Assembly (NCBI GenBank): GCA_037445065.1
Contig: JBBILD010000005.1
Location: 96,001 to 160,000, forward strand
Length of the DNA: 64,000 nt
Source: Myxococcales bacterium
GTDB lineage: Bacteria; Desulfobacterota; Binatia; HRBIN30
Reading direction: 5' to 3'
Part shown: positions 1 to 64,000 of the stretch, piece after piece
Layout of the letters: each line of letters begins with the position of its first letter
Position numbering within the stretch: position 1 is the stretch's first letter
The notes under the pieces: model-generated
The model's database searches: none
Seen by the model: only the letters and a program-made list of their open reading frames with translations
Told to the model about the DNA's origin: nothing
Position numbers and translations under genes: made by a program

Positions 1-44
1 GTCTTTGAGCACACGGGCGGCGAGCAAGTCAACCGCCTGATCCA

Positions 45-935
45 CTACCACCCTCCCTCCACGGCAAAGCGCAAAAGACCGGCTGCCTTCCGGTAGGCGA
101 CGTCGTTCTTGCCCTTGCGCTCCAGCCATTTCGCAACCAGCGTGCGAACCGGTTCCATACGCAGGACAGCTGCGATCACCGGGTGGAATACCACCCGCTG
201 CCGCAAAGGCCGTGGCCGGAAACCCATAGCGAATTTGAATTCGTCGAGCGGCCCCACTGGTTCGAGCGATTCAAGCCCGAAGGTAATCTCTCGCACTCCG
301 CGTCGGACCAGCATTTCCTCGCTGACGAAGTAAATCAGCGCATTGTTCGGGTAGGCGCCGCGCTCTTCTCGGCACGACCTGGCAAGCAAAAATTCCACGG
401 AATCCTCGAAGCTCACTGTCACCAGAAAGGCCGCCAACCGCCCGTCCACCCATGCCGCCCAAACCTCAAAGCCCGGGGATTCTTGCGCCGCGTCCCAGAA
501 GCGCTCCCAACGCGCTTCACTCCACGCAGACTCTCGCCCCTGCCTGGCCAGCGTCTCCACGTGCGCTGCAAACCCTTGCTCGCGCAAGACTTGAAAACTC
601 GCCGGCCCGACTTCGCACCGGCGCAAGCCCCGGCGGACTTTACTGCGCTGATTCGCGCTGAGCACTGCAAGGCCGTAACGAGGATGATCACACACGATTT
701 GGTAGCTCAGTTTCCCACGCGCACCTAATGGCGCGGCGTACCGCACCCCGAGGCAGCGAGCTGAGCGGAACAAGCCGCGCAGCTCCTCTTCGTCAACCTG
801 GTATTCGCGGTGGTGAGGCGCCGCCAAACAAAAGCGGCGATCTACTTCGTACCAGAAGGTCGTAGGCGTTCTGTGAACTCGGTGGCCGAGCCTTGCTAGA
901 AACTCTGCATACGACTCAGCGGTTGCCACCGGCAC
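45..935 (-). CDS. FemAB-like/GNAT-fold protein, EPS-associated
   Basis: 296 aa; 'SANQRSKVRRGLRR' and C-terminal 'LDEFKFAMGF' typical of FemAB/Acetyltransf_6 proteins; AAGGAG SD 9 nt before GTG. Confidence 0.65.
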   Translation of the reverse strand: MPVATAESYAEFLARLGHRVHRTPTTFWYEVDRRFCLAAPHHREYQVDEEELRGLFRSARCLGVRYAAPLGARGKLSYQIVCDHPRYGLAVLSANQRSKVRRGLRRCEVGPASFQVLREQGFAAHVETLARQGRESAWSEARWERFWDAAQESPGFEVWAAWVDGRLAAFLVTVSFEDSVEFLLARSCREERGAYPNNALIYFVSEEMLVRRGVREITFGLESLEPVGPLDEFKFAMGFRPRPLRQRVVFHPVIAAVLRMEPVRTLVAKWLERKGKNDVAYRKAAGLLRFAVEGGW

Positions 936-948
936 AGGGAGACACTCC

Positions 949-2385
949 TTACACGGCCGCGAGCTGGCGCATATCTGCCAAGATCAATCGCCGCAGGACC
1001 ACCCCCAACCCAACCAGCCAGAACAACAGAACGAACTGCCAGAGATCCGCGAACAGCGAAAAAAACAAAAAGGCCACAAAACTGGCCTTACAGGCTTTCA
1101 CGATCCACAAAAGGTCGTACAGGCCAGACTCCGGATGCGAACTCAACCAGCGGTCAGCCAGAACGAAGTTTCGCCATGTTCGCCAAAACAACACCAAAAA
1201 GGCCGCCAGGCAAAACAGACCACCTTCCACCAAGGCGAGAAGGTAGGAGCTGTGTGGGGCCGCAGTGGATCGAGCGGGATCTTTGAGAAAACGCGCCACC
1301 TCCCAGTTCCCCGCGCCCACCCCAAGGAACGGACTCTCCAGAAACAACTGCCAAGCGATTTCCCAGGATCGGGAGCGCCGCTCGAGGGAGCCGGCTCCCT
1401 CTCCAACCGCGGCCTGTTGCGTACCGGGCAGGTTGGTAATGCGCTCGAGGCTGCGCTCGGGAACGAATTGCGCGACAAGCACGATCAGCAAAAGCGCCCC
1501 AAATAGATAGTTCAGCAAGGTGCGCAGGCTCACACGCTCGTCCACCAAAATCGCTGCCACACACACAGACAAACCCAGCAAACCGCTGCGCGACGCAGTC
1601 ATGAACACCGCCAAAGCCATGACCGCAATGGCTAACAACAGCGCCGAGCGTACACCCGGAAGGCGCATCGTCCGGCGCAAGTACCACAGGCCAGCCACAG
1701 AAAGCACAGCGAGCATGGCTAGTCGGTTCGGGTTGTACGCGGCCGCGACCAGTCGCGCCTCTGTGGTTGCACGGTACCCGTACAAGCCACCTCCCTGCAA
1801 GACAGCCTGGACACCCGTGAGCGCGCTCATGACCATGAAGGTCAACCCCAACAAATAAATCATGCGGACGTGGTCGGGCGAACGGATGAATACGATGAAG
1901 AACAACGTAAAGGCCACCCGGTTCGCATAGATTCGCATGTTCGCGGCGCTGAGTTCTTCCTGCCCCAGCAAGTGCAAAGTCAACGGATCTGGACCATTGA
2001 GCCGCCCCGACAAGTAGTACATCAGCACCGTGAACCCGAGCAGCTGGATCTCTGGTGTGGTGAGGAACGACCAATCACGCTCCCGATAAACCCGGTACGC
2101 AAGCAACACGAGAAAGACCAGGCCGAGAACGTTGTTGATGGTCAGGAACCCGCGCCCTGCCAACGCAGCTGGGTACGTAATCAAAAAGGTCGACAAAAAT
2201 ACGGCGATTCCATAATGGGGCCGGCTCACGACGATCCCCGCGAGGATGAGGCCCGCCAAGATCACCAGGGCAGCGCCGCCCAGGATATACGAACCTAGGC
2301 CGATCCCCGAGCCCAGCAGAACAAACAAGACGACCGGCAAAAGCGCCTGCTCGCTCGAGCGGGGAAAACTGCCGACGGACTGCAC
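949..2385 (-). CDS. O-antigen ligase/Wzy polymerase family membrane protein
   Basis: Multi-TM; 'NPNRLA', 'TASRSG', 'PFLGVGAGNW', 'PHSSYL' Wzy_C motifs; in EPS operon. Confidence 0.85.
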   Translation of the reverse strand: MQSVGSFPRSSEQALLPVVLFVLLGSGIGLGSYILGGAALVILAGLILAGIVVSRPHYGIAVFLSTFLITYPAALAGRGFLTINNVLGLVFLVLLAYRVYRERDWSFLTTPEIQLLGFTVLMYYLSGRLNGPDPLTLHLLGQEELSAANMRIYANRVAFTLFFIVFIRSPDHVRMIYLLGLTFMVMSALTGVQAVLQGGGLYGYRATTEARLVAAAYNPNRLAMLAVLSVAGLWYLRRTMRLPGVRSALLLAIAVMALAVFMTASRSGLLGLSVCVAAILVDERVSLRTLLNYLFGALLLIVLVAQFVPERSLERITNLPGTQQAAVGEGAGSLERRSRSWEIAWQLFLESPFLGVGAGNWEVARFLKDPARSTAAPHSSYLLALVEGGLFCLAAFLVLFWRTWRNFVLADRWLSSHPESGLYDLLWIVKACKASFVAFLFFSLFADLWQFVLLFWLVGLGVVLRRLILADMRQLAAV

Positions 2386-2412
2386 CGGACTCCCAGCTCC
2401 TAGCTTGCTCGT

Positions 2413-3135
2413 CTAGAGCAAATTTTCGATGAACGCGGGAATGTAGGACCTCTGACGGTTCAGAACGACTCCTAGGATGCGGGCTCCCACCTTATCCAAC
2501 TGCCGTTTCGCTGCTTCCGCTTCAACTACTGGCGTTCGATCCGCTTCGACTACCAGAATCACTCCGTCCACTTTCGGGGCGATCACGCTAGCGTCGGCGT
2601 AGGCGTTCACCGGCGCGACATCCATCACAATGAAGTCAAACTGTGCCTGCAAGCGAGTCAACAGAGCGTCCAGCGCTTCCACCCCCACAGTCGCCGCCGG
2701 CTGCGCGCCCGCGGTGATCACTGACAAGTTCCACTCATCCACGCGCGTTATAATCGCCTCCGGCGCGGCGCGCCCCAAAGCATAATCCGATAGTCCCAGA
2801 GGAGAGTCCACCGGCAGGACGTAGCGCAGGCTCGGACTGCGCAAGTTCGCCTCCATGAACAAAACCCGGGCATCTCTTTCCCGAGCCAAGGCGGTGGACA
2901 AGCCCAAAGCCACAGTGGTTGTACCCTCGCCATGCCGGCTCGAGGTCACCATGATGGTGTGTAGACCGGCGGGCACCGTGATCGAGAGGACGCTCGCACG
3001 CAACCGCTGGTAGTCCTCCTGAATGGCCGCAGAAGGGTCCGCAAGCGCTGTTGGTGGCTGAGGTAACGGCTCCTTCAGCCGACCCCGCTCCCGCTCTTCC
3101 TCGGCTTTTTTCAGCGCCTCATAGATCTTACTCAC
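2413..3135 (-). CDS. CpsD/CapB-family BY-kinase homolog, probably a pseudokinase
   Basis: 'MSKIYEALKKAEEE' N-terminus, P-loop region GEGTTT, 'DGVILVV', 'ILGVVLN'; catalytic Lys and DxD altered. Confidence 0.85.
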   Translation of the reverse strand: MSKIYEALKKAEEERERGRLKEPLPQPPTALADPSAAIQEDYQRLRASVLSITVPAGLHTIMVTSSRHGEGTTTVALGLSTALARERDARVLFMEANLRSPSLRYVLPVDSPLGLSDYALGRAAPEAIITRVDEWNLSVITAGAQPAATVGVEALDALLTRLQAQFDFIVMDVAPVNAYADASVIAPKVDGVILVVEADRTPVVEAEAAKRQLDKVGARILGVVLNRQRSYIPAFIENLL

Positions 3136-3175
3136 GATGGCTTCCGTTCGTTCCGCAGCGAGCTAGCACCAACTC

Positions 3176-4735
3176 TCAAGCTCGCGGGGTATCGCGAATG
3201 GTCCCCAGCAACGGTAACCCCAGGAACCGCACCACATCGGCTTCTGACCGTAAAGAACGCGAAACATACTCTCTCACAAATGCGCCACCGATTCCAACCA
3301 CAAGACCTGCAAGGATGGCAAGAGTCGCGGACACTCGGCGTGTATCCACTTGCGGCAGCGGCAAAGCCGGCCTTTGCACTACGTTGACGTTGACCAGTTT
3401 CTGCTCGTCCATCGCCCGGCTAATGCGCGCTTCTTGCTCGCGCTTGACATAGAGTTCATAGCTATCGCGGCGCGTCTTCACTTCTTGCTCCAGCCGTTCG
3501 AACTCCACGGCTTTTTCGCGCAGGGTCACCAGCCGCCGAGTGGCACGGCTCAGCTCGTCTTCCAACGCGGCCTGACGAGCCCGCATCTCACTGAGTTGGC
3601 TTTCCAAGTCGAGCAAGACCCGCAGCCGTTCTTCACGCAAGGGGTTGGTACGATAAAGCTGGTGCGACACAATGGTGGGCCGGTCGCGCAGCTCGGCCTC
3701 GAGCGCCGAGCGAAGCTCCTGAATTTCCTCCTCATTGTCACGCACGTGACGGTCCTTTTCGGTGTATTTGCGCAGTAACGCAACACGGTCCACCTGGCGG
3801 TCTACCAACTGCGAGGTCAACTGCGTGATCACCGGGTTGATCTCGAGCGACTGTGATCGTTTGACCACCTCGGGTTGCTGCGCAATCTGCTCCCGCAGGA
3901 CCCTCAACCGCTCCTCCGTCCCCGCGACTCCAGCATTGATGTCCCGCAAAGCACTGCTGAGCTCCCCGACCATCCGGACTGAGGTCGCAATCTCATCTAC
4001 TGGGGAAACAATCCCTTCCTTGGCCGTGAATTGGATCAGCGCTTCCTCGGCTTTGCGCAGCTCTTTCTCTAAAACCTTGCGCTGCTCGTCGTAAAACCGG
4101 GGAAGTTCCTTGTTACCGTGCACCTCGGCGTGATAGGCCATGTATTCATCCACCAGCCGGTTCACGACCCGCGCTGCATAAGCAGCGTCGGAATGGCGGT
4201 AGTCAATTTGGATCACGTTCGACGCCTTGATCGGGGTCACCGACAGGGCACTCTGGAGGGCCTGCAGTTGAGCGGCAATATTCACGGGTTTTGCAGCCAC
4301 CGGAGCGACGCCACCGTTCTCTGGCATTGCTAAGGAGCGAGCAACCGTCTCGAGCAAATCTCGGCTATTCACGATGTGAACCTCGGTGTTCACCAAAGCC
4401 TCGTTCAACTGCACCGGCTCGAGCTTGGTCACGTCCGTGGGCTGGACCGTTGGATCGGTACGGGAAGCCGAGATCATGATTTTCGCCGTGGCCACGTACT
4501 TCGGGCGCTGCAAGATGGTTCCCAGCAGTCCGGGTAAAGCAACGGCGAGAAACAGACCTCCGATCAAGCGCTTGTGCTTAAAAAGCACATGCAGCAAGTC
4601 GCGCACTTGGTCGGCCGCCGCTGCGTTCCACCCCCCGTTGCCGTTCCACCCGTAGTTGTTTGCGGCGACATTCGCGCCGCCCATGGAAACGGTGTTTCTT
4701 ATGTTGTTAGGCCGCCGTTGCGGTTCGAACGCCAT
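3176..4735 (-). CDS. Polysaccharide co-polymerase (Wzz/GumC, Wzc N-terminal part)
   Basis: Two TM segments flanking a long coiled coil; 'PKYVATAKIMI'; C-terminal 'LGLPLLGTI'. Confidence 0.88.
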   Translation of the reverse strand: MAFEPQRRPNNIRNTVSMGGANVAANNYGWNGNGGWNAAAADQVRDLLHVLFKHKRLIGGLFLAVALPGLLGTILQRPKYVATAKIMISASRTDPTVQPTDVTKLEPVQLNEALVNTEVHIVNSRDLLETVARSLAMPENGGVAPVAAKPVNIAAQLQALQSALSVTPIKASNVIQIDYRHSDAAYAARVVNRLVDEYMAYHAEVHGNKELPRFYDEQRKVLEKELRKAEEALIQFTAKEGIVSPVDEIATSVRMVGELSSALRDINAGVAGTEERLRVLREQIAQQPEVVKRSQSLEINPVITQLTSQLVDRQVDRVALLRKYTEKDRHVRDNEEEIQELRSALEAELRDRPTIVSHQLYRTNPLREERLRVLLDLESQLSEMRARQAALEDELSRATRRLVTLREKAVEFERLEQEVKTRRDSYELYVKREQEARISRAMDEQKLVNVNVVQRPALPLPQVDTRRVSATLAILAGLVVGIGGAFVREYVSRSLRSEADVVRFLGLPLLGTIRDTPRA

Positions 4736-4764
4736 GTTTTTGTCCCGTTTCTATCAGCCGGAAA

Positions 4765-5499
4765 CTAAAACGTGGTGCCTGCCCCCACGCGCGGCTCGAC
4801 CGGCAAGAGCCCCCGGATGTACAGCCGCACAAACGCGTTGACATCCCCGATAAAGGTCCGCGGAACATACAGGATATCGCCGGGACGAAGCTCCACGTCT
4901 TCGGGGGAGCCGCTGCGTAAAGCCTGCGCGAGATCCAGCCTGGTTCCCTGATACTCTTCTTCCCCGGGAGACAGGCGCAAGACGCTGTCCACCCGTGCCG
5001 TGTCCAAAAACCCGCCGCGGTCGGCAATTGCCTGCAGGGGCGTCATCCCCTCGCGATAGGGGACAATCCCCGGCACCCTCACTTCTCCCATTACGTACAC
5101 TTTGAGTTCGGCCGTCTGGGCCACAAGGACGGAGACCTCCGGTTCCCGCAAGCGGTCCTTGGTCCGCTCGACGATCTCCTGCGCCAGTTCCTCGGCCGTT
5201 CGGCCTGCAGCCTGAATGTCTCCTCCGAGTTGAAGAGTGATGCTCCCGTCCGGCCGCACCAACGTCTTGATGTCCAACTCCGGGTGGTACAAAAACTTGA
5301 TCCGCAGTAGGTCTCCGGGCTTGATGCGGTACGGAGCCGCTTGCCCAGGCGGCAATGGAAGCGGTGCATCCAAGGGAGGTAATGCTGCCATGGGAGCACC
5401 TTGCCGGCTACACCCAGCACCCAGGGCGGCGATCGACAACGCGGCGAACACAGCAGCACGAAGTCGATTACGCACGGGTCTCTCCCTCCCGGTCTGCAT
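4765..5499 (-). CDS. wza: Polysaccharide export OPX/Wza-family lipoprotein
   Basis: Lipobox-like LGAGC, Poly_export 'VRPDGSITL', SLBB 'VYVMGEVRVPG', 'LRPGDILYVP'; true start may be GTG at 5475 after GGAGG. Confidence 0.88.
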   Translation of the reverse strand: MQTGRERPVRNRLRAAVFAALSIAALGAGCSRQGAPMAALPPLDAPLPLPPGQAAPYRIKPGDLLRIKFLYHPELDIKTLVRPDGSITLQLGGDIQAAGRTAEELAQEIVERTKDRLREPEVSVLVAQTAELKVYVMGEVRVPGIVPYREGMTPLQAIADRGGFLDTARVDSVLRLSPGEEEYQGTRLDLAQALRSGSPEDVELRPGDILYVPRTFIGDVNAFVRLYIRGLLPVEPRVGAGTTF

Positions 5500-6778
5500 C
5501 CGCCGGCTTATACGAACTCGTCAAGTGGGTATCAACACCTAAAACCGTGCCTCCCCGGCCGTTGCACGCAAGCTCGGCAATTTGCACGCCTTTCTCCCGT
5601 CCACCCAGCACGGTTCGGAACCACGCTTCCAGCTCGGCTCCCGCCTCCTCCACAGAGGGCAGCCGCGCCGCAAAAAGGCACGCCGCGGCAACCAAGCGTT
5701 GGCGAAAGGCGCTGTCTGCGCAAGCGTTCACGAGGATCCGCGCTAAGGATTGCGCATCCCCATCTCTAAATACAGCTGCCGGCTCTGGCCAATCCAAAGC
5801 GGCGGCAACACTAGCCCCTAATACAGTGGGTTTGCCGAGAACCGTGTAGTTCACGAGCTTCACGGGGAAACCTGACCATGAACTGCGCGGACAAACCAGC
5901 ACGTCCGCACGGCGCAATGTCGCCATCACTTCCTGCCCTCCCGCCGCCCAAACCACCCGGGCTCGGCCGTCGCGGATCAGTGCTGCAAGAGCCTGAGGCA
6001 AGCGCCGATTCCAGGCTGCTTCATGAGTAACCAAAAGTAACGTGAGCGTGAGGGGCCCGTTCGCCGTACACTCGATCGCCTGGGCCAACACATCGAGGTC
6101 CTGGTACGCATCTAAATTGCCTGCATATGCAACCAAGTAACGCCTGCGGAAGCTTACCAGCCTCTCCGTGCCGCTCTCACGCGCAGCATCTCGCGGCGGG
6201 GGGCACAGCAACACAGGGAGGCGCTCGATCCCACAACTCCTCAGTTCTTCGAGTTGGGCTCGGCTGAGCACAATCACTGCGTCCGCTCGACTCGGAATTT
6301 CCCGGTCCAGCCAAGCCCCGAAGGCTCCCATCGTGCGACAGACCCATCCGGCACGGAAATACGCCGGCAACTCGTCGCGCAAAAGGTTGTGCGCGTGGTA
6401 GACCACCGGTATCCGCCTCGGATAGCGCGCTAGCCAAGCGATCAGCGGCCCTTCGTAATTATGCGCGTGAATCAGATCGAAACGATGCCGGCGCAACAAA
6501 GTGCGCAAGCGCACGCAAACGGCAAGATCCATCAGACCCTTCCACACAATCCAAGGCAAAACATGCCTCGCCCACAGCAACGACCTTCCCGCCTGGTGCA
6601 CGCGCACGTTTTCCCTCTGCAAGACTCGGCGTCCTCGTGCGCTGTAACAGACCACGTGGACCTCGCATCCTCGTCGCGCCAGAGCCTCGGCCAATTGACG
6701 GATCAACACTTGGGAGCCCCGCGGCGCCAGAAAAGGGCCGGGCGCCACCACGGCGATCCGCATGCCGCCCGCGCGCAT
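5468..6778 (-). CDS. Glycosyltransferase family 4 (GT-B)
   Basis: 'DLIHAHNYEG', 'VYHAHN', 'YAGNLDAYQD', 'GFPVKLVNY'; start placed at 6778 (or 6763) after AGGAG rather than ORF-track 6898. Confidence 0.85.
   Translation of the reverse strand: MRAGGMRIAVVAPGPFLAPRGSQVLIRQLAEALARRGCEVHVVCYSARGRRVLQRENVRVHQAGRSLLWARHVLPWIVWKGLMDLAVCVRLRTLLRRHRFDLIHAHNYEGPLIAWLARYPRRIPVVYHAHNLLRDELPAYFRAGWVCRTMGAFGAWLDREIPSRADAVIVLSRAQLEELRSCGIERLPVLLCPPPRDAARESGTERLVSFRRRYLVAYAGNLDAYQDLDVLAQAIECTANGPLTLTLLLVTHEAAWNRRLPQALAALIRDGRARVVWAAGGQEVMATLRRADVLVCPRSSWSGFPVKLVNYTVLGKPTVLGASVAAALDWPEPAAVFRDGDAQSLARILVNACADSAFRQRLVAAACLFAARLPSVEEAGAELEAWFRTVLGGREKGVQIAELACNGRGGTVLGVDTHLTSSYKPADADREGETRA
5507..5535 (-). promoter_or_regulatory. 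Putative sigma-70 promoter for wza, inside the 3' end of the GT4 gene
   Basis: Minus strand TTGATA-N17-TATAAG just upstream of the wza start. Confidence 0.45.
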
Positions 6779-6791
6779 TCGCTCCTGGTCC

Positions 6792-8456
6792 TCAGTCGAG
6801 GTATCCGAGATTGCGCAAACGTTGCTCGAGCTCAGCCTCCTCCAAAGCCGAATACGGGTGCAAAACGTTTTGCGAAAATTGTTCCTGAGGCACAACACAG
6901 CGGCTGGTGCTTACAACGCTGCACAACGTTTCTCCATCGAAAAGTTGTGCCACCGATGTGCCACAAAGGGAGAGAATGGTCGGTGCCATTTGCACCATAT
7001 CCGCCGTAATCACTTCTCCCGTGCGTTCGACCTGTGGACCGGCAAGCGCGAAGATCCCTTCACGACGATGGGTTCCGCTCAGGCCGCCGAGCTTGCCCCC
7101 TTGCCAGCGTGCTCGGTCAAGCTCACTCCAGAGCGGCCCGCGTACGCCGCCACTCGAAGCCAGACTGTAAGAATACCCTCCTGTGGTCTCTGCCAACTCG
7201 ATCAGGAGATCGGGAGCCAGTTCGAGGCAAGGCCCTTCGTACAGCTCCTCCCGGCGCCACACACGCGCAACTGCTGGCGTTTCTCCGCCAGGTGCCGGCA
7301 GCCTCAAGATTGCCTCCGCTACCTCATCACGCACCCGTTCGTAGTCACGCGGCGCCACTCGGCCCGCAGGATCTCTTCCAGCGAGGTTGACCCACAATGA
7401 CGGGCACGTACTCGACTCTTCCGAGAAAACCCAGGTGTTCTTGAAATCGATGCCAGAAAAGCGGCTCCTCGTCTCCAGCTCATTGGCAACTGCGTTCTGC
7501 CTCCAGCGGAAGAAAGGGGCCTGCCACCGCGGAGGAACCCACCTGAGAGCCCAGCGTTTCACTGGTGTGAGATCGAGCACTCGCCGCGCCGGGAGGAAGC
7601 GGAGCCATCCCTGTTCAGCAAGCCAGCGATTCGCGTGAAAAAGCCACCCGCTCGCTCCACCGAAACCATGGTCCGAAAGTAGCAACACATCGGCATCCGG
7701 CACCTCTCTCCACAGCGCCGCCAAGGCCAGATCGAGCCGCTCGAACACCTCCAACAGAACTGATCCGAACTCCGACGCCCCCTCCGGGTCGTACAAGGGA
7801 CTCTGCGGATCGAAGAAGTGCCAATAGTGGTGCGAGGCCGTATCCGATTCGCCGAACAACAGGAAGAAGCAGTCCCACCGCTCCCGTCGCAATAAGACCT
7901 GCGCGAGCCGGAGCTTTCGTTCAATACCTTGCAAAAGTTTCCGCCGCGCCATGCGGTACCACTCGCGGTTGACGACGAACTCTTGAAATTCCGCGAACGG
8001 AAACCCGCCAAGATCGCGAATCAGCGGGGCGGCCGAAGGCGGGTAGACGAAGGAATCATCAGTCTTCGTGGTTACCGGGGTATCAAAACCGCTCACCAAA
8101 ATCCCGTTCACTGGTTCCGGAGGGTAAGTGGCGGGAAGGCCCACAACGCAGATCCGTCGCCCCAACTCGCTCAAAATCTTCCACACGGTGGGGGCTTGCC
8201 GATAGGTGGCGTTCACAAAGCGAACCCGATAGGTCCCAGGCTCTCGCCGAGTAAAATCGAAGATCCCGTGGCGACCGGGATTGACGCCGGTCATGAAGGT
8301 CGTCCAACTCGGAAAGGTCACCGGCGGCCACGGGGCCCGCAACGGCCCGCTCAAACCCAAGCGGCGCAGGCGAGCCAAGGCCGGCAACCGACCTTGCTGC
8401 AACCAAGGTTCAAGGACGTTCCAGGACGCCCCGTCCCAACCAACCACCAACAGCAT
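6792..8456 (-). CDS. Alkaline phosphatase superfamily, type I phosphodiesterase/NPP-like protein
   Basis: 'VVGWDGA', 'PPVTFPSWTTFMTGVNPGRHGIFDF', 'LSDHGFG', 'GTHRREG'. Confidence 0.85.
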   Translation of the reverse strand: MLLVVGWDGASWNVLEPWLQQGRLPALARLRRLGLSGPLRAPWPPVTFPSWTTFMTGVNPGRHGIFDFTRREPGTYRVRFVNATYRQAPTVWKILSELGRRICVVGLPATYPPEPVNGILVSGFDTPVTTKTDDSFVYPPSAAPLIRDLGGFPFAEFQEFVVNREWYRMARRKLLQGIERKLRLAQVLLRRERWDCFFLLFGESDTASHHYWHFFDPQSPLYDPEGASEFGSVLLEVFERLDLALAALWREVPDADVLLLSDHGFGGASGWLFHANRWLAEQGWLRFLPARRVLDLTPVKRWALRWVPPRWQAPFFRWRQNAVANELETRSRFSGIDFKNTWVFSEESSTCPSLWVNLAGRDPAGRVAPRDYERVRDEVAEAILRLPAPGGETPAVARVWRREELYEGPCLELAPDLLIELAETTGGYSYSLASSGGVRGPLWSELDRARWQGGKLGGLSGTHRREGIFALAGPQVERTGEVITADMVQMAPTILSLCGTSVAQLFDGETLCSVVSTSRCVVPQEQFSQNVLHPYSALEEAELEQRLRNLGYLD

Positions 8457-8461
8457 GGCAG

Positions 8462-10243
8462 CTACTGCCCAGGCCCGCCGGCGGCGCCGCGGCTCAAGCT
8501 TACTCGAAACGCCTCCAACGCGGCCCGCAATTCGCCGACGCGCTCCGGTCGCTCGCGGGCTAGGTTCCGTCGTTCGAGCGGATCCTTCTCGAGGTCGTAA
8601 AGTTCTATCTCCTCGAGCCCGCGCGGGTTCCCGGGATTGGCCAAGATGAGCTTTTCGGCTCCGAGTCGCACCATGGCCAGTTGGTTTCCTTCGAGTTCCT
8701 CTTCCGCGAATACCATTCGCTCGGCTGGCGGCGCTTCCGCCAGTAAATTGAGCCCTGGCAACTCACGTGGCGGCTCGTATCCGAGAGCCCGCACTGCTGT
8801 GGGGAAAATGTCAATGGTCAGGGCCAGATCAGAGCGGAACCCCGGAGACAAAGCAGGCCCGCGCCAAATCAAAGGCACGTGAATTTGCTCTTCATACAGC
8901 GTCGTGCCATGCCACCATCCCCCGTGCTCGAAAAACTCCTCGCCGTGATCGGCGGTGAAGACAAACCACGTGTTGTCCAAGAGCCCGTGTGAGCGGAACT
9001 GGTCCAACAGCGCCCCAAAATGCTCGTCGAAGTAACGCACATCTTGCGCATACAACCGCCGCATTTCCTCTGCTTGATCCGCGTGCGGCCGTGGATTCGC
9101 AACCCGGGCGATTCCTCTCCCATTGTAGGGAATCTCGAAGTACGGATCGTGCGGGTCCATGTAGTGGACCAGCAAAAAGAACGGCTGGGGTGGTTTCGCG
9201 GACAGCCACCGGCTCACGGCCGCGGTGACCACCTCCGCGTCCTGGTAATAATGTCGAAAATAAATCCGATGTTTCCAGAATCGCTCGCGCAGTAAGCGCA
9301 AGATCTTGTACGACGCCAGACGGGTCGCCGAGTCGCTCGCTCCAAAGTAAAAGGAGGGAGCCAAGTAGTGATACTCGCCGAAGCCCTGGTCGAAGTTAAA
9401 AATGGGCGCCACGTTGATGTTGGTGACGAACGCTGCGGTCCAGTAACCGCGCCGCTGCAGAAACTCAGCAAGCGTATCCACCTGTTCGGGCAAAGGGTCC
9501 AACTTCCGTACCGCCCCATGCTCGCGCGGATACAGACCGGTCAAAATGGTCGCGATCGAGGGGCGGGTCCAGGACGATTGCGCGTAGGCGCGGCGAAAGA
9601 CCACACCTTCGCGCGCAAAGACATCGATGCGAGGGCTCGATTCAGCCGGCGCCCCATAAATCCCGAGCGCATCGGCACGCAACGTGTCGGCAACCACGAG
9701 AACCAGGTTCGGTCTTCCCGGCTCCGCCGTCGCCACCCGTGCCGGAACCGCAGCTAGGGGAGCGCGCACGCGTACACCGAACTCCACGACTGCCGCGCAA
9801 GCCACCCAAGCGACCGCCAGAACCAACAGCCGGCTTGCCCTCCCCCGCAACAACCGGCGTAATAGAAGCGCAAAGCACATCGCCAGGAGGAACGCGCCAA
9901 CCAACAGGCCTGCGTGAATTCCAAGACCGACCCCAGTCCATAACGGGAGCTGTTCTCCGAAGACTCGCTGCGCGAGATAATACCGCCCTACCAAAAAAAC
10001 GAGCAGTACCGCGGCCACTTGAGCCCCGAGCGCGGCCGCGTTTGCTGGCATCCGCCGCCAGATCCACGGCAGTCCCAAAAGGGACAACGCGGCACCGAGA
10101 CCACCGTAGCTCAAAAACGCAAAGCTCCAGATGCCGTACTCTTCCGGAGCAGCGGAGGTCGCTAACACGAGCCCGGCCTCGGCGAGTCCCACCAAGCTCC
10201 CGGCCCACAACCCTCCGAGAAGCAACGCGAAAAAACGAGTCAC
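8462..10243 (-). CDS. Membrane-anchored sulfatase-like hydrolase/transferase
   Basis: About five N-terminal TM helices then 'DTLRAD', 'SSWTRPSIATILTG', 'HYMDPHDPY', 'TADHGEEF'; GTG at 10243 after GGAGG. Confidence 0.8.
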   Translation of the reverse strand: MTRFFALLLGGLWAGSLVGLAEAGLVLATSAAPEEYGIWSFAFLSYGGLGAALSLLGLPWIWRRMPANAAALGAQVAAVLLVFLVGRYYLAQRVFGEQLPLWTGVGLGIHAGLLVGAFLLAMCFALLLRRLLRGRASRLLVLAVAWVACAAVVEFGVRVRAPLAAVPARVATAEPGRPNLVLVVADTLRADALGIYGAPAESSPRIDVFAREGVVFRRAYAQSSWTRPSIATILTGLYPREHGAVRKLDPLPEQVDTLAEFLQRRGYWTAAFVTNINVAPIFNFDQGFGEYHYLAPSFYFGASDSATRLASYKILRLLRERFWKHRIYFRHYYQDAEVVTAAVSRWLSAKPPQPFFLLVHYMDPHDPYFEIPYNGRGIARVANPRPHADQAEEMRRLYAQDVRYFDEHFGALLDQFRSHGLLDNTWFVFTADHGEEFFEHGGWWHGTTLYEEQIHVPLIWRGPALSPGFRSDLALTIDIFPTAVRALGYEPPRELPGLNLLAEAPPAERMVFAEEELEGNQLAMVRLGAEKLILANPGNPRGLEEIELYDLEKDPLERRNLARERPERVGELRAALEAFRVSLSRGAAGGPGQ

Positions 10244-10355
10244 AACGCCGGCGCCTCCACCTGCTCGCGCCGGCAACCTCCGATCGTGCGTTCACCCGGC
10301 GCCGCACACAACAGTGCCCCGCCTATCTGCGTCTCCCAATGCGAGGCCATCCCCT

Positions 10356-12347
10356 TCATTGACCCAACTGAACGATGCGAGCGTCCTCGCGTAAGAGTTT
10401 GCGCAGCGCTTGCCCGGTGCGGGCCGCTTCCTCCTGGGTATTGCCCGCATGCACCGTGACGCGCTGCACCTTCTTGTCGCTACCGAGGCTTGCGGTGCGG
10501 ACCCGAGCCTGAAAGCCACGCTGTCGGAGTGCCGCCGCGAGCTGATGTGCCCGCTGACCGTTCGGCGTTGAGAGAACCAGCAGCGCAAATCCATCTTCCG
10601 AGCGCAGGATCGGCAAGCCTTCCTTCAGATCTGGCAGGCGGAGCACTTGGCCCGGGCTGATCCAATCCACATCCACAATCTCCGGATTGGCGAGCTTGAT
10701 CAGATCCAGGACTGTGTAACTCGCCTGTCCGTACTTCGCGCGTGCAATCCCCGAAAGCGAATCGCCTTCTCGGATCACGAGACGCGTAAAACGCTCCCCG
10801 CCCCACACCCCTCCTGTTTCCTGTTCGCTCCCCACCACCCCGCCGGGTGCCGGACCCACCTCCGGCTGCGCAGCCCCAACCACCGGTGCCGACAACTGCT
10901 CGCGCGTGTGCTCGGCATCCTCCGCCCTGGCATCCGCCGTGCCCAGCGCTCGCTCCTCGAGCGCGCCGGCGGCTGCCGCAGATCTCTGCGCTTCCTTGCC
11001 AGCGTTGGACGGATTCTCAACCTGGGCCACCGCCAACGGGTTTTCTCGAGCTGCCGCGACGTTTTCGCGCGGCACGTTTACGCCGGCCACCTCAACGCCC
11101 AAGCTCGCCTCCACAGAATGGACCTCTTGCTGTTCCCCTGCGTGCTGTTCCCCAGCGCCGCTCTCGCGAGCTCCGCCGCTTGCGGCAGGCGGCACGTCCT
11201 CGAGCATCGCCAGGCGGGCCGGCTCAGCTCGGGGCGGGACAGCTCGTTCCACCGCTGTGCCGCCGGCCGGCACCTCCACAGGAGCCGGCACATCGCGCAC
11301 CGAGCCCGGCTTAATGACTTCACCCGGTGGGAGGGGCGAGTTCGGTGGCTCACTGAGCGGTTGATTTCCCGGCCGCAAAAGCGCAGCACCCAACCAAGTC
11401 CCTAGCGCAAGCGCGGTTACGATGCTCGCGCCCCACACCATGCGCCTCCACTTCCGTGGCTCAGCCGAGCCCTCGGCGACTTCCTCACCGCTTGCCGCAA
11501 CGGCCGGCGCTGCCGCCGATTGCTTCGATGCTTCCCCACCTTCCAGCGGCAACAAATCAGCCGCCGCTTCTTTGATGATGTCCGCGCCGATGCGGCGCTT
11601 CCCAAGAGCGTAGCCAATGACCAGGGCGTTGTCGCACACCACGTTGACCAGGCGCGGGATGCCGCGAGAGAAATGGTAGATCTGATCTTCGGCGTCCCGG
11701 GTAAAGAGTTTCAGGTCTGGAGCACCAGCGGCCTGCAAACGGAACTGAATGTATTCGCTCACCTCGTCCCGAGATAGCGGGAGCAAGCGGCAATTGATAC
11801 CGATGCGCTGACGCAGCTGTCTCAGTGCGGGGTTGCTGAGCTTCTGGCCCAATTCGGGCTGGCCAGAGAGAACGATCTGCAAAATTTTTTCTTTCGCCGT
11901 CTCGAGGTTCGATAGGAGGCGCAAATCCTCCAGGACGGAAATGTCCAGATCCTGAGCCTCGTCGATCAGAAGTGCCACGTTACGCCCGCGCGACAACTCC
12001 TCCAGCAAAAAGGCATTCAGGCGCTGCAGCATGTACAGCTTTTTGCCGCTGTGCACCGGCAGGTCGAACTCGGCGAAGATGTACTCGAGAATTTCCTCGA
12101 ACGTCACGTTCGTATTGAAGAGGAAGACCGTCCGCGTATTGGGGTCCAGGTCATCCAACAGGCGCTTCAGCAGAGTGGTTTTGCCGGTCCCAGCTTCGCC
12201 GATCAACGTGATAAAGCCCTTGCGCTGGGTGATGCCGTACTGCAGCGCGGCCACCGCCTCCCGATAACGCGCATTCAAATAAAGAAACTTCGGATCCGGA
12301 GTAACGTTAAATGGCCGCTCGCTCAGTTGATAAAATTCGCAGTACAT
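10356..12347 (-). CDS. ExeA/GspA-family AAA ATPase with TM helix, LysM and SPOR-like C-terminal domains
   Basis: 'MYCEFYQLSERPFNVTPDP', GEAGTGKT, 'LLIDEAQDL', 'RGIPRLVN'; 'IREGDSLSGIA...ANPEIVDVDWISPGQVLRLP' LysM. Confidence 0.85.
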   Translation of the reverse strand: MYCEFYQLSERPFNVTPDPKFLYLNARYREAVAALQYGITQRKGFITLIGEAGTGKTTLLKRLLDDLDPNTRTVFLFNTNVTFEEILEYIFAEFDLPVHSGKKLYMLQRLNAFLLEELSRGRNVALLIDEAQDLDISVLEDLRLLSNLETAKEKILQIVLSGQPELGQKLSNPALRQLRQRIGINCRLLPLSRDEVSEYIQFRLQAAGAPDLKLFTRDAEDQIYHFSRGIPRLVNVVCDNALVIGYALGKRRIGADIIKEAAADLLPLEGGEASKQSAAAPAVAASGEEVAEGSAEPRKWRRMVWGASIVTALALGTWLGAALLRPGNQPLSEPPNSPLPPGEVIKPGSVRDVPAPVEVPAGGTAVERAVPPRAEPARLAMLEDVPPAASGGARESGAGEQHAGEQQEVHSVEASLGVEVAGVNVPRENVAAARENPLAVAQVENPSNAGKEAQRSAAAAGALEERALGTADARAEDAEHTREQLSAPVVGAAQPEVGPAPGGVVGSEQETGGVWGGERFTRLVIREGDSLSGIARAKYGQASYTVLDLIKLANPEIVDVDWISPGQVLRLPDLKEGLPILRSEDGFALLVLSTPNGQRAHQLAAALRQRGFQARVRTASLGSDKKVQRVTVHAGNTQEEAARTGQALRKLLREDARIVQLGQ

Positions 12348-12398
12348 CGCTCGGCTTGCTCCTGTAGACCCTGTTGGTTTTTGGCCGAAGCTTCGCCT

Positions 12399-12435
12399 GA
12401 GCGCTCCAGGCTAAGCGATCTGGAGCGTTCGTCAA
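12399..12435 (-). promoter_or_regulatory. Putative sigma-70 promoter with overlapping inverted repeat upstream of the exeA-like gene
   Basis: Minus strand TTGACG-N16-TAGCCT; CGCTCCAG-N10-CTGGAGCG at 12402-12427 (operator or hairpin). Confidence 0.45.
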
Positions 12436-12454
12436 GGTACGGCGCCGCCCCGTT

Positions 12455-13894
12455 TCACTTTTTCTCCCGGCCGCCCAGCCGAAAGGGCGCAGCCTCGATC
12501 CCGTGCGCGCGCAGCTTGCGGTGTAGCGTGGCCTGATCCACCCCTGCAAAACGCGCGGCTTGTACAATGTTGCCCTGGAATTGGCCGAGAACTGCCAGCA
12601 GATACTCTTTCTCCGCCTGTCGCAAATGCTCGCGCAGGGGCCCGTACGCCGCCCCGGACAGCGACACCTTACGAAGACCCGCTGACACACGGACACCAAC
12701 CTCGACTCGCTCGATCCTGCCCCCGCTCGCGATCAACACCGCCCGCTCGAGCACGTTCCACAACTCCCGCACATTGCCTGGCCAATCGTGCTGAAGCAAC
12801 TGCTGCATGGCCGACTCGGAAACGCTGGTCACCCCTTTCTCGCGCGCCAGTGGGTGGTTCTGCAGAAACTCGCTGACCAGCAAGGGAATGTCTTCACGCC
12901 GGTCGCGCAGCGGCGGCAGGTGCACCGGCACGACATGGATTCGATAATAGAAGTCTTGGCGCATCCGCCCCTCTGCAACCGCTTTGCCCAGATCTTCGTT
13001 GCTCGCAGCGACAACTCGCATGTCCACTGCGATACGCCGATTGCCTCCCAGCCGCTCGACCGTGCGTTCTTCCAGCACGCGCAGGAGCTTCGCTTGCATG
13101 GCCAAGGGAATGCTCTCCACCTCGTCAAGAAAAAGCGTGCCGCCGTTGGCCAGCTCGATTTTGCCAACCCGGTCCGCCGTGGCTCCGGTAAACGCCCCTT
13201 TTTCATACCCGAAGAGTTCGCTCTCGAGCAGGTTCTCCGGGATCGCCGCACAATTGATCGCCACAAACGGACCCTCTTTGCGGCGCCCCTGAAAATGCAG
13301 TGCGCGTGCCACCAATTCCTTCCCGGTGCCTGACTCACCGATCACCACAACGGTGGAGTCCGTTTCGGCCAGAGCCGCTACCAGGGCAAACACCTCCCGC
13401 ATCAAGGGATTCCGGCTCACCATGTTCGCGAACCGGGTCCGCTCACTGAGCCGATCGCGCAAGTACTGGATCTCGTCTATGAGCCGGCGCCGCTCCAACA
13501 CTCGCTGCGTGGCCAGCAAGATTTCCTCGCTCTCGAAGGGCTTGGTAATGTAGTCGGCAGCACCCTGCCTCATGGCCTCCACCGCCCCCCGGATGCTGCC
13601 ATGGCCAGTGACCATGATCACATCGATCGCTGGCCACCGCACACGGATTTCGTGCAGCAAGCTCGCCCCATCGCGGCCAGGCATCAGTAAATCGAGCAGC
13701 ACTAACGAGTAGGCACGCTGCGTCAGCGCGCTCAGCGCCTCTTCGGCATCCACCGCGGCGTCTACTGAGAACCCGTGAGCGGCATACAGCCGCGCCAATT
13801 GATGGCGAATCAGCGGGTCGTCGTCTACGACGAGCACCCGGACCGGCACACTCGGGGACTGCCTCAGCTCTGAATTGGAAGTTGAATGCGCCAC
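12455..13894 (-). CDS. Sigma-54-dependent response regulator (NtrC family: REC-AAA+-Fis HTH)
   Basis: REC DD/D/T/K intact; GESGTGKE, GAFTGA, 'LFLDEVE', 'WPGNVREL'; start uncertain (GTG 13894 or 13849). Confidence 0.92.
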   Translation of the reverse strand: MAHSTSNSELRQSPSVPVRVLVVDDDPLIRHQLARLYAAHGFSVDAAVDAEEALSALTQRAYSLVLLDLLMPGRDGASLLHEIRVRWPAIDVIMVTGHGSIRGAVEAMRQGAADYITKPFESEEILLATQRVLERRRLIDEIQYLRDRLSERTRFANMVSRNPLMREVFALVAALAETDSTVVVIGESGTGKELVARALHFQGRRKEGPFVAINCAAIPENLLESELFGYEKGAFTGATADRVGKIELANGGTLFLDEVESIPLAMQAKLLRVLEERTVERLGGNRRIAVDMRVVAASNEDLGKAVAEGRMRQDFYYRIHVVPVHLPPLRDRREDIPLLVSEFLQNHPLAREKGVTSVSESAMQQLLQHDWPGNVRELWNVLERAVLIASGGRIERVEVGVRVSAGLRKVSLSGAAYGPLREHLRQAEKEYLLAVLGQFQGNIVQAARFAGVDQATLHRKLRAHGIEAAPFRLGGREKK

Positions 13895-14520
13895 ATCCGA
13901 TCCCTTCCCTGCGCGTGATCGCGAGTCAATTGCCCTCCTTGTCCCAGCAACGCCTTGCTGGCAACCGCCCACCATAGTTCCCATTCGGACAAGTGCGGTA
14001 CCCGCCAACAATCTGGGAGCGCCAGGGCGAGCCACAAGTGTCGCTGGTCCGCTGTGGCCTCCAGTGCGAGTTCCACGAGGCCCCCCAACGGAGTCGAGGA
14101 TTGATGAGTCAGCAACAAAACCCGGCACAACGCGCGCCAGGCAACGGAGAGGCGTTGGGGGTCTACTGTCACCGTCACCTCGGGGCAGCTCCGTGGGCGG
14201 CGACAATCCACGTTTGCCGGCAACGATCCGCGCAAGGCGGCGATGAAGCTTTGCAACACCTCCAGTGCCGCATAGGGCTCGCTATGGCCCTCGGGTAGGT
14301 CCCAGAAGTCGAACAAGGCACGCAGCGTGTCTTCCAACCGTGTCAGGGTTTCTGCGAGCTGTTGCCCACTCGTGGGTGCGCTGCGCTGGGCTTCCTCGGC
14401 TAAGGCGCGTAGTCGCTGCAACAAGTTACCGACCAGGTGCGAGGCACTGTCCGTCACCGTGCGGGCAAGGGCCGCGACTTCCGCCTCTACGGGGCCAGGC
14501 CGCTGCAAGGTTGGCGACAT
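13864..14520 (-). CDS. Degenerate histidine-kinase-like protein (His-box plus eroded HATPase), possible phosphotransferase
   Basis: 218 aa from ATG 14520 after GAGGAGG; 'SHLVGNLL' H-box-like, 'VDPQRL', 'LLGQGGQL', 'WRIQLP' match the HK skeleton; N/G1/G2 boxes absent. Confidence 0.6.
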   Translation of the reverse strand: MSPTLQRPGPVEAEVAALARTVTDSASHLVGNLLQRLRALAEEAQRSAPTSGQQLAETLTRLEDTLRALFDFWDLPEGHSEPYAALEVLQSFIAALRGSLPANVDCRRPRSCPEVTVTVDPQRLSVAWRALCRVLLLTHQSSTPLGGLVELALEATADQRHLWLALALPDCWRVPHLSEWELWWAVASKALLGQGGQLTRDHAQGRDRMWRIQLPIQS

Positions 14521-14673
14521 ACGTTCCGCTTCCCTCCTCTTGAACCCCTTTTGTCCTTCCCCCAACACGGTTTCAACCGTGGAGCCGCCCGCCTCGCTGC
14601 CACCTGGAAATGATCGGGCTAGACGCATAGCGCGACCGGGCCAGGACTCTGGTGGCTTTTCTCCCCGCGCGGG

Positions 14674-14703
14674 TTGACTTCGCATTTCGGGTCGGGGTAC
14701 GCT
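14674..14703 (+). promoter_or_regulatory. Putative sigma-70 promoter
   Basis: TTGACT-N18-TACGCT, then AAGGAGAGG SD before GTG 14768. Confidence 0.45.
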
Positions 14704-14767
14704 CGGCGGCCAGGCTGTTAGGCTAGATTGGGGTGAGGCGAGGTGAGCTGCGGTAAGGAGAGGATGA

Positions 14768-16546
14768 GTGGAACGCCTGCGGGTGGCTGTGGTTGACCGC
14801 TCACCGACTGTCCGGGAAACCGTCGCGATTATTCTGCCCGAGTACGAAGTCCTGCCCTGGGCTCCCGAGCAATTTGCGGAGATCCAAGGGACGTGCGGTG
14901 TGGACTTGGTCGTCGCCGAGCAAGGGGCAATTGACGATGCGACGGTCGCTCTCAAAGCGCCCGGGGTTCCGGTGGTGTGGCTGCGCCCCGACCCCCGCCA
15001 AAGCGGCGGCTCTTCTCTAGCCGTTGGGCGCTCTTTCACTGCAGCCGAGCTGCGGCAAAAGATTCAGGCCGCTTTGGCGTTACGGCCAGCCGAACCGGGT
15101 AGTCTCGCGGTTTACGGTTTTCCGCCGCCGTTGCTACCAGCAGCGCTCGTTCCCCTGTTCGTATCGGCAGCGCGGAGTTCGTTGCCGGTTTGGATCAGTG
15201 GCGAGTTCGGAACGGGCCGCGCTCGGCTTGCGCGAGCCCTTCACGCCAGCAGTGGCAGCCAGCACTTTTTGGCCGTCCCAGGCAATCAATGCGGGCCCGA
15301 ACTCGAAGCTCAGTTCCCGCCCCAAGCGGCGGGCACGGTGACACTGTATATCGAGGACGTGGAAGACCTCCCCCCTCGTGCCCAAGCCTGGCTCCTCGAC
15401 ATCCTCGAGGCTGGGCGTCAGTCACGAGACCGACGCGGGATGCGGGTGCGGGTACTGTGCAGCACAACGCTGAGTCGCGACGAGATCGAGGCCCGGCAGA
15501 TGCTCCGTGGCGAGCTGCTTTACGCTCTCACGGCGTTCCTGTTCCCGTTACCGCCCTTGCGAGAGCGCCGGGCTGAGATCCCCGAAATCGTACGCTTTGT
15601 CGCACGCCGTTTGTCAGAGGAAGCCTCGCTCCCGCCGGGCACGTTTACACCTTCCGCCTTCGAGCGGCTACAAAATTACCTATGGTTCGGGAACCTCACG
15701 GAGCTGGAAGCCGTTTTAGCCCGAACCCTGGCGCGGGTGCCACACCGGCCGATTGATGCTGCCGATCTCTGCTTTGGCTACGAGCCCATACCTGCGACCA
15801 GCGCCGCGACCAGCGAAAGCCGTTCCTCCGGCCCTCGGCTGAGCCCAGAACCGAGTCACCAAATCGAAGTTCTCGTAAATGAACTCGCCCATGAAATCCG
15901 CAACCCGCTGGTGGTCATTAAGACGATTAGCCAACACCTCGAACGCCTACTCGAAAGCGCTTCGGGTCGCGAAGAGGTGGCTCAGCTCGCCGGAGAGGCG
16001 GTGGAAAAGCTGGACGCCTTGTTCGAAACGCTGCTCCGCTATGCCCGTTTCCGGGAACCCAACCGAGAGCCAACCAGCGTGAACGCCATTGTCGCTCAGA
16101 CGCTCGGGGAGCTCGCTCCGCTGCTCTCCGAGCGACGGATCCTAGTTCATTACCGACCACCGAATCCTCAGCCCATTGTGGCGGACCGCGAACAGTTGGC
16201 CTTTGCCTTACAAAGTTTGCTGCAGGCCATCGTGCGGGACGTGGAAGAAGGTACCACGATCACGATCGAGCCGGGACCGGATCCTCATTCTCTCCAACTC
16301 CAGTTTCCGCCGGTACGAGGAGGCGTGACACAACGACTGAGTACCTTCGTGGACAGCGCGGGCAACACAGAACGCGCCGAGCCGCTCGGGCTCTTGATTG
16401 CACGCTCGTTGCTCCAGCGAAATGGCGGCTCAGTACTGATCCGCGACTCCCCGGATCAGGAGGTCACCACGATGCTCCTCCGCTTTCCGGCCAATGCAGG
16501 GGCAAAGACGGGTTATGGCGAAACACCGAGTTTTGATCGTAGATGA
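14768..16546 (+). CDS. Fusion of pseudo-receiver, degenerate sigma-54 AAA+ domain, HisKA and degenerate HATPase
   Basis: 'GEFGTGRARLA', 'LYIEDVE', 'LPPLRERRAEIP', 'WFGNLTEL', then 'LAHEIRNPL' and 'PLGLLIARSLLQRNGG'. Confidence 0.8.
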   Translation: MERLRVAVVDRSPTVRETVAIILPEYEVLPWAPEQFAEIQGTCGVDLVVAEQGAIDDATVALKAPGVPVVWLRPDPRQSGGSSLAVGRSFTAAELRQKIQAALALRPAEPGSLAVYGFPPPLLPAALVPLFVSAARSSLPVWISGEFGTGRARLARALHASSGSQHFLAVPGNQCGPELEAQFPPQAAGTVTLYIEDVEDLPPRAQAWLLDILEAGRQSRDRRGMRVRVLCSTTLSRDEIEARQMLRGELLYALTAFLFPLPPLRERRAEIPEIVRFVARRLSEEASLPPGTFTPSAFERLQNYLWFGNLTELEAVLARTLARVPHRPIDAADLCFGYEPIPATSAATSESRSSGPRLSPEPSHQIEVLVNELAHEIRNPLVVIKTISQHLERLLESASGREEVAQLAGEAVEKLDALFETLLRYARFREPNREPTSVNAIVAQTLGELAPLLSERRILVHYRPPNPQPIVADREQLAFALQSLLQAIVRDVEEGTTITIEPGPDPHSLQLQFPPVRGGVTQRLSTFVDSAGNTERAEPLGLLIARSLLQRNGGSVLIRDSPDQEVTTMLLRFPANAGAKTGYGETPSFDRR

Positions 16547-17903
16547 CGAGTCGGGTGTGCGTCACTCCCTCACCTTGGTCCTCAAGGACCAATATGAGGT
16601 ACTCAGTGTCGCCACAGGCCAAGAAGCGCTCGAGCTTCTCGACCGCAGTGCGTTCGACGTGGTCCTACTCGATATCCTTCTGCCAGGCATCGACGGGCTA
16701 GAGGTGCTCGAGAAGATCAAGGAGCGCCCCGTTGCGCCGCAAGTCATCATGCTCACCGCCACCAAGACGGTAAAGACTGCAGTTCGGGCGATGAAGCTCG
16801 GCGCCTTCGACTACGTGACCAAGCCGTTCGACGTGGAAGAGTTACTGATCTTGATTGAGCGGGCTGTGCAATCCTCCGCGCTGGCCCGCGAAGTGGAGGC
16901 GCTGCGCAGCGAAGTCGGCCTGCGGTACAGTTTCGAGAACATCGTCGGGCGCTCGCAAAAGATGCAACAGGTGCTGCGCACCGTGTCCTTGGTCGCACCA
17001 CTGAAAACCACCGTACTGATCACAGGAGAAAGCGGCACGGGGAAGGAACTCATCGCCAAGGCGCTCCACTACCACAGCCCGCGAGCAAACCGCCCGTTGA
17101 TCACCCTCAACTGCGCGGCAATTCCGGAGAACTTGCTCGAGAGCGAACTCTTCGGCCACGAGCGGGGGGCGTTCACCGATGCTCATTCGCGGAAACTCGG
17201 GCAGTTCGAGCTGGCCGATCAGGGCACGATTTTCCTGGACGAAATTGGGGAAATGCAGCCGGCTACCCAAGCCAAGATTCTGCGCGTCCTCGAACAAGGC
17301 GAGTTCTTGCGCGTGGGCGGCACGCAACCGGTCCGGGTGGACGTGCGGGTGATCGCAGCCACCAACCGAGACCTGAGCGAGGGGATCCGGGAGGGCCGCT
17401 TCCGTTCCGACCTTTATTATCGGCTCAACGTGGTTTCGATTCATTTGCCACCGCTGCGCGAACGCAGGGAGGACATCGTTCCCCTCATCCGTCATTTCCT
17501 CGCCCGTAAAGCGCACGAACTGGGGGTACCGCTGAAATCATTCACAAGAGAAGCGATGGATTTGCTGCTCGCATACTCTTGGCCCGGAAATGTTCGGGAA
17601 CTCGAGAACGTTGTAGAACGTGCATTGGTATTGTCCACGCAACCCGAGCTGGGCCCTGCCGATTTGCCCGAGTACATCGCTCGCCAGGAAGCATTTGCCC
17701 ACCCTGTACAGCAAAGCGTCCTGCGCGGTGAGACAAGCCTCAGCGAGGCAGTCGACCAGTTCGAACAAGAACTCATTCGCCGCGCCCTCGAACAGGCTGG
17801 GTACAACCAAACCCGTGCCGCTCAAATCCTCGGCACCACCCGACGCATCCTGAAGTATAAAATGGATAAGCTCGGCATCCGGGCAGCCGAAGAAAACGCT
17901 TGA
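16515..17903 (+). CDS. Sigma-54-dependent response regulator (NtrC/AtoC family)
   Basis: Intact REC, GESGTGKE, GAFTDA loop, 'IFLDEIGE', 'DLYYRL', 'WPGNVREL', Fis HTH. Confidence 0.93.
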   Translation: MAKHRVLIVDDESGVRHSLTLVLKDQYEVLSVATGQEALELLDRSAFDVVLLDILLPGIDGLEVLEKIKERPVAPQVIMLTATKTVKTAVRAMKLGAFDYVTKPFDVEELLILIERAVQSSALAREVEALRSEVGLRYSFENIVGRSQKMQQVLRTVSLVAPLKTTVLITGESGTGKELIAKALHYHSPRANRPLITLNCAAIPENLLESELFGHERGAFTDAHSRKLGQFELADQGTIFLDEIGEMQPATQAKILRVLEQGEFLRVGGTQPVRVDVRVIAATNRDLSEGIREGRFRSDLYYRLNVVSIHLPPLRERREDIVPLIRHFLARKAHELGVPLKSFTREAMDLLLAYSWPGNVRELENVVERALVLSTQPELGPADLPEYIARQEAFAHPVQQSVLRGETSLSEAVDQFEQELIRRALEQAGYNQTRAAQILGTTRRILKYKMDKLGIRAAEENA

Positions 17904-18154
17904 GCTTCTTTCTCACTCGCCGCGCATCCCTCGGTCCTCTCCCGCAACAATCGTAACGTAGGCCGTCGCGTCCGCGCCCCTGTCCCAAAAGCGGCATCCA
18001 AGCGACGGCAGCTTCGTACAATTGCGTCGTAGTTGTACAATTTCGAACAGGACCCGACTGGAAGAAGCGTCACAAGCATGGCGCAACAGGAGACTCCGTT
18101 AGATTTTTGCAGTGTTTTCGGCACTGGTGGTGTTCAAAAACTTGACGCCCCCCA

Positions 18155-18170
18155 TGGCATGCTTCGTGCT
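18155..18170 (+). promoter_or_regulatory. Sigma-54 (-24/-12) promoter
   Basis: TGGCATG-CTTC-GTGCT matches TGGCACG-N4-TTGCW with exact GG/GC spacing; intergenic, directly downstream of a bEBP gene. Confidence 0.7.
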
Positions 18171-18183
18171 GTGCTGGGTGCTG

Positions 18184-19320
18184 ATGATCGAGTCTCCAGA
18201 ACGCCCCGACTCGGATCTCCCCGAGGATCGCCCCTCTGTTCTGATCATTGACGACGAGCTTGGGCCATCTGAGTCTCTGCGCATGATCCTGTCCTCGTAC
18301 TACAACGTGTACCTGTGCCGCGATGGCCAAGAAGGGCTCGAGGCGTTGCGTCGGCACCCGATTGATGTGGTGACCCTGGATTTACGCATGCCGTCCATGG
18401 GCGGCATCGACGTGCTCAAGCAAATCAAACAAATTGATCCAGAGGTCGAAGTCATTATCGTCACTGCGTACGCGTCCCTCGAAACGGCGGTGCAAGGTCT
18501 CCGGTGGGGCGCCTTCGACTACATTTGCAAGCCGTTTGATGTGCCGCACATCGCCGAGCTGGTGGACCGGGCGATCAAGCGGCGCCGCGCGCGGTTGTAC
18601 GGGCGCCGCTCCCGCGAACATTTTTTGGGGAACCTTTCGCACGAGTTGCGGACGCCGCTGAGTGCGATCATTGGATACAGCTCGATCCTCGCCGAGGAGC
18701 TGGCCACGACGGCTAACCCAGAACAGCTCTCTGCACTCAGTCGGATTCAAGCGAACGCGGTGGAGTTACTCAACCTGATCGAAGGAGTGCTCATTCTGAA
18801 TGGGATTGACGCCGGGGAGATCAGTCCCAACATCGTGGACTTCGATGCTGTCGAGCTGGTCCAACACGTGCTTGGCCAGTTCGCCAACCAGGCAGAGGAA
18901 AAGGGGGTCACGTTGGCGACGAACATCGCGCAAGAGCATGTGTTCCTGCGCAACGATCCCAACAAGTTGGCTCGGATCGTGTGGGGTCTCATTGACCATG
19001 CACTAAAGTTCGGCAGCGGCGGCACTCTCACGGTTCAGTTAGAGCCGCATCCGACCAGTGGCGGCTTACGTTTCCTTCTACTCGACCCCTCGTCGAGCAT
19101 TGACGCCGCTGAACTCCAGCTCGCAATTGACGGCTACTTGCAGGACGACATCCGTGGGCGGCGGCGCGATCGCGGCTTAGGCATCGGCCTGCGGGTGGCC
19201 GTGCAGTTTACCCGCATGCTCGGGGGACGCCTGCGCGTGCGCCACCTCGAGCCGGGGGGGACGCGCCTAGAACTGCAGATCCCCAGTTGGGACCTGCACC
19301 GTAGCTCCTCCCTCCACTGA
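18184..19320 (+). CDS. Hybrid REC-HisKA-HATPase protein with degenerate ATP-binding boxes
   Basis: REC intact (IIDD, TLDLRMP, CKPF); 'LSHELRTPL'; N-box 'GLIDHALKF', G1 'DPSSS'; start set at ATG 18184 because earlier starts overlap the sigma-54 site. Confidence 0.85.
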   Translation: MIESPERPDSDLPEDRPSVLIIDDELGPSESLRMILSSYYNVYLCRDGQEGLEALRRHPIDVVTLDLRMPSMGGIDVLKQIKQIDPEVEVIIVTAYASLETAVQGLRWGAFDYICKPFDVPHIAELVDRAIKRRRARLYGRRSREHFLGNLSHELRTPLSAIIGYSSILAEELATTANPEQLSALSRIQANAVELLNLIEGVLILNGIDAGEISPNIVDFDAVELVQHVLGQFANQAEEKGVTLATNIAQEHVFLRNDPNKLARIVWGLIDHALKFGSGGTLTVQLEPHPTSGGLRFLLLDPSSSIDAAELQLAIDGYLQDDIRGRRRDRGLGIGLRVAVQFTRMLGGRLRVRHLEPGGTRLELQIPSWDLHRSSSLH

Positions 19321-19331
19321 GGGCCCAGCCG

Positions 19332-20036
19332 ATGGTCAAGCGTGACACAGCCCGCACCTGGATCGCCTGCCGCCAATGCGGCGTGGCTCAGCCGCTCCCC
19401 AACTCGGCCAGCCCCGGACCCGTTTTGCAAGAAATGGAGCAAGCTGCGACGTCGTTCCTCGATGCGCACAGCAAGCACTTGCTCATAACCCTGTTCCGTG
19501 TGGAGGAAGCTCCGGTGCTGGCGGACCGTCCACTCTGGGATCCCACGGCGCGGGTGACCGTTCAGGCCACCGACGGCCAAACCGACTACCTCATCACCGC
19601 CGAACGGCCTTCGGTAGAAGAACAACGCACCTACCATGTTTGCGAAGGACGCTTGCCACCGGTGCAGGTTGAAATCGAGCTGGTAACAACCGAATTTCGC
19701 AGCGCCCTCCGGAAGGTTTTTGGCACCCAGACCGAAGCTGCCGCGCTGCAGCGACTTGAGGCGGCAGTGCAGAACTTGGTGGCAAGTATGGATCCGACGC
19801 TGCTCGAGTCCGCCTTCGACGACCCCGACCATCCCAGCGTACAGTACGCAGATTGGCCAGATCCTTACCGAACCGATCTTTGCCTGCTGGGAAGGCGTTT
19901 CCTCCCAGAGTGCGTGGCACCAGCTTGGCAACGCTTCGTGGACGAGCAAGCTGTGGCTCACGGCGCGCTGGCGCTCAAGAAAGTCGCCCGCATTCAGCGT
20001 AGCTCCGAGGGAAGAAGTTTGCCCGCCCCCCTATAA
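19332..20036 (+). CDS. Hypothetical protein with N-terminal CxxC...HxxH (possible Zn-binding)
   Basis: 234 aa, 11 bp after the preceding gene; 'CRQC', 'HSKH'. Confidence 0.65.
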   Translation: MVKRDTARTWIACRQCGVAQPLPNSASPGPVLQEMEQAATSFLDAHSKHLLITLFRVEEAPVLADRPLWDPTARVTVQATDGQTDYLITAERPSVEEQRTYHVCEGRLPPVQVEIELVTTEFRSALRKVFGTQTEAAALQRLEAAVQNLVASMDPTLLESAFDDPDHPSVQYADWPDPYRTDLCLLGRRFLPECVAPAWQRFVDEQAVAHGALALKKVARIQRSSEGRSLPAPL

Positions 20037-20068
20037 CCTCTGGCCTCGCTGTGGTACCAAATGCGACC

Positions 20069-21280
20069 ATGCAATTGGGCCCGGCACACGCGACGGCTGA
20101 GTCTGTCCTCTCCCGGCTGCCTCGTTCGGCGCGCAGAATGTTCGATCAGGCTCTCGAGGGGCGAGCCCTCGGTCGCGCAGAGGCATTGGAGCTGATCCAT
20201 GATCCGAGTCCAGTGACGTACGAGGCACTGCTGGCGGTGGCCGGTACGGTACGCACCCGCGAGAAAGGAACGACAGTCACGTATTCACCCAAGGTCTTTC
20301 TTCCTGTGACCAATCTCTGCCTAGACCGCTGCTCCTACTGCACCTTTCGAGCTGACCCGGATGACCCACACGCATGGACCATGTTGCCAGAAGAAGTACG
20401 CGCAGTCTGCCGCTCCGGCCGTGCCCTCGGCTGCACCGAAGCCCTGCTCTGCCTAGGCGATCGGCCGGAACGTGTCTTTGCGAGCTACCGCTCTACACTC
20501 GAACTGCTCGGGGCGAAGAGTACGCCGGACTACCTCGTCCGAGTCAGTGAGTGGGCACTGGCAGAGGGGCTTCTCCCCCACACCAACGCCGGCTTGCTGA
20601 CCCGCGAAGAGATGGTCGCGCTTCGCCCGACCAACGTTAGCATGGGCTTGATGTTGGAGAACGTTTCTCCCCGTTTGCGCAGGAAGGGGCAAGCACACTG
20701 GCACGCCCCCGATAAAGATCCTGCCAAGCGGCTGCAAATGATCCGGATCGCTGGGGAACTGCGGATTCCCTTCACCAGTGGGATCTTGCTTGGCATCGGA
20801 GAGACGCGCACGGAAATCGTTGACAGCATTTTAGCCCTGGTCCATGTGCATCGAGAATTCGGCCATATCCAGGAGATCATCATTCAAAACTTCCGCGCGA
20901 AACCGAGCACCCGTATGGCCGCCTTCCCAGAACCAACGACCATGGAGATTGCTCAGACGTTGGCCGTAAGCCGCCTCCTTGCCCCTGACATGAACCTCCA
21001 AGCACCACCCAATTTGAACCCATACGATCACCGCGTGCTGTTGCGCGCAGGGTTGAACGACTGGGGCGGAATCTCTCCGCTCACTCCAGATTTCGTCAAT
21101 CCCGAGGCACCTTGGCCGCATGTGAAGGCATTGGCGGACCTTTGCTGGGAAGAAGGTTTCACCTTGCGCGCGCGCCTGCCAATCTACGACGAGTACATGG
21201 ATCGAGACGAATTCGTGGACCCAGCCTTGCGCGCGATCTTGCGCGCCAGACAGGAGCATCAAGGAGAGGCACGATGCTGA
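20069..21280 (+). CDS. cofG: FO synthase subunit CofG (radical SAM)
   Basis: 'VTYSPKVFLPVTNLCLDRCSYC', 'LPHTNAG', 'QAPPNL', 'NDWGGISP'. Confidence 0.93.
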   Translation: MQLGPAHATAESVLSRLPRSARRMFDQALEGRALGRAEALELIHDPSPVTYEALLAVAGTVRTREKGTTVTYSPKVFLPVTNLCLDRCSYCTFRADPDDPHAWTMLPEEVRAVCRSGRALGCTEALLCLGDRPERVFASYRSTLELLGAKSTPDYLVRVSEWALAEGLLPHTNAGLLTREEMVALRPTNVSMGLMLENVSPRLRRKGQAHWHAPDKDPAKRLQMIRIAGELRIPFTSGILLGIGETRTEIVDSILALVHVHREFGHIQEIIIQNFRAKPSTRMAAFPEPTTMEIAQTLAVSRLLAPDMNLQAPPNLNPYDHRVLLRAGLNDWGGISPLTPDFVNPEAPWPHVKALADLCWEEGFTLRARLPIYDEYMDRDEFVDPALRAILRARQEHQGEARC

Positions 21281-22518
21281 TTGCAGAGTTACGCCGTTTC
21301 CTTACCGAACCGCCTTCGCTCGCTGAGTCGTTGCAGCGAGCACAGCCCGGAGTTCGGGCTGTGCTGGAGCACGCCCTGGAGGACAAGGAGCTTTCCTTCG
21401 AACAAGGGATGACCTTGCTCGGGAGCGGCGGTCCTGATCTCGCCGCGCTCTTGCACGCTGCCGATGAACTGCGCCGGCGCGACGTCGGCGAGGTGGTCAC
21501 CTACGTGGTCAATCGGAACATCAACTTCACCAACGTCTGCTTCGTGGGCTGCCAGTTTTGCGCGTTCGCCCGGCACCGCAAAGACCCCGACGCGCGGACG
21601 GACAGCATCGAGCAGGTGCTCGCCAAGGTGGAGGAAGCGGTACAGGAGGGTGCAACCGAGATTTGCATGCAGGGTGGCATCAATCCTGAGATGGACGCCT
21701 TTGCGTACCGGGACTTGCTTCTCGCAATCAAACGCCACTTCCCCCAGATCCACATCCACGCCTTCTCTCCAATGGAGATCTTTTACGGGGCGCGCCGCAC
21801 GGGGATGAATTACCACGACTACCTGAGCATGCTGCGAGACGCCGGACTGGGAACAATTCCCGGCACGGCAGCAGAAATCCTCGATGACGAGGTACGCGAG
21901 GTCCTCAGCCACAAAAAAGTGGACGTACGGAGCTGGGTGGAAATCGTCACCACCGCGCACCGGGTCGGTCTTCGCAGCTCTTCGACCATGATGTACGGGC
22001 ACATTGAAAAGCCTCACCACATCATTCGCCACCTCGAACTTCTCCGCGCCCTCCAGAAAGACACCGGTGGCTTCACCGAATTCGTGCCCCTCCGCTTCAT
22101 CCATCCGTACACGGCACTGTACCAAAAGGGTCTCGTGAACCCGCCCCCCAAGGGAGCCCTAGATTTCAAGATTTACGCCGTGTCCCGCCTGATGCTGCGG
22201 CCGTACATCGTGAACATCCAAACATCGTGGGTAAAGCTCGGTACGGAACTGGCACAACTGTCGTTAGCAACTGGCTGCAATGACTTCGGTGGCACACTCA
22301 TGGAGGAACAGATCTCTAAGTCAGCGGGTGCCGACGCAGGTGAGTACCTGCCCGTTGCAACGATCCGCAGCTTGATCTTAGGCATGGGCCGCATCCCCAG
22401 GGAGCGAACGACTGTTTATGGAATCGTGGAGCGCGAATGTCCCGAGGCGCCGCTACGCGGTGCTCGCTGGCGGGGTGGGAGCGGCCCGCTTGCTGCGGGG
22501 GCTCTATGCGCTCGTTGA
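21274..22518 (+). CDS. cofH: FO synthase subunit CofH (radical SAM)
   Basis: 'VVNRNINFTNVCFVGCQFC', 'PGTAAEILDD', 'IQTSWVK', 'NDFGGTLMEE'; AAGGAG SD. Confidence 0.92.
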   Translation: MLIAELRRFLTEPPSLAESLQRAQPGVRAVLEHALEDKELSFEQGMTLLGSGGPDLAALLHAADELRRRDVGEVVTYVVNRNINFTNVCFVGCQFCAFARHRKDPDARTDSIEQVLAKVEEAVQEGATEICMQGGINPEMDAFAYRDLLLAIKRHFPQIHIHAFSPMEIFYGARRTGMNYHDYLSMLRDAGLGTIPGTAAEILDDEVREVLSHKKVDVRSWVEIVTTAHRVGLRSSSTMMYGHIEKPHHIIRHLELLRALQKDTGGFTEFVPLRFIHPYTALYQKGLVNPPPKGALDFKIYAVSRLMLRPYIVNIQTSWVKLGTELAQLSLATGCNDFGGTLMEEQISKSAGADAGEYLPVATIRSLILGMGRIPRERTTVYGIVERECPEAPLRGARWRGGSGPLAAGALCAR

Positions 22519-23380
22519 CCCCAACGCTCTTACGGTCATTGTCAACACCGCTGACGACGATGAGTTTTACGGCCTCCACGTGAGTCCCGACGTGGACACC
22601 GTGCTTTACTCGCTGGCAGGGCTCGCACCCGTCAAAAGGGGATGGGGGATTGCCCACGACAGTTTTCATTGCCTGAGCGCACTCGAGAAGTATTACGGGC
22701 CTGCCTGGTTCCAGCTTGGCGACCGGGATTTGGCGACGCACCTCTTCCGGACCGACGCCTTGCGCCGGGGACGTACGCTCACCGAGGTCACACATGCCCA
22801 AGCCCGAGCACTTGGCGTGCGTTGCCGCGTGCTCCCCATGAGCAACGAGCGGGTCCGCACCTTCGTGCGCACGCGTGAAGCAGGCTGGCTTCCTTTTCAG
22901 CGCTACCTCGTCCACCATTCCGCCACAGAAACGGTCGTCAACATCCGCTTTCGCGGGATCCGCCGCGCCCGCCCGACGCAAGCGGTCGTGCGCGCACTGC
23001 AAAATGCCGATTGGATTTTTCTGCCCCCGAGCAACCCGTTCGTGAGCCTCGGGCCGATTTTTGCCTTACCCGGGATCCGCGCACTTCTCGCCGGCAAGCG
23101 CAGGCGGGTGATCGCCGTGAGCCCGATCGTCGCGGGGGAACCAGTGAAGGGACCGCTGCATAAAATGCTCTCCGGCTTGGGTCACGAGGTCTCGGCTTAT
23201 GGGGCCGCGAAACTCTTACGGCCCGTGGCCCATTTCTTCGCCCTCGATCGGCGCGATGCTAGCGAGGCCCCCCGTATTGAACGTTTGGGCATGCAACCCA
23301 TCGTGACGGAAATCCTACTGCACTCTGCGGAACGGTCGCGCAACCTCGCCGCCACTTTGCTCGAGCTGACCCGTCCATGA
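22418..23380 (+). CDS. cofD: 2-phospho-L-lactate transferase CofD/FbiA
   Basis: 'LAGGVGAARLL', 'VNTADD', 'SPDVDT', 'WFQLGDRDLATH', 'PSNPFVS'. Confidence 0.93.
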   Translation: MESWSANVPRRRYAVLAGGVGAARLLRGLYALVDPNALTVIVNTADDDEFYGLHVSPDVDTVLYSLAGLAPVKRGWGIAHDSFHCLSALEKYYGPAWFQLGDRDLATHLFRTDALRRGRTLTEVTHAQARALGVRCRVLPMSNERVRTFVRTREAGWLPFQRYLVHHSATETVVNIRFRGIRRARPTQAVVRALQNADWIFLPPSNPFVSLGPIFALPGIRALLAGKRRRVIAVSPIVAGEPVKGPLHKMLSGLGHEVSAYGAAKLLRPVAHFFALDRRDASEAPRIERLGMQPIVTEILLHSAERSRNLAATLLELTRP

Positions 23381-24129
23381 GCTTGGTCCTGACACCCTTA
23401 GCTGGCCTTCCTTCGATCGAACGCGGGGCGCCGCTGGCCGCACTCCTCTGGGAGGCCCTCCAGCGCGCGGGTGTGGGCCTGGTCACCGGGGACATTGTCG
23501 TCGTTTGCCAGAAGGTGGTCTCCAAAGCCGAGGGACGCGTAGCGCAACTGGCCGGGGTCGAACCATCGGCCCTGGCCGTTCACTTCGCCGAGCAATGGCC
23601 TGGCAAAGATCCACGCCTCGTCGAACTTGTACTCCGCAACACCCGACGCGTGGTCCGGATGGATCGGGGTCACTTGATCGTAGAAACGGGCCCCGGGTGG
23701 GTTTGTGCCAACGCCGGCATTGACGAATCGAACGCGAACTGCCCGGGCGAGGTCGTGCTCTTACCAGAAGACCCAGATCGCTCTGCGGCCAGCTTACGCG
23801 AGTTTCTCGAGGCCCAAAGTCAGGCGCGGATCGCGGTGCTGGTTACGGATACTTGGGGCCGCCCGTGGCGCGAAGGAATCCTCGACTTCGCCATCGGCCT
23901 TTCCGGTATGGAGGCGCTGCTCGACTTGCGTGGCAGCAAGGACCTGCGAGGGCGCGAGCTCCAGCACACGATTTACGCTCAGGCGGACGCCTTGGCCGCC
24001 GCGGCCGGCCTTCTGATGCGGAAAGATAACGGCGTGCCGGCAGTCCATATCCGCGGGTACTCCTTCGCCCCGGCGTCTGGGTCGGCCCGCACCCTCATTC
24101 GCGACCCGCAGTCCGACCTGTTCCGTTAA
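23377..24129 (+). CDS. cofE: Coenzyme F420-0:L-glutamate ligase CofE
   Basis: 'QKVVSKAEGR', 'CANAGIDESN', 'LPEDPDRSA', 'TDTWGRPWR', C-terminal 'DLFR'; ATGA overlap with cofD. Confidence 0.93.
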   Translation: MSLVLTPLAGLPSIERGAPLAALLWEALQRAGVGLVTGDIVVVCQKVVSKAEGRVAQLAGVEPSALAVHFAEQWPGKDPRLVELVLRNTRRVVRMDRGHLIVETGPGWVCANAGIDESNANCPGEVVLLPEDPDRSAASLREFLEAQSQARIAVLVTDTWGRPWREGILDFAIGLSGMEALLDLRGSKDLRGRELQHTIYAQADALAAAAGLLMRKDNGVPAVHIRGYSFAPASGSARTLIRDPQSDLFR

Positions 24130-24625
24130 GCCCCGCGACCAGTGAGGTCGCCTATGTGCGCTGTCGGCGACCGGTGGCTACGAGCGGCCTGCGGAGGCGA
24201 AGCTGCGGGCAAACCAGACAACCCCCCCGACGATCATCCATTCCAGCCGAAGACGGGAACCCGTACGCGTGCAGACAACAGGAGCAAGTGCTCGCCAGCG
24301 CACAAGCGGAGCCGCGCGCCCCGACGGTCGCTCTGGCGCGCCAGCAAGACGCACGGTCCCGTTAATGGCGCTGGCGAACGCAACGCCCGTTAGATGACCG
24401 AAGACGCCGAGCAGCGGCGCAACGCCGCTCGCGCTACGGGCACGATCCGAATGTTCCCAACGTCCGAGCCAATGCTCGCCGGCCAATGGGAGAGATTGCC
24501 CGAGGTCGCACTCGTGCTCATCGCGCCAGAAGCACCCCTCGCCCAGCGCGTTGTCGGTTCTTACCTGCCTCCCCCAAAACGCACCACTTGACATTGTCAC
24601 CAACGGCGGGCGTGAGACGACCGGA

Positions 24626-26161
24626 TCACACGGTCTGCGGAAACCACCTTCCTCGCGCGGCCACGATGGATGCCGCGGTTCGATCCGCCAGCGCGGCGGT
24701 GGTGATTTGTGGCGGCGCCCCGAGCGAAGATGGGAACACGCTCATGTCGGCCACGAACAAGTTCTCGAACCCGTGGACGCGACCGTTCGAATCAACCACT
24801 GCCCAGCTTGGGTCCTCTCCCATCCGCAAGGTTCCCTGCGGATGGGTCGAGGCCAGCGGGATCTCTCCTTGCCGGCAGCCACGCGCCTCGATCACGCTCA
24901 GGTCGGAGCCCGGGCGCAAACGCAGAGGGGCCTCGAAGTACGGAACCAACACTTCCCGCGCACCGCTGGCGAACAAGATCTCCGCACAGTGCCGCATTCC
25001 CTCGGCCATCAGACGCTCCTCTTCAGGTCTCAACCGGTAGGAAATCAGCGGCCTCCCCTTCCGATCCACACGCACTCCGCCCTCCGACTGGTCATGCAGC
25101 AACACGAGGATCCCGACCATCCGGTGGTAGGAACGCATGATCTCCGCATGGGCACGCCCAAAGCCCGGAAGTTGCGAAGCCGTAAGCACAGGAAAGCCAA
25201 AGATCGGCATGATCACGTAACCGCTGTCCGGATTGTGTTCGAGATCGATGAACTCATCCACGTAGTAACTCTGCGGGATACCCAGATAGCCGTGGATGTC
25301 CTCGTCGTATAAGCCGGCGAGCAACACGCTCGGGTGTAAGTGAAGGTGCTTGCCGATGTGCCCACCCCGCACGCCACTGCGGAGCAAGATCTGCGGCGAA
25401 TTGATCGCCCCGGCGGAGAGCACAAACAACTCCGACCGCACTGCGAAGCGAGCGCGGGGCCGCCCATACACGTCCACCACTTGGCCCGTAGCCCGCTGTA
25501 CCCGCTCTCCCGCCACTTCCAACTGCTCCACGGCGCAGTTGGCAAAGATGCGCGCACCTGCGCGGTCCGCTGCCGGAATGTACGTGAGCGCCATGCTCTG
25601 TTTGGCGTCAAACGGGCACCCGAGGATGCAAAAGCCGCTGCCCACGCAGTTTTGCCGATTGTGCTGGGCGACCACACCGTGATAGCCGAGCTTCTCGCAC
25701 CCCTCGCGGATCTTCCGGTTCAGGGTGTTCACCTGCGCTTCCGGAATCGGCTGTACTTTGAGCATGGTCTCCACCCGCTCAAAGGAGGGAACGAGATCGT
25801 CGTATCGCCAGCCGATACGCGCCTCTCTCCGCCACTTTTCCACGATCGGGGGCGGCGTGCGAAAGCAGTAACAAAGGTTGTGCACGGTCGAGCCGCCGAC
25901 GTTCTTCCCTTGCAGAATGACGACGGACTGGTCTTCGGTAGCGCGCTGGCCCATCTCCTCGAAGAGAAGCGGCATCATTTCTTCCTCGCGCTGCGTAAAA
26001 TCTTCTTTTGTGTAATACCCTCCCTGCTCGAGGACGACCACATCGAGGCCAGCTTCTGCCAGCTCTTTGCCCACCACCGCGCCGCCAGCACCAGAGCCAA
26101 TGACGCAGACCTGGCTGCGCAACTCCAGATCCGACTCGATGTCGCGGAGGGTACGGATCAT
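24626..26161 (-). CDS. GMC family FAD oxidoreductase
   Basis: 'VIGSGAGG', 'GGSTVHN', 'CVGSGFCILGC', 'HPQGTLRMG', 'PPQIT'; ATG 26161 overlaps the upstream stop. Confidence 0.9.
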   Translation of the reverse strand: MIRTLRDIESDLELRSQVCVIGSGAGGAVVGKELAEAGLDVVVLEQGGYYTKEDFTQREEEMMPLLFEEMGQRATEDQSVVILQGKNVGGSTVHNLCYCFRTPPPIVEKWRREARIGWRYDDLVPSFERVETMLKVQPIPEAQVNTLNRKIREGCEKLGYHGVVAQHNRQNCVGSGFCILGCPFDAKQSMALTYIPAADRAGARIFANCAVEQLEVAGERVQRATGQVVDVYGRPRARFAVRSELFVLSAGAINSPQILLRSGVRGGHIGKHLHLHPSVLLAGLYDEDIHGYLGIPQSYYVDEFIDLEHNPDSGYVIMPIFGFPVLTASQLPGFGRAHAEIMRSYHRMVGILVLLHDQSEGGVRVDRKGRPLISYRLRPEEERLMAEGMRHCAEILFASGAREVLVPYFEAPLRLRPGSDLSVIEARGCRQGEIPLASTHPQGTLRMGEDPSWAVVDSNGRVHGFENLFVADMSVFPSSLGAPPQITTAALADRTAASIVAARGRWFPQTV

Positions 26162-26715
26162 GACACAGTCACCAACCGCGGCGACTTCGGCGGCCGCGGC
26201 ACCCACGGGCCGCGATATCCGATCGCGGCCCACGTTGCTTCCTGCGAGTAGTACCCGAGCGCGCTCAAGTTCTTCAGTGCACGGAAACCGAGCCGCGCCC
26301 AGCCCATCCGGCTCCGCTCCCACGCTTGCAGCAGGCGGTCTTGCCCATTCGCGTCGAGCGCGGTGAATCGCTGCAATCGCCACAGCATCCACGGGGGACT
26401 CCACTCGAATACCCGCAGCAACCACCGGAACTGCGTGCGCTGAACATCATCCGCAAAGGCAAGCACCCAGTCCACGGTTTCCACCGCGGCTGTTTCCCCG
26501 ACGGGTGGCAACGTCGTCTCGTCTCCACGCATCATTCGCTTGATCACGGCACGAAGAATGTTGGCTTCCTTCTCACTCAGTACGTGCAAGGTCCCCCTAG
26601 CCCCGAGGGCCGGGGCCGCCCCAAGCAAGGGCGGCCGAAGCCGGCTCAGCGCTAGCAGCCCCGCTGACACAGCGAGGTATTGCAAGAACGTACGCCGGGT
26701 GACCTCGGACATCAT
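26158..26715 (-). CDS. Tat-signal gluconate 2-dehydrogenase subunit 3-like partner of the GMC enzyme
   Basis: 'TRRTFL' twin-arginine motif; 'RFTALD', 'GYYSQEATWAAIGYRGPW'. Confidence 0.8.
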   Translation of the reverse strand: MMSEVTRRTFLQYLAVSAGLLALSRLRPPLLGAAPALGARGTLHVLSEKEANILRAVIKRMMRGDETTLPPVGETAAVETVDWVLAFADDVQRTQFRWLLRVFEWSPPWMLWRLQRFTALDANGQDRLLQAWERSRMGWARLGFRALKNLSALGYYSQEATWAAIGYRGPWVPRPPKSPRLVTVS

Positions 26716-26759
26716 CCACCTTGCTATCACGCAGGCACAAGAACCGCGAGCGTCTCGGC

Positions 26760-27899
26760 TCACCTAGGCGCCCGTGCGCTCAGCTCAATCGTCGGGCAGT
26801 GAAAGAAGCGATGGAACTCCCTGGGCAGTTCTCGGTAATCGGGGAGAGGGCCGAGACGTTCTTCGGGGCGAACCTTCGAGAACGTATGCCAAAACAACAC
26901 AGGCCCTTTCGCGGACTCGGCCTCGAGTGTCGCGATCATGCCATGGACGCACTTGGCCGTATAGGTGGCGTCCAACCACACCCCCTCGGTACCAGCGAAC
27001 CGTTGCCGCCAAGCTTCCGCGGGCGGCGAGGGCCATCCGTAACCTCGCCCCTGGAATCCATGTACAACGCGGAGGTGGAGCGAGGGGGGCACTTTAGGCA
27101 AATGTGCACCCCGGCTCCGCAACCAACGCCACGCCGCACCCGCCATGCGGATCAGCCGCGCCTCGCTCGGCGGGAAAATGTCCGTCACAAGGACCGCTCG
27201 TACTTCCGTCGGCAAACCCGCAAGAGCAAGCCCAAGGGCCAACCCGGCCGCGGTGCCGCCGCTGCCGAGAGCGACGTATACGGAACGCGGGCAAGGGCAT
27301 TCCCCTCGGTGCACCTGCGCCGCAAATTCGAGCGCTGCGTTCACAAAGGCCACGGTGCCCGCGGGAGCGCTGCCACCCGTCGGAATCACCGCGGGTGCCT
27401 GGCCTGTTGCGGCCTCCTTCGCGTACAACCACACGGCCCGCGCCGCCAGGCTGCTCACCGTGCGCCCGTAAAACAGGCGAGCCCCAGCCGCATGGAGACA
27501 GAGGAGGTTGTCTCGCACTGCCGCGGTGAGTGGTTGGTCGAGCAACCCGACCCAACATGCCAAGCCAAGCTTCCGTGAAAACAGTGCGGTGGCCAGCCCA
27601 TGGTGCGTGCCCAGACCACCGAAGGTCAGCACGGCCCGCCGCCCGCGCGCTTTGGCTTCTGCCAGCAAAAACTCGAGCTTGCGTGGTTTGTTTCCCCCGT
27701 ATTCCGGCGAACTCTCGTCGTCGCGTTTGATCCACACTTCGCTGCGGACCGCATCGCTCACGCTCTGCCAGACGTGAACCCGCGTGGGTAGCTGGGTCAA
27801 ACGAATCCGAGCGATCCGGCCTCCCAGTTCCGGATACCATCGCTCCAGCTCACTGGTCTGCTCCACGCTCGCAACAGCTTCCTCGGGCCTGCTCAACAT
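26760..27899 (-). CDS. PLP-dependent D-cysteine desulfhydrase/ACC deaminase family protein
   Basis: 'IKRDD', 'YGGNKPRKLEF', 'GSGGTAAG', 'LDATYTAK', 'FWHT'; start 27899 or 27866. Confidence 0.88.
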   Translation of the reverse strand: MLSRPEEAVASVEQTSELERWYPELGGRIARIRLTQLPTRVHVWQSVSDAVRSEVWIKRDDESSPEYGGNKPRKLEFLLAEAKARGRRAVLTFGGLGTHHGLATALFSRKLGLACWVGLLDQPLTAAVRDNLLCLHAAGARLFYGRTVSSLAARAVWLYAKEAATGQAPAVIPTGGSAPAGTVAFVNAALEFAAQVHRGECPCPRSVYVALGSGGTAAGLALGLALAGLPTEVRAVLVTDIFPPSEARLIRMAGAAWRWLRSRGAHLPKVPPSLHLRVVHGFQGRGYGWPSPPAEAWRQRFAGTEGVWLDATYTAKCVHGMIATLEAESAKGPVLFWHTFSKVRPEERLGPLPDYRELPREFHRFFHCPTIELSARAPR

Positions 27900-27992
27900 T
27901 GCACTCGCTGCGCTACCACGAAGCGCACGGAGCTGCGAGCTTCTGGCGACGTTTCCGTTGCCGGGTCCACCACCCTCCGCTAACCAAGCCCC

Positions 27993-28652
27993 GTGCTTCC
28001 GGCCCGCGACGTATGGACCCTTATGGAAAGCGGGGGCCTTGCCATGTACCCGCTTCTGCTGTGCTCGGTGGCGAGCCTGGGGATCGTGCTCGAACGAGCT
28101 TGGGTGATTACACGCGCCGCATGGGCAGGTCGGCGATTGCATCGAGCGGTGTGCGAAGCCCTTTCGGACGGTGCAACCAGCGAGGCGTTCGCGATGATTC
28201 GCCGAGACTCTTCTTTGCTCGGTCCCGTGTACCGGACGCTCATAAGCCCTGCGGACCCTGCCGAAGAGCATCGCGCCCGCTACGCCGAGCAACGCCACGC
28301 GGCCGCCGTGCGCGAACTCAAGCGCCACCTTTGGCTGGTCGGGACCATCGGTAGCCTTGCCCCCTTTGTTGGGCTCTTTGGTACTGTGTTGGGGATCGTA
28401 CGCGCTTTCGAAAATATGGCGGCAACCGGCTCGGGTGGCTTTGCCGTCGTGGCTGCGGGCATCTCCGAAGCTCTGGTGGCAACCGCTGCGGGATTGCTGA
28501 TCGGAGTGGTCTCTATCTTCTTTTACAACGCCTTCCAAGTGCGTATCACGAATTTGGCAGCAGAGTGGCGCGAGTACGTGTCAGAAATTTCCGCAAAACT
28601 GCCAGACACTCAGATTCGAGAAGGAGGGACTCGTGTCGCTCAAGTCCGTTGA
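27993..28652 (+). CDS. MotA/TolQ/ExbB proton channel protein
   Basis: 'TIGSLAPFVGLFGTVLGI', 'GISEALVATAAGL'. Confidence 0.92.
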   Translation: MLPARDVWTLMESGGLAMYPLLLCSVASLGIVLERAWVITRAAWAGRRLHRAVCEALSDGATSEAFAMIRRDSSLLGPVYRTLISPADPAEEHRARYAEQRHAAAVRELKRHLWLVGTIGSLAPFVGLFGTVLGIVRAFENMAATGSGGFAVVAAGISEALVATAAGLLIGVVSIFFYNAFQVRITNLAAEWREYVSEISAKLPDTQIREGGTRVAQVR

Positions 28653-29064
28653 TCGTGAAGCGGATGCAGACGACATCGTGGCCGAAATTAACGTCACTCC
28701 GCTGACCGACATCTTCCTGGTACTACTGATCATTTTCATGGTTACCAGCACAGCTCTGGTCCAGCAGGGTACCAATGTTCAGTTACCTCGTGCGGGGCAA
28801 GGGCAAGAAAGTGCGACCGGAGTCACGGTCACGGCCACGGCCGACGAGCGGGTGCTGGTCGAGGGACGGCCCGTACCGTTCGACCGTCTCGAGCCAGAAC
28901 TTCGCGAGGCGCTTGCCAAGGCGGGGCAGAAATCCGTTGTGCTTCAAGGGGATCGCTCCCTGGTTTTGGAGCGTGCAGTGCAAATAATGACTGTTTCGCG
29001 CCGCGCAGGGGCGGAGCGGCTTTCGATCGCCACCGTCCCCGAACCCGCGCGCGCCAAACCGTAA
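28633..29064 (+). CDS. ExbD/TolR biopolymer transport protein
   Basis: 'EINVTPLTDIFLVLLIIFMVT'. Confidence 0.92.
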   Translation: MSLKSVDREADADDIVAEINVTPLTDIFLVLLIIFMVTSTALVQQGTNVQLPRAGQGQESATGVTVTATADERVLVEGRPVPFDRLEPELREALAKAGQKSVVLQGDRSLVLERAVQIMTVSRRAGAERLSIATVPEPARAKP

Positions 29065-29071
29065 ACGAACG

Positions 29072-30607
29072 ATGGTGCACCCCGGGGAACACGAAACCGC
29101 ACGGCAAGAAAGCCGCTCGCTGCGCGCACTCAAAGACGCTTTGCGCTCGGCGCGGCCGCTGATTTACCTGCGTTCGGCCGAGGAGCATCGAATTCACAAC
29201 TTGTTACGTCAGGCTGCTTCCAGCACGTTTCCCGAGCCTCTACGCGTGTTCGTATGGTCACTCACCGAGGGACTTCGCGACGAGGAGGGAAAGGAGGTGG
29301 TGGAAGGATCCGCACAACCGCTTCGCTGCCTCGACGCAGTCGCCGCTGGACGCGAACCCGCCATTTACCTTCTCAAGGACTTCCACGAGCCGATGGGTAG
29401 CAAGCCGCTCGTGCGCCGCCGCTTGCGCGATCTTTATGAATCCTGCTTCGATGCACGCAAATTCCTGGTGATCAGCTCCCCGCTTCAGGTCATCCCGCCC
29501 GAACTCGAGCGCAACATCCTTTTGCTGGAACTCGGGCTTCCTGACCTGTCCGAGCTGAGCGATTTCGTGCGCTCCGAGATGGCCCGTGCAAGCCAGGGAG
29601 CGGCGAGCGAAGCGGTGCAAGAAGACGTGGTCCTGCAGCTCGCCCGCGCTTTGCAAGGCCTCACCATGGACGAGGCGCGGCACGCCGTGCGCCGGGCGCT
29701 GGCAAATTTTGGAACGTTGGGGCCGCACTGCCTGCCCGCGCTGCTGGAAGAAAAGCGGCTGCTCGTGAACCGAACCGGGCTGGTCCAATACGTGGCGGAG
29801 GGAACCAGTCTCGACCACGTGGGTGGCCTCGAGATTTTGAAGCGCTGGTTGCTGGAGCGGCGCAAACTCTTCCAAATGCGCGACCAGTTGAGCGCGGACA
29901 TCGTGCCCAAAGGAGTCCTGATCATGGGCATCTCGGGGTGCGGCAAGAGCCTCTCCGTCAAGGCGATCGCTTCTACCTTCGAGCTGCCACTGTACCGAAT
30001 CGACATGACGGAGATTTTTTCCGGTAAGCATGGCCCGGCGGAAAGCGCTTTTGCGGAGGCATGCAAAATCCTCGAACAGATCGCTCCCGCTGTCTGCTGG
30101 TTCGATGAAGTCGAGATGGCGGTCACCTCCTCGGAAACCGCCGGAGAACAAGGGCGGCTGTTCGCCTTCTTTCTCACGTGGATGCAAGAAAAAGCGCGCG
30201 GTTTGTTCGTCGCTGCGACCGCCAACCGCATTGACTTGCTGCCGGCGGAGATGATCCGCAAAGGGCGCTTCGATGAGGTGTTTTTCGTCGATCTGCCGAG
30301 CGACGATGAACGCGTGGAGATTTTCCGCATCCACCTCCAACGCCGTGGCGTGGACCCCAACCGCTTCCAGCTCGAACGGCTCAAACGCTTCACCAAGGGG
30401 TGGACCGGCGCCGAGTGCGAGCAATGCGTGGTCTCTGCACTCACCACCGCCAAGCTGGAAGAACGAGAGTTGACAGACGACGATCTGCTCAACGCCACTG
30501 CGGGCATTGTGCCGCTATCCAAAACCATGAAGGAGCAGGTGGACCACATCCGAGAATGGGCGCACGAGCGTGCCGTGCGCGCGTCGCCGCGGGAAGTGGT
30601 GCGCTGA
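29072..30607 (+). CDS. Ycf46-like AAA+ ATPase
   Basis: Degenerate N-terminal AAA ('LLKDFH'), 'VGGLEILKRW', GISGCGKS, 'WFDEVE', 'ATANRIDLLPAEMIRKGRFD'. Confidence 0.87.
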   Translation: MVHPGEHETARQESRSLRALKDALRSARPLIYLRSAEEHRIHNLLRQAASSTFPEPLRVFVWSLTEGLRDEEGKEVVEGSAQPLRCLDAVAAGREPAIYLLKDFHEPMGSKPLVRRRLRDLYESCFDARKFLVISSPLQVIPPELERNILLLELGLPDLSELSDFVRSEMARASQGAASEAVQEDVVLQLARALQGLTMDEARHAVRRALANFGTLGPHCLPALLEEKRLLVNRTGLVQYVAEGTSLDHVGGLEILKRWLLERRKLFQMRDQLSADIVPKGVLIMGISGCGKSLSVKAIASTFELPLYRIDMTEIFSGKHGPAESAFAEACKILEQIAPAVCWFDEVEMAVTSSETAGEQGRLFAFFLTWMQEKARGLFVAATANRIDLLPAEMIRKGRFDEVFFVDLPSDDERVEIFRIHLQRRGVDPNRFQLERLKRFTKGWTGAECEQCVVSALTTAKLEERELTDDDLLNATAGIVPLSKTMKEQVDHIREWAHERAVRASPREVVR

Positions 30608-30671
30608 CTCTTACTCCTCGAGCGCCCTGGCGCGGTTGCTTTTTCACCGAACTGCGGCATAAGCTCGCTCG

Positions 30672-31034
30672 ATGCCGCGCACCAAAAAGCCTTCAACCGT
30701 TGCAGGTATTGGAGATTACATCCGCCGCCAACGCGAACTCGCCAACCTCTCGTTGCGGAAACTCGCCGAGCAAAGCGGCATTTCCGCCGCCGTCCTACGC
30801 GAAATCGAAGCCGGCTTGCGCAACCCCAGCCGGGCGATTTTGCAGTCGATCGCGGGTGTGCTGCGCCTGTCCGCAGAGACGCTCCAGTTGCAAGCGGGCA
30901 TCATTGACCCGCGTGCTCCAGAGGACTCGGACGTGGCGCGCGAGATTCGCCGTGACCCCTACCTCACCGACCGGCAACGAGACATCTTGATCGAAGTGTA
31001 CAAAGCTTTCCGCGCCGCAAACCAGGCTCGCTAA
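30672..31034 (+). CDS. XRE-family HTH transcriptional regulator
   Basis: 'IGDYIRRQRELANLSLRKLAEQSGIS...IEAGLRNPS'. Confidence 0.88.
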   Translation: MPRTKKPSTVAGIGDYIRRQRELANLSLRKLAEQSGISAAVLREIEAGLRNPSRAILQSIAGVLRLSAETLQLQAGIIDPRAPEDSDVAREIRRDPYLTDRQRDILIEVYKAFRAANQAR

Positions 31035-31132
31035 CCAACGGAGGCACCCGGAAGGGTACTTACAAAACGGTTCCTTCTTGACCCCGTGCCCTCGCATCCG
31101 CATGAGCAAGCACCCAGAAAGGAGGTGCTTCG

Positions 31133-31633
31133 ATGGGCAAAAGAGTCTTGGGTCTCTTGGTCATTCCAATGGTTTTGGTTGCGGGTTGGCTGTGGCCTGC
31201 CGGGGCAAAGGACACCGAGAAGGTCCCCTTCCCGAAGGGCTGGCGAGGGTGGACACACGTGAAGACGATGGCCATCACTTCCGACCAACACCCTCTCTTC
31301 AACGCCTTCGGCGGCGTGCACCACATCTATGTGAACCCGACTGGGCTCAAGGCCGCCAAGAACGGGGGGCCGTATCCGGACGGCTCGGTGCTCGTCTTCG
31401 ACCTGTTGGAGTGGACCGAAAGCGGCGGTGCGTACACAGAAGGAGCGCGTAAACTAATCGGGGTCATGCACAAGGACTCGAAAAAATTCTCTGCCACCGG
31501 AGGGTGGGGATTCGAGGGGTTCAAGTCGGGTGATCCCAAGGAGCGCCTGGTCACGGACGCCACCAATCAATGTTACAACTGCCACACGGCGCAGAAGGAT
31601 CACGATTTCGTCTTCTCGCGCTATCGTGAGTGA
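31133..31633 (+). CDS. Cytochrome P460-family periplasmic protein (c'-beta type)
   Basis: Signal peptide; 'FPKGWRGW', 'YPDGSVLVFD', 'GGWGF', C-terminal CYNCH and 'DFVFS'; AGAAAGGAGG SD. Confidence 0.88.
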   Translation: MGKRVLGLLVIPMVLVAGWLWPAGAKDTEKVPFPKGWRGWTHVKTMAITSDQHPLFNAFGGVHHIYVNPTGLKAAKNGGPYPDGSVLVFDLLEWTESGGAYTEGARKLIGVMHKDSKKFSATGGWGFEGFKSGDPKERLVTDATNQCYNCHTAQKDHDFVFSRYRE

Positions 31634-31667
31634 GGGACGACCCAGATCGAACGACACCAGCCGTTCT

Positions 31668-33806
31668 CTAATCGCCGGCTGGCGCCGGCAAAGTGAAGGC
31701 GAAGGTAGCCCCTTCACCGGGCCGTCCTTCCGCCTTCACTTTCCCTCCGTGGCGACTGATTACGCGATACACCGTGGCAAGTCCGATCCCCGTTCCCTCG
31801 AACTCCTCCGGACGATGCAAACGGGAAAAAGGATGGAAGAGCTTGTGCGCAAACGCTGGGTCGAACCCGACGCCATTGTCTCGCACATAAAACCACCGTT
31901 CCCCCTCCTCCACCCAACTCCCCACCCAAATCCGGGCTTCGCTTTGGCCGCGGGTATACTTCCACGCGTTTTCGAGCAGGTTCACCGTGGCGACCTCGAT
32001 TAAATTCGGGTCGGCCTTTAAGGAGAGACCTTCCTTGACGTCCCAAATCACGCGGCGTTCCGGCTCGTTTTCGTGCAGGCTTGCCAGCACCCGCGCGCAC
32101 AGGGCGGTAAAGTCCACCGTGCGGCGGCGCAGCGGCCGGGAGCGTACGCGGGCCAGCCCGAGCAGATCTTGTAGCAAGCGGTCCAAATGCGCGGCATTCT
32201 CCCGCGCTGAGCGCGCGTAGTGGCGGGCCTGCTCGGGCAGGGTCTCGCCACAGCGCAAAAAGAGTAGTTCGCAAAAGGCAACTACGCGACGGACGGGTGC
32301 GCGGATGTCGTGCGCCAAGGAGTGCGTAAACGACTCGAGTTCGCGCACCGCTTCCTCCAGGTCGCGCGTTCGGTCGCGGACCATCTGTTCGAGACCACGG
32401 TTCAGTTCTTCCAGCGCTGCCTCCGCCTCGTGCCGCCGGGTGATGTCAACGACCGCCCCGACGTACCCCTGATCCTTTCCACCTGAGTCCGCCACTGGCG
32501 CAAGCTGCAAGGACAGCCAAATCGGAGCACCATCGCTTCGCACCACCCGCAACTCGGTTTGGAAGGGACGCTCCCGGCCGCAGCGGTGCCATTCCTCGAC
32601 CAGCCGGCCGAGTTCCCCGCCCGGCAAAAACTCCTGCCAGCCGTAACCGAGCAGTCGCTCGCGTGGCAGTTTCATCATGGCACACAAGTGGTCGTTCACG
32701 TACGTACACTCGCCTCGGCGCGTGACCTGCATGATGCCCACCGGGGCAACCTCCGCGAGCAAGCGGTAGCGTGCCTCAGCCGCTCGCCGTTCCTTTTGCG
32801 CACGCACTTCTCGTTCCTGGGCCTCGATCCGTTCGAGTCCGACGTTGAGGTTCGTGGCCAGTTCTTGCAACAAGCCGGTTGCTTCCCGGTCGAACGCTCC
32901 CGGTTCTGAGGCGTACACGGCGAGCACCCCCTGAAAGCCCCCCTTTGTTTTGAGGGGAAGCGCCACAACGGACCGGTAACCATGCGCGAGGGCTGGCCGC
33001 ACCCATGGGCGAAACGCCGGATCGGTCACCACGTCCTCCACCACTTGCGGTCGGCGCTCTCGCAGCGCCCGACCGGCCGGTCCTTGGCTCAAAATCGCAT
33101 CGTCGGTGGAAACGGTAATCTCCTGCAAATAACTCAGAGCGTGGCCCGCCCAAGCCACAGGCTTTACCGGGGCGCCCGGCCCGCCTTGCGGCACACCAAT
33201 CCACGCAAACCGGTAGCCAGTGCGCTCCACGATCACCTCGCAAACCTGGCGCAAGAGCTCCTCGCGCCGCCGGGCTCTACCCACCACCCGGTTGCAATCG
33301 CTCAGCGCACGCAGCGCCTGGTTCTGCCGGCGCAGCGCGACTTCCAGGCGGTGGCGCTTGAGCGCGTACGAGAGGCTGCGCTGCAAGCGGTCAGGGTCGC
33401 CCTGCCCCTTGCTGATGTAGTCCTGCGCACCCAGGGAAACCAAGCTGGCCGCGAAAGCCTCATCGCCGATTGCGGTCAGCACAACCACCGGTGACGAAAT
33501 GGCTCGCCGCAGTTCGGTCAGGGTGTGGGCTCCTTCGGAGTCCGGGAGCCCCAGATCTAACACCACCGCATCGAACGAATCCTGCGCCAGTGCAGCCAGA
33601 GCTTCTTGCAGCGAGCCAACCAGCGTCGCCTGGAATTCTGGGGCCCCTTCGAACGCAGGCTGCGCGAGCCAACGCTGCACGAGGCGCGCGTAGACCGGAT
33701 CGTCTTCGACGATGAGCACGCGGACTGGCAGCGCTTCCGCTCCCACCGCGGGCTCCAGCGAAGGAATGCGCGCGCCAGCCGGAGGTACGATGTACGACTC
33801 GTCCAT
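31668..33806 (-). CDS. Hybrid sensor histidine kinase (REC-GAF-PAS-HisKA-HATPase)
   Basis: REC 'LDLGLPD', GAF, PAS, 'AHDIRAP', intact 'NLLENAWKY', 'DNGVG', 'GTGIGL'. Confidence 0.92.
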   Translation of the reverse strand: MDESYIVPPAGARIPSLEPAVGAEALPVRVLIVEDDPVYARLVQRWLAQPAFEGAPEFQATLVGSLQEALAALAQDSFDAVVLDLGLPDSEGAHTLTELRRAISSPVVVLTAIGDEAFAASLVSLGAQDYISKGQGDPDRLQRSLSYALKRHRLEVALRRQNQALRALSDCNRVVGRARRREELLRQVCEVIVERTGYRFAWIGVPQGGPGAPVKPVAWAGHALSYLQEITVSTDDAILSQGPAGRALRERRPQVVEDVVTDPAFRPWVRPALAHGYRSVVALPLKTKGGFQGVLAVYASEPGAFDREATGLLQELATNLNVGLERIEAQEREVRAQKERRAAEARYRLLAEVAPVGIMQVTRRGECTYVNDHLCAMMKLPRERLLGYGWQEFLPGGELGRLVEEWHRCGRERPFQTELRVVRSDGAPIWLSLQLAPVADSGGKDQGYVGAVVDITRRHEAEAALEELNRGLEQMVRDRTRDLEEAVRELESFTHSLAHDIRAPVRRVVAFCELLFLRCGETLPEQARHYARSARENAAHLDRLLQDLLGLARVRSRPLRRRTVDFTALCARVLASLHENEPERRVIWDVKEGLSLKADPNLIEVATVNLLENAWKYTRGQSEARIWVGSWVEEGERWFYVRDNGVGFDPAFAHKLFHPFSRLHRPEEFEGTGIGLATVYRVISRHGGKVKAEGRPGEGATFAFTLPAPAGD

Positions 33807-34006
33807 GGTTCCTTCTCGCACCGGAGCAACGGGACAGATCCGGTCCCTCGCCATGAGAACACGCACCGTGCCTGCACTCAATCGAAATCTGCACGCTCAG
33901 GTTTCGCCCTTGAGGAAGCACACCACGCTCCGAGAGCTGCAGGCGCACCGACTCCCCGCATATGCCACAGCTCAGCGTTTGACGTGACTGCTCGGCTTTC
34001 CTTCCG

Positions 34007-34822
34007 CTAGCGCAGCTTCCATTGCAGGCGTCTGCCCGAGGCAAACGCCTTCTGGCCTTCTTCCAGCGCCTGCCGATCCGTGCCGAGTCCGATCAGCGCG
34101 TACCCCATTGCGAGGGCTTGCGAGCGCGACAACTCCCGCGCCGTCCACAGTGCCCGTACGGTGGCTTCGATCGCGCGGGCCGGGGCACTGGCGATGGCTT
34201 TCGCGGCCCAGCCCGCGGCAGCACGAAGCTCTGCCAGCGGCACCACCTCGGAGACTAAGCCGATCTCGTACGCCCGTCGCGCGGACAGGCGTTCGTGGTT
34301 TCCCAACAAGCTCAAGCGCATGATTTCATGGAAGGGCATCTTCTGCAGCATGTGCATGGGCTCGAAGACGGCGGCCATGCCGTAGGAAACATGCGGGTCG
34401 AAAAAGGTCGCGTGCTCCGCAGCGATGATGAACTCGACCTCCCCCAAAAGGTAAAAAGCGCCGCCACACGCCATCCCGTTCACGGCTGCAATCACTGGCT
34501 TCCACAGGTCGCAGGTCTTAGGACCGATGAGCGCGGCCGGATCGTCGAACATGAAGGGCGACGATGCTGCTCCAACCGGCACTGCCGCCCGATCGCGGCC
34601 TTCCCCCAATACCTCGTCGCGATCGATGCCCGTACAGAACGCCTTGTCCCCCGCACCAGTCAGCACCACGCAACGCACCTCCGGGCGGCGGCGCAACGCG
34701 CGCCACAGCTCGTGCAACTCGAGCTGCATCTTGGCGTTGAATGCGTTCAACCGTTGCGGCCGGTTCAAGGTGACCCAGGCAACGCCTTCATCCTCCTCGT
34801 ACAGCAAGGTCTCGAACTGCAT
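34007..34822 (-). CDS. Enoyl-CoA hydratase/isomerase (crotonase) family protein
   Basis: 'VTLNRPQRLNAF', 'AFCTGID', 'KPVIAAVNGMACGG'. Confidence 0.9.
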   Translation of the reverse strand: MQFETLLYEEDEGVAWVTLNRPQRLNAFNAKMQLELHELWRALRRRPEVRCVVLTGAGDKAFCTGIDRDEVLGEGRDRAAVPVGAASSPFMFDDPAALIGPKTCDLWKPVIAAVNGMACGGAFYLLGEVEFIIAAEHATFFDPHVSYGMAAVFEPMHMLQKMPFHEIMRLSLLGNHERLSARRAYEIGLVSEVVPLAELRAAAGWAAKAIASAPARAIEATVRALWTARELSRSQALAMGYALIGLGTDRQALEEGQKAFASGRRLQWKLR

Positions 34823-34837
34823 CGCTGCTACGCTCCT

Positions 34838-36283
34838 TCAACTCGCTACAGTGGCCGGTTTTCGTTGCACCCAAGGCTGGGCTTCCTCGAGCTGGGCTGC
34901 AACCGCAAACAGCAGATCTTCTCTGCCGTACGCAGCCACCAACTGAACACCGATCGGAAGGTTCTCATCCGTCCAAGTCATCGGCACCGAGGCTGCGGGT
35001 TGCCCAGTGACGTTAAAGGGCGCGGTGAACGCCACCATTGGGACGCTGCGCAAAAACGCTCGCATCGGCTCCTCCGGGGTGGCGCGCACCTCCCCCAATC
35101 GCGGTGGGGGCTGTGCCATCGTAGGAGTGAGCAGAAGATCGAACCCGCTTTGCCACCACGCCGCTACTCGCCGGGAAAAGCCCTGCAACCAGGCATGTGC
35201 CCGCAGCCACTGCACCGCGGACACCTCTCGTCCGGCCTGAGCCAACTGCCAGGTATGGATTTCGAGGTCCTGAGCCTCGATCGGAGAGCCCACCTCCTGC
35301 TCCCAGTGCTCGAGTTCCCAAGCCAAGGAGGCCATCACGATGGTGCCGTAATGCTGCTGCAGCTCACCCTCCGCGAGTGCAGCCGGGAACGCTTCCTCGA
35401 CTCGGTGGCCGAGTCCTTCGAGCAAGCGGGCGGCCTGCTCCGCCGCTTGCTTGCACTCGGGAGTCACTGTGGTCCAACCCGAAGGAACATGGAGCAAAAG
35501 CCCGATGCGGAGCGACCGCGGCCGCTGGCGCACGGCCTCGGTAAACGACACTGGGGGCGGCGGCGCGACGCAGGGATCTCCGGGCATCGCCCCTCCGATC
35601 CAGTCGAGCATCGCGGCGGAGTCGCGCACCGAGCGGGTCAGAACGTGCTCGGCAACGGCGCCGTCCCACAAGTCACCGAATTGGGGTCCCAGCGACACCC
35701 TCCCGCGCGAGGGCTTGAGTCCGAACAGCCCTGTCGCACTGGCCGGAATGCGAATGGACCCGCCACCGTCGTTACCATGTGCCATGGGAACCAAGCGAGC
35801 CGCGACCGCTGCCGCCGAGCCTCCACTCGAGCCACCGGGAGAGTACGCGAGGTTCCATGGGTTGTGCGTCGGCCCGTAGACCTCGGGTTCGGTGGTCGGA
35901 ACCGGACCAAACTCGGGAACGTTCGTACGGCCTAAGAAGATGAGTCCGGCCGAGCGAAATTTTTGCGCGAGGTACGTGTCGGCCTTGGCGCGGTAGTCGC
36001 GCTTCTTCAGAAAGCGCGAGCCAGCGTGAAAAGGATCGCCCGCAGTCTGGCAAATCAGGTCCTTGACCAGGAACGGAACCCCGGCAAATGGGCCACTTGG
36101 GAGCGGGCCCGTCGCAGCAGCGCGGGCCTGCTCAAACAGAGGAATGACCACCGCGTTCAATTCCGGGTTGAGGCGTTCAATGGCTGCAATCGCGTGCTCG
36201 ACGAGTTCGCGCGGACTCACCACCCGGCGCCGTACCGCCTCCGCTAGTGCCGTCGCATCTGCTTCGGTCCAGTCAACATGCAT
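34838..36283 (-). CDS. Amidase signature family protein
   Basis: 'GVPFLVKD', 'PGGSSGGSAAAV', 'DGGGSIRIPAS' (Ser-Ser-Lys triad). Confidence 0.93.
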   Translation of the reverse strand: MHVDWTEADATALAEAVRRRVVSPRELVEHAIAAIERLNPELNAVVIPLFEQARAAATGPLPSGPFAGVPFLVKDLICQTAGDPFHAGSRFLKKRDYRAKADTYLAQKFRSAGLIFLGRTNVPEFGPVPTTEPEVYGPTHNPWNLAYSPGGSSGGSAAAVAARLVPMAHGNDGGGSIRIPASATGLFGLKPSRGRVSLGPQFGDLWDGAVAEHVLTRSVRDSAAMLDWIGGAMPGDPCVAPPPPVSFTEAVRQRPRSLRIGLLLHVPSGWTTVTPECKQAAEQAARLLEGLGHRVEEAFPAALAEGELQQHYGTIVMASLAWELEHWEQEVGSPIEAQDLEIHTWQLAQAGREVSAVQWLRAHAWLQGFSRRVAAWWQSGFDLLLTPTMAQPPPRLGEVRATPEEPMRAFLRSVPMVAFTAPFNVTGQPAASVPMTWTDENLPIGVQLVAAYGREDLLFAVAAQLEEAQPWVQRKPATVAS

Positions 36284-36413
36284 AAGCTCGCTGCTTACGC
36301 TCAGCCAAATCTCGAGTCCAGAGTGGGTTGACTCACGCCTTTGGCTTGCGTCCTCGGACCAGGCCGAGTAGAAGCGGAGGCTTCACAGAATTGTCAAAGA
36401 AAGGTGCTCGGGA

Positions 36414-39400
36414 ATGAGGACGTTGCGGCCGCTTTTCGTTGCGTTTCTTGCTGGGGCAGGCATTTGGCTTGCCGGCTGCGGTTCGGATGGCGAGCCGCCA
36501 GCGACCGCATCTGGGTTGCGAGTTGCCATTCTGAGCCCCGCGAACGGCGCAACCATTACGGATTTCTCGTTCGGCGTCGAGTTGGACGTATCACAGCCGA
36601 GCTCGGCCAGCGGAGCCGTGTTGCAGGTCGAAGCGCTCCTCAACGGGGTGCCGCTCCCTCTGCAGGGCGGGCCGAGTGGCTACCGTACTCGGGTGAACCC
36701 AGGTCCGCCGCTGCGCGATGAGAACCGGCTGGTGGTCACCGTGACCGCCGGTGGTGCGAGCGCCCGGGCACAAGCGGACTTCTCGTACCTTCCTCCAAAA
36801 GCCGTAGCGCGCAGAATCACGGATGAGCGGGATTTGCTCCGCGGCCCGCTCGCCCACGGTCGCGTCGGCGATTATCTGCTTGCCAACACCGTGGCGCGAT
36901 TCGTGATTCAAGACGCGCCGCAGCGTGACCTTTACAGCGTCGGCACCTTTGGCGGTAACATCATTGACGCGGAACTGGTCGAGCGCCCTGGAACGGACAA
37001 TTTCCTCGAGTTGCAACCGGCGGTGAACATCGAGACCGTAATCAACGCCCAGACCGTTGAGATCGTAAACGACGGGCAGGATGGCACGCCGGCCATCATT
37101 CGCACGTGTGGGCCGGACGATCTGCTCGACTTCGTCAACCCTTCCACGATTATCCGCGACGCCGGCCTTGCCTTCCCCGCGGCTGCCGACGATGCCGACT
37201 ACGAAGTCGAAGGGTGCACCGACTACATCCTCGAGCCGGGCAAGCCCTATGTGCAGGTTGTGACGACGATCTTCAACAACGAAGATCGCGACCTCGGGCT
37301 GTTCGTGGGTGACTACATCAATGGTTCCGGGGAACTGGAGCAGTGGACCAGTTCGGGCGCAGGCTTGGGCGAAATTCTCACCGCCAACTTAGGGGTGCTG
37401 AGTTACATCGGGTTCGGCCAAGCCCAAGGTGTGGACTACGGCTTCATCCCACTTCCCGTACCGGGCATCGAAGACGGGCGCTCGAGTTTCTTTACCGCCT
37501 CTGGGGTATCTTACATCATGCAAAGCAACTCGATCGTACGCGTCTTGCTCGGTTCACCGGCCACCTTTGTCGTCCCGGCGCGCGGCTCGCGCTCTTACAC
37601 GCGTTACTTCTCCGTAGGGAACGGAAGCGGCGGCAATGCCGTAGCGGTGGAAAACGAGGTCAAAGGCTTCGATACAGGCACGCTGCGCGGATGCGTTCTG
37701 GCGGGTGGCCGCGGGCTCCCGGGAAGCCGTGTCAGCGTCTTGCGCGCCAACGCCGTCGTCGCACCCTACGTCACCGGCGAGGACGGCTGCTTCGAGGGCT
37801 CCCTGCCACCAGGCGCGTATCGGGTGGTGGCGGCGCGGCGGGGATTCCTGTACGAGGGGGCTGGCACTTCCCCCGAGGCCAAGGAGGTTTCGATTACCGC
37901 TGGCAGCACAGCCGAGGTGCGCTTCGAGCTGCCATCCTCCGGGCGCGTGCGGGTGCAAGTCAGCGAATCCCTCGCTAGTGCCGGCCAAACCTCGCGCCCG
38001 ATCCCGGCTCGGGTCAGCGTCGTCGGTTTCGACCCAAGCCCTGAGCCCATCATTGTTCTCAATTCGATCGCGGGCCGCATCTCGACGGGAACCTTCGAGG
38101 ACGTCACCAAAGACGTCGTCCCCTTTGGCATCGTCTGGCTCGATTACACCGACGCGCAGGGACGCCTCGAGTTCGACCTCGAACCAGGCGAATACGAACT
38201 GTTCGTGTCGCGCGGCACCGAGTACTCGCTCTTCCGCCAGCGCATCGTCGTGGAAGCAGGCAGCACTGTGGACGTGTCCGCCACCATTGCGCGCGTACTG
38301 GACACCAGCGGTTTCATTTCCTCTGACTTCCACGTGCACACCATCAACAGCGCCGATTCCCGTGTGAATCTGCGCGACCGCGCCATACAATTCGCAGGCG
38401 AGGGGGTGGACAATGTGATTTTGACCGACCACCACTTCCACACCGACTTGCGTCCTGTCATCGAACAGCTCGGCCTGGGTCCGTTCTTGCAGACCACGAT
38501 CGGGGAGGAGATCACCACATGGGACTACGGCCACTTCAACGCTTACCCGCTGCGGATCGACTCCAGCCGCCCATCCAATGGCTCTACCGATTGGGCGGTG
38601 GCGGCGCCGCCGGGGCGTGACTTCCCCCGTTTTGGCTCCTTCTCGCTTTCTCCGGCGGACCTCGAACGCCTCGCAAAAGAGGGCCCGACGAGCACGCCGG
38701 ATACCACTGTGCAGATCAACCACATTGACAGCTTCTTTGCGCCGTTGCGTATCGACACTTCGCTCGTGCCGCCACAAACCTTTTTGACCCCAGAGCAGCG
38801 TCTGGCCTTCCGACTCGACCCCAACGGCGGCAACCTTTTCCACCACTTCAGAGCCCTCGAGCTCTGGAACGGCTCCAACCGCACGCACCAGAGCCAATTC
38901 CTCGATCAGCGCATCGGAATCTGGATGAATCACTTGAACCAGGGCATGAAGACAACGTTCATTGCCGACACCGACACCCACGAGTTTCGCAACCTGAACA
39001 CCGCTGGTGCGCGCACCTGGACCGCTTCCTCTACGGACGATCCGACGCAAATCGAACCTGGCGAGGTCGCCCGTTCCGTGGACGCCGGCCGGGCTGTGGG
39101 CGGGCAGGGAATTTACGTGCAGGCACGGCTGCGCGCCCTCGACGGGTCGGAACGTGTGGCCGATTTCACCCTGAACGGCAGCACCGAAGTGCGGAGCGAT
39201 GCCGGGGTGGAACTCGAGGTTGTGGTCCAGGCACCGGTGTGGGCGGAGTACGATCGCATCGAGATTTACGCGAACGCGGTGACCGTACCGGCGCTGCGCG
39301 TGGACAATGTACCGGTCCTGTTCACCGCAATACCGACCCGCAGCCTGGACCTCGGTGCGGATTTCGAGCGATCCCTGGTCACGGTGGACCCGACTGTTCC

Positions 39401-39674
39401 CGGAGCGCAGCGTTGGGAGACACAGGTGCGCATTCCTTTTCCGGACCTGCGCGAGGACACTTGGTTCGTCGTCGTCGTGAAGGGGCGGGATGGGGTTTCG
39501 CGTCCCATGTTCCCCGTCTTCCCGCAGAGTCTGCGCGCGGACACCAACCGTACGCTCGCAGATCTACTCGACGGCAACCTCGGCGAGAGCGGCACAATGG
39601 CCTTGGGGGCTACCAACGCCCTGTACGCAGATGTCAATGGGCGCCCCGGGTTCCAAGCCCCACTGGCTCCCTAA
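36414..39674 (+). CDS. Large lipoprotein with CehA/McbA-type PHP metallohydrolase domain
   Basis: LAGC lipobox; beta-sandwich regions; 'SDFHVH', 'TDHH', 'GEEIT', 'GHFNAYP', 'DTDTH'. Confidence 0.8.
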   Translation: MRTLRPLFVAFLAGAGIWLAGCGSDGEPPATASGLRVAILSPANGATITDFSFGVELDVSQPSSASGAVLQVEALLNGVPLPLQGGPSGYRTRVNPGPPLRDENRLVVTVTAGGASARAQADFSYLPPKAVARRITDERDLLRGPLAHGRVGDYLLANTVARFVIQDAPQRDLYSVGTFGGNIIDAELVERPGTDNFLELQPAVNIETVINAQTVEIVNDGQDGTPAIIRTCGPDDLLDFVNPSTIIRDAGLAFPAAADDADYEVEGCTDYILEPGKPYVQVVTTIFNNEDRDLGLFVGDYINGSGELEQWTSSGAGLGEILTANLGVLSYIGFGQAQGVDYGFIPLPVPGIEDGRSSFFTASGVSYIMQSNSIVRVLLGSPATFVVPARGSRSYTRYFSVGNGSGGNAVAVENEVKGFDTGTLRGCVLAGGRGLPGSRVSVLRANAVVAPYVTGEDGCFEGSLPPGAYRVVAARRGFLYEGAGTSPEAKEVSITAGSTAEVRFELPSSGRVRVQVSESLASAGQTSRPIPARVSVVGFDPSPEPIIVLNSIAGRISTGTFEDVTKDVVPFGIVWLDYTDAQGRLEFDLEPGEYELFVSRGTEYSLFRQRIVVEAGSTVDVSATIARVLDTSGFISSDFHVHTINSADSRVNLRDRAIQFAGEGVDNVILTDHHFHTDLRPVIEQLGLGPFLQTTIGEEITTWDYGHFNAYPLRIDSSRPSNGSTDWAVAAPPGRDFPRFGSFSLSPADLERLAKEGPTSTPDTTVQINHIDSFFAPLRIDTSLVPPQTFLTPEQRLAFRLDPNGGNLFHHFRALELWNGSNRTHQSQFLDQRIGIWMNHLNQGMKTTFIADTDTHEFRNLNTAGARTWTASSTDDPTQIEPGEVARSVDAGRAVGGQGIYVQARLRALDGSERVADFTLNGSTEVRSDAGVELEVVVQAPVWAEYDRIEIYANAVTVPALRVDNVPVLFTAIPTRSLDLGADFERSLVTVDPTVPGAQRWETQVRIPFPDLREDTWFVVVVKGRDGVSRPMFPVFPQSLRADTNRTLADLLDGNLGESGTMALGATNALYADVNGRPGFQAPLAP

Positions 39675-39687
39675 GCCCCATCGTCGA

Positions 39688-40974
39688 GTGCGCAGCGCGC
39701 TGGGGGCAACGCGTGTGCTGGCGGGGGCCTTTTTGCTCGCCGCCCTCGGTGCCGTGGGCGCTTGCCAGCGGGAGGCAGCGCCGGCAGTTCGTGCTCGCGG
39801 CGATGCGGGCTTGCTTCTCAGCACCCTGCCGGCTGCCACGGCCTTAGTCGAGGCGCGCGTGGAACGGGTCGCCCGCATTGACCGCCACGGTTACCGGGCC
39901 AGTGCCCGCGTTCAGCGATCCCTGAAAGGGCCCTTCGAGCCGGGAACCCCGCTGGAAATCGCCTGGGAAGAGCTAGCTGTGGAGCGCGCCCCGCGTTTCG
40001 CGTCGGGTGAGACGGTTGTGGTCGCCCTGACCCCCTTGCCCACCACTTCGCTGTGGTTCCATCGCTTTCCCCCACAGTTGCGCAGCGAGCGGACGCTTGC
40101 CGTTGCAGGCGGCGGCGACGCCTTTGCGGCGGATCTTTCAGCTGACGATCTGGAGCGACTGGGGGAGTTCGCTCGCCTTGCTGCAGATCAGCCCTACTCC
40201 CTCTCTGCCGCCATTGCTCTCCTCCGCTTCTGGGACTCCCGCAACGAACAACTTGCGCGCGCCGCCTTGGCTTTGCTCGACCAAGACTGGAGCGAACCAA
40301 TCGCTTCTGCACCCGCGTTTATCGAGGCCTGTGCTCAGGCGCTGGCGCGACCCAAGCCGCTCTGGTTGGGGAGCGCCATTCTCGAGTGGGCGGCAAGGCG
40401 ACAGGTGCGAGGTTTGATCCCGGTGTTGGATCGCATCGCTCGTGCGCACACGCCTTTGGCCCCGCACGCGATTCTGGCTGCGCGCCGACTCGGGCATCCG
40501 CTACCGGAGGAGCTACTCGAGCCCTGGCTCAGCCATCCCGACGGCGCGGTACGGGCCAGTGCAACCCGTGCGCTGGACGGCCCGAATGCCGCCGCCAGGC
40601 TCGCACGCCTAGCTGGAGACGACCCTGACCCGACAGCCCGTGCCGCTGCCCTAACCCGGCTCCGCGAACTTGCCGGCAATGAGGCCTTCCCGACTCTGGC
40701 GGCGGGGCTCACCGATCCCGAGGCGAGCGTGCGGCTGGCCGCTGCCCAGCAGTTGTCCGTACTCGGGGAAACAGTTCGCCAGCATTTGGAGGAGTTCGCA
40801 CTCGCACAATCAGGTGATGCTGCGCTCGCTGCAGTGGCTGCCTTTGAAGGCATGGGGGCAGCAGGTCACCCCGCGCTCGTGCGCCTAGCCAAAGAGCACC
40901 CCGACCCGCGCGTTCGCGCTCTCGCGGAGATCGCGGCCCGCAAGTCGCAAGGTGAACATGGCAGCAAGCCATGA
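39688..40974 (+). CDS. HEAT-repeat protein, probable lipoprotein
   Basis: 'AVGAC' lipobox-like; repeats 'HPDGAVRASA', 'DPDPTARAAA', 'DPEASVRLAA', 'HPDPRVRALA'; start estimated. Confidence 0.75.
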   Translation: MRSALGATRVLAGAFLLAALGAVGACQREAAPAVRARGDAGLLLSTLPAATALVEARVERVARIDRHGYRASARVQRSLKGPFEPGTPLEIAWEELAVERAPRFASGETVVVALTPLPTTSLWFHRFPPQLRSERTLAVAGGGDAFAADLSADDLERLGEFARLAADQPYSLSAAIALLRFWDSRNEQLARAALALLDQDWSEPIASAPAFIEACAQALARPKPLWLGSAILEWAARRQVRGLIPVLDRIARAHTPLAPHAILAARRLGHPLPEELLEPWLSHPDGAVRASATRALDGPNAAARLARLAGDDPDPTARAAALTRLRELAGNEAFPTLAAGLTDPEASVRLAAAQQLSVLGETVRQHLEEFALAQSGDAALAAVAAFEGMGAAGHPALVRLAKEHPDPRVRALAEIAARKSQGEHGSKP

Positions 40975-40993
40975 CTCGTGGCCAGAAAAGTCA

Positions 40994-41024
40994 TTGACTT
41001 CGATTTCCTGTTTCCATAGGAAAC
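40994..41024 (+). promoter_or_regulatory. Putative promoter and palindromic operator of the TetR gene
   Basis: TTGACT-N17-TAGGAA; GTTTCC-ATA-GGAAAC palindrome at 41010-41024 overlaps the -10. Confidence 0.5.
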
Positions 41025-41033
41025 CATGGGCCA

Positions 41034-41693
41034 ATGACGAGCCAGCACGTGCCTGCCTCCAACTCTGAGATTCTCGCTACACGGGAGAAAATTCTCCAAG
41101 CTGCAGCCCGTTTGTTCGCACAGCAAGGGTACGAGGCGACCTCGCTAGCGCAGGTGGCGCGGGAGGCGAGGGTGAGCAAGGCCCTGATCTTTTGGCACTT
41201 CGACAGCAAAGAAAAACTCTACCGCACGGCCCTGCGGCGCACTCTGGAGCCGTACTTCATTGACACCGAGGAAATTGCCGGTCTTGACGAGCCGAGCCAG
41301 ATTGCCCGCTTAATCGACTCTTTCTACAGGTTTGTGAACGACAATGTTTATTCGGTGCGCTTTTTCATGGGGCTCATGCTGCGCGCCGAACAACGGGCAC
41401 ACGGGTCCGGAGCAAATTTGCCGGAAGAAGACGACGTGCGCCGCGTCAGCGAACTCTACCGCGCCTTCCGCCAGTCCTTCGCCGAAATCCTGGAGCAAGG
41501 GAAGGCACGCGGCTTGTTCGTGCCGGAAATCGAGCCGCAGCGGGAAGCCGCGCTGATTCTCGTCACGCTGGCTGGGGTGCTGGTACAGCAGTTCATGTTG
41601 GGAGAATCAGCGGAACAGGCAAAGGAACTGATCGAATTTTATAAAAGTACTTTGTTTGCGCGGCTCATGCGCGCGAGAGGCCAGCAAGGCTGA
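41034..41693 (+). CDS. TetR/AcrR family transcriptional regulator
   Basis: 'TREKILQAAARLFAQQGYEATSLAQVAREARVSKALIFWHFDSKEKL'. Confidence 0.93.
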   Translation: MTSQHVPASNSEILATREKILQAAARLFAQQGYEATSLAQVAREARVSKALIFWHFDSKEKLYRTALRRTLEPYFIDTEEIAGLDEPSQIARLIDSFYRFVNDNVYSVRFFMGLMLRAEQRAHGSGANLPEEDDVRRVSELYRAFRQSFAEILEQGKARGLFVPEIEPQREAALILVTLAGVLVQQFMLGESAEQAKELIEFYKSTLFARLMRARGQQG

Positions 41694-41700
41694 CCACCCC

Positions 41701-41730
41701 GCGGGGCGCTACAGACTCGTAGCGCCCCGC
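41701..41730. terminator. Perfect 12-bp GC hairpin between convergent tetR and nrdJ
   Basis: GCGGGGCGCTAC-agactc-GTAGCGCCCCGC; no U-tract, so function uncertain. Confidence 0.4.
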
Positions 41731-41927
41731 CCGATCTTCTCGGCCGCATCCGCCCCTCCCGCAGGAGCCCCACTCCACCACGACCACGCACCGTTGGCTC
41801 CCGATCTGCTCCTCCGTGCGGCGATAGCCCACGCATTCGTCGCTGGATGTCGGCTCTCACGCCGCGCGTCCGCCGCATGCTGATCCCTACCCTCAAGGGT
41901 GTTTTCGGCACCCCGCCCGGAACCGAA

Positions 41928-44681
41928 TCATGAGCAGCCGCTCGTCGCCCCGCAGTTCAGGCACTTGTAACAGCTACCGTTCCGCACCATGATCGAGCCG
42001 CAGTCATGGCAGCTCGGAGCATCTGCCTGCGGACTGAAGCCCAACGCAGCCACCCGCGCAGCAGGCTCGACTTCGCTCCCCGCACTCGGGCTGCTCGACT
42101 CCTGGTCTGGCTCGCGAGATACGATACCGATTTGCGAGCGCTTCTCTGGGCCCAAAAACCGCGCGCCCAAGAAGCGGAAAATGTAATCAATCAAAGACTT
42201 GGCGAACGGAATATCGGGGTTCTTGGTGAAGCCCGAGGGTTCGAAGCGCACGTGGCTGAACTTGTCCACCAGAACTTCGAGCGGCACCCCGTATTGGAGC
42301 GCCATGGAAGTGAGGATCCCGATGGTGTCCATGAGCCCCGAAACCGTGCTCCCTTCCTTCGCAATCTTGATGAAGATTTCCCCCGGCTGCCCGTCCTCGT
42401 ACAAGCCCACATGGATGTACCCCTCGTGCCCGGCGATATCGAACTTGTGCCGGATAGACTGGCAGTCGTTCGGCAGCCGGCGCCGCACCGGACGGAACTC
42501 CGCCGCGGCCTCTGACTTCTGCACGCGCGCCGTGTTGAGGGGCTGGGTCCGTTTGCACCCGTCACGATACACTGCCACCGCCTTCAGGCCCAGGCGCCAG
42601 GCAGCCAGGTAGGCGTCCATGATGTCTTCCACTGTGGCGTGGTTCGGCATATTGATCGTTTTGGAGATCGCACCGGAGATGAACGGCTGCACCGCACCCA
42701 TCATGCGCAGGTGGCCCATGTAGTGAATCGAGCGCTGTCCCCGTGCCGGCTTGAAAGCGCAGTCAAACACCGGCAAGTGCTCCTCGCGCAGGCCCGGGGC
42801 GCCTTCGATCGTGTCATTCTCGTCTATGTACTCGACAATCCGCTGAATCTCCGCCGACTCGTATCCCAGGCGCCGGAGGGCGCGGGGCACCGTCGAGTTG
42901 ACGATCTTCAATACGCCCCCACCAACCAGCTTCTTGTATTTCACTAGGGCAATATCGGGCTCAACTCCCGTGGTGTCGCAGTCCATCATGAACGCAATCG
43001 TGCCGGTAGGCGCCAGCACCGTGGCTTGCGAGTTGCGCACCCCGAACCGCTCACCTCGCTCGACAACCTCATCCCACACTTGCCGTGCGGAACCGAGGAG
43101 CTCGAGGGGGACGTACGTCGAATCAATCTTGTGGGCATAGGATCGGTGTTTGCGCAGCACGCGCAGCATCCCATCTCGGTCGTTGGCAAAGCCAGCAAAT
43201 GGACCCATCCGCTCGGCAATCCGGGTCGACTGCAGGTATGCCTCACCGGTCATGAGCGCGGTGACCGCAGCAGCGTACTGGCGACCCGCTTCGGAGTCGT
43301 ACGGCAACCCAAGCGACATCAGAAGTGCGCCCAAATTGGCGTAACCCAAGCCCAACTGCCGGTAGCGGCGCGCGTTTTCCTCGATCTCCGGAGTTGGGTA
43401 GCTGGAGTGATCCACGATGATGTCCTGCGCGGTGATGGTGATATCCACCGCATGGCGAAACGCTTCCACATCGAAATTGCCGGCCTCATCCACGAACTTC
43501 ATCAGGTTGAGCGAGGCCAGATTGCACGCAGAGTTGTCGAGGTGCATGTACTCCGAGCACGGGTTCGAAGCGTTGATGCGGCCAGCGTTCGGGCACGTAT
43601 GCCACTCGTTGATCGTGGTGTCGAACTGCATTCCCGGGTCGCCACACACCCAAGCAGCCTCAGCAATCATGCGAAACAGATCGCGCGCGCGGAACACCTC
43701 CGCGGTCTCCCCGCTCAGCACGTAACGAGTCGCCCAGGTTCCGTCTTCTTCTACCGCACGCATGAACGCATCGGGAACCCGCACCGAGTTGTTGGCGTTT
43801 TGAAAGAACACCGACCCGTAGGCTGGGCCATCGAGCGAGCCATCATAGCCTGCGTCAATCAAAGCCCAGGCCTTTTTCTCTTCCTCCTCCTTGCAACGGA
43901 TGAACTCGACAATGTCCGGGTGATCAATGTTGAGCACCACCATTTTCGCGGCCCGCCGCGTCTTGCCACCCGATTTGATGACGCCGGCGGAAGCATCCGC
44001 TGCCTTCATGAAGGAAACCGGCCCGGAGGCGGTGCCACCACCAGCCAGTTTTTCCTTAGAAGAGCGAATCTTCGACAGGTTGACCCCGGAACCAGAGCCT
44101 CCCTTAAAAATGATTCCTTCGTTGCGGTACCAGTTGAGGATGGACTCCATCGTGTCTTCCACCGACAAGATGAAGCAAGCCGAACACTGCGGGCGAGGCT
44201 CGATCCCCACGTTGAACCAAACCGGGCTGTTGAAGGCCATTTTTTGGTGCAACAACAGGTGGGTGAGTTCCGCAGAAAAGGTCTCTGCATCCTCCCGGGA
44301 GGCGAAGTAACCCTGCTCTTCACCCCAGGCACGCAGGGTGCGCACCACACGGCCAATGAGCTGCCGCACACTATGCTCCCGCTCCGGCGCGCCGAGCTGC
44401 CCCCGGAAGTACTTGGAGACGACTACGCTGGTCGCCAGTTGCGACCACGAGCGCGGAATCTCCACGTTGTTTTGCTCGAAGATGACCTCCCCTTTCTCGC
44501 CGGTGATCACCGCTTTGCGCAACTCCCACTCGACCGAGTCGAAGGGGTCCTCCCCGGGGTTGGTGAAGAAGCGGCGGAACCGTAGGCCCCTCTCTACCTC
44601 CGAGCCTGTGGCGCTCCTTTGCGCGGGTACAAACCGTTGGCCTTTCTCGTTTCGCCGCTTATTGTGCACGCCGTTCGCCAT
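41928..44681 (-). CDS. nrdJ: Class II (adenosylcobalamin-dependent) ribonucleotide reductase
   Basis: 'FNSPVWFN', 'SACFIL', 'NPCSEY', 'APTGTI', TSCPD domain and C-terminal Zn ribbon 'CHDCG...CLNCGATSGCS'. Confidence 0.95.
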   Translation of the reverse strand: MANGVHNKRRNEKGQRFVPAQRSATGSEVERGLRFRRFFTNPGEDPFDSVEWELRKAVITGEKGEVIFEQNNVEIPRSWSQLATSVVVSKYFRGQLGAPEREHSVRQLIGRVVRTLRAWGEEQGYFASREDAETFSAELTHLLLHQKMAFNSPVWFNVGIEPRPQCSACFILSVEDTMESILNWYRNEGIIFKGGSGSGVNLSKIRSSKEKLAGGGTASGPVSFMKAADASAGVIKSGGKTRRAAKMVVLNIDHPDIVEFIRCKEEEEKKAWALIDAGYDGSLDGPAYGSVFFQNANNSVRVPDAFMRAVEEDGTWATRYVLSGETAEVFRARDLFRMIAEAAWVCGDPGMQFDTTINEWHTCPNAGRINASNPCSEYMHLDNSACNLASLNLMKFVDEAGNFDVEAFRHAVDITITAQDIIVDHSSYPTPEIEENARRYRQLGLGYANLGALLMSLGLPYDSEAGRQYAAAVTALMTGEAYLQSTRIAERMGPFAGFANDRDGMLRVLRKHRSYAHKIDSTYVPLELLGSARQVWDEVVERGERFGVRNSQATVLAPTGTIAFMMDCDTTGVEPDIALVKYKKLVGGGVLKIVNSTVPRALRRLGYESAEIQRIVEYIDENDTIEGAPGLREEHLPVFDCAFKPARGQRSIHYMGHLRMMGAVQPFISGAISKTINMPNHATVEDIMDAYLAAWRLGLKAVAVYRDGCKRTQPLNTARVQKSEAAAEFRPVRRRLPNDCQSIRHKFDIAGHEGYIHVGLYEDGQPGEIFIKIAKEGSTVSGLMDTIGILTSMALQYGVPLEVLVDKFSHVRFEPSGFTKNPDIPFAKSLIDYIFRFLGARFLGPEKRSQIGIVSREPDQESSSPSAGSEVEPAARVAALGFSPQADAPSCHDCGSIMVRNGSCYKCLNCGATSGCS

Positions 44682-44708
44682 TTGCCTTCTCCTCCACGAT
44701 CCCTCGAA

Positions 44709-44756
44709 CCCCTATCCGTTGTGGGCGGACACCGTATAAGACACAAGATGTTGTGG
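44709..44756. promoter_or_regulatory. Tandem NrdR boxes
   Basis: CCCCTATCCGTTGTGG (44709-44724) and ACACAAGATGTTGTGG (44741-44756), 32 bp apart, upstream of nrdJ; TTGACA on the minus strand at 44758-44763. Confidence 0.8.
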
Positions 44757-44818
44757 TTGTCAAGCAAAGCCACCTTCCTTCTAGCCGGCGCTTTGCTGGC
44801 GCGGTAAAGTGGCACTCT

Positions 44819-47140
<2,322 letters not shown>

Positions 47141-47197
47141 GTGACTTGCGCGGCTGGGCGAGGACCAGTAGGCAGGCCCTTTCAGGAGGTGAGGCTC

Positions 47198-47404
47198 ATG
47201 GCCGAAACAGTGCGGATCAAAACCATTGCAGACGGTCCCTACGAAGTCCGAGGACCGGTCGAACTCGTGGATGCACGGAATCGCCCCTTCCAGGTCAGCG
47301 AGCAACCGATTTACCTTTGCCGCTGCGGGCATTCCGCGAACAAGCCGTTTTGCGACGGCTCGCACAAGCAAGTAGGGTTCAAGGCGAACGAAGAGGCTCG
47401 CTAG
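47198..47404 (+). CDS. CDGSH iron-sulfur domain protein
   Basis: 'LCRCGHSANKPFCDGSH'; AGGAGGT SD. Confidence 0.93.
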   Translation: MAETVRIKTIADGPYEVRGPVELVDARNRPFQVSEQPIYLCRCGHSANKPFCDGSHKQVGFKANEEAR

Positions 47405-47441
47405 GCGAGTCTCCGCCCAAATCAGCATGGAGGTTCTTCCC

Positions 47442-47930
47442 ATGGCAATTTCAGTTGGACAAAAGCTACCCCTTCACATCTCGCTCAAGGAAATGACCGA
47501 GCAGGGCCCGCGGGATGCCAAGCTCGAGGACGTCTTTCGGGGCAAGAAGGTTGTGGTGTTCGCTGTCCCCGGCGCCTTCACTCCGACGTGTAGCGCCAAG
47601 CACCTTCCCGGCTTTGTTGAGCGGGCAGACGAAATCAAGGCAAAAGGCATAGACGACATCGTGTGCATCGCCGTAAACGATGTCTTCGTCATGGGCGCCT
47701 GGGCAAACGCGAGTGGAGCCAAAGGCAAAGTGCGTCTGCTCGCAGACGGGAACGCCGAATTTACCAAGGCGATCGGACTCGAGCTCGACGCGAGCGGATT
47801 TGGCATGGGCCTTCGCTCGCAGCGGTATGCGATGATCGTAGAAGACGGAGTGGTCAAGGAGCTGCTGGTCGAGCCGGGCCCTGGTCTGAGCGTTTCGAGT
47901 GCCGATTCCGTACTGGCCAAACTCGGCTAG
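47442..47930 (+). CDS. Peroxiredoxin (Prx5/redoxin type)
   Basis: 'VPGAFTPTCSAKHLPGF', 'VNDVFVMGAW', 'RSQRYAMIV'. Confidence 0.93.
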   Translation: MAISVGQKLPLHISLKEMTEQGPRDAKLEDVFRGKKVVVFAVPGAFTPTCSAKHLPGFVERADEIKAKGIDDIVCIAVNDVFVMGAWANASGAKGKVRLLADGNAEFTKAIGLELDASGFGMGLRSQRYAMIVEDGVVKELLVEPGPGLSVSSADSVLAKLG

Positions 47931-48395
47931 CGCCGAAAGAGTTTCTTTGATCGAGCGGTGCCAGTGAGGCAGGTGCGGGATCCTGCATCATTGGCCGCAC
48001 TTGCCTTGCGGCCCGCAGACATTCATCCGCGACCACGTCGCTTTCATCCACCGCGCCGCCGCAGCCTTTTCGACCTCGCTTGGGGCCCGCTGGTCGTCCC
48101 TCGCCGGGAGGCCACATTCGCGTAGGCTCGGTCACTAGCGGGCCTGATTGCAAGGTCCCGGAAGTCCACGCACAATCCGGCCGTCGTTCCGCTGACAGCA
48201 GGGGCACACTCCACTGCGCTGCCACGAGCAAGCGCTAACGCTTCGCTGCTTTCTCCGCCAGTCTTTGGGCGGTGCAGTTGCGCCGTGCCAGGAGGAGTCC
48301 TGGCAGGCGCGCGTTCCACCGCAAGATGTTCGACTGTTCTCCGCGTCCTCCGCGGAGAGCCAGCGCAACGGGAGCCGGCATAAAGGTGCGAGAGA

Positions 48396-48468
48396 AGGCG
48401 GCGAGCGGATTCGAACCGCTGCATCGAGGTTTTGCAGACCTCTCCCTTAGCCACTTGGGTACGCCGCC
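48396..48468 (-). tRNA. tRNA-Cys (GCA)
   Basis: GGCGGCG acceptor stem, anticodon arm GAGGT-CTGCAAA-ACCTC, GGTTCGAATCC T-arm, U discriminator; CCA not encoded. Confidence 0.97.
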
Positions 48469-48586
48469 TCGAGTCGCTGCCTCGCTTAGCAAGCTTGCCG
48501 GAGGGCTTCAATTCGGTTTTCGCGCGTTGACCCGCGCGCCGGCCAACAGTAAGAACGCTCCACTTTCGTGGAAGCCGAGACGCAAG

Positions 48587-49294
48587 ATGCGGATGGTGCT
48601 CATGTTGCTGTTGTTGCTGGGTCTCGGCTGCGAACCCGCCCACACCCGGGAGGAGGTCCAGGCAAGCACCGACCGCGGAACCGCGGGAAGCGGGAAATCC
48701 TCCCAAGCGGCCACTCTGGCTGCACGCCCGCAAGGGCGCTCTCCATCCGGCGCTCCCCTTCCTCCTCTCCAACTCGTTGCTGAGCCGGTGCGCGGAGAGG
48801 CACCGCTGGCGGTGCACTTCCGTGTGTCAGGAGCGGAAATGGGAGCGCTGCTGCGATGGGAATTTGGCGAAGGCACTGTACACGAGGGCACACAACCCGA
48901 GGCCTGGCACCGCTACCAAACGCCCGGCACCTACGTAGTGCGAGTGCGGGACATCCCAGCCGAGCGCGAGGCGAGCGCCGTGCTTGAGGTCACAGAACGC
49001 GCGCTGGATCTCGATGTCGAGGCAGTACCGGACATCGGGCGAGCTCCGTTACAAGTGGAATTCCGGCTCGTCCTGAGCGATCCAGGCGAACCGCTGCGCA
49101 GCATCCGCTGGAACTTCGGTGACGGGCACGAGGCGGACGGGGCGATTGTCCGCCACTTGTTCACAGAGCCCGGTGGTTTTTGGGTTACCGTACAGGTAGA
49201 GCGCAAAACCGGTTCGCTGCTGCAACGGGACGTGTTTGTGCAAGTAGATCCGCCTGCAGGGGTGCAAAGCGAGGGAAACGAAGAGGATGGGTAA
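48587..49294 (+). CDS. PKD-domain lipoprotein (two PKD domains)
   Basis: 'LGLGC' lipobox; 'GEAPLAVHF', 'WEFGEG', 'WNFGDG', 'HRYQTPGTY'. Confidence 0.75.
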   Translation: MRMVLMLLLLLGLGCEPAHTREEVQASTDRGTAGSGKSSQAATLAARPQGRSPSGAPLPPLQLVAEPVRGEAPLAVHFRVSGAEMGALLRWEFGEGTVHEGTQPEAWHRYQTPGTYVVRVRDIPAEREASAVLEVTERALDLDVEAVPDIGRAPLQVEFRLVLSDPGEPLRSIRWNFGDGHEADGAIVRHLFTEPGGFWVTVQVERKTGSLLQRDVFVQVDPPAGVQSEGNEEDG

Positions 49295-49759
49295 ATGAGC
49301 AGAAATTGGCCTTTTCTTTACTCCGGGGTACTCTCTATCAGCCTGGCGCTGGCAGGTTGCGGCGGTTGCGAGCGACAAGAAGAGCCCGTGCTTCTCGTTC
49401 CGCCCGAAGGACAACTACCCAAGGTCGCTCAGCCTGCGACCACGCCCACGATTCCGGTAACTGTGGGGCCTGGGTGTCTGGTGATTCTGACCCCGGATGT
49501 GGAGGAGGGACCTGCGCCCCTCGAAGTGCGCTTCACGGCGGAGGGTCTTTGCTCTGACAACGACGGCGAGTTCGAATGGGATTTTGGGGACGGTTCCGCA
49601 ACGGTAACCGGTGGCACTCGCTTTGAGAACGGCGCACGCGTCTCGCACACGTACCAGAAGCCCGGCGAGTACATTGCACGCGTGACGCTGCGCGACCCAC
49701 AAAATCAAGTGTCCGACACCGACGAATATCCAATCACCGTCCTCGCGCCCGAGCCGTGA
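49295..49759 (+). CDS. PKD-domain lipoprotein
   Basis: 'LAGC' lipobox; 'GPAPLEVRF', 'WDFGDG', 'HTYQKPGEY'. Confidence 0.8.
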   Translation: MSRNWPFLYSGVLSISLALAGCGGCERQEEPVLLVPPEGQLPKVAQPATTPTIPVTVGPGCLVILTPDVEEGPAPLEVRFTAEGLCSDNDGEFEWDFGDGSATVTGGTRFENGARVSHTYQKPGEYIARVTLRDPQNQVSDTDEYPITVLAPEP

Positions 49760-49850
49760 GCGCTCCGCGCCTGCTCGGGAAAGGCTCTCCTCCACCCAAC
49801 CGAGAATTCGTTGGTGACCGCGCTTTCCAAGCACACGGCGCTGGGATGCT

Positions 49851-49879
49851 TTGACTTCGCGGAACGGCTTCGCTAGGTA
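49851..49879 (+). promoter_or_regulatory. Putative sigma-70 promoter of tRNA-Gly
   Basis: TTGACT-N17-TAGGTA ending 12 nt before the tRNA. Confidence 0.55.
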
Positions 49880-49891
49880 GACGCCCCGCAT

Positions 49892-49965
49892 GCGGGTGTA
49901 GCTCAGCTGGCTAGAGCGTATGCTTGCCAAGCATAAGGTCGCCGGTTCGACCCCGGTCACCCGCT
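49892..49965 (+). tRNA. tRNA-Gly (GCC)
   Basis: GCGGGTG/CACCCGC acceptor stem, TATGC-TTGCCAA-GCATA anticodon arm, GGTTCGACCC T-arm; CCA not encoded. Confidence 0.97.
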
Positions 49966-49972
49966 CTTTCCG

Positions 49973-50002
49973 CCGGCCTCGGAATCGAGGCCGGTTTTCT
50001 TC
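49973..50002 (+). terminator. Rho-independent terminator after tRNA-Gly
   Basis: CCGGCCTCG-gaat-CGAGGCCGG followed by TTTTCTT. Confidence 0.8.
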
Positions 50003-50072
50003 TCTCGCCAGGCTTGCGCCTTCGAGCCACTTCGGTCATGGTGAAACTCGCCCGGAGAGGAGAGGCGCAGGC

Positions 50073-50546
50073 ATGTACGTGGTCGAAGTACTGGAGCAGT
50101 GCGCGGCACTGGCGACTCGGGTGGCTCGTCTATACCGGCAACTGGCCGAGCGGTTTCCCCATGATCCCGCACGAGCGCAGTTGTGGCGCGAACTCGCCTT
50201 CTTGGAAGAAACCCATGCGGAAGTGTTGCAGCGCGAACTCCGCAGTTTCGAGGAGCGCGAGGAGACCGGCGACTTCGTTCCGGAAATGGCGGAGCGTCTT
50301 CGGCAAGCGGAGGCGACGCTGAGTGCGATCGAGGCACAGCTTGCCGCTTCCCAAGGACCGGACGCCGCAATCGAGGCGTCCGTAGCGCTCGAGCAGATGC
50401 ACCTGGAGGAACTGTACGATGACTTGGTCATCCAGGGTGAGCCGGCGTTCCGCTTGTTGATGGAACGCTTAGAAGGGGCGTTAGCCCGCAGGCCCGAAAT
50501 TCCTCCCACGCTGGTACGCAGGCAATGGCTGGGAAGACAACCCTGA
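50073..50546 (+). CDS. Ferritin-like/rubrerythrin-fold protein
   Basis: 'LYRQLAERF...LWRELAFLEETHAEVL'; GAGGAG SD. Confidence 0.65.
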   Translation: MYVVEVLEQCAALATRVARLYRQLAERFPHDPARAQLWRELAFLEETHAEVLQRELRSFEEREETGDFVPEMAERLRQAEATLSAIEAQLAASQGPDAAIEASVALEQMHLEELYDDLVIQGEPAFRLLMERLEGALARRPEIPPTLVRRQWLGRQP

Positions 50547-50632
50547 GCAGGCAAAATCGCAACCGAGCCGCAGCAAAAGCGGGTCCGCGGGCTTACGCCG
50601 AGTTCGAACCATTTCGGCCGAGGTGGCAGGCA

Positions 50633-51604
50633 ATGTTTCGCAGTTTGGGATTCGAGAGCCGGCGCGGCGCGCGCCGAACCGCCGTATTTGCCCCGCTGCT
50701 GTTGGGAGTGCTTGCGCTGAGTGCCTGTGCCGCGAAAAAGCCAAAGAGTGCAGAGGAGTATTTCCGCGCCGCGAGCGCGAGTTTTCGCAGTGGCGCCTTG
50801 GGTGTAGCCAGCGAGCAGTTCCGCGAACTGCTCGACCAGCACCCGTTCAGCGAGTATGCCGAAGAGGCCGAGCTGCGTATTGCCCACGCCCATTACTTGG
50901 AGGGTCGCTACGCGGAAGCTGTGGTGGCGCTCACCGATTTCCAACGGCGCCACCCAACCAGCCCCCACTTGCCCCTGGTGGGGTACTTGCTCGGCATGTG
51001 CTACGCGCGGCAAATGTTGCCGATTGACCGCGACCAAACCGCGGCCCAGAACGCTCTCACCTACTTTCTGACCGTCGCTCGCCAGTATCCGGAGAGCCCG
51101 TACGCAGAACTGGCGCGCGAGGAACTCGAGCGTTGCCGCCGGCGCTTGGCCGGTCATGAAGCCTATGTGGCTGAGTTCTACGCCAAGCGTGGGCACTGGA
51201 AAGCGGCGGAGGTGCGGCTGCTGGAACTCGCGGCAAAGTACGGTTCCACCGAGGAAGGAACCCGAGGACTCCTCTCGCTTGCCCGCCACTATGAAAAGCA
51301 AGGCATGACCGACCGAGCCCGGCTCGCATACCAGGCCGTAGCGCAGGCACGACCGGGCAGCGCCGACGCCGTGGTGGCGCAGCGAGCACTCCAGCGCCTG
51401 CGCGTGGAAGAGCCAATTCGTGCGGCTGACCCCATTACGGTGCTGCTCGCGTTGAACGGTCGCTCTCAAGTGGTCGATTCCTTCGACACCGCCCAGGTGA
51501 CACCTCCGCAGCCGGCCCGCTTGCCCTCCAGTGCCGGGGCGATGCCGGTCCCGGCCGTTGGCACCGGGTTCGATCCGTTTGGTCGTGGCCGTTCCTACTA
51601 CTAA
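50633..51604 (+). CDS. bamD: Outer membrane protein assembly factor BamD
   Basis: LSAC lipobox, TPRs, 'HPFSEYA', 'DRDQT', 'YPESPYA', 'LAGHEAYVAEFY'. Confidence 0.88.
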   Translation: MFRSLGFESRRGARRTAVFAPLLLGVLALSACAAKKPKSAEEYFRAASASFRSGALGVASEQFRELLDQHPFSEYAEEAELRIAHAHYLEGRYAEAVVALTDFQRRHPTSPHLPLVGYLLGMCYARQMLPIDRDQTAAQNALTYFLTVARQYPESPYAELAREELERCRRRLAGHEAYVAEFYAKRGHWKAAEVRLLELAAKYGSTEEGTRGLLSLARHYEKQGMTDRARLAYQAVAQARPGSADAVVAQRALQRLRVEEPIRAADPITVLLALNGRSQVVDSFDTAQVTPPQPARLPSSAGAMPVPAVGTGFDPFGRGRSYY

Positions 51605-52361
51605 CCTCGGAGCATCTTCCTCCGCGCACGAGGCTTGGCGGCACGGTCGGGTGTTGATCGCCGGCGTGGGCGGTTTGGGCTGCCCGGCTGCCCTCCTCAT
51701 CGCCCAGGCGGGGGTCGGCAACCTCACGATCGTGGATCCCGACAGGGTCGAAGTTTCCAACCTTCACCGCCAGCCTCTGTTCGATGAACTTGACCTCGGC
51801 CAGCCCAAGGCGCTGGTCGCTGCGCAACGCTTACAGGAGCGGTTCCCAGCGCTGGCCATCAAAGGCCTTGTCGCCGCCGTAGAAGAGGAGAACATCGAGC
51901 CGCTGCTAACCGGGCACGACCTGCTGGTAGACGCCACAGACCGAATCGAAACCAAGCTTTGGCTGAACGATCAGTGCGTGCGACTCGGCATCCCGCTCGT
52001 CCATGCGGGAGCACTCGGCTGGCAGGGGCAGCTCTGCACCGTTTTACCCGGGCGCAGTGCGTGCTTACGCTGCATCTTTGCAGCGGCGGACGATGAGTCG
52101 CTGCGCTCCTCCTGCCGAGAAGCAGGGATCGTGGGTCCTGTGGTCGGCTATCTCGGCGCGCGGCAAGCCTTCGAGGCACTGGCGCTCCTGGCCGGAGAGT
52201 GGGGCCAACTCACGGCCGACCGCATGTTGCTGTTCGACGCCTGGCGTCCGAGCCTTCGCGTGGTACGCGTGAAACGCGACCCGAACTGCGCGGTGTGCGC
52301 TGGTGTTTTGCCAGCACGAAGCGACCACACTCGTAAGAACACCCGCGCTTGCAGCGCATAG
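51585..52361 (+). CDS. ThiF/MoeB/HesA-family adenylyltransferase (E1-like), no rhodanese domain
   Basis: GVGGLG, 'DPDRVEVSNLHRQ', 'DATD', CLRC, 'CREAGIVGP', CAVC; start estimated. Confidence 0.9.
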   Translation: MAVPTTNLGASSSAHEAWRHGRVLIAGVGGLGCPAALLIAQAGVGNLTIVDPDRVEVSNLHRQPLFDELDLGQPKALVAAQRLQERFPALAIKGLVAAVEEENIEPLLTGHDLLVDATDRIETKLWLNDQCVRLGIPLVHAGALGWQGQLCTVLPGRSACLRCIFAAADDESLRSSCREAGIVGPVVGYLGARQAFEALALLAGEWGQLTADRMLLFDAWRPSLRVVRVKRDPNCAVCAGVLPARSDHTRKNTRACSA

Positions 52362-52448
52362 GGGAAGCTTTTACCAGTGGGTCTCACCGAAACGATTCCA
52401 AGTGTCTGCCCGAGCAGGCAGCGTTTGGCGTGAAAAAGGAGGTTCCAC

Positions 52449-52736
52449 ATGGGTGTTCGAGTTCGCATTCCAACGCCGCTCCGCCGGTACACCGATGGGA
52501 AAGAGGAGGTCGTCGCTTCGGGAGCCACCGTGGGGTCGGTGCTCGAAGATCTCGAGCAACACCATCCGGGCATCAAGGAACGGTTGTGCGATGAATCCGG
52601 GAAGGTCCGGAGATTCGTGAACATCTACGTGAATGGCGACGACATTCGCTTCCTCGATTCTCTGGACACCCCGGTGCGGGAGGGAGACGAGATTTCCATC
52701 GTGCCGGCGATTGCCGGCGGAGTTTTGAATGCCTGA
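52449..52736 (+). CDS. MoaD/ThiS/CysO-type ubiquitin-like sulfur carrier with C-terminal extension
   Basis: '[10 protein letters not shown]', '[16 protein letters not shown]', '[12 protein letters not shown]'; AAAAGGAGG SD. Confidence 0.93.
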
Positions 52737-53727
52737 GGCTGCGACCATCCGGTTGCGCCACACCCTGCGCCCGCGCAAAGCGAACTCGGTTCTCGATCTG
52801 GTCGGCAACACGCCTCTGCTCGAGCTCCGCAACCTGCGTGAAGGTGTGGCACCGGGGGTCCAAATCTACGCCAAGCTCGAGGGGTTCAACCCGGGCGGGT
52901 CCGTCAAGGATCGGCCGGCGGTATGGATGATCCGCGACGGCTTGCAGACTGGGAAACTGCGGCCGGGCAAGACGATCATCGACTCGACCTCTGGCAACAC
53001 AGGAATTGCTCTTGCGATGGCTGGGGCAGTCCTCGGCTATCCGGTCGAACTCGTCATGCCCGCCAATGTCAGCAAAGAACGCAAGCAAATTGTCTCGGCA
53101 TACGGGGCTAAAGTGATCTTCAGCGATCCTCTCGAGGGCTCCGATGGAGCCATCCGCCTGTGCCGCAAGATTCTCGCGGAAAACCCGGACAAGTACTTCA
53201 AACCCGATCAGTACTTCAACGAAGTGAACCCGCTGGCGCATTTCGAAAGCACCGGTCCGGAGATCTGGAACGACACCCGCGGTCGGGTCACCCATCTGGT
53301 CGCCGGCATCGGCACGGGTGGGACGATCATGGGCACCGGCCGTTATCTAAGAAGCCGCAACCCGGCCATTCAGGTGATTGCCGTGGAGCCTGATGACGCG
53401 TGGCACGGGCTGGAAGGACTCAAGCACATGGCGACCTCCATCGTACCGGGCATCTATCACGAGGAGGAACTGGACCGAAAAATTCCGGTGAGCACCGACG
53501 CCGCTTATGAAATGGTGTACCAAATCGCCGAACGCGAAGGCATTGTTGTCGGTCAGTCCTCCGGGGCAGCACTGGTGGGCGCGTTGGAGGTTGCGCGCGA
53601 ACTCCGCGAGGGGGTCGTGGTGGTCATCTTCCCGGACTTTGGCGACCGGTACCTGAGCACGAATCTCTGGGTTGGCTGGCGGGAGCGGCGTGCTCGCCTG
53701 GAGCGCATCCTGGCACAAAGTCTCTGA
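52729..53727 (+). CDS. cysM: PLP-dependent cysteine synthase (CysM type)
   Basis: 'VGNTPL', 'NPGGSVKDR', 'STSGNTG', 'GIGTGGT', 'PDFGDRYLS'. Confidence 0.88.
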
Positions 53728-53733
53728 TCGCCC

Positions 53734-54402
53734 ATGCATCTCAACGAACAGGAGTTGGAGTGGTTCAGCCGCCAAATCCTGGCCAGCGGCGTCGGCGGGC
53801 GCGGGCAAGGAGCCTGGTTCGAGAGCGCTGTGGCCCTGGTGGGAAAGCCGGACTTGCTCGGACCGTGTGCTTTGTACCTAGCGCGCGCTGGGGTCGGTCA
53901 CATCGCAGTGCCGGCAGCGTTGCTCCCACAGTTGCCTCGCGGTGCCTGCCCGCGCACTTCCTGGTACGGCGAAGCTTTTCCAAGCGGTTTCTCCCGAGCC
54001 ACCGGTGTTTCCATCCACGCTTGCGAGGAGCCTGGCGCCTGGCACGCGCAAGTTCGCAAATGGCGCCCACAGCGTGCTGCGGTTTGGGTGTGGGTGCAAG
54101 GAACGCGCGCGTGGGTGGCGTACTGGCCGCAACCGTTTCAAAGTGCTTGCCCGCTCGATGACGAATTCTGGCAGTTGTGGTCCGAGCCCGGCAACGCCGC
54201 ATCGCACCAGAGTGCCGAGCCGGTCTACGGCTGGGGTGCGGCAACGTTGGCTGCCAGTCTAGCCTTGCGCGCTCTTTTAGAGCCGCGCGCGCAACAGGAG
54301 CACGCATGGTTTCTGCAGGACTTTGGGCGGGGCCTTGTCCGCCAGCAGGTCCGGCAAGCGTTCTCCACTCCCTGCGAGCATTGCCGAGGGCACTTGGTAT
54401 GA
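53734..54402 (+). CDS. Catalytically degenerate ThiF/MoeB-like protein
   Basis: N-terminus 'LNEQELEWFSRQILASGVGGRGQ' and 'YLARAGVGHI' match MoeB; GxGxxG and SNLxRQ absent; C-terminal CEHC. Confidence 0.75.
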   Translation: MHLNEQELEWFSRQILASGVGGRGQGAWFESAVALVGKPDLLGPCALYLARAGVGHIAVPAALLPQLPRGACPRTSWYGEAFPSGFSRATGVSIHACEEPGAWHAQVRKWRPQRAAVWVWVQGTRAWVAYWPQPFQSACPLDDEFWQLWSEPGNAASHQSAEPVYGWGAATLAASLALRALLEPRAQQEHAWFLQDFGRGLVRQQVRQAFSTPCEHCRGHLV

Positions 54403-55676
54403 AGCTGGCACCCGCAAGCAGCGCCGGCAGCCGCCTCGCCGGCGAGCCCTGGCTCGCACACAAACTCTTGTGCAAAGGCGTGCAGGTCGGCGCCGCGCGA
54501 GAGGATGAACTCAGGCATACCGCGCATTGGCTCGCAGGCGCGTTCGGTTCGCCGCGACTCGAGATCGAGCTTCTCACACCCTCTCCGGCACGCCTACTGG
54601 TGGCCGTGCACACGGGCGAAAGCGACGGAGATCTGCCCCGACTCGAGCGAAGCGATGGGAGGTGGCAGCTCAGCACCGCGGGCGGGCCCATACCGGTGCG
54701 CATCCCTAGCCCCCCCGCCTGGTACGAGATCGAAGCTTCTACCGGACGCAAGATGGGGGAGATCGCGTGGCTGCTCGGTTCGGTTTTGATTTTCTTCCCG
54801 ACAACCAGTTGCGGGTATGGCCTGAGTGGTGCGAGCTGCCGCTTCTGTCGTGCCGGCTCTCGGTCCTTCGATGAGCGGGAGATGACGCTCGGTGCGAGCG
54901 AAGTGGCGCAAGTGGTGAGCGCGGCAAGCCGGGAGCGGCGCCTGCGCTACGTGTATTTCCCCGCCCAGCCATCCTTCGACTTAGAAGACGGCGGCGTCTG
55001 CGAGTTAGAGCCGCTGGTGAGGGCTGCCCGGAGGCACACCTCCGCACTGATCGCCGCGTCGTTCCATCCCCCGCGCACTCTCCGCTGGCTCGATCATGCT
55101 TACGCAATGGGAGTGGATGCTGCAGGGATTCACCTCGAGGTCATTGACGTCGAGACGCTCTCCCGTGCCTTGCCGGGACGGGCCCGGCACCTGGGCAAGT
55201 CGCGGTATTTTGCAGCGTTGCACCACGCCGCCCGCATCTTTCCTGCAGGCGCCATTTGGAGCGAGGTGGTGCTCGGCTGGGAGCCAGGGAGCGCACTGAG
55301 AGGTGATCTGCGGACTCTCGTAGAGGTAGGGGTCATTCCGGTTCTCATCCCCTTACGAAGCGAGGACCGGCCTTCGTCCTTCCCCGTCTCGCCGCCCGAC
55401 GCAGAAGAGCTTCGGCACGCCTGCCTCACCGTGGAGGCGGCGCTTCGCGGCAAACGTCTGTGCCCGCAGTGGATTCCTCCCCTCCCCTACGCCCTACCGA
55501 GGCTGCTGGACGATTGCCTTGAGCAAGAAGCAGTTCAGGCTCGCCTGTGGGCCGGCGTGAGCCGAGCGCAGCTGCTGGGTAACCTGGCTTTGCCACGCCT
55601 CGCCCGTTTGCGGCGGGCATTGCGCGTTCGCAGCCTGGACGACTCCACGGGCGAGGCGCCCCATGCAAGCCGGTAA
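54399..55676 (+). CDS. Radical SAM protein with atypical Cx8Cx2C motif (MSMEG_0568-like)
   Basis: 'CGYGLSGASCRFC' at 54810-54848; 'GVDAAGIHLEV', 'PGRA', 'GVIPVLIPLR'; ATGA overlap with the preceding gene. Confidence 0.75.
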   Translation: MKLAPASSAGSRLAGEPWLAHKLLCKGVQVGAAREDELRHTAHWLAGAFGSPRLEIELLTPSPARLLVAVHTGESDGDLPRLERSDGRWQLSTAGGPIPVRIPSPPAWYEIEASTGRKMGEIAWLLGSVLIFFPTTSCGYGLSGASCRFCRAGSRSFDEREMTLGASEVAQVVSAASRERRLRYVYFPAQPSFDLEDGGVCELEPLVRAARRHTSALIAASFHPPRTLRWLDHAYAMGVDAAGIHLEVIDVETLSRALPGRARHLGKSRYFAALHHAARIFPAGAIWSEVVLGWEPGSALRGDLRTLVEVGVIPVLIPLRSEDRPSSFPVSPPDAEELRHACLTVEAALRGKRLCPQWIPPLPYALPRLLDDCLEQEAVQARLWAGVSRAQLLGNLALPRLARLRRALRVRSLDDSTGEAPHASR

Positions 55677-57153
55677 CATGGATATCGCCAGCCCAGCCAG
55701 CTCCGCTCGCAAACCGCGGTACGTCGTGGACACCCGGCCCCTTTGGCGCATCCTCCTGCCAGGGGTCTTTCACGCGCTCTTGTGGTGTCTCGCCGCGGGG
55801 ATGTACTGGTGGGCAATCAGCACTCCGCCCCCGGCGGGGCTCAGCGAAGCGGGGCAGCGCGCGCTGGCGATTTTCGCCATTTGTGTGCTCTTCTGGGTGC
55901 TCAGCGTTCTACCGCTGATGGTCACCAGCTTGCTTGCCATCGTGCTGATCCCGCTTTCCGGGGTCATGAGCGCATCGCAAGCCTATTCGCTGTTCGGCAA
56001 CGAAGCCCTGTTTTTTATCCTCGGTGCTTTCATTTTGGCCGCCTGCCTGATGAAGTCGGGTCTCAGCACGCGCATCGCGCTGGCGATCTTGCATCGTTTC
56101 GGGCGGACTCCGCACTCACTCCTGTTCAGCGTACTACTGCTCAACGTCGTCATGGCCTTCTTCATGTCCGAGCATGCGGTAGCCGCGATGAACTTCCCCA
56201 TCATCGCCGAGATGACCCAAGTGTTGCGACTCACGCCGCGGCGCAGCAACTATGGCAAGGCGCTCTTTCTCGCGATGGCGTGGGGCTCGACCATTGGCGG
56301 CATCGCCACCTTGCTCGGGGGGGCACGCGCCCCGCTCGCGATCGGCATCTTACGCGAGACAACCGGCAAGTCGTTCACCTTCTTCGAGTGGAGCCAGGCA
56401 ATCTTTCCGCTCGTCGTTGTCCTCACCGGGGTGGCTTACGTGCTGCTCCGCTGGTTCTTCCCCGTTGACATTAACGACGTCCGTGCCGCCGACGAAGTGC
56501 TGCGCGAGCGCCGCTTGCGCCTCGGCAAGCCTCGCTACCAAGAACGGGCGATCGCCACCGTGATGCTGGCCACCCTCGCAGCATGGATCTTGCTCGGCGA
56601 GGAGTTCGGCTTGGCTAACGTCGCCCTGGTTTCCGTCGTCGTTTTGTTCCTGTTACGACTGGTCCATTGGAAAGAAATCGAAGGTTATGTGAACTGGGGC
56701 GTGCTGGTGATGTACGGTGGGGCAATTTGTCTCGGCTCGGCGCTGAGCAAGTCCGGGGCGGCTGGCTGGCTCGCGCACGCCACCATCCGCGACTGGGCCA
56801 CGAACTCCAGTGCGGTCATCTGGTTGCTTTCCTTGCTCGCGCTGGTGCTCACCGAAGCCATGAGCAATTCCGCGGTCGTGGCCATGCTGCTCCCGATGAG
56901 CCTCGGGATTGCGGGCGAGTTCGGGCTCGACCCCCGCGTGATCGCGCTCACTGTGGCGGTACCTGCTGGCTTGGCGACCACCCTACCGATCGGTACACCT
57001 GCAAACGCGATCGCGTTCTCGAGCGGCTACCTGTCGCTGCGTGACTTACTCCTCCCGGGCGCCACGCTGGCCTTCATTGCCTGGGTCGCGTTCAACCTCA
57101 TGGCGTGGTGGTACTGGCCATGGCTCGGCTTGCACATCGGGGGTGGAGGATGA
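55663..57153 (+). CDS. SLC13/DASS family anion (sulfate/dicarboxylate) symporter
   Basis: Multi-TM; 'GGIATLLGGAR', 'VNWGVLVMYGG', 'EAMSNSA', 'LPIGTPANAI'. Confidence 0.9.
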   Translation: MQAGNMDIASPASSARKPRYVVDTRPLWRILLPGVFHALLWCLAAGMYWWAISTPPPAGLSEAGQRALAIFAICVLFWVLSVLPLMVTSLLAIVLIPLSGVMSASQAYSLFGNEALFFILGAFILAACLMKSGLSTRIALAILHRFGRTPHSLLFSVLLLNVVMAFFMSEHAVAAMNFPIIAEMTQVLRLTPRRSNYGKALFLAMAWGSTIGGIATLLGGARAPLAIGILRETTGKSFTFFEWSQAIFPLVVVLTGVAYVLLRWFFPVDINDVRAADEVLRERRLRLGKPRYQERAIATVMLATLAAWILLGEEFGLANVALVSVVVLFLLRLVHWKEIEGYVNWGVLVMYGGAICLGSALSKSGAAGWLAHATIRDWATNSSAVIWLLSLLALVLTEAMSNSAVVAMLLPMSLGIAGEFGLDPRVIALTVAVPAGLATTLPIGTPANAIAFSSGYLSLRDLLLPGATLAFIAWVAFNLMAWWYWPWLGLHIGGGG

Positions 57154-57614
57154 ATGCCGTACTGCTTCTACTGACGCCGGGGTCCCAACCCGGGCTTGCT
57201 CTGCAACGCGCCTTGGAGCGAGCCAAGGAGTCGCACGCAGTGCTTTACGCCGCCGTCGTGCTCCCAGCGCGACACTTAGATGAACTCGCCGGCCAACTCA
57301 TGGACCACGGCTTCATTGGCGAGAAGCTTAGTGAGGACGTGATCGAACACGTACGGCAGGAGCAAGTCGCTCTCGCGAACGAGGTTCTGGCAAGGGTACG
57401 GGAGGCGGCAGCACGAGCGGGCGTCGAAGTCGAAACGCAGGTGATCGAGGGCGAACCTTGGGAGGCTTGCGAAGCGGCTTCGACCCGCTTTTCCATCGCG
57501 CACGCAGTGCTGCCTGTGCCCGCCCGTGCGTGGTTCGAACGCTGGTGGCGCAAGCCCCGGGCCCCCGCCTGGGCGGAGGACCTGGGCTGTAACGTAGAAA
57601 CCGTGGAAGAGTAG
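57150..57614 (+). CDS. Universal stress protein (USP) domain protein
   Basis: 'ALQRALERAKE', 'AARAGVEVETQVIEGEP'; ATGA coupling to the transporter. Confidence 0.75.
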   Translation: MNAVLLLLTPGSQPGLALQRALERAKESHAVLYAAVVLPARHLDELAGQLMDHGFIGEKLSEDVIEHVRQEQVALANEVLARVREAAARAGVEVETQVIEGEPWEACEAASTRFSIAHAVLPVPARAWFERWWRKPRAPAWAEDLGCNVETVEE

Positions 57615-57629
57615 AAAGGAGTCTGGAAT

Positions 57630-58889
57630 ATGGCCGATTTGGTTCCCGTGCACGGGGGTTTAGAATCGCCCGTCAACCGCGTCGTTCCTCTCGGACGCCG
57701 CAAGCAGTTTCTCGAGGAAGCCAAGGATTTCGCCCGCGTGGAAGTGAGCCGGGCCGATCTCTCCACCGTCTATCGCATCGCAGACGGAACCCTTTCGCCT
57801 CTGACCGGCCCGATGGACGAAGACACCTGGCACTACGTCCTCGACCACGATGCGCTGGATTTCGGCTTTCGCCATTATGCGTGGACGGCGCCCATTTCCT
57901 TCCCGGTCACTGACGACGAAGCGCGCCGGGTGCGCATCGGGAAGCCCGTGGCCCTCTTTCACGAAGGGCAGACTGTGGGAATGGTACGCGTGACCAGCCT
58001 TTTCGACTGGGATAAGCCAAAGCACATCGAACGCTTCTACGGAACGCGCCGGACCGATCACCCTGGTGCGCGCATGATTCTCGAAGATCCCCGTACCAAG
58101 CTGATCGGCGGCGAGCTTTGGGCTCTGCCGCAGGAGGTCGATCCGGAATACGGCGAGTTCGTTCTTTCGCCTCGCCAAGTGCGCACGCTGATTGCCGAGC
58201 GGCGTTGGGAACGGGCGCTCGCCTTCCAAACCCGCAACCCGTTGCACCGAGCACATGAGTACGCACTGGTGGCTGGCGTCGAGCGCCTGACCCGCGAGGG
58301 ATACTTTGCAGGTGTGGTCTTGAACCCGCTGGTCGGTGAACTGAAGGGAGACGACGTGCCGGCTCGCGCCCGCATGCGCTGCTACCGCGCCCTGCACGAC
58401 CTCAAGCTGCTCGGCAAAGGAGACAAGGACGAGGCTTTGTGGCGCGAGAAAGGCTACGACCTCACGGAGGTCTTCGAGCTCGTCGGCCTGGACATCAAGA
58501 TGCTTTACGGAGGCCCCAAGGAAGCGGTGATGCACGCGATCTACCGCCAAAACCTGGGGTTCACCGACATTGTCATTGGACGCAAGCATGCCGACGCCCC
58601 GTATGATGACGGCTCCCCGATCTGGGGCGATTTCGATGCGCAAGAGATTTTCCGCGAGCTCCGCGGGGACCTGCGCATCCAGCCTTGCAACATCGGTTTC
58701 GCGGCATACTTCGAAAGTGTCGGGCGCGTGGACCTCATCGAGAATCATCCCGGCGAGAAACCTGTATCCATTTCGGGCTCAAGCATCCGAGAAATGCTCA
58801 CCCGCGGGGAGCGTCCCGACGAGCGGATTCTCAGACCAGAGATCGCTGACATCCTGATCGCCTACTACCGGGAGAAAGCCTCTCGCTGA
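57630..58889 (+). CDS. sat: Sulfate adenylyltransferase (Sat-type ATP sulfurylase)
   Basis: 'VPVHGG', 'DHPG', 'AFQTRNPLHRAHEY', 'GGPKEAVMHAIYRQNLG', 'ISGSSIREML'. Confidence 0.93.
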   Translation: MADLVPVHGGLESPVNRVVPLGRRKQFLEEAKDFARVEVSRADLSTVYRIADGTLSPLTGPMDEDTWHYVLDHDALDFGFRHYAWTAPISFPVTDDEARRVRIGKPVALFHEGQTVGMVRVTSLFDWDKPKHIERFYGTRRTDHPGARMILEDPRTKLIGGELWALPQEVDPEYGEFVLSPRQVRTLIAERRWERALAFQTRNPLHRAHEYALVAGVERLTREGYFAGVVLNPLVGELKGDDVPARARMRCYRALHDLKLLGKGDKDEALWREKGYDLTEVFELVGLDIKMLYGGPKEAVMHAIYRQNLGFTDIVIGRKHADAPYDDGSPIWGDFDAQEIFRELRGDLRIQPCNIGFAAYFESVGRVDLIENHPGEKPVSISGSSIREMLTRGERPDERILRPEIADILIAYYREKASR

Positions 58890-59009
58890 GAGGTGAGGAA
58901 CAGCCGTAGCCGGCGCCGCCCCAAGAGGGCGCCTCCCTGCGAGCTTTCTGCCCCTGGCGCGCAAGCCCCCAGTGGCTAGCCAGGCGCCCTCGGACGGTGT
59001 TCGAACCCT

Positions 59010-59522
59010 TCACGGATTCGCACGCGGCCCAGTACCGCGGCTGCCGGGCGCCGCGTGCGCACCCGCCCCGGAGCGTAACGTTTCTTGCGCCTGGCGTTGC
59101 TGTTCATAAAGCGCCAGCCGTGCGAGCACGTGCAGGGCAAAACCGCTCGCTGCCGCCAGTTTGGCCGCTTGCGCGAAAGCGGGAAGAAGCGAGGCGAACG
59201 CGGACAACTGTTGCACGCAGAATAGCAGCAGGGAAGTGTTCAAAAGCACGAACACACCCCAAACCCACTTCGGGCTCAAGAAGCAAGCTGCGAAGGCGGA
59301 ACCTGGCGTCCCCACCTTGCCCGGCAGGATCCAGTAGGCAACGCCCAAGGCGAGTTGCACAAGCCAGCCCCACAACAGGAACTCGTAGTGGACGGGGAGC
59401 AGCACCCAGAGCTGGGCGTGAAACGGCGCTGCCTTCTGGACCAGCAGTAAAACGCCGAGCACCGTCCCCGCCAGCCAGAACACCAGCGCCGCATGGAGGA
59501 AACAACGGGCCACTCGCGGCAT
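59010..59522 (-). CDS. Small 4-TM membrane protein, heme-copper oxidase subunit I-like fragment family
   Basis: 'HYEFLLWGWLVQLALGVAYWILP'; paralogous to the adjacent gene. Confidence 0.6.
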   Translation of the reverse strand: MPRVARCFLHAALVFWLAGTVLGVLLLVQKAAPFHAQLWVLLPVHYEFLLWGWLVQLALGVAYWILPGKVGTPGSAFAACFLSPKWVWGVFVLLNTSLLLFCVQQLSAFASLLPAFAQAAKLAAASGFALHVLARLALYEQQRQAQETLRSGAGAHAAPGSRGTGPRANP

Positions 59523-59524
59523 GG

Positions 59525-59944
59525 TCAGCGTCCCCGGATCCGCGGCCACAGGAGCAGCGCCCAGCCCAACGCGCCGATCCCGTGCAACGCGGCGGCAACG
59601 AGCAAAACCACGGCCCACGGTTCCCCGCTTCCCGCAACCAGCAAGGGCTCCGCCACAGTCCTCAGCACGAGGCCAAGGTTCCAAACGGCAAAAGAGGCCC
59701 AGCCTACCGCCTCCAGCACCGGAAGAGAAGGGAACAACGGTTTCGGGAACATCCAATGTGCGACGCCAAAGATCAACTGACTCACCCACCCGAGAAAAAA
59801 CAGGTGGAGATACGAGGGCATCCACAGGCCTCGGCTGGTGGCTGCGTGTGCCCAGTCGTATCCCTCAGCCACTGCAGCCAAACACAGCGAAGCCACCAGA
59901 TAGGCAATCGCGGTTCGAATCAAGACTCGACTGAGCGGAGGCAT
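59525..59944 (-). CDS. Small 4-TM membrane protein, heme-copper oxidase subunit I-like fragment family
   Basis: 'HLFFLGWVSQLIFGVAHWMFPK', 'WNLGLVLRTVAEP'. Confidence 0.65.
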   Translation of the reverse strand: MPPLSRVLIRTAIAYLVASLCLAAVAEGYDWAHAATSRGLWMPSYLHLFFLGWVSQLIFGVAHWMFPKPLFPSLPVLEAVGWASFAVWNLGLVLRTVAEPLLVAGSGEPWAVVLLVAAALHGIGALGWALLLWPRIRGR

Positions 59945-60261
59945 GCGCCCAGCGTAGTCTGCCTGGGCTACCTACTGCTAGTCGGAGGCGCTGTCTTCAG
60001 GAAAAAGCCAGCATACCCGTTAACGGGGCTCTGCTTGGTACGCTGCTGAGGGACCATTCTTGTGGCCCGGTCGGCACGCGCTCCTTTGGATGGGGCGAGA
60101 AGATCCGATGCCGGTCCTCGCAGGAAACCAGTCAAGGGCGCAAGCGATGGGCTAGGCTGCGCTCGGCGCCATAGCGTACGAGAATGCATCGCTTGCAAAA
60201 CTCGGCGCTAACTGCGCCTGCACCGTTCCCCGTCGTCAGTGGCTCTGCTATCGGTGCTCAC

Positions 60262-60885
60262 ATGCCGCGGATCCCCCGGCTCTGCCTCGTCACGGACCGC
60301 CACGCGACAGCCGGGCGGGATCTGCTTTCCACAGTCGAACGCGCGCTCGCTGGCGGTGCCGATGCCGTGCAGCTTCGCGAAAAGGACCTCACGGCACGCG
60401 AATTGTGCGAACTCGGCTCGAAGCTCGTCACCCTCTGCCAGCGTTATGGAGCGAGCCTGCTCATCAACGACCGCCTCGACGTTGCACTCGCAATTGGGGC
60501 GGATGGGGTGCAGCTACCGGAGCGTTCTTTCGCGCCGTGCGAAGCGAGGCAATTGCTTGGCGCCGGCAGGCTGATCGGCGTGTCCAGACACCGCGTGCAA
60601 GATCTTACTCCCGCACTCCTCGAGGGTGCAGATTTCGTGTTGTTCGGGCCCATATTCGACACACCGAGCAAGCGTTCCTATGGCGCCCCGCTCGGCCTCT
60701 CGACACTGCGCGAAGCGACGGCACGAAGCCCGCTTCCCGTGCTCGCCATCGGAGGCATTCACCCCGAGCATGTGCCCAAGGTCATGGCCGCAGGAGCCTA
60801 CGGCGTCGCCACGATCCGCGCGCTGCTTGGGGTGGCTGCTCCCGAGAAGGAAGCCGCCCGCTTTCGCTCCGCTCTGCCGCGCTAG
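60262..60885 (+). CDS. thiE: Thiamine phosphate synthase (ThiE/TenI family)
   Basis: 'VQLREKD', 'INDRLDVA', 'GPIFDTPSK', 'AIGGI'. Confidence 0.85.
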   Translation: MPRIPRLCLVTDRHATAGRDLLSTVERALAGGADAVQLREKDLTARELCELGSKLVTLCQRYGASLLINDRLDVALAIGADGVQLPERSFAPCEARQLLGAGRLIGVSRHRVQDLTPALLEGADFVLFGPIFDTPSKRSYGAPLGLSTLREATARSPLPVLAIGGIHPEHVPKVMAAGAYGVATIRALLGVAAPEKEAARFRSALPR

Positions 60886-61130
60886 AACCCAATTGTTCCT
60901 AAAACGCCGGGCCTGTTTTCTTCGCACCCCAATGTGGGGTGAAGGCGGCCCTGGTATGAGGTTCGGCCGGCGCAGAACGACTGCGCACCACGGCGCACAT
61001 GCCGAGCCACCTATGGCCGGCAACATCGAGGCTCCTCTCACAGAATCTCACGCCGAAGGCCGCCACGGTGCCCGAGCAATCTCTCTTCCGGGCAGGCACC
61101 TACTCTTACCGGGCAGGCCCGAGCACGCGG

Positions 61131-61433
61131 TCAGAAGGCCCGCTCGAAGCGAGCCGGTGGGTTCCACTCGATGGAGATCCCGAACACCTCGGTCAACAGG
61201 TAAGAAAAAGCCACTAACAGCACCAGAAACGTAGTCAGCGCGCCCACCGCCACGCCGGCGAGCAAGGCCAGCGACAAGACCGAGGCGACCCCGACCAACG
61301 GCGCAAGCCAAACCGAAGCGCCCTCTACAGGCGTGGCGAACCAGATCAGGCGCCGTACCGTGCCCGCTGAACCTGACAATCTTTGCAACCACCAGAGGAG
61401 ACTCGCCAAGTCCCACATCGTACCCGTCCTCAC
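61131..61433 (-). CDS. Small hypothetical membrane protein
   Basis: Long hydrophobic segment; GTGA coupling to the upstream gene. Confidence 0.6.
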   Translation of the reverse strand: MRTGTMWDLASLLWWLQRLSGSAGTVRRLIWFATPVEGASVWLAPLVGVASVLSLALLAGVAVGALTTFLVLLVAFSYLLTEVFGISIEWNPPARFERAF

Positions 61434-61927
61434 TCCTGATCGAGCTTTTCCGCACCGATGGTCAGAATCAATACACCGTTGGCCTGCCGAGGTCCACCGA
61501 CTAGCAAGCGCGCATCGCGGCGCAGCGCCAACGAGGTGTCCACAATCGGGCGCGCACCCTCGATCACCATTACCTTCATTGCGATCCGCCCTTCCCGGAA
61601 GCCGCGGGGAATCACCAACACGTAGCGCCCGCCTGGAAGGTCAAAACCTGCCCGCCCTCCCCACGGGACCTGCTGGGACTCTTCCTTGAGAAGGCGGTAC
61701 GAACGGTACGGAAACAAGGAACGCAGTTGGTGTCCGATCAGTTGGAGCTGCGGATCCATGTATTGACCCGAGTTACTCCCCACCACACAACCGACCCGAA
61801 CCTCCACCGCGGGGGCGAGCTGGCGAACTGGATCCACTGGACTGCGGGCTCCGGCCTGCGCCACGCAACGCTGCGCAGTGCCGACCGCCAATACGCCACC
61901 AATCAAGATCCAAAAAGCCTTCACCAC
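61430..61927 (-). CDS. Hypothetical exported protein in the ECF operon
   Basis: Signal-peptide-like N-terminus; overlaps the anti-sigma stop; beta-rich. Confidence 0.7.
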   Translation of the reverse strand: MVKAFWILIGGVLAVGTAQRCVAQAGARSPVDPVRQLAPAVEVRVGCVVGSNSGQYMDPQLQLIGHQLRSLFPYRSYRLLKEESQQVPWGGRAGFDLPGGRYVLVIPRGFREGRIAMKVMVIEGARPIVDTSLALRRDARLLVGGPRQANGVLILTIGAEKLDQE

Positions 61928-62493
61928 TGTCCTCCGGCAGGGGCCTCGTCACTCACCCAGATGACGGCGGTGTCGTGCGCTTCGTCGTTCATCACGGTCA
62001 CCACTGGGAAATCGGTCTCGATCTGCTGGATCTCGGCTGGCACGTCCAGCGCGTTGGATCTCCCATGGGCGATTTGCGTCGGAGCCTGCGGCACAGAGCG
62101 CACGTCCGCAGAGCGCAAGTACAAGCTCAGCGCCAGCACGGCAACCGCGACAGCCGCAGCCGCCGACCACACGAGCCGCCCCGCCGGCTCGCTTGCCTCC
62201 CACCACGACTTCACTCGCTCCCACCAGCGGGCCTCGGTCGCCGGCAAGCGTGCCTCGATGCGCTGCCAAAGCTTGGCAGGGTCAACCGCATCCGCTTTTT
62301 CCTCCACCGTAGCTTTCACGAGTACATGCAGCCGATCCAGCACGCCGATTTCCTCTTGGCATTGCGGGCAAGCCGCACCATGCACGCTCACTCGGCGGAC
62401 ATCGTCCGCACCCAGTTCGCCGTCAAAGAACAGTGCCAGGAGATCCCGTACCTCTCTACAACCCTGCGTGTTGTGCTCTCGTGAATCTGTCAC
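61921..62493 (-). CDS. Zinc-finger (zf-HC2/ZAS) transmembrane anti-sigma factor
   Basis: 'FFDGEL', HxxxCxxC ('HGAACPQC'), one TM helix; follows the ECF sigma. Confidence 0.87.
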   Translation of the reverse strand: MTDSREHNTQGCREVRDLLALFFDGELGADDVRRVSVHGAACPQCQEEIGVLDRLHVLVKATVEEKADAVDPAKLWQRIEARLPATEARWWERVKSWWEASEPAGRLVWSAAAAVAVAVLALSLYLRSADVRSVPQAPTQIAHGRSNALDVPAEIQQIETDFPVVTVMNDEAHDTAVIWVSDEAPAGGQW

Positions 62494-62527
62494 GGCATAC
62501 TTCTCCTAGCGCTCTCGTCCGGCCGGC

Positions 62528-63139
62528 TTACAGCAAGTCCTTCAATTTGTTTTGCAGCTTCTTGCGCGCGTAATGCAGCCGGCTCATCACGGTTCCCTTC
62601 GAGCACTGCATTACGCGACTGATTTCTTCGTACGAGAGTCCTTCCACTTCCCGCAGCAGTATGACGGCCCTGTGATCAGGCGTCAACTCAGCGATGGCTT
62701 GCGCCACGCGCGCGCCAATCTCATGCGCTTGTGCCATGCGCACCGGATCGGTGCGCTCCTCTTCGTCTTTAAGGAAGTCGTCGTAAGGCTGGTCAGAGTC
62801 CGCGTACCCGAATTCTTCCTCCAGCCCTGTTGTCGGGTTGCGCCGGCGGTGCCGGCGGAAATCAATGGCGCGATTGACCGCGATCCGGAACAGCCACGTG
62901 TAAAAGGAGGACTCGCCCTTAAATCCGGAAAGATTCTCGTACGCCTTGACGAAAGTGTCTTGAACGATTTCCAACGCGTCTTCGCTATTACCGACCATGC
63001 CGACCACAATCGTCATGACTTTTCTCTGATACCGCTCGAACAACTCGCGAAAGGCCTCGCGGCTTCCGGCCCGAGCCTCCTCGACCAACCGCTCGTCGCT
63101 TTTTTCCACAATGGCACCCGCTGAATGACGTTCTGCCAA
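62528..63139 (-). CDS. ECF sigma-70 factor (RpoE-like)
   Basis: 'FKGESSFYTWLFRIAVN', 'LREVEGLSYEEIS', 'GTVMSRLHYAR'. Confidence 0.93.
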   Translation of the reverse strand: MAERHSAGAIVEKSDERLVEEARAGSREAFRELFERYQRKVMTIVVGMVGNSEDALEIVQDTFVKAYENLSGFKGESSFYTWLFRIAVNRAIDFRRHRRRNPTTGLEEEFGYADSDQPYDDFLKDEEERTDPVRMAQAHEIGARVAQAIAELTPDHRAVILLREVEGLSYEEISRVMQCSKGTVMSRLHYARKKLQNKLKDLL

Positions 63140-63173
63140 GCCCCTCTATTCACTTGGCCCGAGCTTTGCGTTC

Positions 63174-64000
63174 TCAGGGATGAGCTTCGAGCCAGTTCCG
63201 GCCCACTCCTACATCGGCAACGATCGGTACCCGCAGTACAAGGGCCGCTTCCATCGCCGCCTTCACGACCTCCCCGAGCTGCGTTGCCTGCCCCTCCTCC
63301 ACCTCGAAGACAAGTTCATCGTGGACCTGTAAGAGCATGTGTGCTCGAAAACGGTTGCGCCGCAAGTCGCCGTCAATACGCACCATGGCGAGCTTGATGA
63401 GATCCGCGGCGGATCCCTGGATAGGAGTGTTCATCGCAATGCGTTCCGCGGCTTGCGCCGTGGCCCGGTCCGCACTACGCAGCCCCGGTACCGACCGTCG
63501 CCGCCCGAGAATGGTGGTCACGTATCCGCGCTCGCGCGCTTGCGAGAGGCTCCTCTCAATGTAGTCCCTGACCCCTGCATATCGTTTGAAGTAGTTCTCG
63601 ATGTAGCGTTGAGCTTCTGCCACCGGCACCCCAATTTGCCGCGCCAGCGACGCCGCTCCCATGCCGTACAAAATTCCAAAATTGATCATCTTCGCCACTC
63701 GGCGCATCTCGCGGCTCACCAACTCCGCGGCCACGCCGAACACTTCCGCCGCGGTCCGCGTGTGGATGTCCTCCTGCCGTGCGAAGGCTTCACAAAGCAC
63801 ACGGTCCTCGGAAAAGTGCGCCAGCAGGCGGAGCTCGATCTGGGAGTAATCCGCAACCAGAAGCCGCCACCCGGGGGGGGCGATGAAGCAAGCGCGGATC
63901 GCGCTTCCCTCTTCGCCACGCACGGGAATGTTCTGGAGATTTGGTTCACTCGAACTCAAACGGCCAGTCGCCGTCACGCACTGGTTCAAGGATGTATGCA
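63174..64000 (-). CDS. polA: DNA polymerase I, C-terminal part (truncated by window edge)
   Basis: 'TGRLSSSEPNLQNIP', 'DYSQIELR', 'AKMINFGILYG', 'NTPIQGSAAD', 'QVHDEL'. Confidence 0.97.
   Translation of the reverse strand, partial: HTSLNQCVTATGRLSSSEPNLQNIPVRGEEGSAIRACFIAPPGWRLLVADYSQIELRLLAHFSEDRVLCEAFARQEDIHTRTAAEVFGVAAELVSREMRRVAKMINFGILYGMGAASLARQIGVPVAEAQRYIENYFKRYAGVRDYIERSLSQARERGYVTTILGRRRSVPGLRSADRATAQAAERIAMNTPIQGSAADLIKLAMVRIDGDLRRNRFRAHMLLQVHDELVFEVEEGQATQLGEVVKAAMEAALVLRVPIVADVGVGRNWLEAHP

Follow-up and report, generated by a model that had tools for sequence, protein, structure and literature searches.

Control over enhancer-binding proteins (bEBPs) usually lies with a cognate kinase, a ligand-binding domain or an anti-activator. 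HrpR and HrpS are reportedly a heteromeric pair of bEBPs, in which both proteins are active, GAFTGA-bearing, DNA-binding subunits. Some proteins with a histidine kinase (HK) fold, like DivL and RetS, regulate other two-component proteins by binding and not by autophosphorylation. In DivL the His is replaced by Tyr, and RetS blocks the GacS kinase.

We describe here a gene, named gene A, in a window of 64,000 nt (the whole stretch of DNA that was analysed). Gene A and its neighbours are located as follows:

12455 to 13897, minus strand: second canonical REC-bEBP (bEBP_up), adjoining P0124
13864 to 14520, minus strand: P0124, a stand-alone 218-aa DHp plus pseudo-CA protein with invariant His28 (HxLGNLFQR)
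14768 to 16546, plus strand: gene A (P0001), pseudo-REC, pseudo-AAA+, lid, DHp and pseudo-CA in 592 aa
16515 to 17903, plus strand: gene B, a canonical REC-AAA+-HTH_8 bEBP with GAFTDA, Walker A/B, R-fingers and sensor II intact
18112 to 19320, plus strand: gene C, REC-HisKA-HATPase_c with REC and H-box intact
19332 to 20036, plus strand: P0123, a conserved 234-aa protein after gene C, family not recognised

Genes A and B resemble the HrpR/HrpS pair in that they are adjacent genes of bEBP type and their products might form a joint assembly. However, gene A lacks the features of HrpR and HrpS: it is not active and has neither GAFTGA nor a DNA-binding domain. Unlike DivL, gene A keeps the His, and neither DivL nor RetS is known to carry an AAA+ module.

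Histidine phosphotransferases with HK shape are described in PMC3433190, where ChpT of Caulobacter and Spo0B of Bacillus are dimeric and act between receivers. ChpT is built like an HK; its Bergerat fold is atypical, ATP is not bound in the crystals and the protein does not autophosphorylate. Residues 362-575 of gene A, and also P0124, are matched with this design by a DHp-type His hairpin and a Bergerat-like domain without ATP site. ChpT and Spo0B are stand-alone proteins of ~200 aa, whereas gene A adds a dead REC-AAA+-lid module of 350 aa. The likeness appears to be architectural rather than a sign of family membership, and phosphotransfer by gene A is a prediction. The His module is closest to HisKA kinases of ZraS/AtoS type, and neither ChpT nor Spo0B was among the best 60 of the 102 PDB profile matches of the gene A family.

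RedE, from the RedCDEF system of Myxococcus xanthus, is an HK-like protein that cannot autophosphorylate, but is phosphorylated by a receiver and removes phosphate from a different response regulator (PMC2755868). Compared by that description, gene A is likewise an HK-like protein, predicted not to autophosphorylate, in a multi-gene two-component cassette. RedE, however, carries nothing derived from a bEBP, and it acts on a single-domain regulator and not on a bEBP. A third group comprises NtrX, VpsR, TyrR, HupR, HsfA and PhhR, which are NtrC-type REC/AAA+ scaffolds without GAFTGA and often without Walker B (PMC6158489). As far as described there, these proteins keep the C-terminal DNA-binding domain and act as transcription factors, whereas gene A has no HTH and carries a DHp/CA module of kinase type in its place. 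In the literature that is open without subscription, we found no description of a bEBP-kinase fusion like gene A.

Domain anatomy and motif states of gene A

The reading frame of gene A starts with GTG and is uninterrupted over 592 aa. The following domains, all on the plus strand, were recognised:

14777 to 15082, plus strand: pseudo-receiver, residues ~4-105, flavodoxin-like beta/alpha fold
15140 to 15553, plus strand: pseudo-AAA+ core, residues ~125-262, Walker A GEFGTGR, Walker B E-D, without GAFTGA
15560 to 15781, plus strand: AAA+ lid, residues 265-338, with AAA_lid_14 match
15782 to 15850, plus strand: lid-DHp linker, residues ~339-361, low confidence (pLDDT <50 at 344-361)
15851 to 16048, plus strand: DHp helical hairpin, residues 362-427, H-box NELAHEIRNPL intact
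16067 to 16492, plus strand: degenerate CA (Bergerat-fold) domain, residues ~434-575, without N-box Asn and without G1 box

The N-terminus is a receiver fold minus the phospho-acceptor Asp and the conserved Lys. Aligned with the two intact bEBPs that the window encodes, gene A has E51 instead of the acceptor Asp ('LVVAEQ' vs 'VVLLDI') and R88 instead of the conserved Lys, with R88-S89-F90 at the place of KPF. The alpha1 motif S12..R16-E17-T18 is kept across the whole family, as counted by invariant columns. A common 'RE[ST]' alpha1 code of the A, B and C receivers was also considered; it is true for the consensus but fails for B and C of the window itself, and is no more than a lead.

It is confirmed that gene A has an NtrC-type AAA+ fold with lid, in which GAFTGA, the ATPase residues and the Fis-type HTH are lost. 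In the same alignment, R151 replaces the Walker A Lys ('GEFGTGRA'), the GAFTGA loop falls in a gap, E196-D197 stands at the Walker B DE, the sensor I Asn has become Thr, and the R-finger and the sensor II Arg are replaced by A253 ('ELLYAL') and T311 ('GNLTEL'). A sequence-only reading of this DNA had listed REC Asp to Glu, KPF to RSF, GTGK to GTGR, the GAFTGA deletion, ELLYAL and GNLTEL, and every one of them was seen in our alignment. The lid is the best-conserved part of the bEBP-like half, with W306, G308, N309, E312 and E314 invariant.

The C-terminus is a DHp with the H-box His (H375, codon at 15890-15892), lacking the ATP-binding N and G1 boxes. The CA region retains a G2-like end '...PLGLLIARSLLQRNGG', neither an N-box Asn nor a DxGxG at G1 is left, and the would-be ATP-lid region at residues 520-535 has low model confidence.

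Pfam analysis shows Sigma54_activ_2 (PF14532) at residues 133-264 (7e-14), a partial Sigma54_activat (PF00158) covering profile positions 91-164 only (1e-9), AAA_lid_14 (PF25601) at 265-338 (1e-11) and HisKA (PF00512) at 369-429 (3e-7). No Response_reg (PF00072), HTH_8 or HATPase_c (PF02518) match was detected in gene A at E<=0.01, while HTH_8 was found in both neighbouring bEBPs. The earlier view, that a kinase module with an eroded HATPase has replaced the DNA-binding domain, is in agreement with the lack of HTH_8 and HATPase_c matches, the HisKA match with its intact H-box, and the missing N-box Asn and G1.

The AlphaFold model of gene A (mean pLDDT 83) contains REC-like, AAA+/lid, DHp hairpin and alpha/beta CA-like domains, with five beta/alpha units at residues 5-104 and the DHp hairpin made of helices 362-389 and 398-427. 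By Foldseek and profile search, the N-terminal half matches NtrX, NtrC1 and NtrC4, and the C-terminal half matches ZraS, HK853 and DivL. Foldseek gave about 2e-18 for the model against NtrX/NtrC1, and VpsR and NtrX were among its best structural matches. The family profile matched NtrC1/NtrC4 in PDB (about 5e-44; NtrC4 REC+AAA, 3dzd, over residues 4-336), the receiver RR468 (4ja2, 2e-8) and ZraS (9jfj, 2e-25). DivL (4q20) and RetS (6dk7) are among the fold or profile matches of gene A or P0124.

Distribution and conservation of the gene A family

The full architecture, with the same Pfam set, was found in about 110 protein clusters of ~590 aa sharing 28-60% identity. Among 1.84 billion proteins, the relatives at E<=1e-30 fell into 115 representative clusters. 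Relatives are also encoded at 186 genome loci (186 of the scanned species genomes), mostly in MAGs labelled by the submitters as Candidatus Binatia or 'Deltaproteobacteria'. In the atlas, both clusters have automatic names only, 'hypothetical protein' for one and a name after its Pfam domains for the other. The Sigma54_activat plus HisKA fusion is thus present in relatives, and recurrence in about 110 clusters means that the architecture is far beyond chance.

Because many catalytic residues are lost at once, gene A could be suspected to be an assembly chimera or a decaying, functionless pseudogene. We consider this practically excluded. A contig of 89,660 nt from another sample covers the entire gene A ORF without joints or indels, and this second assembly differs from the ORF by 38 substitutions and 0 indels. 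The junction region 15714-15929 is also bridged by contigs from two other studies without joints or indels, so misassembly, which the sequence-only reading had wanted checked, does not explain the junction. The occurrence of the full architecture at so many loci, and the strong conservation of DHp and lid, also argue against it. Gene A is a selected family, neither a chimera nor a decaying gene.

Motif states were counted in an alignment of 104 family members (103 for the H-box). GAFTGA and the sensor II Arg were found in none of the 104, the sensor I Asn in 2/104 and Walker B DE in 3/104. The acceptor Asp is present in 8/104 and the receiver Lys in 12/104. The H-box, on the other hand, has its His in 102/103 members; N379 and P380 never vary, and E376 hardly does. 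The family consensus, aligned with the HK core, has neither N-box Asn nor G1 box; among the gene A relatives listed, one member (P0065) has a precomputed PF02518 match.

The P-loop (Walker A) Lys is present in 81/104 members and the R-finger Arg in 79/104, and 76/104 keep both the P-loop Lys and a trans-acting Arg (or Lys). For this reason the word 'dead' needs qualifying for the family, and nucleotide binding may survive in most relatives, though not in the window copy. Within the family, degeneration has gone furthest in the window copy and its nearest relatives (Walker A R/H; R-finger A/L). Since they lack the Walker A Lys and R-finger kept by most relatives, gene A of the window's lineage may work differently from the family at large.

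A quick tree united the AAA+ parts of the gene A family in a single clade (SH-aLRT 100) with a long stem. An origin of this part as a duplicate of gene B was considered, but it was not resolved as sister to B.

Gene neighbourhood and the second His module

We compared 80 of the 186 loci for gene neighbourhood. A canonical REC-bEBP directly follows gene A in 77/77 loci with room. The median A-B gap is 8 nt; overlapping genes were seen at 26/77 loci and also in the window. Gene B there begins before the gene A stop codon (16544-16546), giving an overlap of 32 nt from ATG 16515 or 53 nt from ATG 16494, where the longest ORF starts; the open frame running into the next bEBP gene had been noticed before. 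As the adjacency is invariant, the functional tie of gene A to the downstream bEBP gene B is strongly supported, which bears out the partnership suggested by the sequence-only reading.

P0124 lies immediately 5' of the second bEBP, divergent from gene A, and is without any AAA+ part. The start of bEBP_up was placed near 13897 or 13849, and 14206 was rejected, since orthologues begin to align no earlier than residue ~105-123 of the long ORF. Profile-profile comparison of P0124 with gene A residues 369-575 gave an hhalign probability of 95.8% (E 6.8e-9); BLASTP between the two was not significant (E 3.8), so the kinship is seen by profile-profile comparison only. The P0124 model has a pLDDT of 87.7 and its best Foldseek match is HK853 (2.8e-11), and the kinase regions of RetS and DivL are among its fold matches. 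Because P0124 precedes the other bEBP of the locus, the recurring unit is a His module in front of a REC-bEBP. And because P0124, serving the second bEBP, has no AAA+ part, this comparison argues that the core of gene A function would be the His module and not ring entry.

This weighs on a different explanation, in which, as the sequence-only reading had suggested, the pseudo-AAA+ of gene A inserts into the B hexamer in the way of HrpR/HrpS. The lost GAFTGA and hydrolysis residues would then poison or tune the ring, and the His module would only report or regulate. It is consistent with the strong purifying selection on the AAA+ core and especially on the invariant lid residues, with the 76/104 members whose P-loop Lys and trans-acting Arg/Lys could complete a neighbour's ATP site, and with the superposition of the N-terminal half of the model on NtrC1, NtrC4 and NtrX; strict A-B adjacency with overlap suggests co-translation in a fixed ratio. 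However, the analogous partner P0124 does without the AAA+ part, and the window copy itself lacks the Walker A Lys and the R-finger Arg. The long stem parts the AAA+ of gene A from all canonical bEBPs, with no resolved sister relation to B, and co-evolution of an A-B interface is for this reason not evident. We regard the mixed ring as rather unlikely.

Gene C follows gene B in 58/67 loci and is missing in 9/67 with room. The receivers of genes B and C keep all acceptor-pocket residues. The closest paralogue of the gene C receiver in the genome is the gene B receiver (43% identity, 95 bits; the next has 79 bits), and the consensus alpha1 helices of both are alike, as expected if one DHp serves both. 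A canonical full sensor kinase is found immediately 5' of gene A in 17/65 loci; its H-box GLAHEIRNPLVAIRT is very like that of gene A, and it shares 27-29% identity with gene A residues 373-576.

These kinases raise the possibility that gene A forms a DHp heterodimer with gene C or with the upstream kinase, whose CA domain would phosphorylate H375, or which gene A would block as RetS blocks GacS. Gene A would then be an extra output or a brake on a true kinase. The similarity to the upstream kinase fits this explanation, as do the co-operonic gene C with a CA domain intact in 54/57 orthologues and the RetS and DivL matches of the related P0124 model. But 48/65 loci with room have no upstream kinase, and the consensus residues of A and C after the His differ at what we take to be the partner-specificity positions. 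Such a heterodimer seems quite improbable to us.

In the window, the N-box Asn of gene C is His and its G1 is DPSSS. This combination of N-box His and degenerate G1 was found only in the window and in its two nearest loci, L020 and L027 (3/57), and on this account the window cassette appears to contain no obviously competent ATP-using kinase. It could mean that the window cassette has drifted to a phosphorylation-independent adaptor, a protein-binding anti-activator or scaffold of B, where the His is kept structurally only, and the advanced degeneration of Walker A and R-finger in this copy and its nearest relatives would go along with that. On the contrary, H375, E376, N379 and P380 are intact in the window copy, the B and C receivers are complete in their acceptor pockets, and the gene A ORF of the second strain differs by substitutions without any indel. 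We hold the adaptor to be very improbable.

P0123 had no Pfam or NCBIfam match, and tblastn matches to it were obtained at 23 loci. The locus is flanked by an XrtA/PEP-CTERM-type exopolysaccharide cluster on one side and by genes of F420 biosynthesis on the other. In a search for sigma-54 promoters (TGGCAC-N5-TTGCW, <=2 mismatches), the window had 39 sites against 33.6 expected, which is no enrichment. A good-looking site at 19915-19930 upstream of cofG was conserved in 0/14 loci and was discarded, and a site upstream of gene A was found in 4/70 loci against about 2 expected.

Proposed function and significance

We propose, with about even confidence, that gene A is a phosphotransferase or phosphatase like ChpT, Spo0B or RedE which acts on the gene B receiver, with the dead-bEBP half in a docking or regulatory role. 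It may have originated from an NtrC-type REC-AAA+ protein joined to a transmitter of NtrB/AtoS/ZraS type. The ancestor would then have shed its sigma-54-activating features (GAFTGA, Walker B, sensor I and II, DNA-binding domain) and also the autophosphorylation boxes N and G1, but would have retained the DHp hairpin with the His and the H-E-x-x-N-P box. Ordinary HisKA kinases commonly have the H-E-x-x-N box too.

We infer that the DHp dimer docks the gene B receiver, and probably the gene C receiver too. H375 might shuttle phosphoryl groups in the manner of ChpT, Spo0B and RedE, or gene A might be a dedicated phosphatase; the motifs fit both activities and cannot discriminate between them. With either activity, gene A would set the amount of B~P for ring assembly. 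The dead REC-AAA+-lid half could let gene A bind the bEBP or its kinase, or be regulated by one of them, as a bEBP mimic or a pseudo-substrate receiver, and perhaps nucleotide is still bound there in most relatives.

The phosphotransferase model alone leaves the selection on the REC-AAA+-lid half unexplained, and P0124 manages without this half. Gene A may, as a bEBP mimic, dock on its partner bEBP or become part of the partner's assembly, and be a built-in phospho-His transferase or phosphatase subunit of the activator complex; we consider this unlikely. If it is true, a single hetero-oligomer would couple the phosphorylation of the receiver to the assembly of the ring, and in relatives keeping the Lys and the R-finger this coupling would also be gated by nucleotide binding at a non-hydrolysing AAA+ site. 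It would be a new control of sigma-54 activators, with a pseudo-AAA+ as a targeting device for two-component signalling.

To return to the proposed phosphotransferase or phosphatase, gene A is a conserved, widespread and unstudied third partner of bEBPs, probably controlling gene B, in which a dead copy of an activator is welded to the phospho-His module of a dead kinase. With pseudo-receiver, pseudo-AAA+ and pseudo-kinase in one chain, it is a clean case of pseudo-enzyme recycling in signalling. The HK-shaped transferase/phosphatase design of ChpT, Spo0B and RedE seems to have been reinvented beside sigma-54 activators, twice at this locus. Judging from the locus context, the system may control functions of the envelope or of biofilms in a lineage that is uncultured and poorly known.

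Domains and motif states of gene A

Gene A (14768-16546, +) begins with GTG and runs for 592 uninterrupted codons, and its stop codon falls within the gene of B, the next sigma-54 enhancer-binding protein (bEBP); the open frame of 592 residues and the gene overlap claimed in the sequence-only reading were both seen. Receiver, Fis-type HTH and HATPase_c were all absent from the Pfam matches of A, and the same search found complete REC-AAA+-HTH_8 in the neighbouring bEBPs at 12455-14206 (-) and 16494-17903 (+). The AlphaFold model of A was built with 40 homologues as input and had a mean pLDDT of 83.

Domains of A (residues)
133-264, Sigma54_activ_2 (Pfam)
187-256, Sigma54_activat, second half only (Pfam)
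265-338, AAA_lid_14 (Pfam)
369-429, HisKA (Pfam)
5-104, five-stranded receiver-like domain (AlphaFold model)
125-262, AAA+ core (AlphaFold model)
268-323, lid (AlphaFold model)
344-361, disordered linker (AlphaFold model)
362-427, DHp hairpin (AlphaFold model)
434-572, alpha/beta CA-like domain (AlphaFold model)

The sole low-confidence stretch of the CA-like domain in the model, 520-535, is the expected ATP-lid site. By Foldseek the first half of the model resembled NtrX, NtrC1, NtrC4, VpsR and LuxO, and the second half HK853. A profile of the family matched REC and AAA of NtrC4 over residues 4-336 and, over 367-582, the kinase core of ZraS.

Motif states were read from alignments with the two bEBPs of the window and with 104 full-length family members (H-box His scored in 103).

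Motif states in A and number of family members keeping the motif
Acceptor Asp: E51 in A; kept in 8/104
Receiver Lys: R88; 12/104
Walker A Lys: R151; 81/104
Walker B DE: E196-D197; exact DE in 3/104
GAFTGA: deleted; 0/104
Sensor I Asn: 2/104
R-finger Arg: A253; 79/104
Sensor II Arg: T311; 0/104
Walker A Lys and R-finger Arg/Lys together: 76/104
H-box His: H375; 102/103

The H-box of A is canonical (NELAHEIRNPL), and the C-terminal domain has neither N-box Asn nor G1 box and retains the end of the Bergerat fold. Every residue change earlier claimed for REC, Walker A, GAFTGA, R-finger and sensor II was present in the alignments, and Pfam and alignment agree with a missing Fis HTH, an intact HisKA box and an eroded HATPase. 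Judged by these motifs, A falls outside the definitions of a bEBP (no GAFTGA, ATPase residues or HTH), of a receiver (no Asp, no Lys) and of a histidine kinase (no N box, no G1 box).

The A family and the lid-DHp junction

The same Pfam domain set recurs in about 110 protein clusters of ~590 residues, at 28-60% identity. Their source names are few and generic, and they are called 'sigma 54-interacting transcriptional regulator', 'DNA-binding NtrC family response regulator' or 'signal transduction histidine kinase'. Search with phmmer against 1.84 billion representatives gave 115 A-like clusters at E<=1e-30, and among those listed the matches cross the lid-DHp junction. The protein atlas has two unnamed clusters of this type, with 57 and 58 members. 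Scanning one genome per species found relatives encoded at 186 loci, of which 80 were analysed; most of these 80 carry the submitter labels Candidatus Binatia or 'Deltaproteobacteria' MAGs. Its own genome (3.79 Mb, 97.7% complete) has A as a single copy. Of 201 genomes sampled from the phylum, 16 gave a match at E<=1e-30. A belongs to a family and is not an accident.

The sequence-only reading had raised a chimera around ~15780-15870. An 89,660-nt contig of another sample spans the whole frame with 38 substitutions and no indels, and contigs of two further studies cross 15714-15929. No joints in the frame were seen among contigs of other samples and studies. These independent contigs exclude a chimera at the lid-DHp junction, which is genuine.

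Across the family N379 and P380, together with much of the DHp and lid, vary little or not at all. The motif counts therefore indicate that four functions are gone from the family: contact with sigma-54, hydrolysis of ATP, phosphorylation of the receiver, and ATP binding by the kinase part. The phospho-His hairpin and the AAA+ scaffold are kept, and three members in four also have the Lys and Arg that contact nucleotide. Erosion has gone furthest in A of the window and the relatives nearest to it, which have lost this Lys and Arg too. In a quick tree the AAA+ parts formed a single clade (SH-aLRT 100) with a long stem to all canonical bEBPs sampled, and this clade was not resolved as sister to B.

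Neighbouring genes and a second histidine module

Genes around A
45-12347 (-), XrtA/PEP-CTERM-type exopolysaccharide cluster
12455-14206 (-), second bEBP, as long ORF
13864-14520 (-), P0124, 218 aa, stand-alone DHp and pseudo-CA (profile comparison and model)
16515 or 16494 to 17903 (+), B
18112-19320 (+), C, REC-HisKA-HATPase_c protein
19332-20036 (+), P0123, 234 aa
20051-24129 (+), cofG, cofH, cofD and cofE (coenzyme F420 biosynthesis)

A canonical REC-bEBP of B type directly follows A in 77 of the 77 loci with room, with a median gap of 8 nt and overlapping genes in 26. B has every bEBP motif intact, and over these loci its sequence is much better conserved (51-84% identity) than that of A (28-42%). 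The genome has rpoN and 13 bEBP-type AAA+ domains. A C-type protein follows B in 58 of 67 loci. The listed ORF of C probably includes about 38 untranslated residues at its beginning, since orthologues align from residue ~38. The C receiver has its closest within-genome match in the B receiver, and the two resemble each other in the consensus of the alpha1 helix. In C of the window the N-box Asn is His and G1 DxGxG is DPSSS, a state shared among 57 orthologues only with L020 and L027, two related loci; so the cassette here is without an obviously competent ATP-using kinase, and the one kinase it has looks deficient in ATP binding in this sub-lineage. P0123 has an N-terminal CxxC and no Pfam or NCBIfam family. 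At 23 related loci it comes directly after the gene of the REC-kinase, and it may represent an additional part of the A-B-C system.

In 17 of 65 loci the gene immediately before the A homologue encodes a full sensor kinase (membrane or GAF-type) whose N, G1 and G2 boxes are intact and whose H-box closely resembles that of A. These kinases have 500-750 aa with TM/HAMP or GAF, and occur in a distant subclade (L048, L058, L060, L064, L090, L099 and others) in the order sensor kinase, A, bEBP, REC-kinase.

P0124 was spotted by eye in a 560-nt 'intergenic' stretch. It has no Pfam match. Conserved copies stand immediately before the second bEBP in 22 related loci, and the family has an invariant His in HxLGNLFQR. 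Profile-profile comparison aligned P0124 with residues 369-575 of A, the two His falling together (probability 95.8%, E 6.8e-9), and the P0124 profile matched ZraS at 2.8e-7. Its model (pLDDT 87.7, pTM 0.86) has a DHp hairpin and a CA-like domain, and matches HK853, YycG, RetS and DivL. Thus both bEBPs here follow a His-bearing kinase core without ATP pocket, one standing alone and the other fused to a dead bEBP. The gene of the second bEBP is shorter than its long ORF suggests: alignment with orthologues begins only at residue ~105-123, so translation probably starts at the GTG near 13897 or further on, and the 3' end of P0124 probably overlaps this start, mirroring A and B.

Closer relatives carry the wider layout, with the exopolysaccharide cluster and the divergent second bEBP upstream and cof genes downstream. 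The cluster matches, below curated cut-offs, include ATPase, O-antigen-ligase-like protein, tyrosine autokinase, chain-length determinant, export protein and sulfatase; the PEP-CTERM-system ATPase is fused to LysM and SPOR. Both bEBPs scored ~410 bits with the PEP-CTERM response-regulator model (cut-off 502). At 6937-6988 (-), shortly before gene 5468-6898 (-) begins, three overlapping -24/-12-like matches of TGGCAC type fall within 50 nt; they may be a sigma-54 promoter that serves part of the polysaccharide cluster. cofG/cofH follow the cassette in 14 related loci, and the sigma-54-like site 19915-19930 upstream of cofG was conserved in none of the 14.

Predicted action of A on the activator

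The recurring His module before a REC-bEBP, the retained His-flanking residues and the lost ATP pocket point to action of A on the bEBP receiver through H375. ChpT and Spo0B are described as kinase-shaped proteins that have an atypical Bergerat fold, bind no ATP and do not phosphorylate themselves (PMC3433190); RedE, which cannot autophosphorylate, accepts phosphate from a receiver and strips it from another regulator (PMC2755868). The C-terminal half of A most resembles such HK-shaped phosphotransferases and phosphatases in architecture and predicted function, whereas membership of the ChpT/Spo0B sequence family was not seen among the best 60 of 102 PDB profile matches. A could shuttle phosphoryl groups via H375 like ChpT and Spo0B, or dephosphorylate like RedE. 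The similarity of the C and B receivers and of their consensus alpha1 helices fits one DHp serving both, for example in a relay that would run from C to A to B.

As the sequence-only reading proposed, the dead REC-AAA+-lid half may imitate a protomer of a bEBP and so dock on B. A mixed assembly, with A docked on or entering the partner bEBP assembly and its phospho-His module inside the activator complex, seems rather unlikely to us. The conserved alpha1 of the pseudo-receiver (S12, R16, E17, T18) may be a non-phosphorylatable pseudo-substrate for a DHp, and the pseudo-AAA+ half may sense nucleotide in most relatives.

Atypical GAFTGA-less EBPs such as NtrX, VpsR and TyrR retain the DNA-binding domain (PMC6158489), and A, which has none, is set apart from them. 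The A-type fusion was not found described in the literature searched or in the protein atlas. A would be an HK-shaped His module targeted by a pseudo-bEBP.

Follow-up and report, generated by a model that had tools for sequence, protein, structure and literature searches.

A helix-less ThiF protein and a ThiF-fold paralogue with complementary motifs form a candidate asymmetric adenylating pair in a Binatia sulfur-carrier locus

In the homodimeric enzymes MoeB and ThiF, every subunit carries both an ATP site and an arginine-bearing N-terminal helix, whereas in the locus described here these two elements are divided between two gene products. The question this raises is whether the two proteins, ThiF-A (A) and ThiF-B (B), work together as one asymmetric enzyme. 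Both genes lie on the plus strand of the 64-kb stretch of DNA analysed (the window), exactly where the sequence-only reading had placed them; it had interpreted them as a split, obligate heterodimer with a single active site, a bacterial ubiquitin-like activating enzyme. The genes concerned are the following:

50525..51604, + strand: BamD/YfiO-type outer-membrane lipoprotein gene (Pfam YfiO 5.5e-39; TIGR03302 196 bits, cut-off 81)
51585..52361, + strand: ThiF-A, putative active MoeB/ThiF-type adenylation subunit without the Arg-finger helix (Pfam ThiF 1e-69)
52449..52736, + strand: ThiS/MoaD/SAMP1-like sulfur carrier, CysO-like (Pfam ThiS 8.2e-20; NF041918 SAMP1 69.5 bits, cut-off 60)
52729..53727, + strand: CysM-type PLP cysteine synthase (Pfam PALP 3.4e-74; TIGR01138 cysM 384.2 bits, slightly below the cut-off of 394.2)
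53734..54402, + strand: ThiF-B, predicted catalytically dead ThiF-fold protein (B-family profile, AF2 model, Foldseek)
54399..55676, + strand: variant radical-SAM protein (NF045502 variant_rSAM 1.7e-27, 96 bits, below the cut-off of 125)
55663..57153, + strand: DASS/SLC13 sodium:sulfate-type symporter (Pfam Na_sulph_symp 9.3e-65; TIGR00785 270.7 bits)
57105..57614, + strand: universal-stress-protein-like ORF, weak (Pfam Usp E 0.0023, below cut-off)
57630..58889, + strand: sulfate adenylyltransferase, ATP sulfurylase (Pfam ATP-sulfurylase 1.9e-56; PUA_2 5.8e-29)

The BamD/YfiO gene lies directly upstream of A, with its stop overlapping the 5′ end of A's frame; further along, the start of cysM overlaps the 3′ end of the carrier gene by 8 nt, and 6 nt separate the cysM stop from the B start. 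The ThiS/MoaD-type carrier, whose C-terminus reads ...AIAGG with VLNA following the Gly-Gly, adjoins the CysM-type PLP synthase, as expected of a CysO-CysM system. This adjacency of a ThiS-like carrier and a CysM-type synthase recalls the mycobacterial CysO-CysM-Mec-MoeZ route, and an excerpt of an earlier report (PMC1779556) describes operons that combine genes for a carrier, an E1, a JAB protein and a cysteine synthase. Unlike the mycobacterial route, the locus has a second ThiF paralogue and, following B, a gene for a variant radical-SAM protein, and neither a rhodanese (MoeZ type) nor a JAB/JAMM peptidase (Mec) domain was found in the window ORFs scanned, although such genes could sit outside the 64 kb. 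A scan of the window ORFs for E2/UBC or other conjugation domains likewise found none. Compared with eukaryotic E1s there is no inserted catalytic-Cys domain, no ubiquitin-fold domain (UFD) and no E2 in the locus, and the carrier is predicted to feed CysM rather than protein conjugation. The system is a sulfur-carrier (CysO/CysM-type) pathway and not a conjugation pathway, and the label 'ubiquitin-like activating' was an overstatement.

A retains a complete adenylation site. Its longest frame (51531-52361) encodes 276 aa, of which residues 32-254 match positions 14-237 of the 238-position Pfam ThiF profile (PF00899, E 1e-69); the GTG start at 51585 chosen in the sequence-only reading gives a protein of 258 aa with a short crossover loop. 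Profile positions 1-13, the site of the RYxRQ helix, are unmatched, and against solved structures the alignment begins at residue 24 of E. coli MoeB (E 2.5e-44) and residue 29 of ThiF. Because the MoeB alignment begins only at residue 24, A lacks the helix that bears Arg14. The protein carries GVGGLG, SNLHRQ, DATD, CLRC, CAVC and the cysteine of SSC(177)REAG. In an alignment of 30 sequences, G27, G29, G32, D51, N59, L60, R62, Q63, K75, D116, T118 and D119 are invariant, as are C160, C163, C177 and C235, which supply the zinc CxxC pairs and the crossover-loop cysteine. The AF2 model has a pLDDT of 88.4, with low confidence at residues 1-8. A shares its fold and active-site residues with the homodimeric E. 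coli MoeB-MoaD and ThiF-ThiS systems (1jw9, 1zud, 1zfn). The original description of A as a full adenylation site without the N-terminal helix therefore agrees with the profile and motif data.

That reading had taken A orthologues keeping RYSRQ as evidence against itself. The motif is missing from all 30 aligned relatives, and among the nearest 120 homologues 114 have no helix, four have a genuine one and two match a loose pattern within a short N-terminus; the 114 helix-less proteins have a median of 19 residues ahead of the glycine loop. In a FastTree phylogeny of 135 rows, the helix-less forms cluster together as one group of 121 with an SH-like support of 94, and helix-bearing forms surround this group. 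Loss of the helix in A is thus ancient and shared rather than a private decay. Linkage to B is documented within this group solely for rows in two branches. The two largest branches, which include the Corallococcus protein P0120, lie outside documented B linkage.

B shows the complementary pattern. This 222-aa protein matches Pfam ThiF only over residues 11-59 (profile positions 1-49; E 7.5e-4, 19.1 bits against a cut-off of 28.1), and its N-terminus reads ELEWFSRQIL..GGRGQ, with VGKPDLLG in place of GxGxxG. A profile built from the B family nevertheless aligns along its full length with ThiF of E. coli (1zfn; E 3.7e-36, positions 4-218 on 4-248), itself a member of the MoeB/ThiF homodimers, and a gap of about 26 residues falls exactly on DDDDVHLSNLQRQILFTTEDIDRPKSQV. 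The deletion in B spans about 15-26 residues and covers the Asp...SNLxRQ...Lys ATP-binding segment, whereas the N-terminal RQ helix, the GGxGQ loop and the zinc-site cysteines are retained. Profile and gap thus bear out the claim that B keeps the ELEWFSRQIL helix and has lost GxGxxG and SNLxRQ. The AF2 model (pLDDT 84.4, pTM 0.85) returned E. coli ThiF 1zkm/1zud as top Foldseek matches (TM 0.6-0.7), and its best structural matches were ThiF, Uba4 and MoeB, followed by SAE1, the inactive SUMO E1 subunit; on model and profile together, the ThiF fold of B is predicted to be intact over its whole length. We also considered B as a recent duplicate of A, which was ruled out: at locus L078, B shares 37% identity along its entire length with a canonical ThiF from Syntrophobacter (E 7e-48) as against 31% with its neighbour A (E 1e-15). 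B is thus a diverged full-length paralogue nearer to canonical ThiF than to A, and for that reason 'split' is a misnomer.

The locus accordingly encodes two paralogous adenylation domains with one ATP site between them and the Arg helix on the inactive one, the arrangement of an asymmetric E1. Because A lacks the Arg helix and the dead B has it, the two probably work as a pair, and we consider it probable that they form an asymmetric ThiF/MoeB-type dimer whose single active site activates the CysO-like carrier for cysteine synthesis. A would bind ATP and adenylate the C-terminal glycine of the carrier encoded between A and B. B, unable to bind ATP, would take the place of the second subunit and position its conserved helix, whose Arg13 corresponds to Arg14 of MoeB and Arg11 of ThiF, across the nucleotide site of A; in homodimeric MoeB/ThiF the partner plays this role. 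Thiocarboxylation of the activated carrier would then let CysM use it for cysteine synthesis, and the DASS transporter and ATP sulfurylase encoded downstream would import and activate the sulfur. We infer the physical association of A and B, the action of Arg13 in trans and the identity of the substrate from motif and gene-order data; A could instead act as a homodimer, and the conserved helix of B could play a structural role within B itself.

The main competing explanation is that A is a self-sufficient homodimer without an arginine finger and that B assists this pathway in another way, as a ThiF-fold accessory without catalytic activity, for example one that holds or presents the carrier, serves as a scaffold for CysM or the radical-SAM protein, or acts as a zinc/cysteine relay or regulator. 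We regard this as rather unlikely, though it deserves serious weight. An excerpted report describes the fingers ThiF Arg11 and MoeB Arg14 as non-essential and E. coli TcdA as having none (PMC13139853). Helix-less A-type enzymes are numerous, as seen above, with B documented for a minority; B members also preserve the fold's C-terminal half and mostly have both CxxC pairs. Genomic linkage bears directly on this choice. A genome scan with the B alignment, in which the helix served as the pattern, returned at least 80 loci, with the window's own genome absent from those listed. Since the scan pattern was the N-terminal helix itself, 74 of the 80 listed loci were ordinary helix-bearing ThiF/MoeB genes; the remaining six, from Binatia and one deltaproteobacterial MAG, encode a B-like protein. 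In five of these six listed loci a helix-less A lies 1.3-2.9 kb upstream of B on the same strand, and a helix-bearing ThiF was found at none of the six. An orthologous ThiS/CysO-like carrier and CysM directly precede B in all six, lying between A and B in the five that have A. The sixth, L076, has B and no A on its 9.3-kb contig, which fits an accessory role for B. That role leaves unexplained why, in five of six listed loci, B sits near a ThiF missing exactly the helix block and never near a helix-bearing one. The heterodimer interpretation is retained as to conserved reciprocal motif loss and the position of B downstream of a helix-less A, but not as to the words 'obligate', 'split' and 'ubiquitin-like activating'.

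Linkage was also sought among protein clusters. Pairs of A and B clusters agreeing exactly in the length of their longest contig were P0011/P0001 (790939), P0012/P0131 (155091) and P0013/P0268 (16182). No additional A partner emerged when another 20 B-like clusters were compared in this way, as most of their contigs are only 1-6 kb. A search for longer forms found no natural A-B or B-A fusion among 4454 candidates, which is weak evidence. At eight Nitrospirota loci, canonical ThiF genes occur in twos with about 2 kb between the copies; these were examined as a possible related pair and rejected, since both copies carry the helix (RYSRH/RYSRQ), the glycine loop and SNLxRQ.

The conservation of B bears both on its role and on whether it has one. 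A word-indexed search with B yielded one full-length relative, and the family became visible only in an exhaustive phmmer search, in which 62 of 137 matches combined the helix with 150 aa or more beyond it and lacked NLxRQ; of the remaining 75, 29 were canonical proteins, 18 fragments and 28 others. An ESM Atlas look-up of B that excluded PF00899 clusters peaked at scores of 0.87-0.88, short of the 0.9 set for a lead, and was discarded. RQ is present in 63 of 63 B-like sequences, the third glycine of the loop is missing in 62 (the exception being P0156), and in 61 at most 12 residues stand in for the 23 of the canonical segment. Across the 62 members R13, Q14, G21, Q25 and G53 are conserved at 100%, C139 at 98% and C214 at 94%; the second Cys of the first CxxC pair is kept in 87% and C217 in 76%. 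Members resemble the window's B most at the N-terminus, with a median identity of 44% for residues 1-60 against 16% for the rest. B has no nucleotide site of its own, and its best-kept part is the part that in MoeB/ThiF acts on the partner's site, and an accessory role does not account for the trans-acting helix and GGxGQ loop being the sole near-invariant block.

A second alternative, that B is a functionless, decaying ThiF duplicate (a pseudogene-like remnant), could draw on its sub-threshold Pfam score, the single close relative in the word-indexed search and its quick divergence. When the window is compared with the contig that carries both P0012 and P0131, identity is 63-67% for A and 38-40% for B; B evolves much faster than A, which also counts against the paired reading. 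This alternative is already contradicted by the conservation data and very improbable. The B frame is open at about 200-240 aa across 62 divergent clusters with several invariant residues, the fold is confidently predicted, position and strand are kept in the six listed loci from at least two lineages, and the TGA stop of B overlaps the ATG of the radical-SAM gene (ATGA, read from the sequence), as is typical of translational coupling. The sequence-only reading had named absence or random decay of B in relatives as grounds for abandoning it; what we found is a conserved family in which Arg13 and Gln14 are invariant and the loss of the ATP segment is common to the members. Finally, although the start codon of A is uncertain among three GTGs (51531, 51585 or 51651), the idea that its missing helix is an artefact of a wrong start, frameshift or assembly error is contradicted and has a negligible chance of being right, given that the motif occurs in none of the three frames upstream, where the BamD gene fills the space, that the 64 kb translated in six frames contain [YFW]xRQ[ILVM]...GxxGQ a single time, at 53764 in B, and that the short N-terminus recurs in independent assemblies.

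Among known systems, the likeness to MoeB-MoaD and ThiF-ThiS extends to the carrier, a small beta-grasp protein that ends in Gly-Gly, and to zinc CxxC pairs in both. With SAE1/SAE2 (SUMO) and APPBP1/UBA3 (NEDD8) the pair shares one active and one inactive adenylation paralogue, SAE1 being among the structural matches of the B model; there the inactive subunit gives an arginine to the single active site, according to an excerpted source that also describes BilD, a bacterial E1 in which inactive and active adenylation domains form a pseudo-dimer and Arg9 comes from the inactive domain (PMC10557695). Unlike the expanded inactive subunits of eukaryotic E1s, B has about 220 aa and a short deletion. 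BilD, of the BilABCD defence system, has both domains on one polypeptide, a mobile Cys domain, an E2 and a role in antiviral conjugation, whereas here two unfused genes are separated by carrier and cysM in a sulfur-assimilation context. In the yeast ThiF-family ct6A dehydratases Tcd1/Tcd2, as reported in the portion of PMC13139853 consulted, inactive Tcd1 gives Arg59 to the finger-less active Tcd2; unlike A and B, these proteins are eukaryotic and membrane-anchored and act on tRNA. The same portion reports that a Tcd1 R59A mutant loses only about 26% of activity, which calls for caution over describing A and B as obligate, and the non-essential fingers of MoeB and ThiF leave that word doubtful and unproven. 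We hold only tentatively the stronger claim that bacteria, chiefly Binatia, have an independently evolved, eukaryote-style asymmetric E1 made of two genes, an obligate pair in which a pseudo-ThiF is kept only as Arg-helix donor and dimer partner of a helix-less catalytic ThiF for activation of a CysO-like carrier.

In the literature searched we found no account of a pair of stand-alone bacterial ThiF genes showing reciprocal loss, although "Natural history of the E1-like superfamily" (Burroughs, Iyer and Aravind, 2009) may mention such inactive E1-like paralogues. If the pairing is true, active/inactive E1 architecture would have arisen more than once, here in plain sulfur metabolism, and the pair, at 258 + 222 aa, would be small and tractable enough for probing what an arginine finger and a second subunit contribute. 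Many database entries now called "molybdopterin/thiamine biosynthesis adenylyltransferase" would have to be renamed as non-catalytic subunits, and a Binatia-type CysO/CysM operon without rhodanese and with a conserved variant radical-SAM gene would be defined. An obligate two-gene E1, if real, would be a widespread and so far unrecognised architecture (at least 62 B clusters and more than 100 A) and a living example of the duplication and reciprocal loss assumed in the origin of heterodimeric E1s.

Flanking genes recur to varying extents at the related loci. A BamD/YfiO-type neighbour upstream of A is also present in L001, L047 and L078. The ORF after B has no Pfam match in L001 and L078 and matches Pfam Radical_SAM in L076 (6.8e-5). 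At the position of the weak Usp-like ORF, L001 has an ORF with no Pfam match, and those of L076 and L078 match Usp at 3e-6 to 7e-6.

The two ThiF-fold genes lie in a tight row of genes on the + strand, from about 50.5 to 58.9 kb of the window, whose products we identified with Pfam and NCBIfam profiles. ThiF-A (hereafter A) is of the MoeB/ThiF adenylation type, and ThiF-B (B) is a ThiF-fold protein encoded beyond a sulfur-carrier gene and cysM.

Genes of the row, with window coordinates, strand, product and profile match
50525-51604, +, BamD-type lipoprotein; YfiO, 5.5e-39
51585-52361 (longest frame from 51531), +, ThiF-A; ThiF, 1e-69
52449-52736, +, ThiS/MoaD/SAMP1-like carrier; ThiS, 8.2e-20, with the SAMP1 model above cut-off
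52729-53727, +, CysM-type cysteine synthase; TIGR01138, 384 bits against a cut-off of 394
53734-54402, +, ThiF-B; ThiF, 7.5e-4, below cut-off
54399-55676, +, variant radical-SAM protein; NF045502, 1.7e-27, below its cut-off
55663-57153, +, DASS sulfate-type symporter; Na_sulph_symp, 9.3e-65
57105-57614, +, weak Usp-like ORF; Usp, E 0.0023
57630-58889, +, ATP sulfurylase; ATP-sulfurylase, 1.9e-56

B starts 6 nt after the cysM stop, and its TGA is overlapped by the ATG of the radical-SAM gene, whose product has the cysteine spacing C-x9-C-x2-C. The window ORFs scanned included neither a rhodanese nor a JAB/JAMM peptidase; with no rhodanese domain present, the radical-SAM protein may have a part in sulfur loading.

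We examined how A and B depart from the canonical ThiF/MoeB superfamily, to which both belong, A without the N-terminal helix and B without the ATP site. A covers positions 14-237 of the 238 in the Pfam ThiF profile and its alignments begin at residue 24 of E. coli MoeB and residue 29 of ThiF; it therefore lacks the segment bearing MoeB Arg14 or ThiF Arg11 (numbering as in excerpts of PMC13139853). The three frames upstream of A encode no such helix, and in a six-frame translation of the whole window the helix-plus-GxxGQ pattern occurred once, inside B. The adenylation site of A is complete: the glycine loop G27/G29/G32, D51, N59-L60-x-R62-Q63, K75, D116-x-T118-D119, C160/C163, C177 and C235 were invariant in an alignment of 30 relatives. 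The AF2 model of A was confident (pLDDT 88.4), with poor definition confined to residues 1-8 and the C-terminal tail. Amongst the 120 best homologues of A, a median of 19 residues preceded the glycine loop; the helix was absent from 114, genuine in four, and in the other two a short N-terminus matched a loose helix pattern. A FastTree tree of 135 rows was built from 119 usable best homologues, ten canonical ThiFs and the six A proteins of the window and the loci; helix-less sequences came together in one group of 121 rows (SH-like support 94) nested among helix-bearing ones, with two rows misplaced: P0124, a homologue cluster belonging to a helix-bearing pair, and L046, a long-branch canonical protein. 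As this was a quick tree with many open forks, it is readable only as one large helix-less lineage. Judged on these sequences, helix loss in A is not private decay.

The B sequence itself matched the Pfam ThiF profile only at positions 1-49, and a profile built from 19 B-type sequences aligned throughout its length with E. coli ThiF (E 3.7e-36), leaving one gap of about 26 residues that takes in the ribose-binding Asp, SNLQRQ and the Lys. For B, too, AF2 gave a confident model (pLDDT 84.4, pTM 0.85), and its best structural matches were ThiF, Uba4 and MoeB, followed by SAE1. A word-indexed search with B returned a single full-length relative (93% identity), and an exhaustive phmmer search returned 137 matches, comprising 62 B-like sequences (helix present, at least 150 residues after it, no NLxRQ), 29 canonical enzymes, 18 fragments and 28 others. 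We aligned window B and the 62 B-like sequences with seven canonical enzymes. RQ was present in all 63 B sequences, and in 61 of them at most 12 residues stood in place of the canonical 23, the exceptions being P0156, which is nearly canonical, and P0170, with 13 residues. With P0156 left out, all 62 B-like sequences had R13, Q14, G21, Q25 and G53; G24, G55 and C139 were kept in 98% of them and C214 in 94%. Measured against window B, the median identity was 44% over residues 1-60 and 16% over the rest. On the strength of these counts, we regard B as a conserved pseudo-enzyme family rather than private decay, and its best-kept element is the one that acts on the neighbouring subunit in MoeB and ThiF. 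Family members with names come from Candidatus Binatia. The sequence-only reading had assigned A a full set of adenylation motifs without the helix, even in its longest frame, and B the helix without the ATP site, and the wider families bear out both assignments: nearly all relatives of A lack RYSRQ, and B is neither absent nor randomly decayed in its relatives.

The least degenerate B, from locus L078 (L numbers denote loci of our genome scan), aligned from end to end with a canonical Syntrophobacter ThiF at 37% identity (E 7e-48), with a 17-residue gap at VVDISNLQRQVIHFTPDI, and was 31% identical to its own neighbouring A. We conclude that B is a whole paralogue that has diverged and undergone a deletion. 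The full-length match rules out B as one half of a split gene, and the earlier description of the pair as a "split" E1 falls with it. B diverges faster than its partner: on the contig common to clusters P0012 and P0131, A was 63-67% and B 38-40% identical to the window counterpart.

We next considered whether A and B occur together elsewhere. Because the helix served as the search pattern of the genome scan, the 80 loci listed are mostly ordinary ThiF/MoeB genes; hmmsearch with A-type and B-type profiles picked out a B-like protein in six, namely L001, L047, L060, L076 and L078 (Binatia MAGs) and L080 (a "delta proteobacterium" MAG). In five of these six a helix-less A-type ThiF lay 1.3-2.9 kb upstream of B on the same strand, and none held a helix-bearing ThiF; for L076, A was not found on its 9.3-kb contig. 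Pfam searches of the loci revealed two arrangements. The first, BamD-A-carrier-CysM-B, occurs in L001, L047 and L078. Downstream of B, L001 and L078 continue with an ORF that has no Pfam match, DASS, a short ORF that is Usp-like in L078, and ATP sulfurylase; the L047 contig stops soon after B. The second, in L060 and L080, runs A, ThrC-like, carrier, CysM, NIL-domain protein, B. L076 has the order carrier-CysM-B-radical SAM-DASS-Usp, the gene after B (L076:5038-6267) giving a weak Radical_SAM match at the same position as in the window. Three pairs of A/B clusters have longest contigs of identical size (P0011/P0001, 790939; P0012/P0131, 155091; P0013/P0268, 16182), which indicates shared contigs; twenty further B clusters, whose contigs are short, gave no additional A match. 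This linkage evidence comes from outside the two largest helix-less branches, which include a Corallococcus protein.

Given the complementary motif content, conservation and linkage, the most likely model, which we hold with moderate confidence, is an A:B heterodimer with a single active site. A would adenylate the carrier, B would take the place of the second subunit and give Arg13 in trans, and the thiocarboxylated carrier would then be used by CysM; we infer from sequence that A and B pair, that Arg13 acts in this way and that the carrier is the substrate. Alternatively, A could be a self-sufficient homodimer and B an accessory of another kind; no natural A-B fusion was found in the searched length range. 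The sequence-only reading is borne out in what it saw in A and B, and its interpretation of them as an obligate, eukaryote-like E1 heterodimer has partial support.

In its proposed way of working, the pair is comparable to eukaryotic SAE1/SAE2 and APPBP1/UBA3, to yeast Tcd1/Tcd2 (excerpts of PMC13139853) and to bacterial BilD, in which Arg9 comes from a fused inactive domain (available text of PMC10557695), whereas A and B are separate genes. Neither protein fits the canonical ubiquitin E1 cascade, as the Cys domain, UFD and E2 are all absent; in that sense the label of ubiquitin-like activating enzyme goes too far. The pathway is of the CysO/CysM kind, but without the rhodanese-fused E1 and JAB peptidase of known operon types, as listed in the available part of PMC1779556. 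Our literature search, with a 2009 survey of the E1-like superfamily outside its coverage, turned up no account of two separate bacterial ThiF genes paired through reciprocal loss; the accessible portion of PMC13444090 deals with ThiF-ThiS complexes and has no bearing on such a pair.

The window carrier reads ...AIAGG and then VLNA, four residues past Gly-Gly, a tail that arises from the overlap between the carrier's 3' end and the beginning of cysM. Orthologues end in GG (L047, L076, L078), GGR (L060, L080) or GGRA (L001), and residues after the Gly-Gly would require trimming. In L060 (5020-7921) and L080 (5125-7964), the ThrC-like gene that separates A from the carrier encodes a PLP enzyme resembling threonine synthase, with a zinc ribbon at its N-terminus, and the NIL-domain protein encoded after CysM and before B is small. 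This arrangement suggests that the A/B pair may have a further role, in making another amino acid by a thiocarboxylate-dependent route. The ThrC-like gene (5125-6418) and cysM (6702-7731) of L080 are each split into two overlapping ORFs, probably through assembly frameshift errors rather than biology.

In eight Nitrospirota loci (L014, L020, L024, L025, L026, L031, L049, L063), two complete and canonical ThiF/MoeB genes lie within about 2 kb of each other, with RYSRH in place of RYSRQ in the upstream copy; both copies keep the glycine loop and SNLxRQ, so these are not A/B-type pairs. The genes flanking the operon (peroxiredoxin, PKD-domain proteins, BamD and others) follow the same order in the window and in the Binatia locus L001, which, with the Candidatus Binatia names in the B family, makes a Binatia origin of the window probable; the window's own genome was absent from the loci of the genome scan. 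Just upstream of the BamD/ThiF-A row lie tRNA-Cys(GCA) (48394-48469, -) and tRNA-Gly(GCC) (49892-49966, +), and the long ORFs listed across both sites are artefacts of high G+C content. A coenzyme F420 biosynthesis row occupies 20051-24129, with CofD, F420-0:gamma-glutamyl ligase and two radical-SAM genes, one of which carries a CofH/MqnC C-terminal region.
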